Origin: Octopus vulgaris
Taxonomy: Eukaryota
Length of the DNA stretch: 64,000 nt
Reading direction: 5' to 3'
Assembly: GCA_951406725.2 (NCBI GenBank)
Contig: OX597833.1
Span: 30,690,001 to 30,754,000 of the forward strand
The notes beneath the pieces were generated by a model. It saw nothing but the letters and a program-made list of their open reading frames with translations, did no database searches and was not told where the DNA came from. Positions 1-64,000 of the stretch are shown here, piece after piece; the first letter of the stretch is position 1; every line of letters starts with the position of its first letter. A program made the position numbers and the translations under genes.

Positions 1-590
1 ACAACAGCATTCAATGTACTTTAGTCTGGTCTTTATCAACTATTTAGTAAAAATGGTTCCTCTGAAAAATTCTAATCCATGATGGAGGCTGTGCACATTG
101 GAATCATTGCAAAGGTCAAAATGTAGGAGACACATTGAACTTATTTGCTGTAGCATAGGTGTTAAATATGAATATGTATTGGCATCCACACTATCCTTTA
201 CCTTCTTTGCATAACTGTTGGTAAAGGCCGCCCGTAATTTTGAAGTCAAAGTTTATATTATAATCACTCCTGCAAAATGGCAGACCCCTTCTCTGCAGGA
301 GAACTACTGAATACAGATAACAGTATACTAGTAACTCATATATCACAGTAAATACAGAGAATCATAAATAAAATATATTGGTCTCAAGATAAATATCAAA
401 TGACAGATGTGCTGTTCCTATTAAGTTGTATTTGAACACTTGATTAATTAATGGTGGTAATATGAAACCTGTATGAGGCTTTATATGTCTTGGTAATGCA
501 ATATAAAAAAAATGGCCTATCTTAGCCAGAGTTCATCATTTAGATAATGATTTCACTGTACCTGATATTTTAATTCAAACTTCTCTACAT

Positions 591-999
591 GGCGTAGCAG
601 TGACTGTGTGATAAGTAGCTTGCTTACCAGCCACATGGTTCCGGGTTCAGTCCCACTGAGTGGCACTTTGGGTAAGTGTCTTCTACTATAGCTTTGGGCC
701 GACCAAAAGCCTTATGAGTGGATTTGGTAGATGGAAACTGAAAGAAGCCCGTCGTATATACGTGTAGATATATATATGTATATGTTTGGTGTCTGTATTT
801 GTCCCCCCAACATTGCTTGACAACTGATGCTGGTGTGTTTACGTCCCCGTAACTTAGCAGTTTGGCAAAAGATACCGATAGAATAAGTACTAGGCTTACA
901 AAGAATAAGTCCTGGGGGCGATTTGCTCAACTAAAGGCGGTGCTCCAACATGGCCACAGTCAAATAACTGAAACAAGCAAAAGAGTCAAGAGAAAGAGT
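591..999 (+). mobile_element. tRNA-derived SINE, family 1, full length
   Basis: Pol III A/B-box-like head (GTGACTGTGTGATAAG...GGGTTCAGTCCC), internal (TA)n tract and GTGCTCCAxCATGGCC...AAAAGAG tail. Near-identical copies at 14135, 34150 and 35099. Confidence 0.9.
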
Positions 1000-1328
1000 A
1001 TGGTGTATGTTAATATCCACTTTATAATTTTCATGCTGCAGGTGTCACTGGGTATTTTTACCATAATCACCCTGTTTCAAACTATAGCTTGTCTTTAAAA
1101 AAAACCTTTATTCATTTTCTCCAGTGTTGTCACTCAAAAGTTAACTTTGCACATTTCAAATGCTTTCATTTTCAGTCCTTAATTACATTAATTTTTTACA
1201 TATTTCCTTCTATTTGTTGTATTTAATTATATATACACTAAAGTATGTAAGGTACATAATTACATGCATATTTATATGTATGTTTGTCTGTGCTAGCTAC
1301 GTAATTTGTATGTGCCTGTGCGTAAAAG

Positions 1329-1492
1329 TAAGGTGGCAACCTGTCAGAATTGGTAGCATACCGGATAAAATGCTTAGCAGCATTTCTTCCAGCTCTTTGT
1401 ATTCTAAGGTCAAAGGCCACTGAGGTCAAATTTGTCTTTCATTTCTTTGGATTTGATGTAATAGATTTGACCCCTCTCCTCAAAATTGCTGC
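1329..1492 (+). mobile_element. SINE family 2 (Meta-domain-like), decayed
   Basis: Aligns by eye with the copies at 48108, 54408 and 55988, which carry a tRNA-like head and a CTTTCATCCTTT-GGG-TGATAAAAT-AGTACCAG core. Confidence 0.6.
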
Positions 1493-1632
1493 TCTTAAAA
1501 ACTTGCAACAGACTGGTGTTTAGTTCAGGTGTGATCTTGGTCACTTACACACCAGGGAAAGTGAGTTAATCAGCCTTGTGAGTCCTAGGGTACAAGGAAA
1601 GAAGATATATATCATTATCATACATATGCAAC

Positions 1633-1775
1633 AGGCGTCTTTCAGTTTCCGACTTCAAATTCACTCACAAAGCCCAAGACTGTAGTAGAAGAAACTTGTC
1701 TTAGGTGCCACACAGTAGGACTGAAACCAGAACCATGTTGTTGGGAAGCAAACTTCTAACCACATGGCCATGCCT
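1633..1775 (-). mobile_element. SINE family 1, 5' half
   Basis: Reverse-complement match to the head of 591-999. Confidence 0.75.
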
Positions 1776-1859
1776 GTGTGTGCGTAAGTGTGTGCGCGCA
1801 TGCATGCTCACATTCACACACACACACACACACACACACATAGAATAATTAGTCCAAAT

Positions 1860-2947
1860 TTGACAGTTTACATAAAAGGAAAAAGAAAATACAATATCCC
1901 ATCCTAAAATATAAATATTTATGACTGAAACATGACAGTTTGCTTAAAGTAGCTGCCCCCAGCTTCCACCATGGCCTCATGAGGGGCCTGAAACCTGGTA
2001 CATACGTTCCTCACTCTGTCTCTGGGAAGATCTTCAAACACCTCCTAGATCTAGGCCACCAGCTCAGCCTTGATGTTTCAGGTAGATTGGTTTGTGTCGT
2101 TCTCAACTGTACCCCACATGTAGTAATCCATGGGGTTACAATCAAGGGATTAGGAGGCCAGAAATTGGGGCTGATGAAATCATAGAAATCCTCTGACAAA
2201 TTCTTCTGACGTTTTCTGGAGTATAGCAAGGAGACAAATCCTGCTATTACACACATGGCCTTCCAGCAGCAACCCTCTCTAACTAGGGTTTGACTACAGT
2301 CTCCAGCAGCTTCACTTGGCCATCTGAACTGAGCCTAAAACCCTGTTTAAAGATGTGGGGCAGCATGATGTCGTCCTCACTGGAAACACACCCAAAGACC
2401 TTCACAGTTTGGAGGAACTTGGTTTTCATAACGTGGGACATGGATTGTAGGAAAGTTTTTCTGGATGTTGGGCAACTGGTCCTGGCAGAAATACTTAACA
2501 TGATGCCTCAACTTGTTCAGGAGCTTATTTACCTTTGTCAAAGGCCCTGGCTGTCAGAATTTGTCCCTTGTGTCTCTTCTACGAGTGGTAGCAAAGGTCC
2601 TCCCTCATGGTCAGCTTCATTTCCAACACCTGTCTCTCTCACCAGAGTCCACATTTCCCTTACTTAGATCTTCCATCAGCTTGTCTTTCAGTTCGATGAA
2701 CTTCATTCAGCATGTGGATTTATTCAGAACATGATGTTGGCATTTTGACACCTAGTATGAATCATCATGATACAGGGAACTCTTTTCCAAAATTCTAATG
2801 GCTTGCATTCCTCCATGTCAGCTAACTCTTTTTTCAACTACAACTTTAATCTTTATGCTATCCAATGCTGCTGGCTGTTCATCAATATATCAAGCTTTCC
2901 CTGAAAAAAAGGAAACAAAAGTCATTAAATTTAGCCCAAACACCGTA
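1860..2947 (-). mobile_element. Tc1/mariner (probably DD37D/maT-like) transposon remnant
   Basis: Fragmented transposase: VMKTKF.QTV.VFGCVSSE..IM.PHIF, SPNFWPPN and, in a shifted frame, DCNPMDYY. The terminus AAATTTAGCCCAAACACCG-TA (2927-2947) is shared with the copy at 28109. Confidence 0.85.
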
Positions 2948-3420
2948 TATAAATAAATAAATAAATAGATATATATATAAAATATAAAGTTATATCTTGA
3001 GTGACAACAACGCTCAAGATATACAACGGACTGGAAATAGAAGTGCTCCAATGAGCTGTATGCACTTTTTTATCCAAGGGGAGGCAATGCAAGCAACAAC
3101 CACAGGAACATCACAAAATTCAAAGATAGACCAAACACATACAAATCTTATATACTAATTTATATCTAAACAGTCTGACATTTAAAAAAATTTTTTAATT
3201 CAGGAATATATAAGTATCATATACAAATAAAAATCATATACAAATAAAAATATAAATATAAATATAAATTTTGCATATAACACGCTTAAAACTGTTAGAA
3301 TAAGAGAAATAAATATAATGATAATAAAATAAAAATATGGCATATCAAAAGACAAATAAAATTCCAGCGAATAGTACATAGAATATAATACATTTACAAG
3401 CTTACAAAAATATAGAAGTC

Positions 3421-3510
3421 CATCTACGGGCTGTTTTGAGGATGTGCCAATTAATAGACATATCAGTACTTAAAATAGTACTTAAAATTGGCACTCCCCT
3501 CATCAGGATG
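3421..3510 (-). ncRNA. Type I hammerhead ribozyme motif (mutated copy)
   Basis: Minus strand: CATC-CTGATGA-GGGGAGTGCCAATT...AATTGGCACATCCT-CAAAA-CAGCCCG-TA-GATG. GAAA is mutated in this copy. Confidence 0.7.
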
Positions 3511-3765
3511 TCCTATACAACACATATAAAACATGAACAAATACACAATCACATACTGGCCATTCTCAGAACACGGCATTTACGTACTCCCAGAAATTTT
3601 TTCAGCGATCCTGAAAGGAACTTTATACGCATACAATTCGATCCTGCCACACAGCGCCACTTGGACCATTTCACTTCAACACTTAATTTATTTTATCTTA
3701 TTTCAATTTTATAAATTCTCCCATATATGCAAAGCCACATATTCAGGTTTGAGTCCTTGACTAAC

Positions 3766-4021
3766 AGCTATTTTTTAAATAATTACATTACTATAGTTTT
3801 ATCTCGTTTACAACTCACTATACTTACTAAACTTAGTTCAATTATTATTGCTTAGCTCTACCTTTTATTGCTATTTCTATTTCTAAATTTCCTAGCTATT
3901 TTTTTATTAATTACATTACTTTAGTTATATCTTGTTTACCACTCACTATACTTACTAAACTTAACTCAATTGTTATTGCTTAGCTCTAACTCTTATTGCT
4001 ATTTCTATTTCTAAATTTCCT
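3766..4021. repeat. Two-copy tandem duplication of about 128 bp in the PLE-1 3' region
   Basis: AGCTATTTTTT...CTATTTCTATTTCTAAATTTCCT occurs twice in tandem. Confidence 0.8.
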
Positions 4022-4471
4022 ATGGAACGTCGAGTGGATCTTATGCATACATGCCGGTATTGCATCAGTGAACTTATTTAACACTGCGTTGTTGTAATTT
4101 TTCAATATAGCATATGCCTCCCTTATGCATAAACCGCATCTAGTGGACCCAATTCTATAAAGGGAGGCATGCGCAAGGATAGCCCATAATATTTTAAATT
4201 CAACATTCCTTTCCTTAAGGTCATTAACATGTAATGCCAATGTTGTAGAGGTCCTATATTTAGGATTGTTGAAAGAGCTCAGGTGGGATCGATACCTCTG
4301 CTTAAAGTCTACTGTGCTTCCAAAATATATTTTTCTCTGGCCTCCTTGAGCCTCAACACTACATTTATAAACTACATTTTCCTGGCGACAATTTCCGCTA
4401 ATCGGACGTTCTGATGGGTCCCTACAATTACATTTCTTCAACCTGCTACGGGGTCCTGTATTATTGATCAC
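3986..4471 (-). pseudogene. PLE GIY-YIG endonuclease domain
   Basis: CNCR...GNC..ENVVYKC...IYFGST..FKQRY..H...TTLA.HV..LK...W.IL...CGLCIRE...LNK is a PLE C-terminal GIY-YIG. It resembles the Hydra-type clade from memory. Confidence 0.88.
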
Positions 4472-5002
4472 TCCAAAACCATGCCCCCCCCCCCAGTACT
4501 ACGATCCACCATATCATTTACACCATCATTCGTACTATTTTCTGGTATAATTATTCTATTATTATTCTTACTATTACCATCATTATTATTTTTATTTTTA
4601 CTAATATTTTTATTACCATCACCACTACTATTAACACCATCATTACCACCCTGATAATCATTATAATCACTAATATCATCACCGACATCATTATTATGAT
4701 TATCTCTACTATTTGCATTATTTGTCACTCCTTCACAATCGATTTCAGAAGACGTACTATTAATATTAATACCATCTTCTATGTCGTTTATGAATTTTCC
4801 CTTAACGCTTCTGTCATCATTTCTATCATTATAGCGCCTTATTTTACTTCTGTTCAACGAAGCAATACTAGATCCGACATTGGGAGTGACTGAGTAGGCC
4901 AGCTTGATTGTTGACTTGTTACATATTGAATAGTACTTATGGTGTTTTGGGAAATTTTCCTTCAATAACTTAAAAAATAGCTTTGGTAAACCTTTCACCC
5001 TT
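4468..5002 (-). pseudogene. PLE RT-EN linker with Asn/Asp-rich insertion, frameshifted relative to the EN
   Basis: LFFKLLKENFPKHHKYYSICNKSTIKLAYSVTPN is a PLE linker motif. The frame changes at a homopolymer near 4484-4494. Confidence 0.75.
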
Positions 5003-5080
5003 AATGCCATTTTCTGAGAATGGCCGGTATGTGATTGTGTATTTGTGTATTTGTTCATGTTTTATATGTGTTGTATAGGA

Positions 5081-5173
5081 CATCCTGATGAAGGGAGTGC
5101 CAATTTTAAGTACTATTTTAAGTACTGATATGTCTAATATTAATTGGCACATCCCCGAAATGGCCCGTATATG
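5081..5173 (+). ncRNA. Type I hammerhead ribozyme motif (second PLE-1 arm)
   Basis: CATC-CTGATGA(5085-5091)-long stem II (GTGCCAATT/AATTGGCAC)-GAAA(5157-5160)-TGGCCCG-TA-TATG. The core is intact; stems I and III carry substitutions. Confidence 0.75.
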
Positions 5174-5629
5174 GACTTCTGTATATCTTATATTTTTGTA
5201 AGCTTGTATATGTATTATATTCTATGTACTATTCGCCGGAATTTTATTCATCTTTTGATATGCCATATTTTTATTTTATTATCATTATATTTATTTCTCT
5301 TATTCTAACAGTTTTAAGCGTGTTATATGCAAAATTTATATTTATATTTTTATTTGTATATGATACTTATATATTACTGAATTTTTTAACTTTTTAAAAT
5401 GTCGGACTGTTTAGATATAAATTAGTATATAAGATTTGTATGTGTTTGGTCTATCTTTGAATTTTGTGATGTTCCTGTGGTTGTTGCTTGCATTGCCTCC
5501 CTTTGGATAAAAAAGTGTATATATATATATATATATATATATATGTAGGTCCCGGGTTGAGTCGGGGTTAACCACAGTAAATAAGGTACTCAATACATAG
5601 CAGAGTAAATTAATTTATTTTATAGAAGG

Positions 5630-5680
5630 AGCTTCTACAGGACTAGAACTGTTTCATTCAAATGAAATCATCAGGAAGCT
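5630..5680 (-). ncRNA. Type I hammerhead ribozyme, intact core
   Basis: Exact reverse complement of 11447-11497. Confidence 0.88.
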
Positions 5681-6199
5681 TTGTGTCAAGAATAGTTTTG
5701 GCATTTATACATTTAGGCAGATTTAAAGGGGTGGTGGTGGGGGACTTTTTGGGGGTAGGCATGGCGCAAACTGTCTTTCTTAGGGAGTGGTCAAAAGAAT
5801 CAGTGATAAAGTAGATAAATGAATAAATAGAATAATAGAATAGAGTTTTAGGTAAATAAGAAGACTATATGCAAGCACACGCACACACATATCTACACAC
5901 ATATATATAAAAAAAGAATATACACACCCATACACACACACACTCATATATATACATACACATACACACACACATATATATACATATGTGTATACATGCA
6001 CACATATACACACATTTCATCCCTTATTTTATTTTTATCTTTATTTTTATTTTGACCTCGACCTACCCACCCGCCGACAAACATTTAGTGGCGGCTGAGG
6101 TCGACCCTCCCGAGGGAGCAAGCCCGCCTAAAAGAAAACCGTTTATTGCCCATCTCCCTTCCTTTCTATCTCTCTTCCCACGGATACGAACACAAACAC

Positions 6200-7023
6200 T
6201 CACACACACACACACACTCCAGACACACACACACACTCACACGCACACCCATACACATACACAAACGCGCATGTTCTATGTATACACATACATATACACA
6301 CACAAGTACTCATAAACGAACACATAAACGTACACATAACTATGTACACACAAAACCACATATATAAATGTACTTCAGTACACATAAACACACATGAACA
6401 TCTGCCCGCATATATAAACGCATATGCCTATATACAGACATTTGTGCATATAAACATACTTACGCATATATACGCATCCATACGCTTATAAATTCATATA
6501 TGCACACATGCACGCATACACGTATACATAAAAGCATACCTACATATACACACATATATATACATACATGCACGTATATACACATACGTACACGTACATA
6601 CAAATACATATCTACACACATACACATACATACAACTATACACATACAGAAATCTGCAGTACTATATATATACACACATATATCTACATATATATATATA
6701 TATATATACATACATATATATATACATACACACACATACACATATGTATATACCTACATATACATACACATATATGCTAACACCATCATATACATACCTA
6801 CATACACATACATCCATATATATCTATACATATACATACGTATATATAAATACATGCACATACTAATACACGTATGCATATCTACGCACATGCACGCACA
6901 CATATCTATCTACATATATAAGAAACCCAACAAGTCCATACATATACACATATACATATACGCGTACATACATACACATACATGTACACACATATATCCC
7001 CATATATATATACATCTATATAT

Positions 7024-7074
<51 letters not shown>

Positions 7075-7992
7075 CAATACACACATATATATATATATAC
7101 ACATACATACACATACACACATATATATATACATATACATACAAACACACACACATATACATACATACACCCACACAGAGGTATACAGGCATATACACAC
7201 ATATCTATACATACATATATATATATATATACACACGAACACACACATATACACATATATACATATATACACACCAATACACATACGCATACATAAATAT
7301 ATACATATGTATATACACATGCATACACATACACACACACGCGTGCATCTATATATACATAAATACATACAGGCATACATACATATACTTATATACATAT
7401 ACATACATGCATACACAAATAATAAATATATATACGTGCAAATACCCATACTCACACATACATATACGCGTACATGTACACATACATACATATAAACAAA
7501 CACATATATATAAATACACATATATATATATACATACATATACACATATATATACATACATACATATACATAAAACACACAAGCGTACATATATATATAT
7601 CCATACATACACATACACACATATATGTACACATTTAAAGATATATACATATGTAAATATACGTACACACATACATACGCATATTCATATTTACACCCAT
7701 ACACATACATATATATATATATATGTACACATACACACCCATAAACATATACACAAGCATATACCTACACGTAAAATGGACCCGTATACACACACACTCA
7801 TACACTTGTACATACACACACATATATATATGTACACACATATATATGCACATATACATATACACACATACATATACATACATACATACATACACATACA
7901 TATTTATCCATAAATACATATATGTACATATACATACACATACATCTACACACACATACATATACACATATATATACATACACACGTATATA

Positions 7993-8024
<32 letters not shown>

Positions 8025-8200
8025 CACACATACATATATATACACATGCATAAGCATGTACACATATACACAAGCACACGCATGCACGCCTTCACATACA
8101 CATGTACATACACTTTTGCACATACACTCACATACAAATACGTATATGCACTCGTATACATATATGTACGCACACGCACATATGCCAGCATCCATATATA
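6200..8200. repeat. Degenerate (CA)n/(TA)n low-complexity tract
   Basis: About 2 kb of mostly alternating purine-pyrimidine sequence; it is the source of the Y/I/H/T/C/V/M ORFs. Confidence 0.95.
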
Positions 8201-8278
8201 TGTGAGTAGTCTTAGGAGAGAAGGTAATTGGGGGTGATGAGGGGATGGTGGTGGGGGTGTTTTGTGGGTGGGGTGTCG

Positions 8279-8539
8279 TCAATCGGGTTGCCGGGTGGGT
8301 CTGTAGTTTTTATAGTTTGCATAAATTTTGTGCATACAGTTTGGGGAGTGTTCCGAGATCTTGTTGAGGAGAGGGCCTTTGGCGAACAAGATCTCCAGGC
8401 TCTCAGAAATGCAAAGGTCACAGCAGGTATGGCCTCCTGTGTACGAACGCGCCCTCTGTAGTAGTCTCCACTTGATCTTGAAGGGGATGGAGTTCCTTTT
8501 AAGGTACCAGATGTGGGCGGCGAGAGTAGTCTGGTTATA
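8279..8539 (-). pseudogene. C-terminal part of a PLE GIY-YIG endonuclease (not in the ORF track)
   Basis: Hand translation: YNQTTLAAHIWYLKRNSIPFKIKWRLLQRARSYTGGHTCCDLCISESLEILFAKGPLLNKISEHSPNCMHKIYANYKNYRPTRQPD*. Homologous to the end of 3986-4471. Confidence 0.85.
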
Positions 8540-8745
8540 TGTATATGTGTATATATATATATATATATACGTTTAAATATTTGTTGTGCAAGATTTTTTA
8601 TGTGAAGTCGTGTGTTGAAACAGATATTGTTATATTTCGGAATGGTCATATTGCCAGTTTAGCCAATAAAAACACACGCACTATATATTTGGTGTTATTT
8701 TGCTTCAGTGATATTTATTTTTTACATTAATCTTAATCTTATTTC

Positions 8746-8790
8746 GGCCAAAGTTCTTTCGTCACACTCCTGTGACCGCATCAGTGGTCC
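8746..8790 (-). ncRNA. Hammerhead-like motif with non-canonical core
   Basis: Minus strand: GGACCA-CTGATGCG-GTCAC-AGGAGT-GTGAC-GAAA-GAAC-TT-TGGCC. Confidence 0.55.
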
Positions 8791-9308
8791 TTTGTTTTCT
8801 TCTCACTTACTTGTGTCTCTCCTTACTAACCGTCAGCCATTTTGTATTTCTATTGTATGTCTTCATTTGCGCATGCTTATATCTCTATGTGCGTCTATGT
8901 TTATTTAGTGTGTGTGTGGGGGGGATGCCTGTAATATTTGTATCTTCTGGTTATATACATTCTTGTAATTTGTATTTTGTTTTTGTTGTTGTTGCTTTTG
9001 TTCTAATTTTATTCATGTGTTTACATCCACCCATTATTATCATTACATATGCTTGTATGTATGTATAACAACAATATTAGTAATAATAATAATAAATCTA
9101 ATCGAGAAAAAAAAAAAAAAAGAATATACATATACATATATATATACATACATATACATATACATATATATATATATATATATACATATATACACACATA
9201 TATACACATATGCATATACATATATATACACATATACATATATATAGATATTCATTTCTATTTCTTTAATTACCTGTGTATTTATTATGTTTGCAGGATC
9301 CACTATTG

Positions 9309-10705
9309 TCATATGTTGTGGTGTGCGCTATTGCTCCATTCTAGTTTTCTATTCAGGCTAGGTTTATTTTCTATTATATGTGTAGCTTCTGTAATTTGTC
9401 TAATTGTTGCATCTGTTCTATGTGTGGACAATATCTTAATCTCTATGTTATTGATTGATCCCCCGTGTTCTTGTTCGGCGTGTTGGTACAGAATCGATGA
9501 GCTTTTACCTTCCTTGAGTTGTCTCCAATGTTCATTCACCCGCTCACCAATGCTTCTTGCCGTTTCCCCTACGTATGTTACTGTCTTGTTACTGCATCGT
9601 CCCTCTATACATCTTATACTATAGACCACATTTCTGGCTTTACAGTTCGTTTGTGGGCTAAATCTACATACAGTGCAATAGTTATCCGTACAGAGAGTTC
9701 TACTAAAAGGATAGGTTCTACCAATTATAGATCTGATAGGGTTGCCTGGCTTTTCAACAACCTTAATTCTTAGTTTAAGTTTATCTAGGGTCCTTCTAAA
9801 GCGGTACGCTAGTTCACCTCCAGGGGTGGTGTCAACGAACATGACACTCTGGTATTTATGGCTATCATACCAAGAGTTGGCCTTCCTTATTTTCTTTTTT
9901 GTCCTTTCTATAGTGTTCCATGACTTGTTCCTATAGAGTGGGCAAATCCCATTCCTATCATTACATAATATATTATCAAATTTCTTCATGGCTCCTTTGT
10001 ATACTCTGATCCTTTCTTTATGGCTGTAACCTGAGAACTGCATGCGGTGAATGAAATACTGTATGTGTCTCTTTAATTCTGTAGGCTCGCACATGCGTGA
10101 CACATTTCTCATTATTCTGACGAGGTCTGCCATCAAAATATTGAATTTGGCATTGCCCGCAATGGCTGAGTTCCGGTGGATCAGGTATTTTGAGGCCATA
10201 GGTTTTGCATAGTATGAATGAAGGATTTGGGTTTTATTTTTCACAATTTCTAGCCAGAGTTCAGTGTCTAGTACTGGTAGTCTATGGTTGGGGTGTTTAG
10301 TGGGGTAGTCTATTGTGACCTTAATACTCTGGTGGATGGAGTTAGCTATTTGCTGGATGCTCTCCATAGTATTAGTTTCTATTACTATATCAACAGTACT
10401 TTCTTGTGGGGGTGCCTTTACTACTATATTGATATCATCAACATAGCGAGAGTACATGTTTACGAGTATGGATTTCTGCAGTAGGCATTCTTTAAGCCTT
10501 CTGTCCCACCATACCATGAAGAGGTTGGCCACATCACCAGCGATACTAACACCGATGGCTGCCCCCTCGTCCTGGGCATATATTTTATTATTAAATTTAA
10601 ATGTGTGGCCTTTTAGGGTAACTCTTATACTAGCTCCTAGTGCATGTGCGATCATTTTCTTTACCTGATGGACATTTGCGGGGCTCCGTATGGCTCTGGT
10701 CCATC
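9309..10705 (-). CDS. PLE reverse transcriptase plus GIY-YIG endonuclease, 5'-truncated but uninterrupted
   Basis: GAAIG (RT motif B), YSRYVDD (motif C), LPVLD, a Cys-rich linker CTDNYCTVC, and NVVY..C..YVGET.R...R..EH...E...LN. The frame stays open upstream of the annotated Met (10655) to the junction near 10705. Confidence 0.92.
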
Positions 10706-11511
10706 TGCGGGCAGATGTTCATGTGTGTTTATGTGTACTGAAGTACATTTATATATGTGGTTTTGTGTGTACATAGTTATGTGTACGTTTATGTGAAAGT
10801 GGGTACACTTATGAATGTATGAGCATGAGTACTTGTGTGTGTATATGTATGTGTATACATAGAACATGCGCGTTTGTGTATGTGTATGTGTATGAGTGTG
10901 CGTGTGAGTGTGTGTGTGTGTGTGTGTGGAGTGTGTGTGTGTGTGTGAGTGTTTGTGTTCGTATCCGTGGGAAGAGAGATAGAAAGGAAGGCAATAAACG
11001 GGTTTTCTTTTAGGCCGGCTTGCTCCCTCGGGAGGGTCTACCTAAATGTTTGTCCGCGGGTGGGTAGGTCGAGGTCAAAATAAAAATAAAGATAAAAATA
11101 AAATAAGGGAGGAAATGTGTGTGTATATGTGTGCATGTATACACATATGTATATATATGTGTATGTGTATGTATATATATGAGTGTGTGTGTGTATGGGT
11201 GTGTATATTCTTTTTTTATATATATGTGTGTAGATATGTGTGTGCGTGTGCTTGCATATAGTCTTCTTATTTACCTAAAACTCTATTCTATTATTCTATT
11301 TATTCATTTATCTACTTTATCACTGATTCTTTTGACCACTCCCCTAAGAAAGACAGTTTGCGCCATGCTTACCCCCAAAAAGTCCCCCACCACCACCCCT
11401 TTAAATCTGCCTAAATGTATAAATGCCAAAACTATTCTTGACACAAAGCTTCCTGATGATTTCATTTGAATGAAACAGTTCTAGTCCTGTAGAAGCTCCT
11501 TCTATAAAATA
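10706..11511 (+). mobile_element. Inverted copy of the PLE-A terminal region (pseudo-LTR)
   Basis: Reverse complement of approx. 5616-6410 with a few indels; ends in an A-run followed by (TA)n. Confidence 0.92.
11447..11497 (+). ncRNA. Type I hammerhead ribozyme, intact core
   Basis: Stem I AGCTTC/GAAGCT, CTGATGA 11453-11459, short stem II (TTC/GAA), GAAA 11472-11475, stem III ACAG/CTGT, and a GUA triplet with the predicted cut after 11491. Confidence 0.88.
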
Positions 11512-11514
11512 AAA

Positions 11515-11557
<43 letters not shown>

Positions 11558-11949
11558 ATATCACAATAATTCCTATACTTCGAGAGAATGTGAAATAATT
11601 CTTTATGGGTGTTTATATATTTATATGTATATTTATATATGTGTGATGGTTGATGTAGCATCACTTATGTAACTAATAAAAATTATGAAACAGCTGTCAA
11701 CAAATGGGAGAAAAATTTATCCTCTCATTTCATTTATCTGATCGATTTTAATACATATTAGTTTGTTCTGAAAATAATGGCTGCTCTAAATGTTTTGTTT
11801 TGAAACACAATTTTATCATAGTATTTTAATTATATTTTACATGAATTTTGACATACTGAATAGTGACTACATTCTCACCAGAAAGTGTGATTCATGATTA
11901 CTCATAAATGCAAAGACCTTCCCTGATAAAGAATGTACCCCTCACCACA

Positions 11950-13993
11950 GATTAGTCATTAGTTATTTCAGACTACAGGCAAGAAGGATTCCAGAAAGCA
12001 AGCCAGTTTGGAAAAGAAGGACCTGGAAGCTTAAGTCAGAGCTTTAGAGATGTCCTAACTGAAACATTTAATGAGAAGGAGGAAGAATTAGACATGTAAC
12101 ATAGAGGATAACTGGAAGTTCCTATGAGACAACTTACTAAGTCAAAGATCAAATTTGTGGCATGAGAACCAGTGGCTTGAAGTGTTTTGGCATTCAGTTA
12201 GTGATTCTACAAAGAAAGAGGCTTGGAAGTACCACTATGAAAGGTTGCTAAATGAAGAGAACTCATGAGAGGAGAGTCTGCTGAAGGTCCCAACAGAGGG
12301 ACCAGCTATCTAAATCAACAGTAGCTTCGTAGATAAAGCCAAGAAGACAGGGAAAGCCTCTATCCCATCAGGAATCACCAGTGAAATGCTTAAAATATCT
12401 GGCAGTGTGGGTTATGGTTTAATTACTCAGTATAGTCAACTGCTACAAAAATAAAGCTGATGCCTTAGACAGAAATAATTACAGAGATATCAAATTGTTG
12501 GATCAGGTGATGAAAGTTACGGAGAGGGTCATAACTCAACTAATTAGGAAAAGAGTTAGGTTAGATGAGATGCAGTTTGGTTTCGTGCCAGGAGAAGCAC
12601 CACTGATGCTATATATCTAGTAAGTCAGCTGCAGGAGAAGTACCTTGCCAAAAATAAACCTCTGTATGTGGCTCTTGTTGACATGGAGAAAATCATCGAC
12701 AGGGTCCCCCACTCCCTTATCTGGTGGTCAATGTGGAAGCTAGAGACAGAGGAGTGATGCTGAGAGCTGTACAAGTCATGTACAGGGACGCTATCAGTAA
12801 GGTGAGGGTTGGCAACAAGTATAGTGATGAATTCCATGTACAAGTAGGAGTTCACCAAGAATCAGTCCTCAGCTCCCTCTTGTTTATCATAGTCCTCCAG
12901 GAAATTAAATCAGGCTGCCCCTGGGAGCTTCTCTATGTTGATGACCTTCTTAAAGCTGAATCACTACTAGAACTGGAGAAAAGATTTCAGGTGTGAAAAT
13001 AAGGTCTGGAATCAAAGGAGCTTTGAGTTAATTTAGCAAAAATAAAAGTCTTAGTAAGTAGGAAAGCAGACAAATCACAAATCCCTTCATGTAGATGGCC
13101 CTGCTCGATATGTAGAAAAGGGGTTGGTAGAAACTCCATAAGGTGTACCCAGCAATATCAGAAAAAGGTTAACAGGGAAAAGTCCTTCTGTATGGCAGAT
13201 ACACAAGTACAATAAACACTAGAAATGTACAGAAAATAGGCTCTATCAAATGTTGGAGGAGATATAATTGATAGCTTTCATTAACTAGGTGACCAAATAA
13301 GCAGTGGAGATGGATGCTCTGAGAGCGTAGCTGCTAGAATAAGAATAGGCTGGGCAAAGTTCAGAGACCTTCCACCTTTGTTGGTAACTAAGGGCTTCTC
13401 TATCAAAGTGAAAGGCAAACCATATGATACCTGTGTGCAAACAGCCATGCCACACGACAGTGAAATATGAACTGTGGCTGCAGAGGACATGCATAAACTT
13501 GAAAAAAATGAAACTAGTAGTCATTATGCATGTACAACAGAGTATAAGCATCTTGAGAGAAAAACTGGGCATAAGAGGCATGGTGTGCAAGAGAGGGGAC
13601 TGTGCTGGTATGGTCATGTGATGCATACGAATGAGGACAGCTGCATAAAAAAGTGCTGATCTCTAACTGTGGAAGAGGGAGACCTAGGAGGACATGGAAC
13701 GAGGTGGTGAAGCATGATCTTTGAATGTTGGGTCTCATGGAGGCAATGACAAGTGATCATGACCTTTGGCAATTTGTTGTGCTTGAGAAGATTCATCAAG
13801 CCAAGTGAAACCGTAGTTGTAGCCAGTGCCAGAGACATGTAAAAGGGACCCACTACACTCTTGGACTGGTTGGCCTCAGGAAGGGCATTCAGCCACAGAA
13901 ACCAAGCAACAATCAGAGTGGAACTAAAATTAGACTGTTGCAGCTCTTTGGCGTACCAGTACCAACATGGAAAGTAGATGCTAAATGATGAAG

Positions 13994-13995
<2 letters not shown>
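11950..13995 (+). mobile_element. RTE-clade LINE, decayed and 5'-truncated
   Basis: QFGF, GVHQ.SVLS.LLF, WELLYVDDL and W.KFR.L.PLL fragments; 3' UTR ending ...CATGGAAAG..GATGCTAAATGATGA. Confidence 0.88.
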
Positions 13996-14027
<32 letters not shown>

Positions 14028-14031
<4 letters not shown>

Positions 14032-15955
14032 ATTTGGGGAGGTTAAGTCCTCATTAAAGATTATATAATCCAAGGTATTCCACTGGTTCAATCCATATTA
14101 TATAATGGTAAAGTCATTTGTATATTTTTAGGATTACTCTTTATTCTCTCTTTTACTTGTTTCAGTCATTTGACTGTGGCCATGCTGGAGCACCGCCTTT
14201 AGTCGAGCAAATCAACCCCAGGACTTATTCTTTGTAAGCCTAGTTCTTATTCTATCGGTATCTTTTGCCGAACCGCTAAGTTACGGTGACGTAAACACAC
14301 CGGCATCGGTTGTCAAGTGATGTTGGGGGACAAACACAGACACACAAACATATACACACATATATATATACATATATACGACGGGCTTCTTTCAGTTTCC
14401 GTCTACCAAATCCACTCACAAGGTTTTGGTCGGCTCGAGGCTATAGTAGAAGACACTTGCCCAAGGTGCCACGCAGTGGGACTGAACCCGGAACCATGTG
14501 GTTGGTAAACAAGCTACTTACCACACATCCACTCCTACGCCTATTATTGAAATTTTTTTTAATATTGAGGGCAAAATAAGAAGAAAATGGAGAATAAATG
14601 GATATAATTACTGATTTATTTGTATGTAGTAGAAAGATGACATTTTATTTTTAAAAAAAAGCATTACAAATAAATTGGAAGTTGAAAGCTCAAAAAAGGT
14701 AAGAAAAATGTAAGAAGACCTACATGTACATTTCTGTCAAACCAATAAGTAGATGGAAATCTCCAAAACATGTTTAATGTCTAGGAAATTGCCACAATCA
14801 TACTATTTCATGCTTGGACTTATTCAGAATTCAAAAAGAGCTAACGCCACTTAGGTGATCATTATATCTTTTGAGGTGAAGTGTGTAGAGTTAGCAGGTT
14901 AAAGATAAAAGCTATGTTTAGAGATTCTATTTGATTGGTAGGTTTTCAATATTTGTAGATATACTTACTATATACAAATACAAAATATTATAATTAGTAA
15001 ACAGATAAATAAATAGAAAAATAAAAAAATAAAAAAATAAAATAAACTTTATGAATGATTCTCATTGGTTTAGTGAGAGATACATATGTTGTCATGATCC
15101 AGGATGGATAAAATTTGAAAAAAGCTGTTGTAATGCTTGACCAGTGGGGCTTACTTATTGATTAGGGTATGTAGGTGCATATTTGAATGCAGTTGAGAGG
15201 TTTGAAGAGAATAGGATAGGAAATATCAAGTATATAGTGGCTCATACATATTTTAATTGAGCATATATGTGCAGAAAGTAAATAAACATGCATATGAACA
15301 CATGTATATCAGAGCACATGATGCATGCATATAGATAAACATAAACACATGCATGCACATATATGAAAAAGTACATGCAGGCATATGGATATGGATACAG
15401 AAAAAACACACCTATATAGGTAGGGTAATGGACAAAATATAACGGAAAGGGGGTTTATAGGGTAAACCAAATGGGGTGGGTGGGGGAGTTCTAATAGGTA
15501 TTGAATTTATAGGTAGTTTATTAAGCTAAGTGAAATAGTAGATGCCTAAAAACCAAATTTGATTTGATATTACTAATACTAGGTGGTAGGATGACAGATT
15601 AACCAAAGATAGGGAAAAAGGGGAATACGGTTTTTAATAATCTATAAATCACTTATATTTAAGTTTGCTGTACACGGGTTTGATATAAATAAAAATAGAT
15701 GTTAGTGTTTACAAGTACACCCGCACAGAAAAACCGACTATTTAAAATTGTATATCAAAATTGTAACTATTCCATCTAATTCTATGTATGAAGTCTGTAG
15801 TTTTTTTAATCACTTCCTTCAAATATTCCTTTTTAGATGGTATCGGAATGTCTTTAAGTGATACATCCAAATTTACATGCTCCATTTTTCCAGCGGAATG
15901 TCCAAAATAATTTTTATATATATATTTTTTGTGGATATCTTATAAAAATTGATAG
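14028..15955 (-). mobile_element. Internally deleted PLE derivative, interrupted by a SINE
   Basis: Minus-strand 15742-15885 reads MEHVNLDVSLKDIPIPSKKEYLKEVIKKTTDFIHRIRW, resembling the SLKNIPIPS...RMRW N-terminus of PLE ORFs. It ends at (TA)n near 14000-14027. Boundaries are approximate. Confidence 0.6.
14135..14541 (-). mobile_element. SINE family 1, full length
   Basis: Reverse complement of the 591-999 family. Confidence 0.92.
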
Positions 15956-15961
15956 AAGATA

Positions 15962-16261
15962 TTTCACCATCCGATCGTGGCCGTTGCCAGCTTCGCCTGG
16001 CCCCCGTGCCAGTGGTACGTAAAAAGCACCATCTGATCGTGGCCGTTGCCAGCCTCACCTGGCACCTATGCCGGTGGCACGTAAAAAGCACCCACTACAC
16101 TCACGGAGTGGTTGGCGTTAGGAAGGGCATCCGGCCGTAGAAACATTGCTAGATCAGACTGGGCCTGGTGCAGCCTTCTGGCTTCCCAGACCTCAGTTGA
16201 ACCGTCCAACCCATGCTAGCATGGAAAGCGGACGCTAAATGATGATGATGATGATGATGAT
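15962..16261 (+). mobile_element. RTE 3' end fragment with (GAT)n tail
   Basis: AAAAGCACCCACTACACTC...GTTAGGAAGGGCATCC...GTCCAACCCATGCTAGCATGGAAAGCGGACG followed by (TGA)n; matches 31590-31760. Confidence 0.85.
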
Positions 16262-16277
16262 ATACATAAAAAACCTT

Positions 16278-16638
16278 GGATCTTTTCCTTTTGAACGGCA
16301 GTTTGTAACATAATTTCTAGGTAACTAAAAAGTTTTAAACTTCGTATACTGGTAGAATGTGTTTATAAAACATCATTTTCTCTTGGCTTTATTGAGAAAA
16401 TTCTATAGGTTGTAACATATTTCGTCTTTAATTTCTTGCATTTCGGCAATTTTAACCAATCACTGGCGTCCATTTAGGTAAACAACATTCTGTGCGTAAT
16501 GAATATGTCCCTCGTTTAAGAAACAGATTGGGTTTATTTACATTTGTGAAGAAAAAAAAGATACCCTTCCCCCACCCCTAACCCTAACTAACAAAATTAA
16601 ATAAAAGAAGAAAACTGTGACAACAACAGAAAAGATCC
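16278..16638. mobile_element. Short non-autonomous DNA element (MITE/HINE-like)
   Basis: 10 bp inverted termini GGATCTTTTC / GAAAAGATCC and an internal CCCTAACCCTAA. Confidence 0.55.
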
Positions 16639-16846
16639 CCTCGCTCCACCATGAACAATGTCAGTATATAGTTTGTATTCAGTCAATGTAAGATTAATTA
16701 AATCTTTACTTTATTGCAAATTTTATTCCCTTGTTACTTATGCCTCATTCAGAAGTCCCATACCCCAACTCAAAAAACATTGTCAAATATTTACAAAACG
16801 CCACATCAAAACGGTAGAGGAGTAGGGGCCGAAACCAGACGTTGTT

Positions 16847-16960
16847 CCTCCTGATGATGGCTTGAGCTAACTGGATCCTATAAAAAAGCTGTTGTGGTAG
16901 CAGACCACAAACACGGTTGTAATTCCCCAAGCAAGAAATGAAACTGGTTGAAGGGAGGCT
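16847..16960 (+). ncRNA. Decayed hammerhead-like motif in a probable PLE pseudo-LTR
   Basis: TTCCTC-CTGATGA-(GCTTG...CAAGC)-GAAACTGGTT-GAAG can be read as a decayed GAAACCGGTC-GAGG. Confidence 0.4.
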
Positions 16961-17376
16961 ACTTCTCTTGTTCAGTAATTTATTACTTGTAATAGCTTGA
17001 AAACGTTTATCTTGATAAAACTAAAACTCTAGAGATGTTTGTGTGTACCTGAAATATGTCCAAAATAGTATATTTTATCTTAATTTTTTTTTGTATATTT
17101 ATTTTCATACTTCAGAAGTGCAGTACAAATTTTTATGATATTTGGGACTTTATTTATTAAGGAAAATGATTAAACACTATTTTTCTTTGTTATTTCTTGA
17201 CGAAAAAATACACATCACTTCCGTGATGTCTACACACATACAAGAGTGTGGACTACATGGTTCGTTATTAAATAAATATTTGCTAGTTGGTACTAACATT
17301 TATACTGTGCGTATTTTAAGCTAAAAATATTTTTTCTGAAGTCATAGTCTATGGGATGTGTGTGTGTGTGTGTGTG

Positions 17377-19330
17377 CAATCAATGAGTTCAGCCATGCTC
17401 ATGACCTGACGGGATGCATAATAGGGAGTATGGACAAAGTGTCCCTACACCCATCCAATGATGTTGATTTTGCTGTGGAGAAAAGTGTGGTGGTGATTAG
17501 TGAGAGAGATGTGGAGTGCCATGGTGTTGACACTGAAGAACTAGGCCTCCTCCTGAGACTGACATGCAAGAATGATTACTTAGATAAAAAATGGCCTTAG
17601 TTGTTTCTACCTCACTAGATCAATAAAAGTAGATCCCCCCCTCCCACTATAACTTCTATGACCAAGAAGACCCCTAAAGAGAAATAGAATGGGTGGACCA
17701 GAGCTTTATGGACCTCTGAAAATAATGATCAGGTTAAAAAGATGGTTGCACAGGTGATGGGTGTAAGTACCAAGACCACACTCAAGGGCCATATATTTAA
17801 ATTTAATAGCAAGATATACACCCAAAAGGAAGGTGCAGCTATTGGTGTCAGTTATTGCTGGGGATGTGGCTAACCTATTTATGGTATGGTGGGATAGGAG
17901 ACATAAAGAGAAATTAGCAGAGAACTCCATAAACCTAACCATGTACTCCCGTTACATGAATACTATCAACATAGCAGTCAAAGCACCCTTACAAGACAAT
18001 GTTGATGATCTAGAAGCTAACGCTATGGAGAGCATCCAGCAAATAGCTAACTCCATCCACCAGAGAAGTAACGATAGACTACCCTAGTAAGCACCCTAAC
18101 TATAGATTACCTGTTTTACACACTGAACTCTGACTAGAAACAAAGAACGGTAAGGTCCCGATCCTTCACTCTCATTATGCCAAACCCATGGGCTCTAAGT
18201 ACTTTGTTCACCAGAATGCAATGATTGCATACAACGCCAAGTTCAACATTCTTATAGCTGACTTGGTGAGAGTGATGAGGAATGTGTCTCACATGTGCGA
18301 CCCTATGGAATTGGAAAGACACTTACAACACTTCATCCACCGCTACAACCAAAGAGACAGGATGAGAGCATACAAAGGAGCCAGGACTGAGTACAAAGAC
18401 ATCACAGAGAGTGATGCTAAAGGGATCTGCCTGCTGTACAGGAGTAAATCCTGGAACAGCACAGAAAAGACCAGTAATAAGATAAATAAGGACAACACTT
18501 GGTATGACAACAAAAAATACCAGAGTGTCATGGCAGCAAACTCGCACGTCTTTTTAGAAAAAACATTAAGTAAGGCTAATCTACGAATTAAAGTAATAGA
18601 AAGGCCTGGTGCCCCTTTAAAATCCCTGATCTGCAATACCTATTCCTTTGATAAGTTCCCCCGTACAATTGTGTTGTATGTAGGATGAACCCACAGGCTA
18701 ACTGTGAGGTTAGGAATGTAGTGTATAGCTTATGATGTACTTAGGATGGTGCAGAAACATGACAACTGCCTACATTGGTGGGAGTTCAAAGAGAAAAGCT
18801 CATCAGTGCTCTACCAACATGCTCAAGCAGAACATGGAGGCTTGATTAATAGCATAGAGGTTAAAGTACTATCGACACATAGAACTGACATGACATTTAG
18901 ACAGATCAAAGAGACTACACACATAGTAGTAGAAAGACCAAACCTCAACAGAAAATGCAAATAGAACAGTAACATCCACTACCACACCACATAACTAGAC
19001 AGAAGGGATGAGAAGTGAGAGGAAAACACAAAATTGTAAAAAATACACAGAAACATACAGGGTAAATAGATATATATGCACTTGCCTGTTATACTTATGA
19101 GAAATAAAAGTAGATGTATGAAAAAATAAATATATAAATATATTTGTCACATACCTGTGATAAATATAAGACAGAGATAAGCAAATAAATAAATGAAACT
19201 ATATAAAGGGCATGGATACATACAACATATGAAGCAGACCCAGACACACACAAAAGAAATTTCATGGATGGTCATATCAATATCAGTAACACAATTAACA
19301 ACAACAGCAGCAATAACAGCAACAACTACC
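17377..19330 (+). mobile_element. Decayed PLE related to PLE-B
   Basis: IIGSMD.VSLHPS (RT motif A), [32 protein letters not shown] and LYQHAQAEHGG, with many stops and frameshifts. Confidence 0.9.
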
Positions 19331-19452
19331 ATGATGGCAACACCATGAGCAAACATTTATTTACACGAAAGAAAATTACCAGAGAACTTTCATCTAATTC
19401 TTCCAAATCTTTCAGTTAAAACTGTATTGAAATCATTTGTGGGGATTTTTTT

Positions 19453-22075
19453 TTAACACAGCAACTGGTCACACACCACAAGGAACCTACTGAAGCAAGC
19501 CAGCGCGCTTGCTGTATTACCACAGGCGATGGCGGGGTTAAGGCATTGGGAAAGCCAAGTGCCCTCACAGGCATCACCTGACACCTTGGTGAGGTGAGCT
19601 GTCAACGTTGACAAGAACTTCACAGTTAGTGGCACAGTCCCTCCAAATGTCTCAAATGCCACAGGTTGGAAGAGATACTTCACTGTCAGATCCCAATACT
19701 TCAGGGTTTTGTTCCACTGAACTACAGAAGCAGTGACCCTCCCATTAACTGCAGCATCCAAGATGTGGGAGGAAGCAAAGGAGTCACAGGCTGTGGCATC
19801 CCAAATGAGGCACCTACCTTCAACCCTCTTCTTGATCAATCTGATCAATTTTCAAGGTGTCACTTACTTTCAACCCAGAGACAAAAGGTAAGACCATCTG
19901 GTCTCTTTCCATCACTTCTGGATAACCCCAACGGCCCCAGAACTGAGGGGATATTAATCTGAGCCAAGGCACTCAATTTGATGAGTGAAGCAACCAGCAT
20001 TTAGGCAGCAAGAAGACCTGTGGGATCGAGGGGCCTGCCACAGCAGCATCGCAATCCTCTACAGATGTCAGCATTCACTCTAAGTGCAATGGAGTTCATC
20101 TAGACTGAGTAGACCTCTGATGTTAGCCACAGGCAGGGCTTCAATCCAGTCCCCTGAGAATTTTGCATTAGTTGAAAGTAAGCGACACCTTGAAAATTGA
20201 TTGGATTGATCAAGAAGAGGGTTGAAGGTGATACCTGAATGCAGATTATCCCATACTCCCTGTTTCCATCTATCCTCCACTGTAACTGGAACTGACAATC
20301 CCAGCTCTCTTCTTTGATAAAGCTTCATTCATCTCCCTTTTGGGATTAGTCCATGTTGGAGAGGAGAAGATGTTACTTACTAAAGGGGAGCAAGCGTGGA
20401 TGGTGGAAAGAAAACAGGGAAGAGATAAAGATGAGTGCTTGCACAGACCTAGACCTCCCACAAACCATTTGGGTAAAGCAATTTGGTCGGGGGAGCCTGG
20501 GGAGTGTTTGACATTGACCAAGCATTTTAGTTTCCTGAAGTATTGTCAAAGTATTGGAGGGATGACAGGAATCTGTAAGAGGGACTAACTCAGAAAATGC
20601 AATAGCTTAGGAATTGTCAAGTAATTCCCAAGTATAAAAAAACCTTGATGGGGCTCAATTACTTCAAGATTTTTTAAAAGTTGTTTGAGGTTAGCCATTT
20701 TGGATGTGAAGATGGACTCGAAAGCTAGGTCAGTAACTGGGGCTCCAAGGGAGCACTACGCTAATGATGGAGGAATCATGATTGAGGAGAGGGAGTTAAA
20801 AAATAGTTTAGTAGTCTGCTCATCCAAAGCTGGGTGGTTGAGGAGCCAGAGCTTGCATTTGGAGCTGTTAACACAAAGAGCTCTACAACCAAGTTCCTCG
20901 ATCATCATCCTTGCAGCTGCAAGCACCTTGTCAAGAGGGTCTCTCAAACAAGCATCATCGAGGTACCAGACATTTAGGTCTAGGTCAGCTCTCATCTTGA
21001 TAACATCATCAATACCCAATGAGAATAGGGCAGGACCAAGTGGATCACCCTGTTGGACTCCAGAGGCAGATAAGATGAGGTGGTCACCAAATGAGAGGTA
21101 GGAGGGCTCTCTATAGGCTTGCCAAAGTAATGCACTGAGGATGACATCTTAAGGTCAAGTTTGAGGATGACCTTTGGGGACTCAAAGGGCAAATTGGTGA
21201 AAGCCCTGGTGGCATGAGCAGCAGCCTCACAACCTAGCTTAGTACCCTCTTCTAGCTGAATAGGGGAAAATTCCTCAGTCAGGTGGTTAGAAACTGAGGA
21301 CAGGCAGACTTTTGCTGTGAGCCGTCACAGAGTACAACTAACTACAATGGGGTGGAGGTCACCATTAGGCTTGGTGAGATCAAATAATTTGGTCCCAAAG
21401 AACAGGGGATGAATGTAGGCAAGGGCTCTTAGACAAGAACAAGTTTATGAACTGTGTTAGGTTCTCCAAGAGTTGGAGCCAAGTATTACCAGCTGACAGG
21501 GAGATACCATCCTTGAGATGCTGAGGTTGTAAGCCATTGATCCCAGTGCCAGAACCTGCTGGAAGAGGCAATTGCTCTCCTGATAGTGTCAGGGGTGAAG
21601 ATGAGTTGTTGAAAACTTGGTGAGTCAGGCCAGTGTAGGTGATCATCTGGATGGACTGGAGGATATTTTTCCTTCAGTTGGTTGAGAGAGTCTGTGGTAC
21701 ACAGGACAAGGGAGGACAGAGAGGAAAGAAGGCAAACAGCCCCTTTAATATCAAATTCGTTGAATTTGACATTAATAACCTTTAAGTTAGGTGGTTGACC
21801 ATTGTTTGGGGTTGAGCTGATGACTGACATGAGATGAACAGTGGTTGGGGTAAATTCAGACTGCCATGTCAGGGAAGAAGTGAGGGATCCACTGTTCCCA
21901 TTTATTATGTAAAGGGAAACCAAAGGGAACAGGAAGTTTCTACCAATCCAAGGTATTGCTGGATAGGTAGATGTTCTTCAGCAGTTTCAAGAGAATACGG
22001 ATGAAATGAGTCTGAGCATCCTTAAGGATCCAATTGACAAGCTTCAGCTTGGACAAACCCTGCAAAATCTTCAAC
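19453..22075 (-). mobile_element. CRE-like non-LTR retrotransposon with RLE endonuclease, decayed
   Basis: GVQQGDPLGP, VWYLDD, LP...GGLGL, RPDG and LIWDAT...KY..L...FQPVAFET.G. Confidence 0.85.
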
Positions 22076-22079
22076 ATAT

Positions 22080-22606
22080 TCTGGTTTAAGCACCCCATAT
22101 AACTTCTTGTAACTTTTTTATTTTTGGAATTTTCTGATAATTTTCATAAATTTGTGTTCTACACATGGGAATTTATACAATTATGCAACAAAAAATGATC
22201 TTTTGTGTGTGTGATTTAAGGGAAATTTATCTATTGTTCTTAACATCCTATATGAATACTCAATACCATCCTTGTTTCTTTGCCACTCTGACATGTATTT
22301 ATCTTTTTCAATATTTTTCTCCCCATAACACATAGAATGATGATACAGTCATGGATCATCCACTGCTGGGATTTAAGCAAAAAATCTGGACTGTCCATAT
22401 TTTAAATTCTGATTTTTAAAAAATTTAAATAAGAGTGGAACATTTAGGATTTATGGGTGGGAGGAGGGGTTTAAAAAATTCCAAAAAAAATTTTTTCTTC
22501 ATTCATAATCGTATGAATTCTCCTATGTAGAACACAAATTCACAAAAATGTTCTGAAAGTTCCAAAAAATAAAAATGTTATGTTGTATGGGGTGCTTAAA
22601 ACCAGA
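22080..22606. mobile_element. MITE with imperfect TIRs of about 100 bp
   Basis: CTGGTTTAAGCACCCCATATAAC...TTTGTGTTCTACA mirrors TGTAGAACACAAA...GTTGTATGGGGTGCTTAAAACCAG. No clear TSD. Confidence 0.85.
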
Positions 22607-23075
22607 CTTCAGCCTTTTCTTTTGAAGTGCTGAAGTTTTTATTATCCTGTGAGGCAAAGAGCAAAAAATTACCTATTCAAAGGACTTAGGCTCTCCTCAG
22701 AGTTGGACAGATTTAGACAAGAAATGGATGCTTAGTCAACTTGTATGTATGTTTTATTACTTAAGAGTATATATTTTATTCTTTATCTTTTATTTGTTTT
22801 AGAGTGTCCCTCTTCCAAATTTGGTAATATAATGCCCCTACTTCTAGTAAGTGACTCCTGTACCACTCTCTTACCTACTTCCACCCCGTTGTAACTTGCC
22901 TTCCTCTGTTCTCTATTCTACTTGAACATTCCCATCTTTTCCTCCCACCTTCCACAGACAGTAGCCATTCCTTGTTATAACTAGAAATGGCTCTGATGAA
23001 AGTAGCATTAATTTTCTTAGGTTGTTCAATTTTCCTCAATTGATCAATAGGCCTGTAGCGGATGCTTGGTGAAAT

Positions 23076-23145
<70 letters not shown>

Positions 23146-23146
<1 letters not shown>

Positions 23147-24050
23147 GTTATATATACATAAGTACGGACATAGTAGATAACAGCTAGCCTTCGGTCGCTT
23201 GGACCCTGTTGTGTCCACTACTCTGATTGGTTGGCATTTGCACAATTTGTCTCTTGCTGTATTATGCTCCAGTGTGCAACCCAACCAATCGCAGCCTTCT
23301 GATAAGGTCGCATGAGACAGTCTCTTCTAAATTTCCATTTGCGCCAATAGCTTGCTATAAAACTTCAGCAATTCATCAAGTCAACGTCTTTTGGTTCTAG
23401 ACCGTCTAAGGTCTAATGACTGAGCACAGAGCCAGTTCCAGTGACAACACCAGCAGCCACATAGAGAAACATCAATGCTTCGTTCAGCAGCATCAGGACC
23501 TCCATCTCTGTCACCTTCGTCTTAATGTCAACAACATTTCTCTACGTACACCGAAGTGCCATCTCAACACTGTTTGGGAATTACTTCACCATGGTTAACA
23601 GCCAATACAACCTGCGAGAACTTCCTGTATCAAGTGACCAGCAGCAGCATAGTAGCCACAACTTCTTACATGACATGTGCCTCAAACGGCTCTGCTTCTT
23701 CACCACAACTTCTTGTTACAGCACTTCATCTATTGTGTACCTTACTATGAACTGGTATTTATCTTCCTTGTGTCTGAACATTCCTCTATCGTCCTGTTAT
23801 AGACTCTTTCAATGCTCTGTATTTTTATGCATACACATACACATTATGTATACATGACGGCCTGTCTATTGTTATTATTATTATGCTTATATGACACACA
23901 CAGACACTCATATTAACACATAAATAAAAGCTCTTAACATTCTACCGGTTGTGTCTTTCTTTTCCTACTGGCACTTGTACTCATTCTTTTTCGCAATTAT
24001 TGTAAGTGACGATGCAGTGTATTAAAGGAGCCATCCATAGTCACCTCTCA
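23146..24050 (+). mobile_element. Possible solo LTR
   Basis: Block bounded by TG...CA with distinct composition, and an AATAAA near 23923 followed by a GT-rich tract. No TSD confirmed. Confidence 0.3.
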
Positions 24051-24155
24051 TTCAACATGGTCTTTCTACAGGCCAATTGAGTAAACCTATCAGTGATGTA
24101 CCTATAATAACTACTGGAAACAGAACAGCTGCAAGCCAAATTTGCCCCAATAAAG

Positions 24156-24216
<61 letters not shown>

Positions 24217-24257
24217 TATATATATATGTATATGTATGTATGTATGTATATATGTAG

Positions 24258-24393
24258 AACTTCTTTCAGTTTCCATCAACCAGATCCACTCACAAGGCTT
24301 TGGTCAACCTGAAGCTATAGTACAAGACACTTGCCCAAGGTGCCATGCAGTGGAACTAAAACTGGTTACCATACAGTTCTTACCATACAGCCA
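24258..24393 (-). mobile_element. SINE family 1, 5' half
   Basis: CTTTCAGTTTCC...GACACTTGCCCAAGGTGCC matches the family head. Confidence 0.8.
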
Positions 24394-24619
24394 CAAATTG
24401 TTGTTTCTCATGGCTGTTATTTTGTCAGCATTAGAACACATGGCGAACTACTGGCTACTGCAATTTGCACAATTTGATTACAGCTTTACCAAAGCACAAA
24501 AATCTCAGAACCATCTGAATTCTGTAATTTCTCTGAACACCATTGGCCAAAAACAAATTGATACAACAATTGACACTGGAAAGCAGCTTTTATTCAGTTC
24601 CATAATATATTGAAAAGGT

Positions 24620-25082
24620 TAAATTGGAGGATATGATGAAACAAGAATTTTTGGTGGAAATGTTTTCATTTTTGGATGTCTATAAAAACATATTGGATTT
24701 AGATGAATTGAAATGTGAGCTGAAATCAGTTTATGCTACAGATGTTTGCAAGGCAAACATCAAGCATCCAAGAAGTCACAAACATAATATGGGAGCTTGA
24801 ACCATACCATACTGGCTGATTTAACAGAATTACTAGATCTAATTTTGACCATACCTGCCACATTTGTTTCCTGTGAGAAAGTGCATTTTTCATTAAAGCA
24901 AGTAAATAATTATATGAGATGTTCTCAAAGTAAAGAGAGAATGTGCAATTTGGTCTTCATTTCCATGAATAAAGACCTTTTGAATAAGATGAAGGCAGAG
25001 CATGGTGCTGATACATTTTTTAGCAAAGTGATGGATGAATTTGCTCAAAATGAACCAAAGAACTGAACTGATTTACAAATAA
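24620..25082 (+). mobile_element. hAT transposase C-terminal dimerisation domain remnant
   Basis: LLDLILTIPATFVSCEKVHFSLKQVNNYMRCSQSKERMCNL resembles the hAT L.IPAT..SCERSFS.LK..K.YLR motif. Confidence 0.8.
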
Positions 25083-26324
25083 ATTTTAAATGGCTCAGTA
25101 TTTATAGGTTCTATTATTTTCTCAGATTTCTTCTGTAACCAATAACAGTCATCATGACAAGGTAATGGGGGACCATCAAGTCCAGTGAAGAGGAGTATCA
25201 AGCCCAAAGTGTGGCCTGTTGGTAGAAGTGCATTTTCTTACATTAAAATTAGCTCATATCACATTCACAGATGGGTGTGGGGATACTTTTCTGAGGTGAG
25301 GAGAATAAGACTCCCTGCCCTACTCTCTACCTTGGCAATTGGCCTGCATTACAGAGTGCATGCCTTAGTTTCCAAGTCACCCTTTTCCACTGCTACTTTT
25401 TTGGCTGTCATTACAAAGTTGGAATAACAAATTAAAAAAAAAAAATAATAACATCCATGTTCTTTCACTTTCATTGAAAAATATATCTTTCTATCTATGA
25501 TATGTTTGTTATCATATCTAACGTAAGCCTTCTGTCTTCTATCCAACCATTCATTGATGAATTTATCAAAATGGATAAGTAGATAAATAGATTAACAGAT
25601 AGAGGATATAAAAAATTAATATCAAAATATCATTTTTTTGTTAGTCACAATAATATATAATGCTTAAAATTTCTCTCTGCTTAAAACTTTATATTTCTTT
25701 TTTTCTATCTACCTTTTACTTCAACAAACTTTTTAACCATGTCATTTCCTTTTTTTACATCGTTATCATTTCTCTCTTTCTCTTCACTTTTCATTTGGGT
25801 GGCAATAATGTCACTACTCTCTCCCTACCCTCTTTCTATTTGCCTTTCATTAACCTCACCACCAGAACATCTCCCCTTTTATAAACATTCTATTTTCTAA
25901 CTCTCTTTCTGTCACTCACTTCAGCTAACTTTTTAATCACAATATAACTATTACTGTTTCCCCTATCACATGTCATTAACACTTCTTTCCGCTCTCACTC
26001 TTTGCCTTTCCCTTCAACTGATCACATATGCACATATAACACATTTCAGTCTTAACATATTAACACATAGATGATTTCTTTTAGTTACCACAAGGGCAAT
26101 GGTTGAAGAAGTATTACAAGGATAAATTACAAAAAAATATTGTTGGTGTGGTTTACATACAACTAATTATAAAAAATAGAAAACAGCCATGGAGAACAAA
26201 AGGGTACACAGAATGTGTAAAATGAGATATTCAGATGGCAGACAACTATCTAAGACCACTCAAGGAAACTGATAAGGGCTCCAATTATCATGACTACCAA
26301 GGACAAGTAATCAATAACTGTTTC

Positions 26325-26745
26325 TAACATAGTCACAAATCCTGAAATTTGGAGGTGTCAGTTAATTAAATTATCATCAGTACCTGTACTTCATTTCATC
26401 AATCCTAGAGAGATAAAAGGCAAAGATGACAATATGAACTCACGAGGCAAAACATCAGAACAAATACTGTAAAGACCTTTGTTCCACTTTGTCCCATGTT
26501 CTAACAATGTTACTAATACACTGTCCTGAAAGTAGCTAATAAAAATAGTTTTCACTTTAGGCACAAAGCGATTTTGAGAGGAGGGTTTTTAGACAATACT
26601 ATTGGCCTCGTACTTGATTGGTATTCTATTTTACCAGCCCCAGAAGGACAAAAGGCAAAGTTGATATTGGCAGGATTTGAACTCTGAATGTAAAAAAGCC
26701 AAAACAAATGCTGTAAAACTTTTTGTCTGACATTCTAATGACTCT
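26325..26745 (-). mobile_element. Two decayed SINE family 2 copies
   Basis: AAAGGCAAAG(A/T)TGA...GAACTC segments, the reverse complement of the family 2 core, occur twice. Confidence 0.55.
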
Positions 26746-28108
26746 ACACATCCTGTAAGTGAACAATAATAATAAACTCAAACATCAGCAAGATAAACAT
26801 TAGGATGGGTAAACCCCAAGGTAGCCTCAACATAGTCGCTCAACTAGCCAGAAATAGCAACCAAATTTCCTTCAAATAACATTACCAAAACAAGAAAAGA
26901 CATCCAGTGTGCACTACTCCATGATGTCCAAGATATGCAGTTTGAAAATAAAGATGAACAGTTCTTGAGTCAGAGCTACTTGGAGCTAAAAATTATGTTG
27001 GATACCCTAATTCTCATGTGAAAACAAAGCCAACTTGAACACAAAGTGTATACTAATGGCTTTTCTCATCACTTACAAATGTTCTGTGTATCTGCATCAG
27101 GAAAGTTACTCTCCAAAGCTCAGGTCTCAGCAAATATAATTATTTTCTGTTGAAGACAAGAAGTTGCCCCGTGGTGTAAGTCTCCCTCTCCACACCACTG
27201 ATACTACAATGCAACCTGTCCTAAGAATTCTATATATAATTAGAAAGGTTACATAGTAGTGAGCTTAATGTTGTTGATGTTCATTTATGATTCTTGTGGG
27301 AGTAAACAACTTTTGTGTAGCAAAGGATAAAATCAGAAGAGGTTCCTATGCTTTCTTTTCTTCAATTTACTCTTCTTTGCATATTTAACAGATTGATGCG
27401 GATGATGTGCAGGAATTCAACTAAGATACATTTACAAGATACATACTCATGTTGAACTCCCTTTGTTTTTGTTACATAGATAACATTGTATAATTATTGG
27501 TAGGAGACTGAATCTGACGATGTTTACATGACAAGATCCAGGAAGTTCCCCACTGGTGGATGACAGACTTTGTGGTGTTGAATTAAGTCCTTTTACAGTT
27601 TGATTTCAAATTCAACTAAAGTTGATTTTATACTTTATCTATTTGGGGGAATCAATAAAATAAATACCATCGAATTACTGAGGTTGATTTGGTCAGTTGT
27701 CCATTCCAACTAATGCGTGACCACTGTTCCTGTATTCAAAATCAAACAATCTATGATCAGTATGGTGGACAGTAGAACTGATATAATGACAGACCATACC
27801 TTACAATATTTAGTTATGTCCTGAATTCAAATCCTGCAGGGTTCAACCTTTCTTCATCTAAGCAGTGGGGCAATAGGAGCCAATAAATTTACTACATCCC
27901 TCTCCCACCAAATCTGTTACCTTGACTCTAAGGTAGAAATCATAGATTATCACCATCATTTGTTTTTTGCACGTCTTATTTTTTTGTTATATGGCTTTGT
28001 AAGTATTTTTCTAGTAATTAGCAAAATAAACAATTTTTAATGCTTTTTATATTTTGTTTTGATGATTTCTTTTTACATAATTTTTTCAGCTTTGTTGCTA
28101 CCAGGGTA

Positions 28109-28920
28109 TACAAGGTGTTTGAGCTAAATTTGGCAATTTTTTATGCCTTCTTTTTTCAGAAACATTTTCAAGTATTGGTGAACAGTCAATAGCATTGAAG
28201 AGCATAAAGATTAAAGTTGTAGTTAAGAAAAAGTTAGCTGACATGGCATACTGGAAGCCATTTGAATAGTAGAAAAGAGTTCCCTGTGTCATGATGAGTT
28301 GCACAGATATCAAAATGCTGACATCATTGTTCTGAGAATGCTGTAAAGGCTGCAAGATGTGATATGGCAGGCTCTCTGACTGTGTCTGCATGCTGGTGTT
28401 CATCAACAGCAGCAGGACAGACTTATGGAAAATCTAAGCATGAGAATTCAGGCTTTGGTGAAAGAGGGGGGTGTTGAGACACCATCATGAAGCTGAACTT
28501 GAATAAAGACTTTTGCTACCACTCATACAAGAGGCGTAAGGGACAAATTCTGACAGCTAAGGCCAGAAAAAAAATCTACTTAACAAAGGTAAAGAAGCTC
28601 CTGAACAAGCTGAGGCATCCAGCTGAGCTGGAGAGGATCTGGTTCTTCTCAGATGAAAAGTATTTCTACCAGACCAGTTGCACAACATCCAGAAAAACAG
28701 GTGGCTTTCCTACAATCCATGTGATGTCTCAAATATCATGAAACTAAGTTTACCCAAACTGTGATGGTCTTTGGGTATGTCCCCAGTGAGGATGGTGTCT
28801 CACATCTTTGAACAGGGCTTTAGATTCAATTTAGATGGCTAAGTGAAGCTGCTGAAGGCTGGCCTAACCCTGGCTGGAGAGGTTTGTTGCTGGGAGGTTG
28901 TATGTGTGGCAGCAGGACTA
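28109..28920 (+). mobile_element. Tc1/mariner remnant, same family as 1860-2947
   Basis: TA-CAAGGTGTTTGAGCTAAATTT terminus; SYKRRKGQILT, IWFFSDEK, MKLSLP/QTVMVFG and VWQQD fragments. Confidence 0.85.
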
Positions 28921-30701
28921 GGATTGGACAACTCTGATATAGTTAGACTCATGGCTGTTTTCAAATCCCTGTAAGATCAACTTTGTTTTTTATCCTTGAT
29001 AAATAAAATACCACTCCAGTAATGGAGTTGATTATTCCACATTCCTCTCAGGAATAAATTGGCTGTGGTCAGACTTGAAGGGAATAGTTCCACCAGATTT
29101 AGATGCCAAAGACATACAATGTTGTAGATCATGATGATTCCCCTGCACACTCCATCAAAAGTTGAGCAGGCAAGACTTAACTGTGTCCCTTTTGTAAATA
29201 AATTACTGGAAATACTTATTCATAAAAAACAATAGTTACATTAGTGTTAGTATATTTGTGAACATTCAAAATCTATACTAATAAAGAATGAATATGTGAT
29301 AAAGAAAAGAAAAAATTAGCTCAAATACTAATATTATTTTAATCTTTTCAGCAAGTATGGGATATAACTCAGGGCATGTTTTGGTTTCCTGAGACCTCCT
29401 CAGCAAAGCACATACTTCATCATATTTGCTGGAGCACACTGAGTAAATGTATGATACAGTACATAAGAATGAATGAAAAACAAATTAGCAGATAATACTC
29501 ACATTGAAAGGATGCTCACATATCAGTGCTACTGCTGCACACAGAAGCATCTTAGACCACATCCAAATGAAGACCATTTGTCAAATTGACATGAGTGTGA
29601 CACAAGAGAATTCAAAGATCTAGTTTTCAGCAATACAACATCACATCAAAGAAAGCTGATATGACTTAATTCCTGCAACTGAATCCTTCATGAAAGTAAG
29701 AGACATATTTTTGTTTGTGTTTGCTAGATAAATCAAGAATTCTTGCAGAATATATGTTTTAATGCAATAAGAAGAGAAAGAAACTATCAGAAAACTTCTT
29801 AATAATATAAGGAGGCAATAAACTAAGATCACTGGACCATCAGTAATGTCAACAGAGAAATTCAAAGGAAGAACTTGCCAGGTAAGACAGAGAGAAAAGA
29901 TGGCCTTATCAGCTGGCTACAGAAAGACAAACCCAGTAATATGCTAAGTGGTATATAGTCCATGATACCTATAAACAGGACACAAAGAAGAGAGAAAATG
30001 TAATTTTTGTAATAAGTAAAATCCACAATGATAAAACTAAAATGATAGAGTTTTACAGTAGGAAGACATTTGTATACTTTAAAACATTATGCTACAAAGA
30101 ATAAATCTGGAAACAAAATATGTATCAAGATTTGTAAAGATCATTCCCCATTGTGCTTTATAGCCTGGTTTACTTACTTAGTTTGTATTTATGCTCATGT
30201 CTTCATGGTGGGAACATATGGACCATGGAAGTGCTGTACCTCCTCACTCTGCCATTTCTATCATTGCTACAATGATCTCTGCTTCTTGAAACTGGCTAAT
30301 ATTATGCCATTTCCACACAAACCCATCCAACTCACTCTTCTCTCCTCAGTCATATTGTACCTATCTCTAGGCTCTGTACAAACTACTTTCCCAATTCATC
30401 TTCCCTCAGGAATTCCTTTGTAGCCCATATGTTTCTTGCATTCATCAACTTGTGGCTGTTCAAGAACATCAACTGCATTGATCTCACTGGTCTTGGATGG
30501 CCTATGGAGATTATGAAACAGACCCTGTCTCTAGATCAAATCATCAAAAATATTTAAAAAAAAATTTTTTAAATGTACCTTTAATCATTCCGAGCTGAAT
30601 TCACGAGTACAATACCTCTATCCGATATTGATTTCTCACAAAAATTTGTATGAGAGGTGTATAGTTGAATGAATTTGTATTTGTATAATATTGATAATTT
30701 T

Positions 30702-31760
30702 ACAGCCATGCTACATGGCAGTGAAACATGGGCTGTGACTGTGTAAGCTCACAAGGAATGAAGCCAGTATAATCCGATGGATGTGTAATGTCAGTGTGCA
30801 TACTCAACAGAGTGTAAGTACCTTGAGAGAAAAGTTGGACCTAAGAAGCATCAGATGTGATGTGCAAGAGAGACGACTGCACTGGTATGGTCATGTGGCA
30901 AGAATGGACGAGGACAGCTGTGTGAAAAAATGCCACACCCTTATGGTTGAGGGAACCTGTGGAAGAGGTAGACCCAGGAAGACCTGGGATGAAGTGTTGA
31001 AGCACGACCTTCGAACTTTAGGCCTCACCAAGGAAATGACTAGTGACCGAGACCTTTGGAAATATGCCATGCGTGAGAAGACCCGGCAAGCCGAATGAAA
31101 CCATAATCTCATGGCCTATGCCAGGGGTGTAACCAGCCCACTTATGCATAACCTTTTCCTTCTTTGGACACTAAAATTCTGCTTGCAAAGACCTGTTGAG
31201 GCAAGTGAAATCAATCAAAAGCAAAATCAAAATCAAATTTGATGACTGGCATCCATGCTGGCAGGGTGCAAAGAGTACCATACGAGCATGATCATTGAGA
31301 GAGCGGTTAACTGGCTTCTGTGCCAGTGGTACTTAAAGGGCATCATTCGAGTATGATTGTTACCCGCATTGCCTTACTGGCACTTGTGCCTGTGCTAGTA
31401 GGGTGCCAAGAGCACCATCCGAGCATGATCGTTGCCAGAGCAGCCAACTGGCTTCCATGCCAGTGGCATGTAAAAGGGCACCATTCGAGTGTGATCGTTA
31501 CCAAAGTCGCCTTACTGGCACCTGTGCTGGTGGCATGTGTAAAAAGATTTGAGCGAGGTCGTTGCTAGTACCGCCTGACTGGCCCCCATGCCGGTGGCAT
31601 GTAAAAAGCACCCACTACACTCTTAGAGTGGTTGACGTTAGGAAGGGCATCCAAATTAAGATTCGAACCTGGTGCAACCATCTGGTTTGCCAGCCCTCAG
31701 TCAAAATCGTCCAACCCATGCTAGCATGGAAAGCGGACGTTAAACGATGATGATGATGAT
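30702..31760 (+). mobile_element. RTE LINE 3' portion
   Basis: LHGSETW, ERRLHWYGHVARM and GRGRPRKTW; 3' UTR with tandem units and a (GAT)n tail. Confidence 0.9.
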
Positions 31761-32115
31761 GGTAATGGACCACAAAAATCAGACCTTCTAGAATTGGAAG
31801 TCACAATATATACACCAAATATTGGTTTTTTTAACTTATCCACAAAGCCCTATACTTTGTGGAAAGAAGGATATAATCAATTAAATGGAAATCAATACTT
31901 AACGGTATTTTGCGTTATTAACACTGGAAGGATGAAAGACAAAGTTGAACTCAAAATGCAAAGAGATATAACTAAATATTATCAGGCATTTTATCAGTTA
32001 CTCAAAATATTCTATTAGATACTCTTCATAAATGATTTGTTGATGTATATAAGACCTATTTTTGTTTCTACTTCTCTAATACACAATACCATGATAAAAT
32101 AATATAGGCATACTG

Positions 32116-32282
32116 GCACAGAAGTGGCTGTTTGGTAAAATGTTCACTTCCTAATCACATAGTTTGGAATTCAGTTCCATTGCATGATACCTTAGGCAAG
32201 TGTTTTCTACTATATTTCTGAGCCAAACAAAGCGTTCTGAGTGGATTTGGCAGATAGAAACTGAAAAGAGCCTGTCATATGT
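32116..32282 (+). mobile_element. SINE family 1, 5' half, decayed
   Basis: GTGGCTGTTTGGTAA...TTAGGCAAGTGT...GTGGATTTGGCAGATAGAAACTGAAA. Confidence 0.75.
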
Positions 32283-32311
32283 ATGTGTGTGTGTGTATAT
32301 ATATATATATA

Positions 32312-34095
32312 TAAGGGAAATAAGTCAAGGTAGAAAATGCTAAAATAATTGGCTACAGGTTGCATCATACCTGCATTGATAGAGGGGAAAAATTCTGAAG
32401 CTTGGATTTTTGTAATTGACACAAATGTCGATGTGTTGGCTGAATGCTATTTTTCTGTTTTTCAGAATTTTGATCTGGGATCTGTGCAGAGCCATCTTTT
32501 GACGTAGACTGTTTTTTGTTTGGCCTGTGCTCTTGACATTCTGGTACTATCCATATTAGAAGACACAGCATATTATAAAAAGGCCCAACTCTACAGTCAG
32601 CAGAAAATAATGAGAGACCTAAAATCCATGTTAAACCTATAAAGAGAAGGGCTCACTGACACACAACCCTCTTAACAATGAAGCTTTCAACACCATCCTT
32701 CAAAACATTCCCCGGCTATAAAAATGACCACAGAATGAACTTAATCCTCCAAACACACACCATCATAAAAAGTAAGAGATAGCCCCAAATCTATGAAAAA
32801 TCTCCTAACACAAGCCTGAATACACTCAACAACAACACTGAAGCCATCAGTTAAAAATGTAGAAGACCCAACTGTGAGATATGTATCAATTTAATTGAGG
32901 GATCAGAGTTCTCCTTCAAACAGGGACAACGTTTCACATTGAAAAGCAATTTCCCATGTGCTCTGGAGAACCTGATATACGCACTAACCTGCTTTGGGTA
33001 TCAATAGCAATACATAGGCCAAACAAAAAGCAGTCTATGTCAAGGGATGGGGGCTCTGCACAGATCCCAGATCAAAATTCTGAAAAACAGAAAAATAGCA
33101 TTCAACCAACACATCGACATTTGCACCAATGACAAAAATCCAAGCTTCAGAATTTTTCCCCATCATCAACCATCAGCAGAAAAGAATTTTCAACAGTCGA
33201 CTTGGAACATAGACAAATGTTGATGCACTTTGATTCTTTATAACTAATATACTATTTACTGATGACATTTTAAGGCTTCTGTAATACTGTTGTATCACAA
33301 AAGCATAAGCTTATGGGTACTTCTCCCATATGCAGGTACAATACAACCTATAGCCAACGAATTAGTAAAGAGTTGTTCTTTATCATAAAATACAGACCCC
33401 TTTTGAACGCATCTATAATAAATGACATATCCACCATGACCTTAGAATAGCACACATGCAAATATTAAAAGTGATACATTCAAAAGAGATACCCAAGAAT
33501 TAATTAAAAACAGTTCCAATCACTACTATAATCCATATTTAACATCCTACTACTATCATACCACTCCCGCATTTTTTTTATTCTTTCTCTTCTTCACCTT
33601 CTCCTTCTTTGTCTTCTTCTTCCCCTCCACCACCTCCTTCCTTATTTTTCTACTGCTGCTGCTTAGAATAACACCCACACAAATATTAAAAACAATACAT
33701 TCAAAAGAGAAACCTCAAGAATTCAATCACTATTGTAATCCACAACAAGTCAATTTCAGGGCACTTGACCATTTAACATCCTACTACTATCATACCACTC
33801 CCACATTCTTTTATTATTCTTCCTCTTCTTCTTCTTCTTTGCCAAAAATTCACAAAGATTTCAAACCCACAAGAGTAAAAAGGAGAGACAGAGACAGGCA
33901 GGAACAAGGAAAATGCCCCTTGTATTTGAAAACTATGCAAATATTCTTTAAAAAAACTTTTCATTTAATTTTTCCAAAATTTAATTGTTTTCCATACTAA
34001 GAGTTGAAAAAGTCTTAATGACTGAAACAGGTACTGAAATGTTTTTCTATGATAAAATTATTTTAGCATTTTCTACCTTGACTTATTTCCCTATA
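32312..34095 (+). mobile_element. Neptune-like PLE remnant with inverted 5' arm
   Basis: Approx. 32855-33040 translates to KCRRPNCEICINL...FPCALENLIYALTC...QYIGQT (Cys-linker plus GIY-YIG). 32312-32493 is an inverted mosaic of 33052-33165, 33331-33357 and 34056-34093. Confidence 0.8.
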
Positions 34096-34149
34096 CATAT
34101 CAACTTCTGTGTTCCTCTTCAACTTTCTATATATATATATATATATATA

Positions 34150-34546
34150 TACTCTTTTACTCTCTTTTACTTGTTTCAGTCATTTGACTGCGGCCATGCT
34201 GGAGCACCACCTTTAATCGAGCAACTCGACACCGGGACTTATTCTTTTGTAAGCCCAGTACTTATTCTATCGGTCTCTTTTGCCGAACCGCTAAGTAACG
34301 GGGACATAAACACACCAGCATCAGTTGTCAAGCAATGCTAGGGGGACAAACACACAAACACACACACGCATATATATACATATATACGACGGGCTTCTTT
34401 CAGTTTCCGTCTACCAAATCCACTCACAAGGCTTTGGTCGGCCCGAGGCTATAGTAGAAGACACTTGCCCAAGGTGCCACACAGTGGGAATGAACCCGGA
34501 ACCATGTGGTTGGTAAACAAGCTACTTACCACACAGCCACTCCTAC
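34150..34546 (-). mobile_element. SINE family 1
   Basis: Reverse-complement match to the family. Confidence 0.92.
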
Positions 34547-34902
34547 TCCAAGAAAGTTAGGGGTTGTGGGTCCAACCTGCAAAGGGATAATATCTATCCA
34601 ATATACTGTTGGTATAATACCCAATTATTAATACAAAAGTGTTTTTTATTGCATTGCAATTAACTTACCTAGTGTATTAAATGGGTGAAGGTAAAAAGAT
34701 ATTTTACCATTAATTCATATTGCAAATAAGAAAATGGAGAAGCACAATAGTTGGTTCATCAAATTTAGGACATTAAAATGTTAACTTATTTATGTATTAA
34801 AACGATAATTATAATAACATACATACATATAGCATATTATTCTATGCATATAAAAATAAGAATACAAGCAATTATTAAAAAAACATGAATATAAATTATT
34901 AA

Positions 34903-35030
34903 AATCACTTACAGAGGTTTCAGCCCATAGATAAAAGCATCTCATTCTGCCTATATTAGTCAAGTGTATTGAGGTAATAGGCAGTTGAAAATGAGGTACT
35001 TATATATATCTCTAGGCCTCGTCAGAGATT
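34903..35030 (-). ncRNA. Type I hammerhead ribozyme with a very long stem II
   Basis: Minus strand: AATCT-CTGACGA-GGCC...(CTCATT/AATGAG, CTGCCTAT/ATAGGCAG)...GGCT-GAAA-CCTCTG-TA-AGTGATT. Confidence 0.75.
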
Positions 35031-35098
35031 ATAAAGTACAATCATAAAAATATAAATATAAAACAAAATACACATACATTTGAATATATATATATATT

Positions 35099-35501
35099 GA
35101 GTGGCTGTGTGGTAAGTAGCTTGTTTACCAACCACATGGTTCCGGGTTCAGTCCTACTGCATGGCACCTTGGGCAAGTGTCTTCTACTATAGCCCCGGGC
35201 CGACCAAAGCCTTGTGAGTGGATTTGGTAGATGGAAACTGAAAGAAGCCCGTTGTATATATGTATATATATATATGCGTGTGTGTGTTTGTGTGTCTGTG
35301 TTTATCCCCCTAGCATTGCTTGACAACCGATGCTGGTGTGTTTATGTCCCCGTTACTTAGCGGTTCGGCAAAAAAGACCGATAGAATAAATACTGGGCTT
35401 ACAAAAGAATAAGTTCCGGGTCGAGTTGCTTGATTAAAGGCAGTTCTCCAGCATGGCCACAGTCAAATGTCTGAAACAAGTAAAAGAGAGAGTAAAGAGT
35501 A
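35099..35501 (+). mobile_element. SINE family 1
   Basis: Family match; head-to-head with 34150-34546. Confidence 0.92.
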
Positions 35502-35789
35502 TACATACATATATGGTTATAGATAATTAATTATATATACTGAAATATACATACACATCCATATCCATGAGTACATATATAATATTCATTTATTACTAAT
35601 ATTATTATTATTATTAATATTAGATTACATGTATTCTGCTATTCACAACACATAGTATATGAAATATAAAATATAGAATATAGATGTTTATGAAAGATGT
35701 AATCATGTTAATTTTACAATCAGTATCAGTATATTCGTATATCATACAGTTAATATGGTTATTTCAATATTATTCTGCATATATATATA

Positions 35790-36092
35790 TCACGTGATCA
35801 CGTGACCGACCAGGCTATCAGATGTTGCTACACATCGCTGGTCACAATGCGCTTCACATTGTTTTAGCCTTCAAATGACGCCACCCCGCTGGCTAAGCGA
35901 GCAGGCCAACAGAAGAAAGAGTGAGAGAAAGTTGCGGCGAAAGAGTACAGCAGGGGTCGCCACCACCCCCTGCCAGAGCCTCGTGGAGCTTTAGGTGCTC
36001 AATAAACACACACAACGCCCGGTCTGGGAATCGAAACCGCGATCCTCCGACCTTGAATTCACTGCCTTAACCACTGGGCCATTGCACCTCCA
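35790..36092 (-). mobile_element. tRNA-derived SINE, family 3
   Basis: Minus-strand A box TGGCCCAGTGG and B box GGTTTCGATTCCC, a GC-rich body, and (TA)n on both sides. Confidence 0.85.
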
Positions 36093-36133
<41 letters not shown>

Positions 36134-36568
36134 GTAACAAACACATGTATATGCATACATATACATACGCACAAATATACACTAATACATATATAAAATT
36201 TTATGTCTTAAAGTTGATGAGCCAACTATTGTGCTTCTCCATTTTCTTATTTGCTATATATATAAATATATATATATATATATCTTAGCTGCTTTCTCAT
36301 ATACAAGCAAAGCTATTGCTAGAAAGAATTATTGAAATGAGCCAGTGTTGATGCAATGTGAGGCCCTTGTATGAATCTTGAGCCTGATGAAAGTTTTGTA
36401 CATTCCATTACATAATACAGAGCTGTGCTGGCTGCCAGAAGAAATAGGTGCCACAGTATGAACTCTTTTGACATGCCTTTTCAGTCCTTCAACTGAGAGG
36501 CATACTTTTCCACATGTACATGTTCTGTTTTAAACAATAACCATATCACAATTTATCACACATATACA

Positions 36569-36624
<56 letters not shown>

Positions 36625-37867
36625 TCTTTGTGGCTTATCAACATTATGTATCTGAATTGGAATGGGAACAAACACTATTTGTATATAATCATAGACTGAC
36701 AATTTAGTTCATCCCCAGTCCGATTCAGGTATATAATGTTGATAATCCACAAAGATGGCAAAATATTGGTATCCATCACTCCTGAATGGGTTTTAAGGTG
36801 AGTTGTCTTACCTGTCTATGACTTTCAGGTGTTTTAACATTTAGTGCCAAGAGGTAGTTGTCACTAGAGTGCTGCGTTGCAGCAAACAAGCAAAATACAT
36901 ACCTTAAATATGTGTGGTTGATAATGTTCATATATGAAATAGTTAACATGAATGGTGTCTAAATTTTGCATAGCTGTTTTGATAGAATTTTATATAAAGT
37001 AGTCATAAAAGATTACATCATTATATAAAATCAACCATCATCAGATAAAATTTTCAACTTAGACATAAACAAATGTTGATGCACTTTGATCCTAAGGGAA
37101 TCCTTATAACTAATTTAAATTTACTGATGGCATTTTAAGGCTTCTGTAATACTGTTGTATCACAAAAGCATAAGCTTATGGGTACTTCTCACATATATAT
37201 ATTCTTTTATTTGTTTCAACCATGTGGCTGTAGTTAAACTGAAACACCACTTTCAATGTGAATGGTGACCTTCATTTCCAATTTTCTATGAAAATGTAAC
37301 GGTTAAGATTGATTAGGTACACAATAATATGAAATGTCGGTGTCAGCAGTTGTAACATCTGAGAGCATATGAAAGAAAGTTGGATGTGGTAGAATTTTCT
37401 TTTGCATAGTTTGGCATACACAAATTGTTAGTAGTAATCCACAGATAGTGATAGATGATGTTGTAAGAGAACAGAATTAGAGCTAGTGAAAGTTGTTGGG
37501 TTGTGGAATATTGTCTCACAGTTGCTGACAGTAAATTTCCTTTCTCTCACTGAGAAAGCTGCATTCCTTGTGATCATGATTCTAGCAGTCTGTTCCCTAA
37601 CTAATTGAGTTGTCATGAGCTGCCTCGCTCAGTTGTTGCCAAGTGACTACTTGGTTTTTGCTTGGGGGTTCTTGCTTTTATAACTATCCAGGAGGGTAAA
37701 CATATCATTGAGAACAATAGATTTAGTTGGTGGTCTTGTTTTCTCTATTCTCGCTTTTGGCGAAGTAGAAGAGGTTAGACATTATTTCAGCCTAGCTAAA
37801 GACATATGGAAAATGTAAAACTGCTGTCAGAGAAAAACCATTGTTCCACCGTGGGAAAAGTTCTGTT

Positions 37868-38140
37868 GCAGTGTTAATTTAAATTTGGGTATGGTGGATC
37901 GAATCCACTTCATGCATGCAAGATCCACTGCAAACCTATGTTCTTTGCCTGTGAGTAACCTAGCAGAACTTCCTCTCCACCTTACTTCTTGGATGCAGCA
38001 CAAATCTACACGTCTCTGTTCAAGCATCTCAACAATTTCCCATAACTACCTTTCAGTGTACTAAATCTGAGGGTGTGGGAGGTGTGGGCCCACGAGACCC
38101 TGGGATGGGGAACAGCAGCATCATGTACCTGAAAATAAAG
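37868..38140 (-). mobile_element. RTE LINE APE endonuclease N-terminal fragment
   Basis: EMLEQRRVDLCCIQEVRWRG.SARLLTGKEHR. Confidence 0.75.
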
Positions 38141-40176
38141 CTCGCATTTGGCAGAACTCATAAACATACAATAGCCTTCAACCTGCATACACTACACCAT
38201 CATTGTATTTGCTACATGTCTTGCAAACAACTTGCACATGCAAGTGCTACCAGTCAAAAACTCCGCATACCGGAAGCCATCAATGCACATCGGCCCCCCT
38301 CACTGATATGAGGCCCCGCTTGCTAGATCAGATGGTTATCAAATAAAGCTCAATATTCTTCTAGCCATCGCTCATCGTCTCTTTTTAACCAAATCCAGTA
38401 GCTAGCCTTCTCCACTGTAGTTTGGATATCGGTCATGGTGGTATTGACTTTACGATGAGTTAGGGATGAAGGAACATTAAACCTTTGAAGGTGTTCATGG
38501 GAGAGACATCTGATAGAGGTCAGAGGATAGAGACTTCCAGTACAGGCAGTGGGGGAGAGATAGAATTGGGCACCATGAAACAGCAAAAACTCAGACTGCT
38601 GGTGTGAGAAAACATTAATGATAATAATGAGATAGAGTTGGACTTTTGAATTCTTAACTAGAGTTATAACCAAGTTTTCGGTCAGCCAAACTGTGACAAA
38701 ATTAGATAAATGAATGAATAAATAACAATAATAAATGAGCGTGAAAGAGGGGGAGAAGGGAGAAAGAGTGAGTTGGATTGAGTGTAGGGATCTTAAGTTT
38801 TTTTCTCTAAACATAAGGCATGGAAGATGAAACTGTGTTTATATAGATTGATAATGAAATAGATAGTTAATGAAATGAAATAATAAGGTAATTATAGTCT
38901 GCACTAAAAAAAAAGAGGTTTTAGATGTATGCTAGGTTGGAAAACAAGGTTGCTTATCTGAACATCTGGTTTCTACTCCATGTGGTGAGGTGTGTGTACA
39001 CACACGTGAGGGTTGGTGATAGGAAAGGCATTCAGTCATAGAAAATAGTTCTCAATAAACTCTGTGTGACCCACGCAAACATGGAAATGTGGCAATTAAA
39101 AATAGGATGATGAATATTGTAAAGTGTGTCTACCCTTCCATCTGATCCTTGCTTTTGAGGAAACATTTTCCTGTATCTTTATTTACTCAACCTTCTATCC
39201 TCTGGCCTCTTGCATACTTTCTGTAGAAATATTTCAGTTTATCTATTCCTATTACAAGATGTGTATCTGTCATGAAATTAATTTCACTAATAATATGAAC
39301 CCAATAACAAACATATCTCTCATGAACTGTAACTCTTCTGACTTTGTCCATTCTTTAACCATTTTAAAAGAATCAATATCAACAGCTTCAATAGTTAAGT
39401 GGTTTTTACAGGAAAAAAACCTTCTATGACAATGATATTTATCCACACATTGGTCATGGTTTGTGTCAGTTTGTTGACATGTTTCATCGTTTATGTGTAT
39501 GACCTTGCACACAATCTGTCCTTGAATCTGCCTGACAAATCATTGCCCTAACACCCATTCAAAACATGTTCACCACTTACTTTTCCTCTCTATCAACCAC
39601 TGTTTTCACATTCTCATGAACTTAGCTACCCATTTATCCTATCCAATCCTCTGTACTACTTCATGTATATTCACCTTTCTGTAACTTGACACATCTTCAC
39701 CAGCTTATTTTGTCTCTCTCTCTCCTTTCTCTTTTCCAAGCATCTTCTCAGCAGCAACACACCTGTTTCTGTCTGTTATGTGTAGTTTGGGTTCTAATGG
39801 GATAGACAACCAAATGAAAACCATTGTTATTGTTACGTGTTTATTTACTTCTCATGTTACACGGACTCGACGTTCAGTGTAGTAATACATTATATACTTT
39901 ACACACAGTTGTACTGCTCACTAACAAAATAGTGCCAAGAGTGGGGATGTAGTTTGGCATACGTAAACACATAGATATGAATGTGTAACATCCCTTCTTG
40001 AAAAAAAAATAAAGGGGTCTTTTGGCAGTGAAGACAATATAAGTAGTCTCCCTTACTCTATGGATTGTCAGCCTGAGGTGGCAATCCTACAGCAGAAATC
40101 GTGAGATTATTCTGCCTCTGCTTTGTAGTCTAGCTGTATTAGTTACTTCTCTTTTCATTTTCCCTTTTTTTTTTCT

Positions 40177-41517
40177 TTAACGGTATCGAACCGGTGGCAG
40201 AATGTTCTTTCTCCATCTGGTGGATCTTGTGCTTCGCACCGGTGTCCGAGGTGTGTTGTTGGGCTGCTGATAGGTGGTTGGTGCACGTTGGGGTGATGAT
40301 TCTGTGGGTGTTGTCACTAATGCAGCAGGTGTTGTACACGTTGTCCTCGACAGCTCTGGTGTTGGGCGGATGTGGGCCCTGTTGCGTCTCAGCTGCCTAC
40401 CAGATTCTGTTTCTATTATATATGATCTTGGAGTTACAGCTCTACTGACAACCTGTGCTGGGATCCATGTTTTAGTTATGGGATCTTGAGTATGCACATG
40501 TTGTCCTCCAAGTATCTCAGGTAAATATTGTGCATGTTTGTTGTAATACCTCTGTGATTGTTCTTGAGTGGCTGCTAGCTTTGCCTTTGTCTCTTCCTGG
40601 TCAATAGGAGGTTGGATCTTAGTTGGCAGGGTAGTTTTGTACTTCCTGCCATTCAGCAATTCTGCTGGGGATTTCATATCAGCTCTCAGTGGTGTCGCTC
40701 GTAGGGACAGAAGTGCCAGGTGTGGGTCTTCCTTAGTCTCTCGGCATTTGACTAGTGTTCTCTTCACTGTCTGCACCTATCTTTCTATAAACCCATGGCC
40801 TTTGGGGTAGTGTGGAGATGAAGTTGTAATATTGAACCCATACTCATCGGCTAGCTTTTTGAATTCTTGTGATGTGAACTGGGTTCCATTGTCACATATG
40901 ATCTGCTCTGGTATTCCTTGCTCTGCTAGAAGTCCTCGAGCCACTGTAGTGATTGTTTTGGCTGTCAGGTCTTTCCCTTTTCTCACAAATGGAAATTTGG
41001 AGTAGTAGCAGGCCATTATCAAATACCATTCTTGGCCCTCTGTGAACAGATCTACTCCAATAGTTTGCCATGGCCTTCTTGGGATGTCACTAGATATCAT
41101 TTCCTCCTTTTGTTGTGAGTTTCTGTACTTTTGACAGATGTGGCATGTAGAAACTGTCTTTTCTATGTCTTTGTACATGCCTACTCAATATACTGCTGAC
41201 TTGGCTCGGAGCTTGCATTTCTCCATTCCAAGATGCCCTTGGTGGATCTTGTCAAGAATCTCTTCTTGCATTGACTTGGGTACAATTATTCGGGATCCAG
41301 CCATCAGGATTCCATTCTCCACTGATATATCATCATGGATGGCCCAATATTCACGAATCAGGGGTTGCACCTGATGTCGCTTTTCTGGCCACCCCTGAAT
41401 CACCATCTGAGTAAGGAGCTGAAGTTCTTCATCTTTGCTGGTCTCCTCTTTGATTTCCGCTAGCTTTGTGGTTGTCACATTTACAATGTGGTGGACCTTT
41501 ATGCTTAGTCCTTCCAT
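40177..41517 (-). pseudogene. Integrase region with two in-frame stops
   Basis: GWP, IHQGHLG...CHIC (HHCC), PWQTIGVDLF, ICDNGTQF and SSPHYPKGHGFIER. Confidence 0.92.
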
Positions 41518-41541
41518 CTCCTGTTTGTTTGTGATTGGTGG

Positions 41542-42775
41542 TCAGTCTTTGATAGGCATATCACTGTCAATCCTGCTTGGAGCTGCTTTCACTTCAGCAT
41601 TGATTGACACAATATTTAGCTTTTTGCAGGTATTGAGTCCAAGAATTGCTGACCCTTCTGTTCTTGTGACATAAAAAGAACACTTAATTATTTTTCCTTT
41701 GTGTGTCCCTGTGATAGTTGTTTTACCCAATTGTGGAATCTGGTTCCTCCATACGTAGTGAGGATTACATCACTTGGTGTGAGGATTCCTTTCCTGACCC
41801 TATCCTCTTCTGGGAACATCTTCTTGTATAAGCTGACAGGCAAGATATCACTCTGGACCCCAGTGTCAATCTTTAGCCTTAAGTCTATGTTTGTTCGTTT
41901 CCTGCCAGACTTCTTCTGTATTTTTATTGTTGTGTATGCCTCATCTTCTTTCTTCCGGTTGTCCTTTCCCATCTCATGCACATTTATTATGCCGACTGCC
42001 AAGAATTCCTCCTCTGAGGTGTTTTGTTCCTGTTGTTGTGCATGTATATCTCTTCTATTTCTGCTCCTCTTTGAAAATTGGGGCTTGTATTTCTGGGATT
42101 TTATTAACCTACACATTTTTTCCCAGTGGTTAAGTTTTCCACATGCTTTGCAGTGTGTACCGAATACAGGACATTTTTTTCGGTTATTAAATTCATGCTC
42201 TGTACCACAGTACTGGCATGTTCTTTGTTTGTGGGTATGTGTTCTGTGCCTAGATACAATATCTACACTGCTATCTAGTGAGCTTGTTTGTAAGCTAAGT
42301 GAGGCCATTTGTTTGGTAGTGGCTTCGAATGCTCTTGCAGTGTCTACTGCTTCTACCAACTGGAGAGTGTCCTTACCTATTAGTGATTTTTGTACTTCTT
42401 TGTGGGTACACCCCCATATTAATTGGTCTACAATTCTCTCCTCCCTGTCTTTGAATTTGCATTTCTCTGCAACATTTTTCAGTCTTGACAGGAAATTGTC
42501 AATTGTTTCTTGTGGGTCTTGTTTCAGGCCCTGGAATTCGTATCTGTGAATTCTATGGTTCGACCTGGGCTCTAGGTGCCTTTCAAATTTCTCAAGAAGT
42601 GTGTCTGGGTTATTGCAGTCCGATTCTGACATATCCCAGCTATTGAATAGGTCTATTCCTTTATTACCTGACCATAAAAGGATATAGCTTACCTTCTCAT
42701 CATCATATGTGCCTTTCAGGAAACTTTTGAAAGCTAGTTGAGTTTTTTGTTTGAATTTTTAAAATGCTTCTACGA
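41542..42775 (-). pseudogene. Gag (two Cys/His knuckles) and aspartic protease
   Basis: CQYCGTEH...CP, CKACGKLNHWEKMC, LKIDTG and AILG. There is an early stop and a frameshift. Confidence 0.9.
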
Positions 42776-44499
42776 CATCACTAGAATCCCAATTCATAAT
42801 CGGATGTAGATTCATCTGTACGGTGACGGGGGTCGCCGTCTTGGATCGTCGTGTTTGTTGTCCTAAGATGAAGCGATGTTTTGTTTGTTAATTCCTTGTT
42901 CGTTGTGTTTCTGTTTCGTTGTAAAGGCACAGTTTCCGATTAATTATCTCACCACTGCCACCATGTTATGTGTAGTTTGGGTTCTAATGGGATAGACAAC
43001 CAAATGAAAACCATTGTTATTGTTATGTGTTTATTTACTTCTCATGTTACACGAACTCGACGTTCAGCGTAGTAATACATTATATACTTTACACACAGTT
43101 GTACTGTTCACTAACAAAATAGTGCCAAGAGTGGGGATGTAGTTTGGCATACGTAAACACATAGATATGAATGTGTAACACTGTCTATCATACTTTAACT
43201 TCTTATCACCTAGCACAAAGTCACATCCCTCCATACCACACTCCACTCAGTTGAGGGGTCTTATTTTGTAAGTTATTTGGTGACTTCTGATGCTGATGTC
43301 ACGTAAAAAAGCACCCAGTACTCTCTGTAAAGTGGTCAGTGTTAGGAAGGGCATCCGGCTGTAAACAGAGCTTGGTGCAGTCCTCTCACTCACTAACTCC
43401 TGTCAAATTGTCCAACAGACATTAATCACAGCCAAAGTAGGCAAATGTGTTTTCATAGCTCCTGCCAGTGGGTAGTCAAGGAACAGAAAATGAAACAGAA
43501 TTCAACTCAACCCAATTATTCAATAGAAATGCCTTCAAAACCCATGCTTTGTAATCATAAGAAGATAAAGTAGTCTCTATGAAGATTTAAATAATGTTAT
43601 ATACCATAAAACAAATGTAAAATGGCAGTGCTTGGTTCCAAAACTCTATGATAGATAATATCTTATTGAGAACCCTCATGTTACCATTGCCCCAGACCCG
43701 TGAGTACATAGTAAATTTTCTTTACTTCCTGCTTTTTATATATACATTGATCTCACATTTCATACATTCAAATACATTCCACCTCCACATCCATAGAGCA
43801 ATGTTATACTGTCACATGGACTCATCAATGCACAATACGTCTACAATAAACAAAAATAAACAAATGTGATCCGAGAGGAAAATCAACATTCACATAAATG
43901 CATGGTTCTGTCTTTTCAAGACTGAAGACATAGATGCTACATGACTGACTTACTTTGCCAAAAGAACACTCAAACTGTTCGATATCCAATTGGAGAAGCA
44001 GATACAGAACAAACCCAAGCATATTTGTCCCTTGTTTAAATTAATTCACAGGAATTTTGAAAAGCTTCAACATATATTTTCTCCAACTACCCTTCAACAA
44101 CAAGAAAGGGGAACTGCCACAGAAACAGCAGCAGCAACAACATGACCACCAGTCACAGTCGCTCCTCAATCCTGGCCCAGTTGACGACCCTTAAAACTCC
44201 ACAATCAGCAGCCCTTTACATTCTTCATTACAACTGACCCATCATCATCATTGTCATCTTTCTCTACTGCTGCTACCACAACTAAACAACTACACAGGCA
44301 ACAGTCACAGTCACCCCTCTAGACTTGCGCTATTGTCTCTTTATGATTGTGCCGATAACAGAACATATCACTAAGATTTGAGAATTTGTATCACCCCAGA
44401 TATGGGTTAGGTCTCCCTTTGAGGATGACAGAGCATGCCAAGAGTCAAAGTGACATACATGGGGGGTGGGGTTGGAGTAAAAGAAAGAGTTTAAAAAGG

Positions 44500-45690
44500 G
44501 GTATCACTTTGCTTGGCCAGCTTATCAGAAACCTTCCTACCTCTCCTTGGGTGAACACTTCATCCCATCTGCCTCTGAAGTTCAACGGGGTGACCCACTT
44601 GGACCTGCTCTATTTGCACTGTGTATTGATGATGTTACCAAGATAGGAGCTGACCTAGACTTGATTGTCTGGTATCTTGATGATGCTTGTCTAGAGGGGG
44701 GGGGGCTCCTAGCAAGGTTCTTGCAACTGTGAGGCTGATGATTGAGGAACTTGGTTGTAGGGGCCTTAGCATTGTTTCAAATGTGAGCTCTGGCTCCTCA
44801 ACCATCCAACTTCACATCAGCAGATTGTAAACCTGTTTACAGACACCTTCTCCTCTATCGCAGTTCCTCCTTCATCAGCATCATGTTCTCTTGGAGCCTC
44901 AATTACTGACCAAGCCTTTGAGTCCATCTTTCAATCCAAAATTACTAACTGAGCAACTTATAAAAAATCTTCAGGTAACTGAGCCCCACCAAAGTTTTAT
45001 ATACTGAGGAATTACTTGTCAATTCCTAAGTTTTTGTATTTTCTCAGAGTTAGTCCCTCTTATAGATTCTCATTGTCTCTCCAATGCTTTGACAACCTAA
45101 TCTTCAGGAAACTCTCCCCATGTCAGACTCTCCCCAGAGTCCTGTGACCAGGCTGCTTTGCCTAAACAGTTTGAGGGTCTAGATCTGCACAAGTGATCAT
45201 CTTTATCTCTTCCCTGTTTCTTTCCTCCATCCAGGCTTGCTCCCCTTTAGTAGGCAACATCCTCTCCTCTCCAACAAGGTCTAGGAGATGGATGAATCTC
45301 TATTACAGTGGAGAGAGCTGGGTCTGTCAATTCCTGTTACAGTTGAGTATAGATAGAAGCATAGAGTATGGGACAAACTGCATTTACTCGTCACACTCAG
45401 CTAAACTTAATCATTAAGGTGTGCCCTGGCTTGGATTAATATTCACTCAGTTCTGGAGCTGGCAGGATTATCCAGAAGTGATGATAAGAGACCAAATGGT
45501 CTTACCCTCAGTTCATGGATAAGAGGTAGCTGCCTCATCTGGGACGCCACAGTCTGTGATTCTTTTGCCCCCTCCCACATCCTGGATGCTGCGGTAAATG
45601 GGAGAGTCACTGCTTCTGTAGGTGAATGGAACAAAACCCTGACGTATTGGGACCTGACAGTGATCTATCTCTTCCAGCTTGTTGCATTTA
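44500..45690 (+). mobile_element. CRE-like LINE, second decayed copy with internal deletion
   Basis: EVQRGDPLGPALF, VWYLDDAC and KRPNGLTL..W..G.CLIWDATV; homologous to 19453-22075. Confidence 0.85.
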
Positions 45691-46439
45691 AGATGTTTTC
45701 TTTTGTTAAATATATTCCTGTTCATATTTTGAATAAAAGATAGTAGCTGAAAAGAAATTAATATATATATACACACACACACACATACATACACTTTTCC
45801 TCTTCTCCTTCCCTCTGTTGCTTTTCATATTTGGCATTCTGTTTTCCAATTTCCATGTTTCTTAAAGAATTATCTTTTAGTTGTCTTACCTTGTCCCTTT
45901 AGCATTCAGATTACTCTGTCAATTGTAATACTTATTCATTCATATTATTTAGAATTAACGATGCATTATTCCATAGCTTTGAGATTTTTATGATGTAATT
46001 GTTTATGATTTGACTGACATTGTCATGTATGTGTGAGAGGCCTAATTTGGTCAGTTTGAACATAAGACAGACAGAACATTTTGGGCTGGATATAGCCAGT
46101 TTAAATGCTAAAGGTTTTTCAAATTTGCTAGAGTTGATTATCTCCCCTCTTTGACCAGCATCCAACATTTGTCACCTTATTACCTCATTCCTTATTCTTC
46201 ACTTATTCAATTCCCTTATTTTTCAACTTTCTCTTCCTCTTCCTTCTTCTTGACCCTCCTCCTCTCTACTTTCAATCTATCTATTTGATCCCATACAAAA
46301 TGCAAATCAGTGGCACTGATAGAAACATTAGAATCTTCCTTTTATTCTCAGCAAACTGATTTATTATAGTTTAGAACTAGAGATATCTAATAAGCTCACT
46401 AGTAATTTTCTTCCTATATACAGAATGGATTATCATTAT

Positions 46440-48060
46440 TCAATTTGACTCAAGTTTGTTCTTATTCCTGATACAATTTATGTGGGTAGCAGGTTACTAC
46501 CCATAACCTGAGATATCCACAAGCTTTCAATAATCTTTCAAGTGCTCAAAACCTCCCTGGTAATCTTTCCTGCCCCTAAATGGCAAACTTTCTGTAGAAG
46601 CTCTTTGGGACATTCTATTCCAATCTCCTCCAACCATTTGTCTATATCATTTTTCACAGTTCCTAATGCACCAATTATTACAGGAACAATTTTTACAATT
46701 TTCATACTCTAAATTCTAACAATTTCAAATTTTAAGGGATTGTAGTTTTTCATTTTTCTTCTTTCTTATAATCCAAGAATCAAATGGACATGATGGATCA
46801 ATTAGTAAGCAATTTCACTTTCCCATATCTGTTATCATTATGTCTGGTTTATTATTTTCTAGCTTCTTATCCATTTGAATGGGAAAATTCAAAAAAATCT
46901 CTGACTCAAGAACTCTTTCAACCCAATGATCATACCAAGTACTGCTTAAATCCCAATTTTTGACAAAGCTTTCACAGCAAAAACTTTCACAACTTGGTCA
47001 TGCCTCCATTTCTTATATTTCAATAAGCCAACCTGGGACATTCTGTAACAATGTGTGCCAAATTCCACACACTCTACATTTTGCTGATACTGTCTCCCCG
47101 TACACATATTTTCTCAAGTTGTTTGTTATTGATACATGATCTTGAGCTGTTATGATAAGGCTCTCTGTTTCTTTTTTAATTGCCCTCTTTTGTTTTAACT
47201 GAGTCCAGGATTTTGTTCCACATACATCCTCAGTGGTTTTCCAAAACAGATCATGCAAAGCTTTCTCTTCAGCCTTTTTAACATACTCTCTTTGAATTTC
47301 ATTCTTGTTCTTTTCTTCTATTCCACACTTCATCACCCGTTCTTTATTCACTGTCTTCAGTAATTTCTCTGTACTGTTCTATAGATATTCTAGTACACAT
47401 TTTCTTTCTATCTGCACACACTCTTCCACAGCAATTAAGCCTGTTCCACTTTGGTTTTTTTTCAAGTACAACTGGTTAATATTAACTTTCAGACGGTGAG
47501 CTCCATACATTGTCAAAATCTTTCAAAATTTTCTATCAAGTCGCTTTTGGTCCAATTTACAATTCCAACTTTGTATCTGATTATCAGTACTGCTCTTACA
47601 TTCATTGTTTGTTTATTTGGCATTTCAATTCACTAGCTTTCTTCAAATTTTAATATCACACTGGACTGTTCTAAAGTTTTCCCCCAAACTTTCTTCTATC
47701 CCAGGAATCACTTCCTAATGTTCTCTCCTATATTTCCCCCCAAAAGACGCCTTCTATTTGATTGAAACAATGTATTCTGGTCAAAACCTTTGCATTCAGC
47801 ATCATATCTTATCAATTTGACCTTTAACACTGTCACCCTTTGTGACAATTCTTTATGTACAATTCTTTTGTATTGTCTATTCAATTTTCTGATTACTATC
47901 ACATTCTTGAGTTCTCCTCTTATTATCCTATTCAATTGCCCAGTTCTTTTTGTATCTTTACCAACTTCATTCATAATCTCTTCCTCCAGTTTGGTTCTCT
48001 CTTTTCATTTCCCATCTTTTCTTCAACAGTCTTCTACTTGTATCCTATTATGTCAACTAC
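46440..48060 (-). mobile_element. R4/Dong-like non-LTR retrotransposon remnant
   Basis: KKETESLIITAQD...CRVCG, RHDQV, NKPDI, IVPVIIGALG and QNTLFQSN. Confidence 0.8.
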
Positions 48061-48107
48061 TACATTAGCAGCAGCTATGGTTAGCTGGTTTGCTTCACTA
48101 ATGCTCT

Positions 48108-48312
48108 TGGCAAGCTGGCATAATTGTTAGTACACCAGACAAAATGCCTTGTGGCATTTCATCTGTCTTTATGCTCTGAGTTCAAACTACCCAAGGCTAA
48201 CTTTACTTTTCATCCTTTTGGGATTGATAAAATGAGTACCAGTTGAGCACTGGGGTCAATGTAATTGACTTACCCACTCCCCTGAAATTGCTGCCTTGTG
48301 CCAAAATTTGAC
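48108..48312 (+). mobile_element. SINE family 2 (Meta-domain-like)
   Basis: GGCAAGCTGGCA..ATTGTTAG head, GAGTTCAAA B box and TTTCATCCTTTTGGGATTGATAAAATGAGTACCAG core. Confidence 0.75.
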
Positions 48313-48329
48313 AATGACAATGACGACGC

Positions 48330-51300
48330 CCCATGTCTTTCTGGGTCTATTTCTTCCATGAATTCCATTCACTTTGAGTGATCAACACTTCTTTATGGAG
48401 CTGCTGTTGTCATCCATCCACATCACATGACCAAACCTTCTCTCTTGTCCACTGCATCTAATTCCTCTTATGCCTAGCTTTTCTGTCAGTACACTAGCAC
48501 TCTGTTGCACATGTACACTAACAGTACATATCCAACAGAGCATACTATCTCATTCCCCTGTATTTAAAATGTAAAATTGCTGTTTGCATACATGCATCAT
48601 ACAATCTTCCTTTCACTTGGAGGAAGAGACCTTTGGCTGTCAACAGAGGAAAAGCTCTCTGAATTTTCTCTATCCTATTCTTATTCTAGCTATTACACTT
48701 TCCATACATCTTTCCCCACTACTAATTTGGTCCATGAGGTAGCAGAAATTATTCACAACCTCTAAAGAGCTGGTAGTGATCCTATACAACGGTGCGCGCG
48801 CACGCACCGCCCTTTTCTGTTTCGCGTATGCGGAGTTGGTGCTTTCACCAACGGAAGAAGGATTTTGCTGATGTGGCAGTTAGCCGAGGCAAGGGAGCGT
48901 GAACCTTAAAAGGGTCCGGAGAGATAGCAGCAGTAGGCAGTGACTTGAGACACGGCGGCTGAAGGCACTAGACGTGTAATTCTCTCTCTGTCCGGATTTG
49001 ATATAGCAGCAGTCGGCAGAAGACTTTCAACCTGACATTTGTTGCAGACCACATTATCTTCTTCTCCCTCTGGACGCCATCTTGGCAGTGTTGTTTGCAT
49101 TTGAACATTGTAAAATCTTACAAGCGATAAAGTTCAGCTCTGACACATCCATACCAAGCGGAACCAGATATACCACTTATTTCGTGTTGGATAAGAGAAT
49201 AAAGTATATATATTTTTTACGTTTGCGTCTTGTTGTTTCTGACTGGTAGAATCTGGATATTAAAGCAACGGTAATTTGTATGCACCACATGCACTCTAAA
49301 AGTGCATGAAGCTACTAGTTCCCGTTACACTGGTGACCCCCCGACGTGATTCTGGTCTTAAACCAGAGATCACTTAACAACAAAAAAATCCAGTTTTTCT
49401 GCCAAGTCTGAACACGATCAACCTACGCATTCATCTTTCGACGATTTGTTTCCGGTCCCCTCAAACAGTTATAAAAGGAGCCTTTCTTATTCTTCAGCAA
49501 TAATGACGGACGCCATCATATCAACGATGCCTTTTCTCTGCCGTCGTCACCACCATCGTCGTTTTTCAACTTCACGTCGTCGCTATCTTCGTCGCCATCA
49601 ACACTAAGCAACAATGTGTCTCAAGTCCACCACAGTCGCCTTCAACAATATGTAAATAGCAACTCGCGGAAGTTTAGCTTTCACGCTGTTTGTGTATACA
49701 CACCAGAATTAACAGCACAGTCTACCTGCGAGATCTTCTGTACCAATTTAACCTGTCACAGCATTGAAGCCACAACTGCTACACGACATGTGTTCAACCG
49801 GCATCTGCTTTTGTGATCTCAACATTCTGTTACAGAACGAACTGCTATTATGTATCAGGCTATTACGGACTGGTAAATTAACTCCATCATCTGAAATACC
49901 CTGAGAGACTTTTTCTATGCGCTGTATTTTATTTTGTCCGCATTCACCTTGTTGTATTTTCTGTCGCACACACGTACACACACAAATGCTATCTCTGTCA
50001 CATTCATACATCACACATGCCTTTCCTCGCTTGTTTTTCCATGCTAAATTTGCCTTTGTGGACACAACTCATTTCTGTAAGACCCTAGGTCAGTCACGTA
50101 TACATAGAGAAAGTTGTTTGTCCATTATAACGTGCCAGCATGTCACACTTTTGTTCCTGCACGACCGAGGCATATAATCGCTCAAGCACTGGCTGGCAGC
50201 TTCAGCCTTACTACATTAACCACTGGCATATTCATTGCTGTGTTTCAGTCTAGCAAGCCCTATTGCATTCATGTACCTCTGTTCTGCACATGTACTGCCT
50301 TGTTTTGCAACACGTTTGCGTCAGCTTAATTCTTTTCCCGACTCAAAGAACGTCGGATGTTCACATGCGCTGCGCCCATGTTTAGGCGTAATTTCCCCCC
50401 GTTAGACCCCTGTTGGTCACGTAATTAACAGAGAGAATTATCTGTCTCGCGCATCACTCCAGCATGCTTACACTGTCACCTTTGCTAACCTTACACTTTC
50501 AGCTGAAGCACTGTCTGCCTTTTGTGTTACTAGCGATCTATCTGTCAATTCCATTTCCTCTCCTGCAGCAATTGACTTAACTGCTATTTCGCAGGATCAA
50601 CCACCTTTAGAGGAGTTGGATTTAACTTCGCCTAAGTTTATTAACTGTAAGTTTGCCTAGCTTCCGCTCCTTTCAGCGGAAGGCTCTATACTTTGTGACG
50701 TATCCACCGGTTCACCTAGACCATTAGTACCTGAGAAACATCAACGTTCTGTGTTTGATGCTCTTCATTCACTGTCACATCCAGGTGTCTCTGCCACAGT
50801 TCTTTTGGCCCAATATGCGACGATCGATTACCTCTTGGGCACGCTCTTGTTTGAAGTGCCAGAGTGCTAAGGTCCATGGACACGTTCGTGCTCCACTTGG
50901 ACAGTTTTCTTCTCCTGAAGCCCGTTTCGCCATGTCCACCTCGATTTGGTTGGACCATGGCCTGTGAGTAATGGGTTCTCATATATATTTAACTTTATCG
51001 ATCATTTCTCACGTTGGCTGGAAGCTATTCTTATTCACACATGCACTTTTGATTTTTGCTCATTTTGAGTATTTTTTCTCTTTTTCCTTTTGGTAAATTT
51101 CTTGTGTATATTGTAAATTCTGCCATTTTGTTATATTGTGTGCTATTTTGGTTATCTGGTGTCCACCTTGAGTTTTTAAAGTCACTACAAGGAATTTTGT
51201 GTCGTGCTTACGCACTGGGGTGGAGCTTTGTAGTGATCCTATACAACGGTGCACGCGTGAGCACTGCCCTTTTCTGTTTCGCGTATGCGGAGTTGGTGCT

Positions 51301-53320
51301 TTCACCACCGGAAGAAGGATTTTGCTGACGTGGCAGTTAGCCGAGGCAAGGGAGCGTGAACCTTAAAAGGGTCCGGAGAGATAGCAGCAGTAGGCAGTGA
51401 CTTGAGACACGGCGGCTGAAGGCACTAGACGTGTAATTCTCTCTCTGTCCGGATTTGATATAGCAGCAGTCGGCAGAAGACTTTCAACCTGACATTTGTT
51501 GCAGACCACATTATCTTCTTCTCCCTCTGGACGCCATCTTGGCAGTGTTGTTTGCATTTGAACATTGTAAAATCTTACAAGCGATAAAGTTCAGCTCTGA
51601 CACATCCATACCAAGCGGAACCAGATATACCACTTATTTCGTGTTGGATAAGAGAATAAAGTATATATATTTTTTACGTTTGCGTCTTGTTGTTTCTGAC
51701 TGGTAGAATCTGGATATTAAAGCAACGGTAATTTGTATGCACCACATGCACTCTAAAAGTGCATGAAGCTACTAGTTCCCGTTACAAGCTTCCAGGGAAT
51801 TTGAGAAAAATCAATTTCCCAAGTATCTGTAATTTTTATGGCTTCTGTGTATCTTCCACATTTGAACACTGCTTACTCAGATAACCTTCCTATTGTTCCA
51901 CTGCATCTCTTGTGTGTCCATAGCTTGCACTAGGTACACTGTATGGAATTCCTTTCTACACCTTTCCTACAAATCAAGCAAGGCTATTTACTTGAAGTGG
52001 GTAAGGTCCTGTCTGTTTTCTTGCCTACTAAGACCTTAGTCTTTGCTAAGTAAACCTTAAGGCCCTTAGATTTCACACCTGGAATTTCTTTTCTACTTCT
52101 GTTATGAGAGTAAGATCATCAGCATACAGAAGTTCTCAGGGGCTGCCAGTCTTAAATTCCTCTTTTATGGCCTGGAGGACAATGATGAAAAGGAGTGTGG
52201 ATTGAGGACTGTGCTTTGACAAATGCCTACCTGTACACCAAATTCTTCACTGTGGTTAACTCTCATTTTACTAACAGCCTCTCTGTACATGGCCTGTACA
52301 GCTTTTACAAGTCGCTTGTCTACCCTTAGTCTCCACAGAGCCAACCACATCACGCAGTGGTGTACTCTATTGAAGGCTTTCTCTAGATTAACAAATGCCA
52401 AGTATAGCAGTTTGTTCTTTGCTAAGTACTTCTCTCACAGTTACCTTACTATGAAAATATCCTCAGTAGTGCTTCTCCCTGAGGCAAAGTCAAACTGTAT
52501 TTCATTTAGTCTAATTCTGCTCCTAATTAATTGGGGTATAACTTTCTCTGTAATTTTCATCACCTAGTCCAGTAGTTTGATGCCTCTATAATTGCTTCTA
52601 TCTAAGGCATCTCCTTTATCCTTGTAACAGCTTACTATAATGCTGTTACATCAGTCACTGGGTATTATACCTTCCTGAATAACCTGATTAACTATGCAAG
52701 TGACTAGCCTGTATCCTACCCTACCAGGTATTTTGTCCACTACATTGATAAGTGATCAGATAGTTGATAGGTTTCCTGAAGTTGGTGTTGTAAACCAGTA
52801 AGCCATCACAAAACTCTAACAGCCTTGTTCCTTCCTCATTTCTAGAGCCAAAGCCATAGCCTTCATGCACAACCTGAAATCCACCAGAGTGTCTTCCAGC
52901 ATGTCTGTTGAAGTCTCCTGCCACAATCAGAAGATTGTTGTCTTTCATAATCAAGGTAGTCCTCAGAAGGGACTTCTAGAAGTGGTTCTTCTGGGTATCT
53001 GCAAGACTGGCATGTTGAGCATATTCAGAAATAACTGACACTGTTACATCAAACAAGACTATTCTTAGCTTAATAATCCTGTCACATACTCTGACCACTT
53101 CAATCACCTTATTTACTCACTTCTCTGCTAGTAGAATATCATTCCACCAAGACTGTCATTGCTGCTCGCTCAGAAAAACTTGTATCTATGTCTCTGCCCA
53201 TAAGCAGTCTAGTTGAGGCTCCTGTATCATATCTCTTGCACACAGCAGGCATCTATACATCTCCACTCAAGATCTACCTTGTATTGTACCAATGTTGACT
53301 GTGGCAGCTCAGCTTGAAGA
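48330..53320 (-). mobile_element. Long decayed RTE LINE split by the LTR element at 48772-51786
   Basis: APE motifs (IVAGDFN.HAG, G.RNEEGTRLLEFC) at 52720-52954, RT motifs (AFVNLEKAF, LLYADDL) at 52100-52400, and C-terminal sequence resuming at 48330-48767. Confidence 0.85.
48772..51786 (+). mobile_element. Non-autonomous Ty3/Gypsy (CsRn1-like) LTR element
   Basis: 558 bp LTRs at 48772-49329 and 51229-51786, 4 bp TSD AGCT, and PBS TGGTGACCCC(CC)GACGTGATT (tRNA-Trp). The only recognisable coding sequence is an integrase fragment (CDVSTGSPRPLVP, LHSLSHPG, FWPNM..CLKCQ, HLDLVGP) at approx. 50500-51035. Confidence 0.95.
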
Positions 53321-54407
53321 CTTGGGAAAAAGTTTTGAGGGATGTTTTCAGTTTCTGAAAAGAAAAAGAACTTTGGTGTTGCATGTCCTTGTGCCTAGTG
53401 TGAAAAATAATGTTACCATTGCAGTTTCAATTTACCTCAGTCCCAAAAATCCTTTGTAAGCATGCACATACATGCATATAAATGTAGATATACAACACAC
53501 ACACACATTGCAATGTTATTGCACAACACTGTATTACTATGTAACATTATTGCACTAATTTATTGACAATCCATATATTGTATGGACTATTACTATGTAA
53601 TAACAAAAATAGAATGGAATTCATGAGTCATTAGTTCAATTCCACATTAAGTCTCAGTTTCCCTTGTCAGTCTGGAATAACTAATTAGAATTGATGAATA
53701 AAATAACTATTGGTATATTAGAGAAGCATGTTTAAGAGGAAATCTGTTTCACCTTAATGTGGAGGTACAAAAAAAAAAAGAGAAAAAAAAGAGTTACTTA
53801 CCTGCTCCCTAGATGAGCAATGTTTGTGAAAGGATAATTTTAGTAATACTTACTTACACAGTCACATTACTTGTATATTGCTGGTTTGTGTATAAATCAT
53901 TAATCTTGAGCCATTAATCTCAATCTGGTATATGCAAGAGAACCTTTATATGTCCCTAAGCAAAATCTCTCCCAAATACACATTACCTTCATAAAAAAAA
54001 GGAAGAATACATTGGTAATGTTGTTTTAGTTACACAAAGAGACAGGATGGTCATAGATAGAATACTTTTGATCATAGATCTGCTTGATCAGTGCTGACCA
54101 AAGCTTAATTTAATATCCAGCCACTCTCTCAGCTTTGCCATTCCTGCAGCATTGGTGTTGCATATCCAACAGGTTATTTTCAGCTAATTTTTCCTCACCC
54201 TCTGCAAACATTCTGCTTTCAATGGCCATATGTCACAGTTTATTACATGCTTTTCATATGCTACATGTGTAAAGGATGTAATACTGATTTCTACATAGAG
54301 AGAAACATTTTCTTGTTTAGTTCTAGGGCAATCTTGACTGATCAGAATTATGATCAATGACATTCCAGCTATAATCATCTCATCTTTTTGTAAATTCGAG
54401 ATTAAGT

Positions 54408-54555
54408 GGTGGAACTGGCAGAATCATTAGAACATTGGACAAAATGATTTGATATATGTAGTTATGGCCCATTAAGTTCTGAGTTCAAATCCTACCAAGG
54501 TCAATTTTGCCTTTCATCCTTCTAAAGTCGATATAATAAAGTACCAATCAAGTAG
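54408..54555 (+). mobile_element. SINE family 2
   Basis: GAACTGGCAGAATC...GAGTTCAAATCC...GCCTTTCATCCTT. Confidence 0.7.
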
Positions 54556-55121
54556 AGGTAATTTAAAATTATTTGGAGTTATTATACAAGCCGGTCCAAT
54601 GTGTTCTTCCATTTTTCTTTAGACAGGGTGGGGGTATGATTTGAGGTAGATTTAGCTGTTAAAGCTTTCTAATTGGCTTAAGGAATCCTTTCATGCAAAG
54701 ATAACAATACTCCCCACCTCACAAATACAAAAACATACGTAAATGAAAATGTAAAAAGCATTGGTATATTGGTACAGTTTTATATAAATATATACACATT
54801 GAATTGGATGCATAACTGATTGTAGCTCAGTATACATGGAAAAGTAATCAAGTGTGAGTGCCATACAGGTCCCATACATATCTGGTAGAGTACAGACCTT
54901 TGCATATATACACTGAGAAGTACATATTTCTAATACATACATACATACATATGTGTATGTATGTATATATATCTATACATATAAAATGTGTATATCTAGG
55001 AGTGTGTTGTGAGTAAGGGAATGGGTGTATGTGTCTTGAACCTGTGATTATTAAATGGATGAATGACTGTAGATGAATAAATAGATAACTTGATAGACAG
55101 ATATACAGACAAATGGATGGA

Positions 55122-55175
<54 letters not shown>

Positions 55176-55987
55176 CGCACTGCACACACAGACATACACA
55201 CTAATTGACTGACAGATGGATGGAAGGAGAGATAGACAGCTAGCTGGATCTATTGACAGATAGATGAGTGAATGGATGGATTGAGAGATAAATAAATAGA
55301 TAATTACTATCAGTAAAGTTCTTACAAAACAGAATAGCCATTAATACTACAATTCCAGACTGAAAACTTGCAGAAAGTATAAAATGGACAGAATGACAAT
55401 CTTAAGGGAAGCAGTGAGAATGGAAAAAAGAAAGAATAAGAAAGGAGAAAGAGAGAGTGAAGAGGGAAAGAGAAAGAGTCAAAGAGTAGCAGTGAGTGAA
55501 AGTGTAACAGTTGTAGTGAGAATTAGAACCCGGTTTTCTGGATGCGTTGTTTTATGGCCCAAAGACCCAGTAAAAAAGTAAACCCCAGCTGACACTCAAC
55601 TTTTAGTTAAAATTATTTAAAAAAAAAACAAAACAATTTTTCTCATTACAATGGTATGTCTCATTTTTTACTACTTCTTTTTTGTTTATTATTTATTATT
55701 ATTATTATCATTTCATACATAGACACATGGTCAAATTTGGAGGGAGAGAACAGTCAGTTATAACAAACCCAATACTTGACTTATACCAAATTTTATGAAT
55801 CCCAGAAGGATCAAAGGCAAACTCGATCTTGTCAGGATTGAACTCAAAACATAAAAAGCCACTGAAATCAACTTTGTCTTTCACCTTTCTAGGGGTGATA
55901 AAATATCAAAGTATTAAGACTAATTTAATGAACTAATTTTGTTACCAAATTTTTGACCTGTATAAGAAATTATTATTATTATTATTA

Positions 55988-56186
55988 AGGTGGAAAGCTG
56001 ACAGAATTGTTAGCATGCCAGGCAAAATGCTTAACAGCATTTCATCCATCTGTTTGTTCTGGGTTCAAATTCTGCCGAGGTTGACTTTACCTTCCATCCT
56101 TTTGGGATTGATAAAATAGGTACTGGTTGAGCACAGGGGTCGATGTATCAGACTTAGCCCTTCTCCCCTTATACCAAAATTTGAAC
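55988..56186 (+). mobile_element. SINE family 2
   Basis: AGCTGACAGAATTGTTAGC...GGGTTCAAATTCTGCCGAGGTTGACTTTACCTTCCATCCTTTTGGGATTGATAAAAT. Confidence 0.78.
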
Positions 56187-56746
56187 TCATTATTATTATT
56201 GCATTTTCCTCTATTTAGCTTATGGTTTTATCTTTTCACAGCTTAAAAAGCTAATGAGAAAAAAGAAAATACAAAAATACCCTACCACTACCATAATGGT
56301 TGTACTTCTTCCATGTTAGTTTATGATTCCCATTGAATTATTTGCAAGTCAACAACACATATCTAAAATGAATAGCTTGGCTTAAATCAAAGTTTGAACT
56401 GGATACTAAATATAGTATTATTATTATTATTAGTAGTAGTAATTTAAATGAATCTTATTTGAAGGGGGAGAAGGGAATGGTGGTAGTTGTGGTTGATAAT
56501 TTAAAAAATTTTTCAACAAGTTTGGAACTTTGTCAACATATATGTAGGTACTTATGTTTCCTTTCCTACACACATGCATACGCATGCACACACACTAACA
56601 TTTATGTGTGTATACATATATATACATATATACGTGTGTGTGTATGTGCACTTTAAACAATATTGGTTAAATACCAGGACTATGTTTTCTTTTAATGTAT
56701 TTGTTGAGTTTTTCTAATTAAATTTTATTTTCTTGCCTTTTTTTAC

Positions 56747-56780
<34 letters not shown>

Positions 56781-58608
56781 GTAGCAAAGTGGTACTTACC
56801 AATTATTATCTTGTGAGTAGCTGATCAAATATTTATTTATAATGGTTTGGGACTTTGTGATGATTTCTCAAACATTTCATGCCATAACATTTCATACAGT
56901 GCTGCATGGTGATGTCAAGGGATTAGGATATGTACAGCCGAAAACTGAAATATTTTAACATATTTCGTAATGGAGTCAAAGCTAACTGATTGGGAAATTT
57001 CTCAAGATACTGGACTTGGTGAACATAAAGTTTAAAACTTACTGAATACTTGTTTTATTTTTGTTTGTTTTTCTCTAACCAAATAAAAACAAATGCAGAT
57101 ACCACTCTCATTTCACAGATTGTAACAAATACGACTCTTTTCAAAGGAATCCCACAATGAAAGTATGGAAAAATGGTTTCAGTCATTGGACTACAGTCTC
57201 ACAGAGGCATCAGCTTCAAAGATTTTTGCCAATTTTATTGATCCTGCCCAATACTTAGTTCTAGCATTCATTTTATTGATCTCTTTTTACAGAATGGTTA
57301 CATTTAGCTGAGTTGAGCCCCTTTCAAGAGTGGTCTCCTTTTTATAAACTTCAATATCTTGAGGATATGACTCTGGCCTTTTACCATCATTTTCTTTTTC
57401 TTTCATACATGCTCTACCCATTCTTATATCATTTGGAGTAGCACTGAATCCCACCCTGCTCAAACTTTCCCATTGTCCTAATCACCCTCTGATTCTTTCT
57501 CATTGATCCCTTGACACTACTTTTTCCTCCTATTATCTTTTCCATCTTATCTTTCCTTTCATCATCACTTTACCTACCTATGTATAACATGGGGTGGCAC
57601 TGCATCTCTTCCTACTTAACTCACTCCACTGTATTATCAGTCTCTATCTCCCCCACAGTAACATACTGACACTACTTTTCATTTTCCCTCCTGTTACCCA
57701 CTTCGCTAACACTGTGCTGTGTATATTTAAATTATGGTATAATTTGAAGGAAATTAAGTTGCCATGTTTAGCAGGTTGAGCAATATAATACAGGCATTCT
57801 TATTGGATTATTTGTTTTATATTATAAAGACAAGTGGAGTGCTATTCACAGCAATTCATATAATTCTGAGATACTAGCATACAATGTAAATGAATAAATG
57901 TAATGAATGAAGGGATTTAGTGGAAAGAAGCTGGAAGAAACATACTCTGTGTGTGTGTGTGTGTGTGCGTGTGTGTGTGTGCGTGCATATGTGTGTGTGC
58001 ATGTGTGTGTGCATGTACACCTGGATATGTTAGGTGTTGTAAACATGTCACTGCCACACAAGCAGTGTCCTTCATTTCCAATTTTCAATGAATACATGTC
58101 TAGCCAGGGGAAAATATTACCTTATTGGAAACATGTGATGGTTGGTGAAAATCTGTAGAAAATCTGATTCAATGGATTCTATCTGATCCATTCAAACATG
58201 GTAAAGTGGACACTAAAATGATGGTGAGGATGACACTAGGAAACTTAGTTTTATACAAGGAAACATTTCAAATGTTTTCTCTAAAACAATCTTTGAGTTT
58301 AACAACCAAAGGATAATGATTTCAATTTAGCTGTTTCTCATTCAACAATGACTTCATTTATAGATATAAATCCATACTCAAACAAAAAGTATATTTAATC
58401 TTGTTCTAAAAATAATTGGGGATTGTCATTTCAAGAGAAAATAGGTAACTATTTTTACCAAAATGTGACCTAGTTGTGTGTTCTTCAGCTTTGGTGCAGT
58501 GAGTATTACACATGCCCTGACTAACAGACAGTTTACCATCAAAAGAGATGTAGATTTGACATATGGTCTAAGGTATTAATACAATTTATTCAAACATTAA
58601 TTATTGTG

Positions 58609-58654
<46 letters not shown>

Positions 58655-59523
58655 TATGAGTGGTATGAAGTTCAACAAGTAGTGTAACACTTGTTCAGTT
58701 GAGTGAGTAAAAATATTATTATAATTAAAAGCCTTGGAAAATACAGCTGTCCAGGGTTCCTGGCTAAAATATTAAATTTAATAAATTTAAATTTATTTCA
58801 CCATTTATCAAACTGGTGAAAAAGAAGATGGTTTAATAACTGCATTTGCTCTATCCTCCATTGTTTATGAGGAACAAGTAACAGAAAATTATGATACAGG
58901 TTACCCTCAAGGGCTGCTGGTTTAATCTACCAGGATGTGTTGGAATCTAAGCCATGGCAAAGGCAACTAACCCAGGAGATAAAGAACTCTAACAGAAAAG
59001 CTTGAGGTATGTTGTTCTGGCAAACATTTGCACCAACTTTCTGCTATAAGCATTTCTCAAAGGTGTAGCTGCTCCTATATAAGCCTTCACTACTATAAAC
59101 AAATCATCTGTGTGGGTAGTCTAACAATTATAATATTGGCTGTTAGACCCTCATATGTTGAAGCCAATAGGAGAATCCACTATATATCATCATCATCATC
59201 AAAACAGCATCCTTTCATGTCTACTTTCGATGGGGGCACCAGTTGGATTGTCCAACAGGGTTAACTAGACTGGAGGACAATGTGTTGCCCCAATGTTTCA
59301 GCTTTGGCATGGTTTCTATAGCTGGATGCTCTTCCTAACACAGATATCATTATTATCAGTTTTATGTTTGCTTTTCTATACTAGTATGTATTAGGCAGGA
59401 CCATATATCTCTTTCCCAGTCATAGTCCTTTGCCATTTTCTTTATGAGGATCAGCATTCTGAGATATGACCTCACCACTATTTATAGGCTTCTTTATATA
59501 GAATGAATAGACTAATCTATTCA

Positions 59524-60163
59524 TAGGTGTAGGTGTGGCTGTGAGGTAAGAAGTTTGCTTCCCAACTATATGGTTCTAGGTTCAGTCCCACTGTGTGGCA
59601 CTTTGGGCAAGTGTCTATTACTATAGCCTTAGGTTGACCAGAGCTCTGTGAGTGGATTTGGCAGACAGAAGCTGAAAGAAGCCTGTCGTATACACACACA
59701 CACACACACACACTTGTGAAGCATGACTGTCAACACTACTACATGAACCCGAAGATTGCAGAATTCAATGCATGAAAGTACTAGTTCAATCAGAATGAAT
59801 ATTTAACATTCTACTATTTCATTTTATTTTATTCAATTATAATATATTATCTTATAATATATCATTATAAGATTGTAAATAAAACGTGAAAATCAGACAA
59901 GGTTGGAATTCTTTTTATTAATATATATATATATATGTATATATCTATCTGTGTGTATCTTTGTGTTTGTCTCCTCATCAACACTTGACAACTGGTGTTG
60001 GTGTGTTTATGTCCCTGTAACTTAGCAGTTCAGCAAAAGGGACTGATAGAATAAGTACTAGGCTCAAGAAATAAGTCCTGGGGTTGAATTGTTCAACTAA
60101 AACCCTTCAAGGTGGTGCTCCAGCATGGCCGCAGTCAAATGACGGAAACAAGTAAAAGAATAA
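59524..60163 (+). mobile_element. SINE family 1 split by an insertion of about 210 bp in its internal microsatellite
   Basis: Head at 59524-59712 and tail at approx. 59922-60163, with foreign sequence between them. Confidence 0.85.
59744..59788 (+). ncRNA. Minimal type I hammerhead motif (U4C variant)
   Basis: TGAAC-CCGAAGA-TTGCA-GAATTCAA-TGCAT-GAAA-GTAC-TA-GTTCA: 5 bp stem I and palindromic stem III AGTACT. Confidence 0.7.
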
Positions 60164-60589
60164 ATGAATCTTCCCCCACTCCATCTATATGTACTTAGCT
60201 ATTCATATGTACTAATCCATCCATATGCACTAATCTGTTTATATGTACCAGTCCAGTTATATGTCTACAATATGCAATGTATTTTCCCCCATGCACTTGA
60301 AAATATCAACAAGTTTTTGGTGAAAGCTCATTTAATAAATGAACTTTGGAATATTATTCAACCAGCTACAAGGTAATATTTGGTAAAATGCTTTGGATGA
60401 TTTACCAGCACTCAGCAAAAGACATTAGAAAATTAAGCTCAACAAAACACACATGCACACACAAATATACTTCACATACATATGCATACATAGGTGTTGG
60501 TGGTATATATTACTGAAAACAATGTTTGTTATGCAGCTTTAATCTTCTTTTACTGAGGATTTTTTCATATTTGCTTATTGAGAAATTAT

Positions 60590-61195
<606 letters not shown>

Positions 61196-61492
61196 AATGT
61201 GGGTCAATAGACTGCATAGATTTGTCTTGCTAAACCTTCATTAACATACCCCTATACATATTCACAGATAAGTTTTTACATGCTAGGCCTTTTACATCAG
61301 ACCCATTTAGTTTTACTTTTTCTCTTTTTTTTTGTATAATTGCTTTTTAAATTTCTATATTTTGGTGGGATGGGCGGGCAGGGGTGTTTTTAATATATTT
61401 CAGTATTTTTGGCAAGTGGAGGTCACTGAAACAACAGATTGCTGACCTATAACTATGCTTTGGCATAAGTGATTAAAAAAAAAATGGAATTG

Positions 61493-64000
61493 CTAAATGG
61501 GACTAAATCGGCACCGAGCAGGAATGCAGATTGGTTGATGCATCTTTGTATGCATCTTCAATGAAGACGACTGTGAAAATTTCTTATTGCAGAGTCCACA
61601 TTGGAAAGGTTTTTCACCTGAATGAGTGCGCAGGTGAGCAGTGAGGTTCGATGATTGGGAAAACTTACGAGGACACCATTTGCAAACAAATGGCTTTTCT
61701 CCTGAATGAACACGCAAATGTCGACGCAGATCAGACATCTTTAGGAATGATTTGGCACAGATAGAACAAGGATACCGATGCACACCACTGTGGTAGCGCA
61801 TGTGAGAAGCCAACTGTTTCTGCAGTGGAAAAGTACGAGAGCACAAAGAACACTGAAACTCACTTTTGTTCTGTTTATCATTAACTGATAAGAAAGACCT
61901 TGTATGTGACATTGTATCTTCAGTGGAAAAACGACTTTGATTGGTTTCTTGAGTTTTGAAAGAACTTTTTTGTTGGTTATGGTCTAACTCTTTGGTATTG
62001 AGGTGTAGGATTGGCTTTAAAACAGACCCTACTTTGCACTGAATGTTCCAAATGGATTTGGAAGAATCTTGAAAAACTTTTTCTGTTCTTCTAATGGAAC
62101 TATGGGAAATGGAGGAAGACAATGAAGAGTAAGCAGAAGAGGAATGAATATTAGAAATAGAAGAGTCTCTTTCGGAAGACTTCTTAAACTGAACCTTCAA
62201 ACTTGATGCATGTGTCCCGTTAAGAAATTTTTGTCCTTTAGAAAATGTGTAAGAAACTGCTGCTGTACCATGGCGGTTGTGTGTCTTCAAGTGTCCCATC
62301 AAATTAGACTTTTGCGAAAAGGTACGCTGACATAGGCCACATCCATATGGCTTTTCTCCAGTGTGCACTCGAGTGTGTCGATTTCGATCAGAGGATGTGA
62401 AAAATGCCTTATCACAGTAATCGCAGTGGTAGGGTCGTTCACCTGTATGTGTGCGGAGATGGTAACGCAAGTGGGAAGACTGTGAAAATGTACGGAAACA
62501 GATTTCACACTGGTTTGGGGACTTCTCCTCAGAGATTTTTTTATTCCCAGCCACTATAGGTTGAGATGGTGCTGACTGTTCTTTCTCATTTGTCTTGGTA
62601 ACTGGCACAAGCTTTTCAACTAAAACTACATCAGATTTTTCCTTTACCAAGTCACATACTTTTTCCTCTGTTGCAACATTTTCTGGATCTTTATCTGACA
62701 AACTTAGAGATTTGAGGAGGTTGCTAGTTTCCTTGCTAGTTTCTGTTGTTTGTGGATCAGATGGCTGCTCTTCCATCAAATCAACATTTCCAGTGGTTAC
62801 ATTCATGGTTCCCAAGCTCCTGTTCAGTCCTTTGTTGTTATAGAAGCTTTCATTAGATTTGAATACTGATCTAGATGGAATTCTGCCAGATAAATCTTTC
62901 TGTGAAGCAGATGTTGATATTGTAGAATCAAAGGCTTTAACATTTGTGGCCCAATTCAGGTTATCTTCTTGAGGTTGTTGGTTACACTGGTGTTTAGAAA
63001 GCTGAATGCTATCTGGGAAAGACTTTTCACACACAGCACAGCTTAGTGTAGCTGACAAATATGTGGCCGTATCAGATAGTGAATCATCAGAAATAGTGAC
63101 TGTTCCAGATTTCACAGGCAGCCATGATGAATCTGACTTATTGGATGCATGTGGAGTGGACGTTGTCTTTTCTTTTTTCTTGTACTCTGGTTTTTTCACC
63201 AAACTTGGATGAGAAGCTTTGAGATGATTAGTGAGACTGTAATAATTAGTAAACTTCTGTTGACAAGCAGGACAACAGAAATTGATTTCAGAATGATTGG
63301 TGATTGTAGAGTGAGTTTGTTGATGTCTTGCCAACATAGAAGAAGTTGAAAATTTTTTGGGGCATAAACGACATCGATAAGGTCTATCACCAGTGTGAGA
63401 GCGAGTGTGGATGAGTAAATTTGAACGCTGAGTGAATCTTTTTCGGCAATGGTTGCATTTGAAAGGTTTCTCACCTGTATGAACTCGTGTGTGACGTTTC
63501 AGATCAGATGATGTGAAGAAAGCTTTCCCACAATGTCTGCAGCCATAAGGTCTTTCTCCAGTGTGTGTTCGAATGTGATAAGTTAAGTGACATGCCTGAA
63601 CAAAAGTACGACCACATATTTCACACTGGTGTTGTTTACGATTATTTTCTAAACTTGGTGAACTTATTGGAAATTTTGGCCTTATTTTGCCTTCTTGATT
63701 TAATGAAGTTTTAGATTGTTTCATAACAGCCTCGGGGTCATTCCCTGATTCATCCACAGCAGCTTGTGTAATTATAGTGTCTTTCTGTATGGATGCATTT
63801 TGAAAATTTACCTGCCTTTTCAAACTTTTTACCTGATTTTTAGATTTAGCCTTGGATTTTGTAGCATTATAAGCTACACTTTGTGTATTTTCATTGCATC
63901 TTTTGTAAGCTGGGGATTCTTCAGTAAATGCAGAGTCACCAGTTAACCAACTGTGTCCTGCAATAGAGATCTCTAGAGGTTTAACACTTGGCCTATAGTT
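61493..64000 (-). CDS. C2H2 zinc-finger protein, large terminal coding exon (5' end outside the window)
   Basis: Twelve C2H2 fingers (clusters of 4, 3 and 4 plus one isolated) and one degenerate C2HC, with TGEKP-type linkers. The annotated start is a TTG; the frame stays open for 59 more codons to position 64000. Confidence 0.95.
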   Translation of the reverse strand, partial: NYRPSVKPLEISIAGHSWLTGDSAFTEESPAYKRCNENTQSVAYNATKSKAKSKNQVKSLKRQVNFQNASIQKDTIITQAAVDESGNDPEAVMKQSKTSLNQEGKIRPKFPISSPSLENNRKQHQCEICGRTFVQACHLTYHIRTHTGERPYGCRHCGKAFFTSSDLKRHTRVHTGEKPFKCNHCRKRFTQRSNLLIHTRSHTGDRPYRCRLCPKKFSTSSMLARHQQTHSTITNHSEINFCCPACQQKFTNYYSLTNHLKASHPSLVKKPEYKKKEKTTSTPHASNKSDSSWLPVKSGTVTISDDSLSDTATYLSATLSCAVCEKSFPDSIQLSKHQCNQQPQEDNLNWATNVKAFDSTISTSASQKDLSGRIPSRSVFKSNESFYNNKGLNRSLGTMNVTTGNVDLMEEQPSDPQTTETSKETSNLLKSLSLSDKDPENVATEEKVCDLVKEKSDVVLVEKLVPVTKTNEKEQSAPSQPIVAGNKKISEEKSPNQCEICFRTFSQSSHLRYHLRTHTGERPYHCDYCDKAFFTSSDRNRHTRVHTGEKPYGCGLCQRTFSQKSNLMGHLKTHNRHGTAAVSYTFSKGQKFLNGTHASSLKVQFKKSSERDSSISNIHSSSAYSSLSSSISHSSIRRTEKVFQDSSKSIWNIQCKVGSVLKPILHLNTKELDHNQQKSSFKTQETNQSRFSTEDTMSHTRSFLSVNDKQNKSEFQCSLCSRTFPLQKQLASHMRYHSGVHRYPCSICAKSFLKMSDLRRHLRVHSGEKPFVCKWCPRKFSQSSNLTAHLRTHSGEKPFQCGLCNKKFSQSSSLKMHTKMHQPICIPARCRFSPI

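What the first reader, a model, noticed from the sequence alone, without database searches (positions are those of the whole stretch)
5544..11511. Composite 6 kb palindrome: hammerhead-bearing arms of one PLE family enclose the RT-EN ORF of a different family
Seen: the inverted arms (approx. 5616-6410 and 10706-11511) belong to PLE-A, whose endonuclease tail lies at 8279-8539. The open RT-GIY-YIG ORF between them has a clearly different EN type and its own 3' end and ribozyme-like motif. PLE-B's 5' truncation point is fused directly to the inverted PLE-A arm at CATCTGCGGGCAGATG, itself a small hairpin. Inference: three explanations are possible. The RT may have switched templates between families, PLE-B may have inserted at the centre of a PLE-A palindrome, or neighbouring DNA may have been copied during PLE-B integration. 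If the arrangement recurs, it would be a chimeric or parasitic two-family unit.
Basis: partly seen in the sequence, partly recalled or inferred. Interest (0 to 1): 0.75.

Follow-up and report, generated by a model that had tools for sequence, protein, structure and literature searches.

The report
Young Penelope element nested in older
Two unrelated jumping genes of the Penelope type lie one inside the other here, once in this genome; most likely a very young copy landed in the TA-rich middle of an older mirror-image insertion and lost its own second arm, which is ordinary nesting and not a new two-family element.

Summary
The anatomy is real. The arms (5614-6410, 10706-11513) belong to a Hydra-type PLE-A, which has its own RT elsewhere. 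The enclosed ORF is the last 464 of 1312 codons of an unrelated Neptune/Nematis-type PLE-B. The fusion does not recur: one match genome-wide. The arms are each other's closest copies (5/550 substitutions; next 10/542), carry PLE-A's usual tailed and untailed ends, and are older than PLE-B (10 changes in 1100 nt against 1 in 1952; Fisher p=0.0003). The right arm keeps family states the left arm lost, so it was not recently copied from it. PLE-B also sits in PLE-A's microsatellite UTR at two other loci, and 3 of 27 other PLE-B loci have one arm only. Best reading (0.85): PLE-B inserted into an older PLE-A palindrome, and an end-joining step, possibly snap-back (7-bp junction hairpin; 0.5-1.4% of random joins), removed the middle. 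A two-RNA chimera is unlikely (0.06). Reads neither confirmed nor refuted the junction. Earlier scan notes describe two-ended Penelope insertions elsewhere in this genome; my look-ups found none on this fusion. By-product: locus L106 holds a 220-nt inverted copy of neighbouring DNA inside a PLE-B palindrome.

The parts
5518..5545 (.). (TA)n target shared by the PLE-A tailed end and the end of a third Penelope palindrome (PLE-C, 3059-5521)
   Evidence: sequence; self-BLAST
5544..5613 (-). PLE-A 70-nt tail, present at this end only
   Evidence: same tail at one end of other PLE-A copies
5614..6410 (-). PLE-A left arm (3' part of the pseudo-LTR), the part mirrored on the right
5630..5680 (-). Type I hammerhead motif of PLE-A, minimal stems; cleavage untested
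   Evidence: core motif conserved in PLE-A loci; predicted three-stem fold but z=-0.10; no Rfam hit
6411..8278 (-). PLE-A 3' UTR, mostly CA/TA microsatellite; not mirrored in the present right arm
   Evidence: sequence; same layout in L107-L109
8279..8537 (-). C-terminal end of the PLE-A endonuclease (Hydra type: CxxC before E, CxH after N); 5'-truncated at 8537, GIY-YIG core missing
   Evidence: motifs from PMC8557442 section 11
8538..8569 (+). TG/TA linker into which PLE-B is inserted; likely the first bases of the original inverted PLE-A arm, origin not unique
   Evidence: matches the left UTR inverted, but 5 of 13 unrelated PLE-B flanks match as well
8570..8623 (-). PLE-B tail (copy of the ORF start), the only PLE-B 3' end at this locus
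   Evidence: 100% match to positions 1-91 of a full copy
8624..9308 (-). PLE-B 3' UTR / pseudo-LTR, with a non-canonical ribozyme-like motif at about 8746-8790
9309..10705 (-). Last 464 codons of the 1312-codon PLE-B ORF: RT motifs B-E, thumb, CX4CxxC linker, complete GIY-YIG with CCHH
   Evidence: one private change in 1456 nt
10702..10717 (.). Junction hairpin, 7-bp stem; join apparently blunt at 10705|10706 (4-nt homology only if the donor had a rare variant)
   Evidence: unique in the genome
10706..11513 (+). PLE-A right (inverted) arm, ending at the family's untailed end point
11447..11497 (+). Second copy of the PLE-A hammerhead motif, identical to the left one
11514..11550 (.). A-run and (TA)n at the right end, as at other untailed PLE-A ends

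Best explanation
A 5'-truncated copy of a very young Penelope-like family (PLE-B) lies between the two arms of an older, unrelated family (PLE-A), most likely because it inserted into the TA-rich middle of an existing PLE-A mirror-image insertion. Step 1 (inferred from ends and sequence kinship): PLE-A integrated at a (TA)n in the usual two-ended way, giving a tailed main arm (5544-8537) and an untailed inverted arm that began at about 8538 and ended at 11513. Step 2 (shown for the 3' end, inferred for the order): PLE-B cut the TA run about 30 nt into that inverted arm and reverse-transcribed from its tailed start site as far as 10705. I favour joining during integration by alternative end joining (about 0.5 of the 0.85): the PLE-A end TGCCCGCA folds back, copies GATG, and so makes homology to PLE-B's GATGG, leaving the 7-bp hairpin. 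A later deletion that removed an initially complete second PLE-B arm gives the same product (about 0.35). The unit is a dead end: no full RT and no second copy.
For: Junction unique: 1 match with up to 2 mismatches in 2.8 Gb; only the window itself spans it among 40 scored of 608 candidates. Arms are mutual nearest copies among 11 compared: 5/550 substitutions against 10/542 for the next, and both share G at 6269 where 9 of 9 others have A. Age order: 5 substitutions and 5 indels outside microsatellites between the arms against 1 private site in 1952 nt of PLE-B over 27 loci; Fisher p=0.025 (substitutions) and 0.0003 (with indels); right arm alone p=0.0025 with indels. PLE-A shows one tailed and one untailed end, as in 4 of 4 other loci (of 13 examined) where both inverted ends were detected. 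PLE-B is nested in the PLE-A microsatellite UTR at L105 and L106. 3 of 27 other PLE-B loci (L158, L164, L168) are single-armed, keep the tailed end and join their 5' end straight to other DNA. PLE-B internal joins show 0-5 nt overlaps (14 of 20 scorable) or short insertions (6 of 20), as end joining leaves. A stem of 7 bp or more arises in 0.5-1.4% of 20,000 random joins; the junction meets the repeat criteria for SD-MMEJ quoted in PMC5728401 (passages). (TA)n targeting and tail-at-one-end palindromes are described for PLEs in PMC8557442.
Against: No empty allele was seen, and the junctions are not confirmed by reads (inconclusive). On substitutions alone the right arm is not significantly older than PLE-B (2/550 against 1/1952, p=0.12). 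Arms of one PLE palindrome may come from different pseudo-LTR copies (L107 and L109 share insertions crosswise), so arm differences are not a pure clock. The linker cannot be mapped uniquely (5 of 13 controls match). None of 20 PLE-B internal joins has a hairpin above 4 bp, so snap-back is not a family habit and the hairpin test is post hoc. Two of the three other single-armed copies (L158, L168) have microsatellite on both sides and need no large loss, unlike this locus.
Confidence: 0.85

Rival explanations
1. Two-RNA chimera: one integration event primed a PLE-B RNA on one strand (tailed end) and a PLE-A RNA on the other (untailed end), beside an older single-armed PLE-A copy.
For: PLE-B tailed end plus PLE-A untailed end would also make one complete two-ended event. 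Single-armed copies exist, so the left PLE-A could have been one (shown for PLE-B only). The anole PLE enzyme cuts and extends both strands in vitro (PMC11167929).
Against: The right arm is the left arm's closest copy and shares a derived base with it. Only 4 other copies of this subfamily were found among 40 scored. Its private changes have no source copy: next best hit 88%, and a 35-mer with its private base occurs once. None of 27 other PLE-B loci carries a PLE-A arm at its 5' join.
Confidence: 0.06
2. The right arm is an inverted copy of the neighbouring left arm, made when PLE-B integrated.
For: The geometry equals that at L106, where 220 nt of downstream DNA, including a locus-specific junction, is copied inverted inside a PLE-B palindrome.
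Against: The right arm holds the family state at 6019, 6102, 6125, at the 1-nt gap at 5783 and across a 22-nt segment missing from the left arm. It stops at the family's untailed end with an A-run instead of running on into the tail. Ten changes would have had to arise while PLE-B gained one (p=0.0003).
Confidence: 0.03
3. Assembly artefact: two repeats wrongly joined, or a collapsed PLE-B palindrome.
For: No listed contig piece bridges either junction in four public runs (32 pieces listed, 31,296 not shown). Palindromes and microsatellites are hard to assemble (general knowledge).
Against: The same assembly resolves 24 two-armed PLE-B palindromes, some with arms over 2 kb. The window has no N. 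The junction lies in non-repetitive sequence, and the PLE-A ends on both sides belong together.
Confidence: 0.04

Closest known systems
Hydra clade of Penelope-like elements (Craig et al. 2021, PMC8557442, section 11 read) - for PLE-A
   Same: C-terminal GIY-YIG without CCHH, DKT for DKG, RW(K/R) motif, CxCX5C-type linker, CxxC and CxH around E and N, type I hammerhead motif, (TA)n targets, short ORF.
   Different: Long microsatellite 3' UTR (about 2.7 kb with the arm) and a 70-nt tail against the 30-40 nt given in that paper's Fig. 2 legend; placement is by motifs, with no tree.
Neptune / Nematis clades of Penelope-like elements (PMC8557442, passages) - for PLE-B
   Same: C-terminal GIY-YIG with CCHH, CX2-5CxxC linker, (TA)n targets, inverted 5'-truncated arms, tail at one end.
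   Different: 1312-codon ORF with a long Asn-rich insert; non-canonical ribozyme-like core (CUGAUGC); Neptune and Nematis not told apart here.
Tailed/untailed palindromic PLE insertions (PMC8557442 Fig. 2 legend; two RT start sites in Poseidon_Ac, PMC11167929 parts 1-2 read)
   Same: PLE-A here is one such insertion; 24 of 27 other PLE-B loci are two-armed.
   Different: PLE-B here has lost, or never made, its untailed arm.
Snap-back SD-MMEJ junctions (PMC5728401, passages) and MMEJ at 5'-truncated L1 insertions (PMC11702581, passages)
   Same: Apparent blunt join inside a short inverted repeat; loss of target DNA at the 5' end of a truncated retroelement.
   Different: Those data come from fly DSB assays and human L1; the target deletions quoted for truncated L1 are 0-20 bp, far shorter than the loss inferred here. 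No PLE data in the passages I read.

Membership tests
Hydra clade (PLE-A) | C-terminal GIY-YIG EN on an RT ORF | tested here: met
   L100 carries RT then EN in two overlapping frames, split by a frameshift; EN C-terminus matches the window piece
Hydra clade (PLE-A) | DKG changed to DKT; RWK motif | tested here: met
   L100 reads PSDKTKS and RIRWRSFF (RWR in this copy)
Hydra clade (PLE-A) | [quoted passage not shown] | tested here: met
   CCDLCISE ... LLNKISEHSPNCMH in window 8279-8537; no Cys pair in the GIY-YIG core of L100
Hydra clade (PLE-A) | CxCX5C linker | tested here: inconclusive
   L100 has CNFPDKTTC..NNNC, second Cys absent in this aged copy; other copies not read for it
Hydra clade (PLE-A) | Canonical hammerhead in the pseudo-LTR | tested here: met
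   core motif in 15 ends from 13 loci; Rfam silent; cleavage not tested
Hydra clade (PLE-A) | Branches with Hydra RTs in a tree | not tested
   no reference sequences fetched
Neptune/Nematis (PLE-B) | CX2-5CxxC linker before a C-terminal GIY-YIG | tested here: met
   CTDNYCTVC before VVYSIRC
Neptune/Nematis (PLE-B) | CCHH motif in the EN | tested here: met
   CIEGRC in the core, then EH and QH
Neptune/Nematis (PLE-B) | Canonical hammerhead | tested here: not met
   CUGAUGC instead of CUGANGA in 48 of 48 occurrences, no clear stem III
Neptune/Nematis (PLE-B) | RT tree placement, Neptune against Nematis | not tested
   no references; supplementary figures S2 and S7 of PMC8557442 not read
Composite two-family mobile unit | Same junction at several loci | tested here: not met
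   1 match in the genome
Composite two-family mobile unit | One partner lacks its own enzyme and depends on the other | tested here: not met
   PLE-A has its own RT; PLE-B has its own arms in 24 of 27 loci

The most novel reading that the evidence does not exclude
One Penelope integration complex can prime two different RNAs, so that the second arm of an insertion comes from another clade: here a Neptune/Nematis-type cDNA joined head to head to a Hydra-type arm in a single event. With the inverted copy of flanking DNA at L106, this would mean that the middle of a PLE insertion accepts foreign templates, a route to shuffling RT, endonuclease and ribozyme modules between clades.
Probability: 0.06. 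Interest if true: 0.65.

Novelty: new member of a known kind. Interest (0 to 1): 0.2.

Why it matters
As it stands, little: it is one nested insertion among families that share TA targets and carry TA runs in their own UTRs, so they pile into each other. The modest value is mechanistic. PLE-B is young and abundant, and its junctions (two-armed, single-armed, short templated inserts, a 220-nt copy of flanking DNA at L106) form a natural data set for the poorly understood second half of Penelope integration. If the two-RNA reading were true, it would give a direct route for module exchange between PLE clades.

Tried and rejected
Rfam: no hit at gathering in the whole window; at E<=10 over 3000-12000, 134 matches, all microRNA, snoRNA or cis-regulatory models and none a hammerhead. 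Folding z-scores of the motifs are not significant: -0.10, -1.06, 0.91; junction 0.21. Pfam gave only sub-threshold RVT_1 and GIY-YIG hits. A genome search with the PLE-B tail returned no candidates, probably because very common words are skipped, so short PLE-B copies were not sampled; my 27 loci come from the 39 other hits and favour long, young copies. largely repeated. Read support: contigs of four runs (X1, X2, X15, X8) laid on 8400-11100 show no listed piece across either junction, but 31,296 pieces were not shown; loose ends before 10706 in X2 and X15 continue as ordinary PLE-A UTR with a variant also seen in L106, L078 and L090, so they are not an empty allele. Mapping the linker to 8008-8036 failed its control (5 of 13). 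My first reading of a 4-nt microhomology was weakened: 18 of 19 other loci have G, not A, at that base (45 of 46 matches in overlapping records). L172 and L173, the two other exact matches to a left-arm 35-mer, are more distant (82-84%). Three of 23 internal joins were dropped for anchor mismatch. Literature searches listed no paper on cross-family PLE chimeras; 'nested' and 'template switch' do not occur in PMC8557442; the library lacks most subscription papers. No tree was built and no protein database search was run.
Full report
Observation. The window is C20:30690001-30754000 of a 2.8-Gb animal assembly, G000; earlier scan notes call it an octopus, which I did not verify. The two arms align over 5614-6413 and 10703-11513 with 766 matches, 9 substitutions and 12 gaps. 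Between them lie a long CA/TA microsatellite, an endonuclease C-terminus (8279-8537), a 32-nt TG/TA linker, and a second element from 8570 to 10705 on the minus strand with an open frame to a stop at 9309.

Two independent families. PLE-A copies (494 candidates, 40 scored; 91-96% identical to the window) continue upstream into their own RT. Copy L100 shows DKT, RWR, no CCHH, and CxxC/CxH around E and N, the marks given for the Hydra clade in PMC8557442 section 11. PLE-B (608 candidates, 40 scored, 99-100% identical) has a 1312-codon ORF in L115 with a CX4CxxC linker and CCHH, as in Neptune/Nematis (passages). The endonuclease regions share 25% over 147 aa. The window keeps only the last 464 codons of PLE-B, without RT motif A, and only the end of the PLE-A endonuclease. 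PLE-A carries a canonical hammerhead core (15 ends in 13 loci); PLE-B has CUGAUGC in 48 of 48 occurrences. Neither has Rfam or folding-energy support.

No recurrence. A 31-nt pattern across the PLE-B/PLE-A join matches once in the genome with up to two mismatches. In one search all 39 other hits stop at the PLE-B side. A composite mobile unit is therefore not supported.

The arms belong together. PLE insertions often have an inverted truncated copy and a tail at one end only (PMC8557442 Fig. 2 legend); the tail lies between two RT start sites in the anole element (PMC11167929, parts 1-2 of 4 read). Here PLE-A has a tailed left end (5544) and an untailed right end (mirror of 5614, then an A-run and (TA)n), as in 4 of 4 other loci, of 13 examined, where both inverted ends were detected. 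Over non-microsatellite columns the arms differ at 5 of 550 sites; the next copy differs at 10-11; both arms have G at 6269 where 9 of 9 other copies have A. No closer relative of the right arm was found: best other hit 88%, and a 35-mer with its private base is unique.

Order of events. The left arm has three private substitutions, a 1-nt loss and a 22-nt loss where the right arm keeps the family state; the right arm has two private substitutions, deletions of 11 and 8 nt and a 1-nt insertion. PLE-B has one private site in 1952 nt against 27 loci. Fisher p is 0.025 for substitutions and 0.0003 with indels; for the right arm alone 0.0025 with indels but 0.12 without. So the right arm was not copied from the left one when PLE-B arrived, and it is probably older than PLE-B. 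A caution: arms may be templated by different pseudo-LTR copies (crosswise shared insertions in L107 and L109), so this is not a pure clock.

Nesting and single arms are ordinary for PLE-B. PLE-B sits in the microsatellite UTR of PLE-A at L105 and L106, of 13 PLE-A loci read at 10 kb (L106 was chosen because it was already seen to hold PLE-B, so 1 of 12 unselected). Of 27 other PLE-B loci, 24 have two head-to-head arms and 3 (L158, L164, L168) have only the tailed arm, joined at the 5' end to other DNA; none has a PLE-A arm there. The sample favours long young copies. Internal joins have 0-5 nt overlaps (14) or short insertions (6) among 20 scorable of 23.

The junction. PLE-B has G at the base facing 10706 in 18 of 19 other loci, so the join is apparently blunt at 10705|10706, or has 4 nt of homology if the donor bore the rare variant. 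The 7-bp hairpin is what snap-back synthesis would leave: the PLE-A end folds on 3 bp, copies GATG and gains homology to PLE-B. It meets the criteria quoted in PMC5728401 (passages; PMC2943611 seen as a listing only). Such a stem arises in 0.5-1.4% of random joins, but in none of 20 PLE-B internal joins, so this step is an inference from one case. The linker at 8538-8569 has the strand bias of the right arm and matches the left UTR inverted, but 5 of 13 unrelated flanks match equally; the length lost is unknown.

Reads. Public runs hold at most half of the words of 10560-11100. Contigs of four runs gave no listed piece across either junction, with most pieces not shown. The junctions are thus neither confirmed nor refuted, and no empty allele was seen.

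By-product. At L106 a PLE-B palindrome (arms differ at 1 of 211) encloses a 220-nt inverted copy of DNA about 0.5 kb downstream, including that locus's own PLE-A junction, with 5 mismatches. The copy differs from its template more than the arms differ from each other, which I cannot explain. Fold-back joins at L1 insertions are described in PMC11702581 (passages); my searches listed nothing on this for PLEs. PMC13282606 and bioRxiv 10.64898/2026.07.22.740005 were read as passages and added nothing on chimeras. Supplements were not read; those of PMC8557442 bear on the clade of PLE-B.

Verdict. Nested insertion of a very young Neptune/Nematis-type element in an older Hydra-type palindrome, with loss of the middle: 0.85. 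Two-RNA chimera 0.06, misassembly 0.04, copied neighbour DNA 0.03. New members of known kinds; interest 0.2.

Noticed in passing
L106:4418-5112 (G000:C2, about 196,560,400-196,561,100): PLE-B palindrome nested in a PLE-A arm encloses a 220-nt inverted copy of DNA about 0.5 kb downstream; both PLE-B arms stop at nearly the same base (8834/8836 in window terms). Copy against template 5/220 mismatches, arm against arm 1/211. A further 430-nt unidentified insertion lies beside it.
   Followed up: partly
L164:3738-3834 and L111:5000-5030: PLE-B 5' joins with short templated inserts: an inverted 66-nt piece of PLE-B plus repeats in L164, a short inverted repeat in L111.
   Followed up: partly
window 3059-5521: Third Penelope palindrome (PLE-C): arms 3059-3580 and 5003-5521, endonuclease at 3986-4498 with Hydra-like motifs and a hammerhead-like core near 5085-5175; it ends in the same (TA)n as PLE-A.
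   Followed up: no
window 17694-18955: Older relative of PLE-B on the + strand, 67% identical to 9345-10703.
   Followed up: no
window 8746-8790: PLE-B ribozyme-like motif has C in place of the conserved A of CUGANGA in all 48 occurrences; it may be inactive or differently wired.
   Followed up: partly
L107, L109 arms: Tailed ends share one 8-nt insertion and untailed ends another across two loci, suggesting the two arms are templated by different pseudo-LTR copies of the source RNA.
   Followed up: no
L115:2010-5948: Full PLE-B ORF, 1312 codons, with a long Asn-rich low-complexity insert before the RT.
   Followed up: no
window 39774-43180: 217-bp direct repeats, 98% identical, enclosing ORFs at 40177-40776 and 41688-42758 that look like an LTR retrotransposon (likeness recalled, not tested).
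   Followed up: no
window 48773-49329 and 51230-51786: 557-bp direct repeat, 98.7% identical, 2.46 kb apart.
   Followed up: no
window 590-1001, 14122-14541, 34137-34550, 35099-35514: Dispersed repeat of about 410 bp, 86-92% identical, probably a SINE.
   Followed up: no

What the first reader, a model, noticed from the sequence alone, without database searches (positions are those of the whole stretch)
5630..11497. Identical, intact, outward-pointing hammerhead ribozymes at both ends of the palindrome
Seen: the 51 nt motif is identical at 5630-5680 (-) and 11447-11497 (+), although the arms differ by indels elsewhere. It has a 6 bp stem I, CUGAUGA, a very short stem II opened by U-U, GAAA, a 4 bp stem III with an 8 nt loop, and a GUA site. 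Unlike typical minimal PLE hammerheads, stem III is stable and not palindromic, so it might cleave as a monomer (inference). Read-through on either strand could fold into about 800 bp of dsRNA and be cut at its 3' arm.
Basis: partly seen in the sequence, partly recalled or inferred. Interest (0 to 1): 0.7.

Follow-up and report, generated by a model that had tools for sequence, protein, structure and literature searches.

The report
Hammerhead caps Hydra retrotransposon mini-palindromes
The two matching hammerhead-ribozyme motifs are the back-to-back ends of a common Penelope-type jumping gene, a known layout, but thousands of sister copies indicate that the element's RNA likely starts exactly at the ribozyme and is likely copied uncut from two fixed points, one onto each DNA strand.

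Summary
The identical 51-nt motifs are real type I hammerhead motifs, but identity is expected: the arms are young copies (chance about 0.27). They end family A, a Hydra-clade Penelope-like element with about 8,600 motif copies in this genome. The RT gene inside the palindrome belongs to an unrelated element, family B. Outward pairs, the U·U opener and a 4-bp stem III are all in print for Hydra elements. Stem III's loop is palindromic (CUAG), and this copy's best monomer fold hides the GAAA core, so monomer cleavage is doubtful. Family variation spares all 38 core and stem columns, so the fold looks selected. The new part is the family footprint. Of 69 sampled insertions, 45 are ~200-bp palindromes. 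Arms end at the ribozyme's first base, often with an extra G, and almost never at the cut site. No second arm carries the tail (0 of 51), and both arms share a subfamily (32 of 35). This suggests a capped, uncut RNA primed at two internal sites. The scan already noted Hydra identity and the tail rule elsewhere in this genome.

The parts
5546..8537 (-). Family A (Hydra-clade PLE) left arm: 5'-truncated copy with endonuclease C-terminus, microsatellite-rich 3' UTR, hammerhead and tail
5546..5613 (-). 68-nt tail, present on this arm only; in ORF-bearing copies it continues into the ORF's 5' region; abuts (TA)n at about 5517-5545
5630..5680 (-). Type I hammerhead motif; predicted cut 3' of A at 5636; its position 1 (5680) is the inferred transcription start
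8279..8537 (-). Family A GIY-YIG endonuclease C-terminal remnant (HIWYLK, CDLC, LLNK, CMH motifs)
8538..8570 (.). TA-rich spacer, target of family B or junction filler; origin unresolved
8571..10705 (-). Family B PLE, 5'-truncated, with tailed 3' end at 8571; RT C-half plus GIY-YIG ORF 9309-10705; not the source of the hammerheads
8746..8790 (-). Family B's own hammerhead-like motif with C at core position 9 (not tested further)
10706..11513 (+). Family A right arm: inverted, 5'-truncated, tailless; ends 16 nt after the hammerhead, followed by A-run and (TA)n to about 11551
11447..11497 (+). Type I hammerhead motif, identical to the left copy; predicted cut 3' of A at 11491

Best explanation
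The two motifs are the hammerheads in the pseudo-LTR ends of a Hydra-clade Penelope-like element inserted as a head-to-head pair in a (TA)n tract, and the pair was likely made by two reverse-transcription events, one on each target strand, from an uncut RNA. SHOWN: family A identity; one tailed and one tailless arm; an unrelated element B in the middle; conservation that tracks the fold; the family-wide pile-up of arm ends at hammerhead position 1. INFERRED: the mRNA is capped at position 1, so the ribozyme is its first 51 nt. The enzyme primes at +67 and +135 of the same RNA, or of RNAs from one locus. Priming at the 5' copy of these sites gives the ~200-bp palindromes; priming at the 3' copy gives long arms as in this window. 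The ribozyme therefore does not make the template ends. It most likely cuts slowly, as a stem-III-swapped dimer or with protein help, which would decap the mRNA and remove the priming sites, acting as a brake or a multimer-processing step.
For: Family A EN at 8279-8537, present in all 30 EN-anchored loci. No family A feature in 29 B-anchored regions. A and B proteins unrelated (best E 0.16). Hydra motifs seen in A copies match Craig 2021. Second arm found in 51 of 69 position-ordered loci, tailed in 0; 45 of 69 are mini-palindromes. Arm starts: 75 of 120 at -1..12, 6 at -15..-2, 2 at 39..52. G before position 1 in 16 of 21 short non-overlap arms vs 0 of 13 long arms (p = 4e-6 against 0.27), 0 of 84 long arms, and 874 genome-wide. 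7 of 18 ORF-start copies begin at positions 1-8 (read by eye). Arms concordant in 32 of 35 loci (random 8.5); tailless arm reaches further 5' in 15 of 45, tailed arm in 15. Subfamily variation in 0 of 38 core/stem columns vs 17 of 50 upstream columns (p = 1.8e-5) and 4 of 5 at N7 + loop II. In vitro precedent for two internal start sites, both strands, an uncut template and a protein-assisted HHR (PMC11167929).
Against: No cleavage, transcription start or expression was measured. In 20 of 30 G loci the G could come from the partner arm, and some of the other 10 from duplicated fragments. The AGCT palindrome at positions 1-4 favours joins there and accounts for 1,200 arms. Same-subfamily arms also fit fold-back copying. 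No compensatory base-pair change exists inside the family, so the structure rests on invariance, and a promoter or protein site could add to that invariance. The palindromic-loop dimer energy is matched by 12.5% of loop permutations. The sample comes from one chromosome, needs one exact tail 20-mer and under-represents one subfamily. Family B shows only a weak edge (7 of 46 arms in 9 nt).
Confidence: 0.68

Rival explanations
1. Inverted pairs arise by self-priming or fold-back copying of one strand (Arkhipova 2013 proposed self-priming on an antisense template), not by two priming events.
For: Palindromic AGCT junction in 1,200 arms; microhomology at 25 of 45 junctions; arms of one subfamily in 32 of 35; PMC3846280 passages.
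Against: In 15 of 45 loci the tailless arm holds 5' sequence that the tailed arm lacks, while lacking the tail itself, so neither arm can be a full copy of the other without later deletion. One locus has an extra G on both arms with a 1-nt spacer (L352/L353).
Confidence: 0.15
2. One reading: a monomer-active ribozyme that cuts the 3' arm of a read-through double-stranded RNA at this locus.
For: Complete core; stems I and III form in the MFE. Fungal PLE hammerheads with large helix III cleave as monomers (PMC4209133). Arm duplex -1351 kcal/mol.
Against: Active fold P = 0.004, decoy pair P = 0.72; centred palindrome in loop III; the antisense copy is on the same transcript; the layout is the family norm, not locus-specific.
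Confidence: 0.1
3. The edge at position 1 is an RT stop, nuclease cut or splice acceptor (positions 0-2 read YAG in most subfamilies) on a longer RNA, not a capped start.
For: In D. virilis Penelope an intron ends at the 5' end of helix I (PMC4209133); YAG seen.
Against: No shared upstream exon at 30 inspected junctions; arms include the AG itself; the extra base is G, never found there in long copies.
Confidence: 0.15
4. The motif is catalytically dead in this subfamily and is conserved as an internal promoter or RT-binding element.
For: U·U at 10.1-11.1, an AU-rich 3-bp stem II and a decoy hairpin; cut-site ends almost absent from genomic copies; Penelope has an internal promoter (PMC2377424).
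Against: Variation falls on exactly the positions a hammerhead leaves free; the same design recurs across Hydra families with different stem sequences.
Confidence: 0.15

Closest known systems
Hydra-clade PLEs and their hammerheads (Craig et al. 2021, PMC8557442; passages, section 11, supplement searches and part 2 of 59 read)
   Same: DKT, CxCX5C linker, CxxC/CxH in the EN, (TA)n target, inverted 5'-truncated copy, tail at one end; U·U opener in 14 of 25 families; ACAG/CUGU stem III with GUA in several; identical motif on both strands in Penelope-13_HM.
   Different: Loop III 8 nt with a palindrome (1-3 nt in File S2); 3' UTR about 2.7 kb so the element exceeds 3 kb; RWR instead of RWK; tail 68 nt instead of 30-40; not the same sequence as Hydra-1_Obim (compared by eye).
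Poseidon_Ac in vitro (Frangieh et al. 2024, PMC11167929; parts 1-2 of 4 read, supplements not seen)
   Same: Two internal RT start sites that bound the tail, both strands extended, uncut RNA as template, HHR near the ORF start.
   Different: Other clade and in vitro only; the text read reports no mini-palindromes, no start at the ribozyme and no extra G.
Metazoan minimal PLE hammerheads (Cervera & De la Pena 2014, PMC4209133; parts 1-2 of 4 read)
   Same: Type I, in pLTRs, palindromic loop 3, dimer model; dual motifs 100-700 bp apart on opposite strands noted in Schistosoma.
   Different: Those have G10.1-C11.1, long helix II and almost no helix III; the opposite-strand pairs were not explained.
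Animal non-LTR retrozymes (Li et al. 2026, 10.64898/2026.07.22.740005; part 1 of 5 read)
   Same: Type I HHR repeats derived from pLTRs; family A has one 271-bp tandem array.
   Different: The mini-palindromes are head-to-head with locus-specific junctions, so they look like separate insertion products, not a tandem family.

Membership tests
Type I hammerhead ribozyme | Core C3-U4-G5-A6-N7-G8-A9, G12-A13-A14, A15.1-U16.1, NUH | tested here: met
   invariant at subfamily level
Type I hammerhead ribozyme | Three helices with open stem I | tested here: met
   6, 3 and 4 bp possible; stem II not favoured in the MFE
Type I hammerhead ribozyme | G10.1-C11.1 pair (conserved in canonical and minimal forms) | tested here: not met
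   U·U in 84 of 84 arms; listed as canonical for Hydra in Craig File S2
Type I hammerhead ribozyme | Covariation in stems | tested here: inconclusive
   no paired column varies at subfamily level
Type I hammerhead ribozyme | Match to an Rfam hammerhead model | tested here: not met
Type I hammerhead ribozyme | Self-cleavage | not testable with these tools
   only contigs were available
Hydra-clade PLE (family A) | Single ORF with RT and C-terminal GIY-YIG | tested here: met
   seen across broken copies L185, L196, L198; no single intact ORF inspected
Hydra-clade PLE (family A) | DKT motif; CxCX5C linker; CxxC and CxH around E and N | tested here: met
   SDKTK, CNCPDKTTC, CDLC and CMH vs section 11
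Hydra-clade PLE (family A) | RWK motif | tested here: inconclusive
   RWR at the equivalent place
Hydra-clade PLE (family A) | (TA)n target, HHR in pLTR, inverted copy, tail | tested here: met
Hydra-clade PLE (family A) | Length generally under 3 kb | tested here: not met
   3' UTR alone about 2.7 kb, mostly microsatellite
Hydra-clade PLE (family A) | Placement in an RT phylogeny | not tested
   reference sequences were only read in the supplement; 368 mostly unnamed homologues at 40-54% identity among the 120 listed
Non-LTR retrozyme | Two or more tandem units each with an HHR | tested here: not met
   this locus and the mini-palindromes are inverted; only one array seen elsewhere

The most novel reading that the evidence does not exclude
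Thousands of ~200-bp palindromes are a fossil record of the PLE integration step. A capped mRNA that begins at the first base of its hammerhead is reverse-transcribed, uncut, from two fixed internal sites by two active sites working on opposite target strands, and the two cDNAs are then joined end to end. Most insertions are abortive because the 5' priming site is used. The ribozyme is a dimer-gated decapping switch rather than a template-maturing device.
Probability: 0.5. Interest if true: 0.62.

Novelty: new member of a known kind. Interest (0 to 1): 0.42.

Why it matters
How PLEs form inverted repeats and what their hammerheads do are stated as open in Craig 2021. The feature as reported is ordinary. 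The family footprint, however, gives in vivo support for the internal-initiation model shown so far for one element in vitro. It argues against cleaved or circular RNA as the main template here, and it names exact positions (+1, +45/46, +67, +135) to test. It also implies thousands of short perfect hairpins in a genome where they could feed RNA editing.

Tried and rejected
Rfam: no hammerhead hit, only microsatellite-driven miRNA noise. My first assumption that the central ORF belongs to the hammerhead element was rejected. output was swamped by microsatellite hits and cut; repeated. One search used a reference that was itself a palindrome and gave false arm starts near -160; redone. One of 70 loci (L234) was dropped for lack of the anchor; opposite arms of long copies often lie outside the fetched stretch. 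One search included loci picked by similarity to the motif; the unbiased version is. Sequencing runs: no RNA holder listed as such; all laid runs were contigs, so no start, end or cut could be seen. Lunse et al. 2017 was not held and is known to me only through the review PMC6765202 (passages); its variant catalogue may already hold this motif. PMC13000458 had nothing on caps. Earlier-findings look-ups by words and by sequence were blank. Covariation could not be scored because stems do not vary. No tree was built.
Full report
OBSERVATION. The 51-mers at 5630-5680(-) and 11447-11497(+) are identical and can form a type I hammerhead with the cut 3' of A11491 / A5636. They sit in a 144-bp exact block within arms that are 766/775 identical with 12 indels. 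At that rate an untouched 51-mer has P = 0.27. Rfam finds no hammerhead.

ANATOMY. The 5.9-kb structure is a composite. The RT-GIY-YIG ORF at 9309-10705(-) belongs to family B. B is young: 94 scored matches at 99-100% identity, several with 1310-1312-aa open frames. None of 29 B-anchored regions holds a family A feature. Family A's own endonuclease end is at 8279-8537(-), and it continues upstream into a GIY-YIG/RT ORF in other copies. The A and B proteins do not align. Layout: (TA)n, A left arm 5546-8537 with a 68-nt tail, TA-rich 8538-8570, B 8571-10705, tailless A right arm 10706-11513, (TA)n. Whether B inserted later or was picked up by a template switch is unresolved. The genome (G000, 2.8 Gb) looks octopus-like; that is my inference.

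CLASSIFICATION. Family A shows DKT, the CxCX5C linker, CxxC/CxH and (TA)n targeting, which Craig 2021 gives for the Hydra clade; RT motifs match Hydra sequences in the supplement by eye. Craig describes the inverted 5'-truncated copy and the one-sided tail. File S2 lists 25 Hydra families: 14 open stem II with U·U, several have ACAG/CUGU stem III with GUA, and Penelope-13_HM has the same motif on both strands. So the reported feature is in print. The 8-nt loop III is longer than the 1-3 nt listed there.

IS THE FOLD SELECTED? In 41 long arms chosen by flanking anchors, subfamily-level variation occurs in 17 of 50 upstream columns, 0 of 38 core and stem columns (p = 1.8e-5), 4 of 5 at N7 and loop II, and 1 of 8 in loop III. 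Public contigs from three coded organisms show their main variants at N7 and loop II. The one loop III variant lengthens the centred CUAG palindrome to 6 nt and lowers the homodimer energy from -12.8 to -15.2 kcal/mol; the hairpin is -1.4. However, 12.5% of 840 loop permutations do as well as the native loop, so the dimer is suggested, not shown. In this window's haplotype a slipped stem II buries GAA (active fold P = 0.004; decoy pair 0.72); U18 haplotypes weaken the decoy to 0.13-0.33. No compensatory changes exist within the family.

FAMILY FOOTPRINT. Exact counts in G000: tail 20-mer 4,146; hammerhead 3' half 8,572; positions 1-26 5,368; with ten upstream bases 2,789 (slightly shorter pattern); AGCT-overlap junction 1,200 arms; G before position 1 874. 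Of the first 70 tail matches on contig C1, 69 were usable. An opposite arm was found in 51, none tailed; 45 are palindromes of 73-228 bp. Of 120 arms, 75 start at -1..12, 6 at -15..-2 and 2 at 39..52 around the cut. Among arms containing position 1, G precedes it in 16 of 21 short non-overlap arms and 0 of 13 long arms. In 20 of 30 inspected G loci the partner arm could supply the G (three loci were counted from both arms). The clearest cases join the G directly to (TA)n or unrelated DNA, or carry it on both arms (L333, L336, L352/L353). An extra G is read as a copied cap for L1 and SVA (PMC2912911 passage). The tail runs into the ORF start, and 7 of 18 such copies begin at positions 1-8; 5 have long upstream pLTRs (by eye). 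Both arms share diagnostic bases in 32 of 35 loci (random 8.5), yet the tailless arm reaches further 5' in 15 of 45 and the tailed arm in 15. Family B also makes mini-palindromes (0 of 16 opposite arms tailed), with a weaker edge about 60 nt upstream of its own motif.

MECHANISM (inferred). The mRNA starts, capped, at the first base of stem I. The protein primes both target strands at two internal sites (+67, +135), as shown in vitro for Poseidon_Ac, where uncut RNA is the substrate and the HHR needs protein. Use of the 5' copy of these sites yields run-off cDNAs that join into ~200-bp palindromes; use of the 3' copy yields long arms, as here. Cut RNA leaves almost no genomic trace, so the ribozyme most likely decaps or processes transcripts under dimer or protein control.

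READ-THROUGH RNA. The arms would pair (-1351 kcal/mol), which should trap rather than free the ribozyme. Three of four runs guessed to be RNA show A-to-G at loop III A37 in a UAG context (6-16% of depth). It is not listed at 5% in the four runs and occurs in 0 of 84 genomic arms. This is a family-level hint only: contigs, RNA status unconfirmed, no matched DNA.

NOVELTY. The motif pair is a new member of a known kind. I found no paper describing a PLE start at the hammerhead, cap-G junctions or same-template mini-palindromes in searches, but Lunse 2017 and several supplements were not seen. Cervera 2014 noted opposite-strand pairs 100-700 bp apart without explanation. Earlier notes of this scan reached Hydra identity and the short-end/long-end rule on other DNA of this genome, and proposed starts at ribozyme boundaries for other repeats.

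Noticed in passing
window 3059-5521: A second, older PLE palindrome shares the (TA)n tract: arms 88% identical, Hydra-like GIY-YIG remnant at 3986-4498(-), and a different hammerhead with a very long stem II and small palindromic stem III, damaged in each arm (about 5081-5173 + and 3419-3511 -).
   Followed up: partly
window 8571-10705; L061+L062: Family B looks currently active: many identical copies, a 1312-aa ORF with a long Asn-rich stretch, a CX4CxxC linker (Neptune-like by Craig's description; clade not tested), 2,249 exact tail matches, 53-nt tail.
   Followed up: partly
window 8746-8790 (-): Family B hammerhead-like motif with C at core position 9 and a 6-bp stem II; activity unknown.
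   Followed up: no
G000:C8:91475367-91483204 (L257-L269): Array of about thirty 271-bp family A units, each with the hammerhead, in two opposed blocks: retrozyme-like.
   Followed up: partly
L250, L252, L253: Short direct repeats in which one unit's ORF-start region joins straight to hammerhead position 1 of the next, suggesting template jumps from the RNA 5' end.
   Followed up: partly
window 5644 and 5637: T>C and A>G differences in contigs of runs guessed to be RNA, not listed in the runs: possible editing on both strands of palindromic transcripts.
   Followed up: partly
window 18068-18688 (+): Decayed fragment of a relative of family B's ORF (74% inverted match to 10044-10319).
   Followed up: no
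window 40177-42758 (-): Broken LTR-retrotransposon-like region with gag/protease-like and integrase C-terminal-like frames (by eye; no significant Pfam hit).
   Followed up: no
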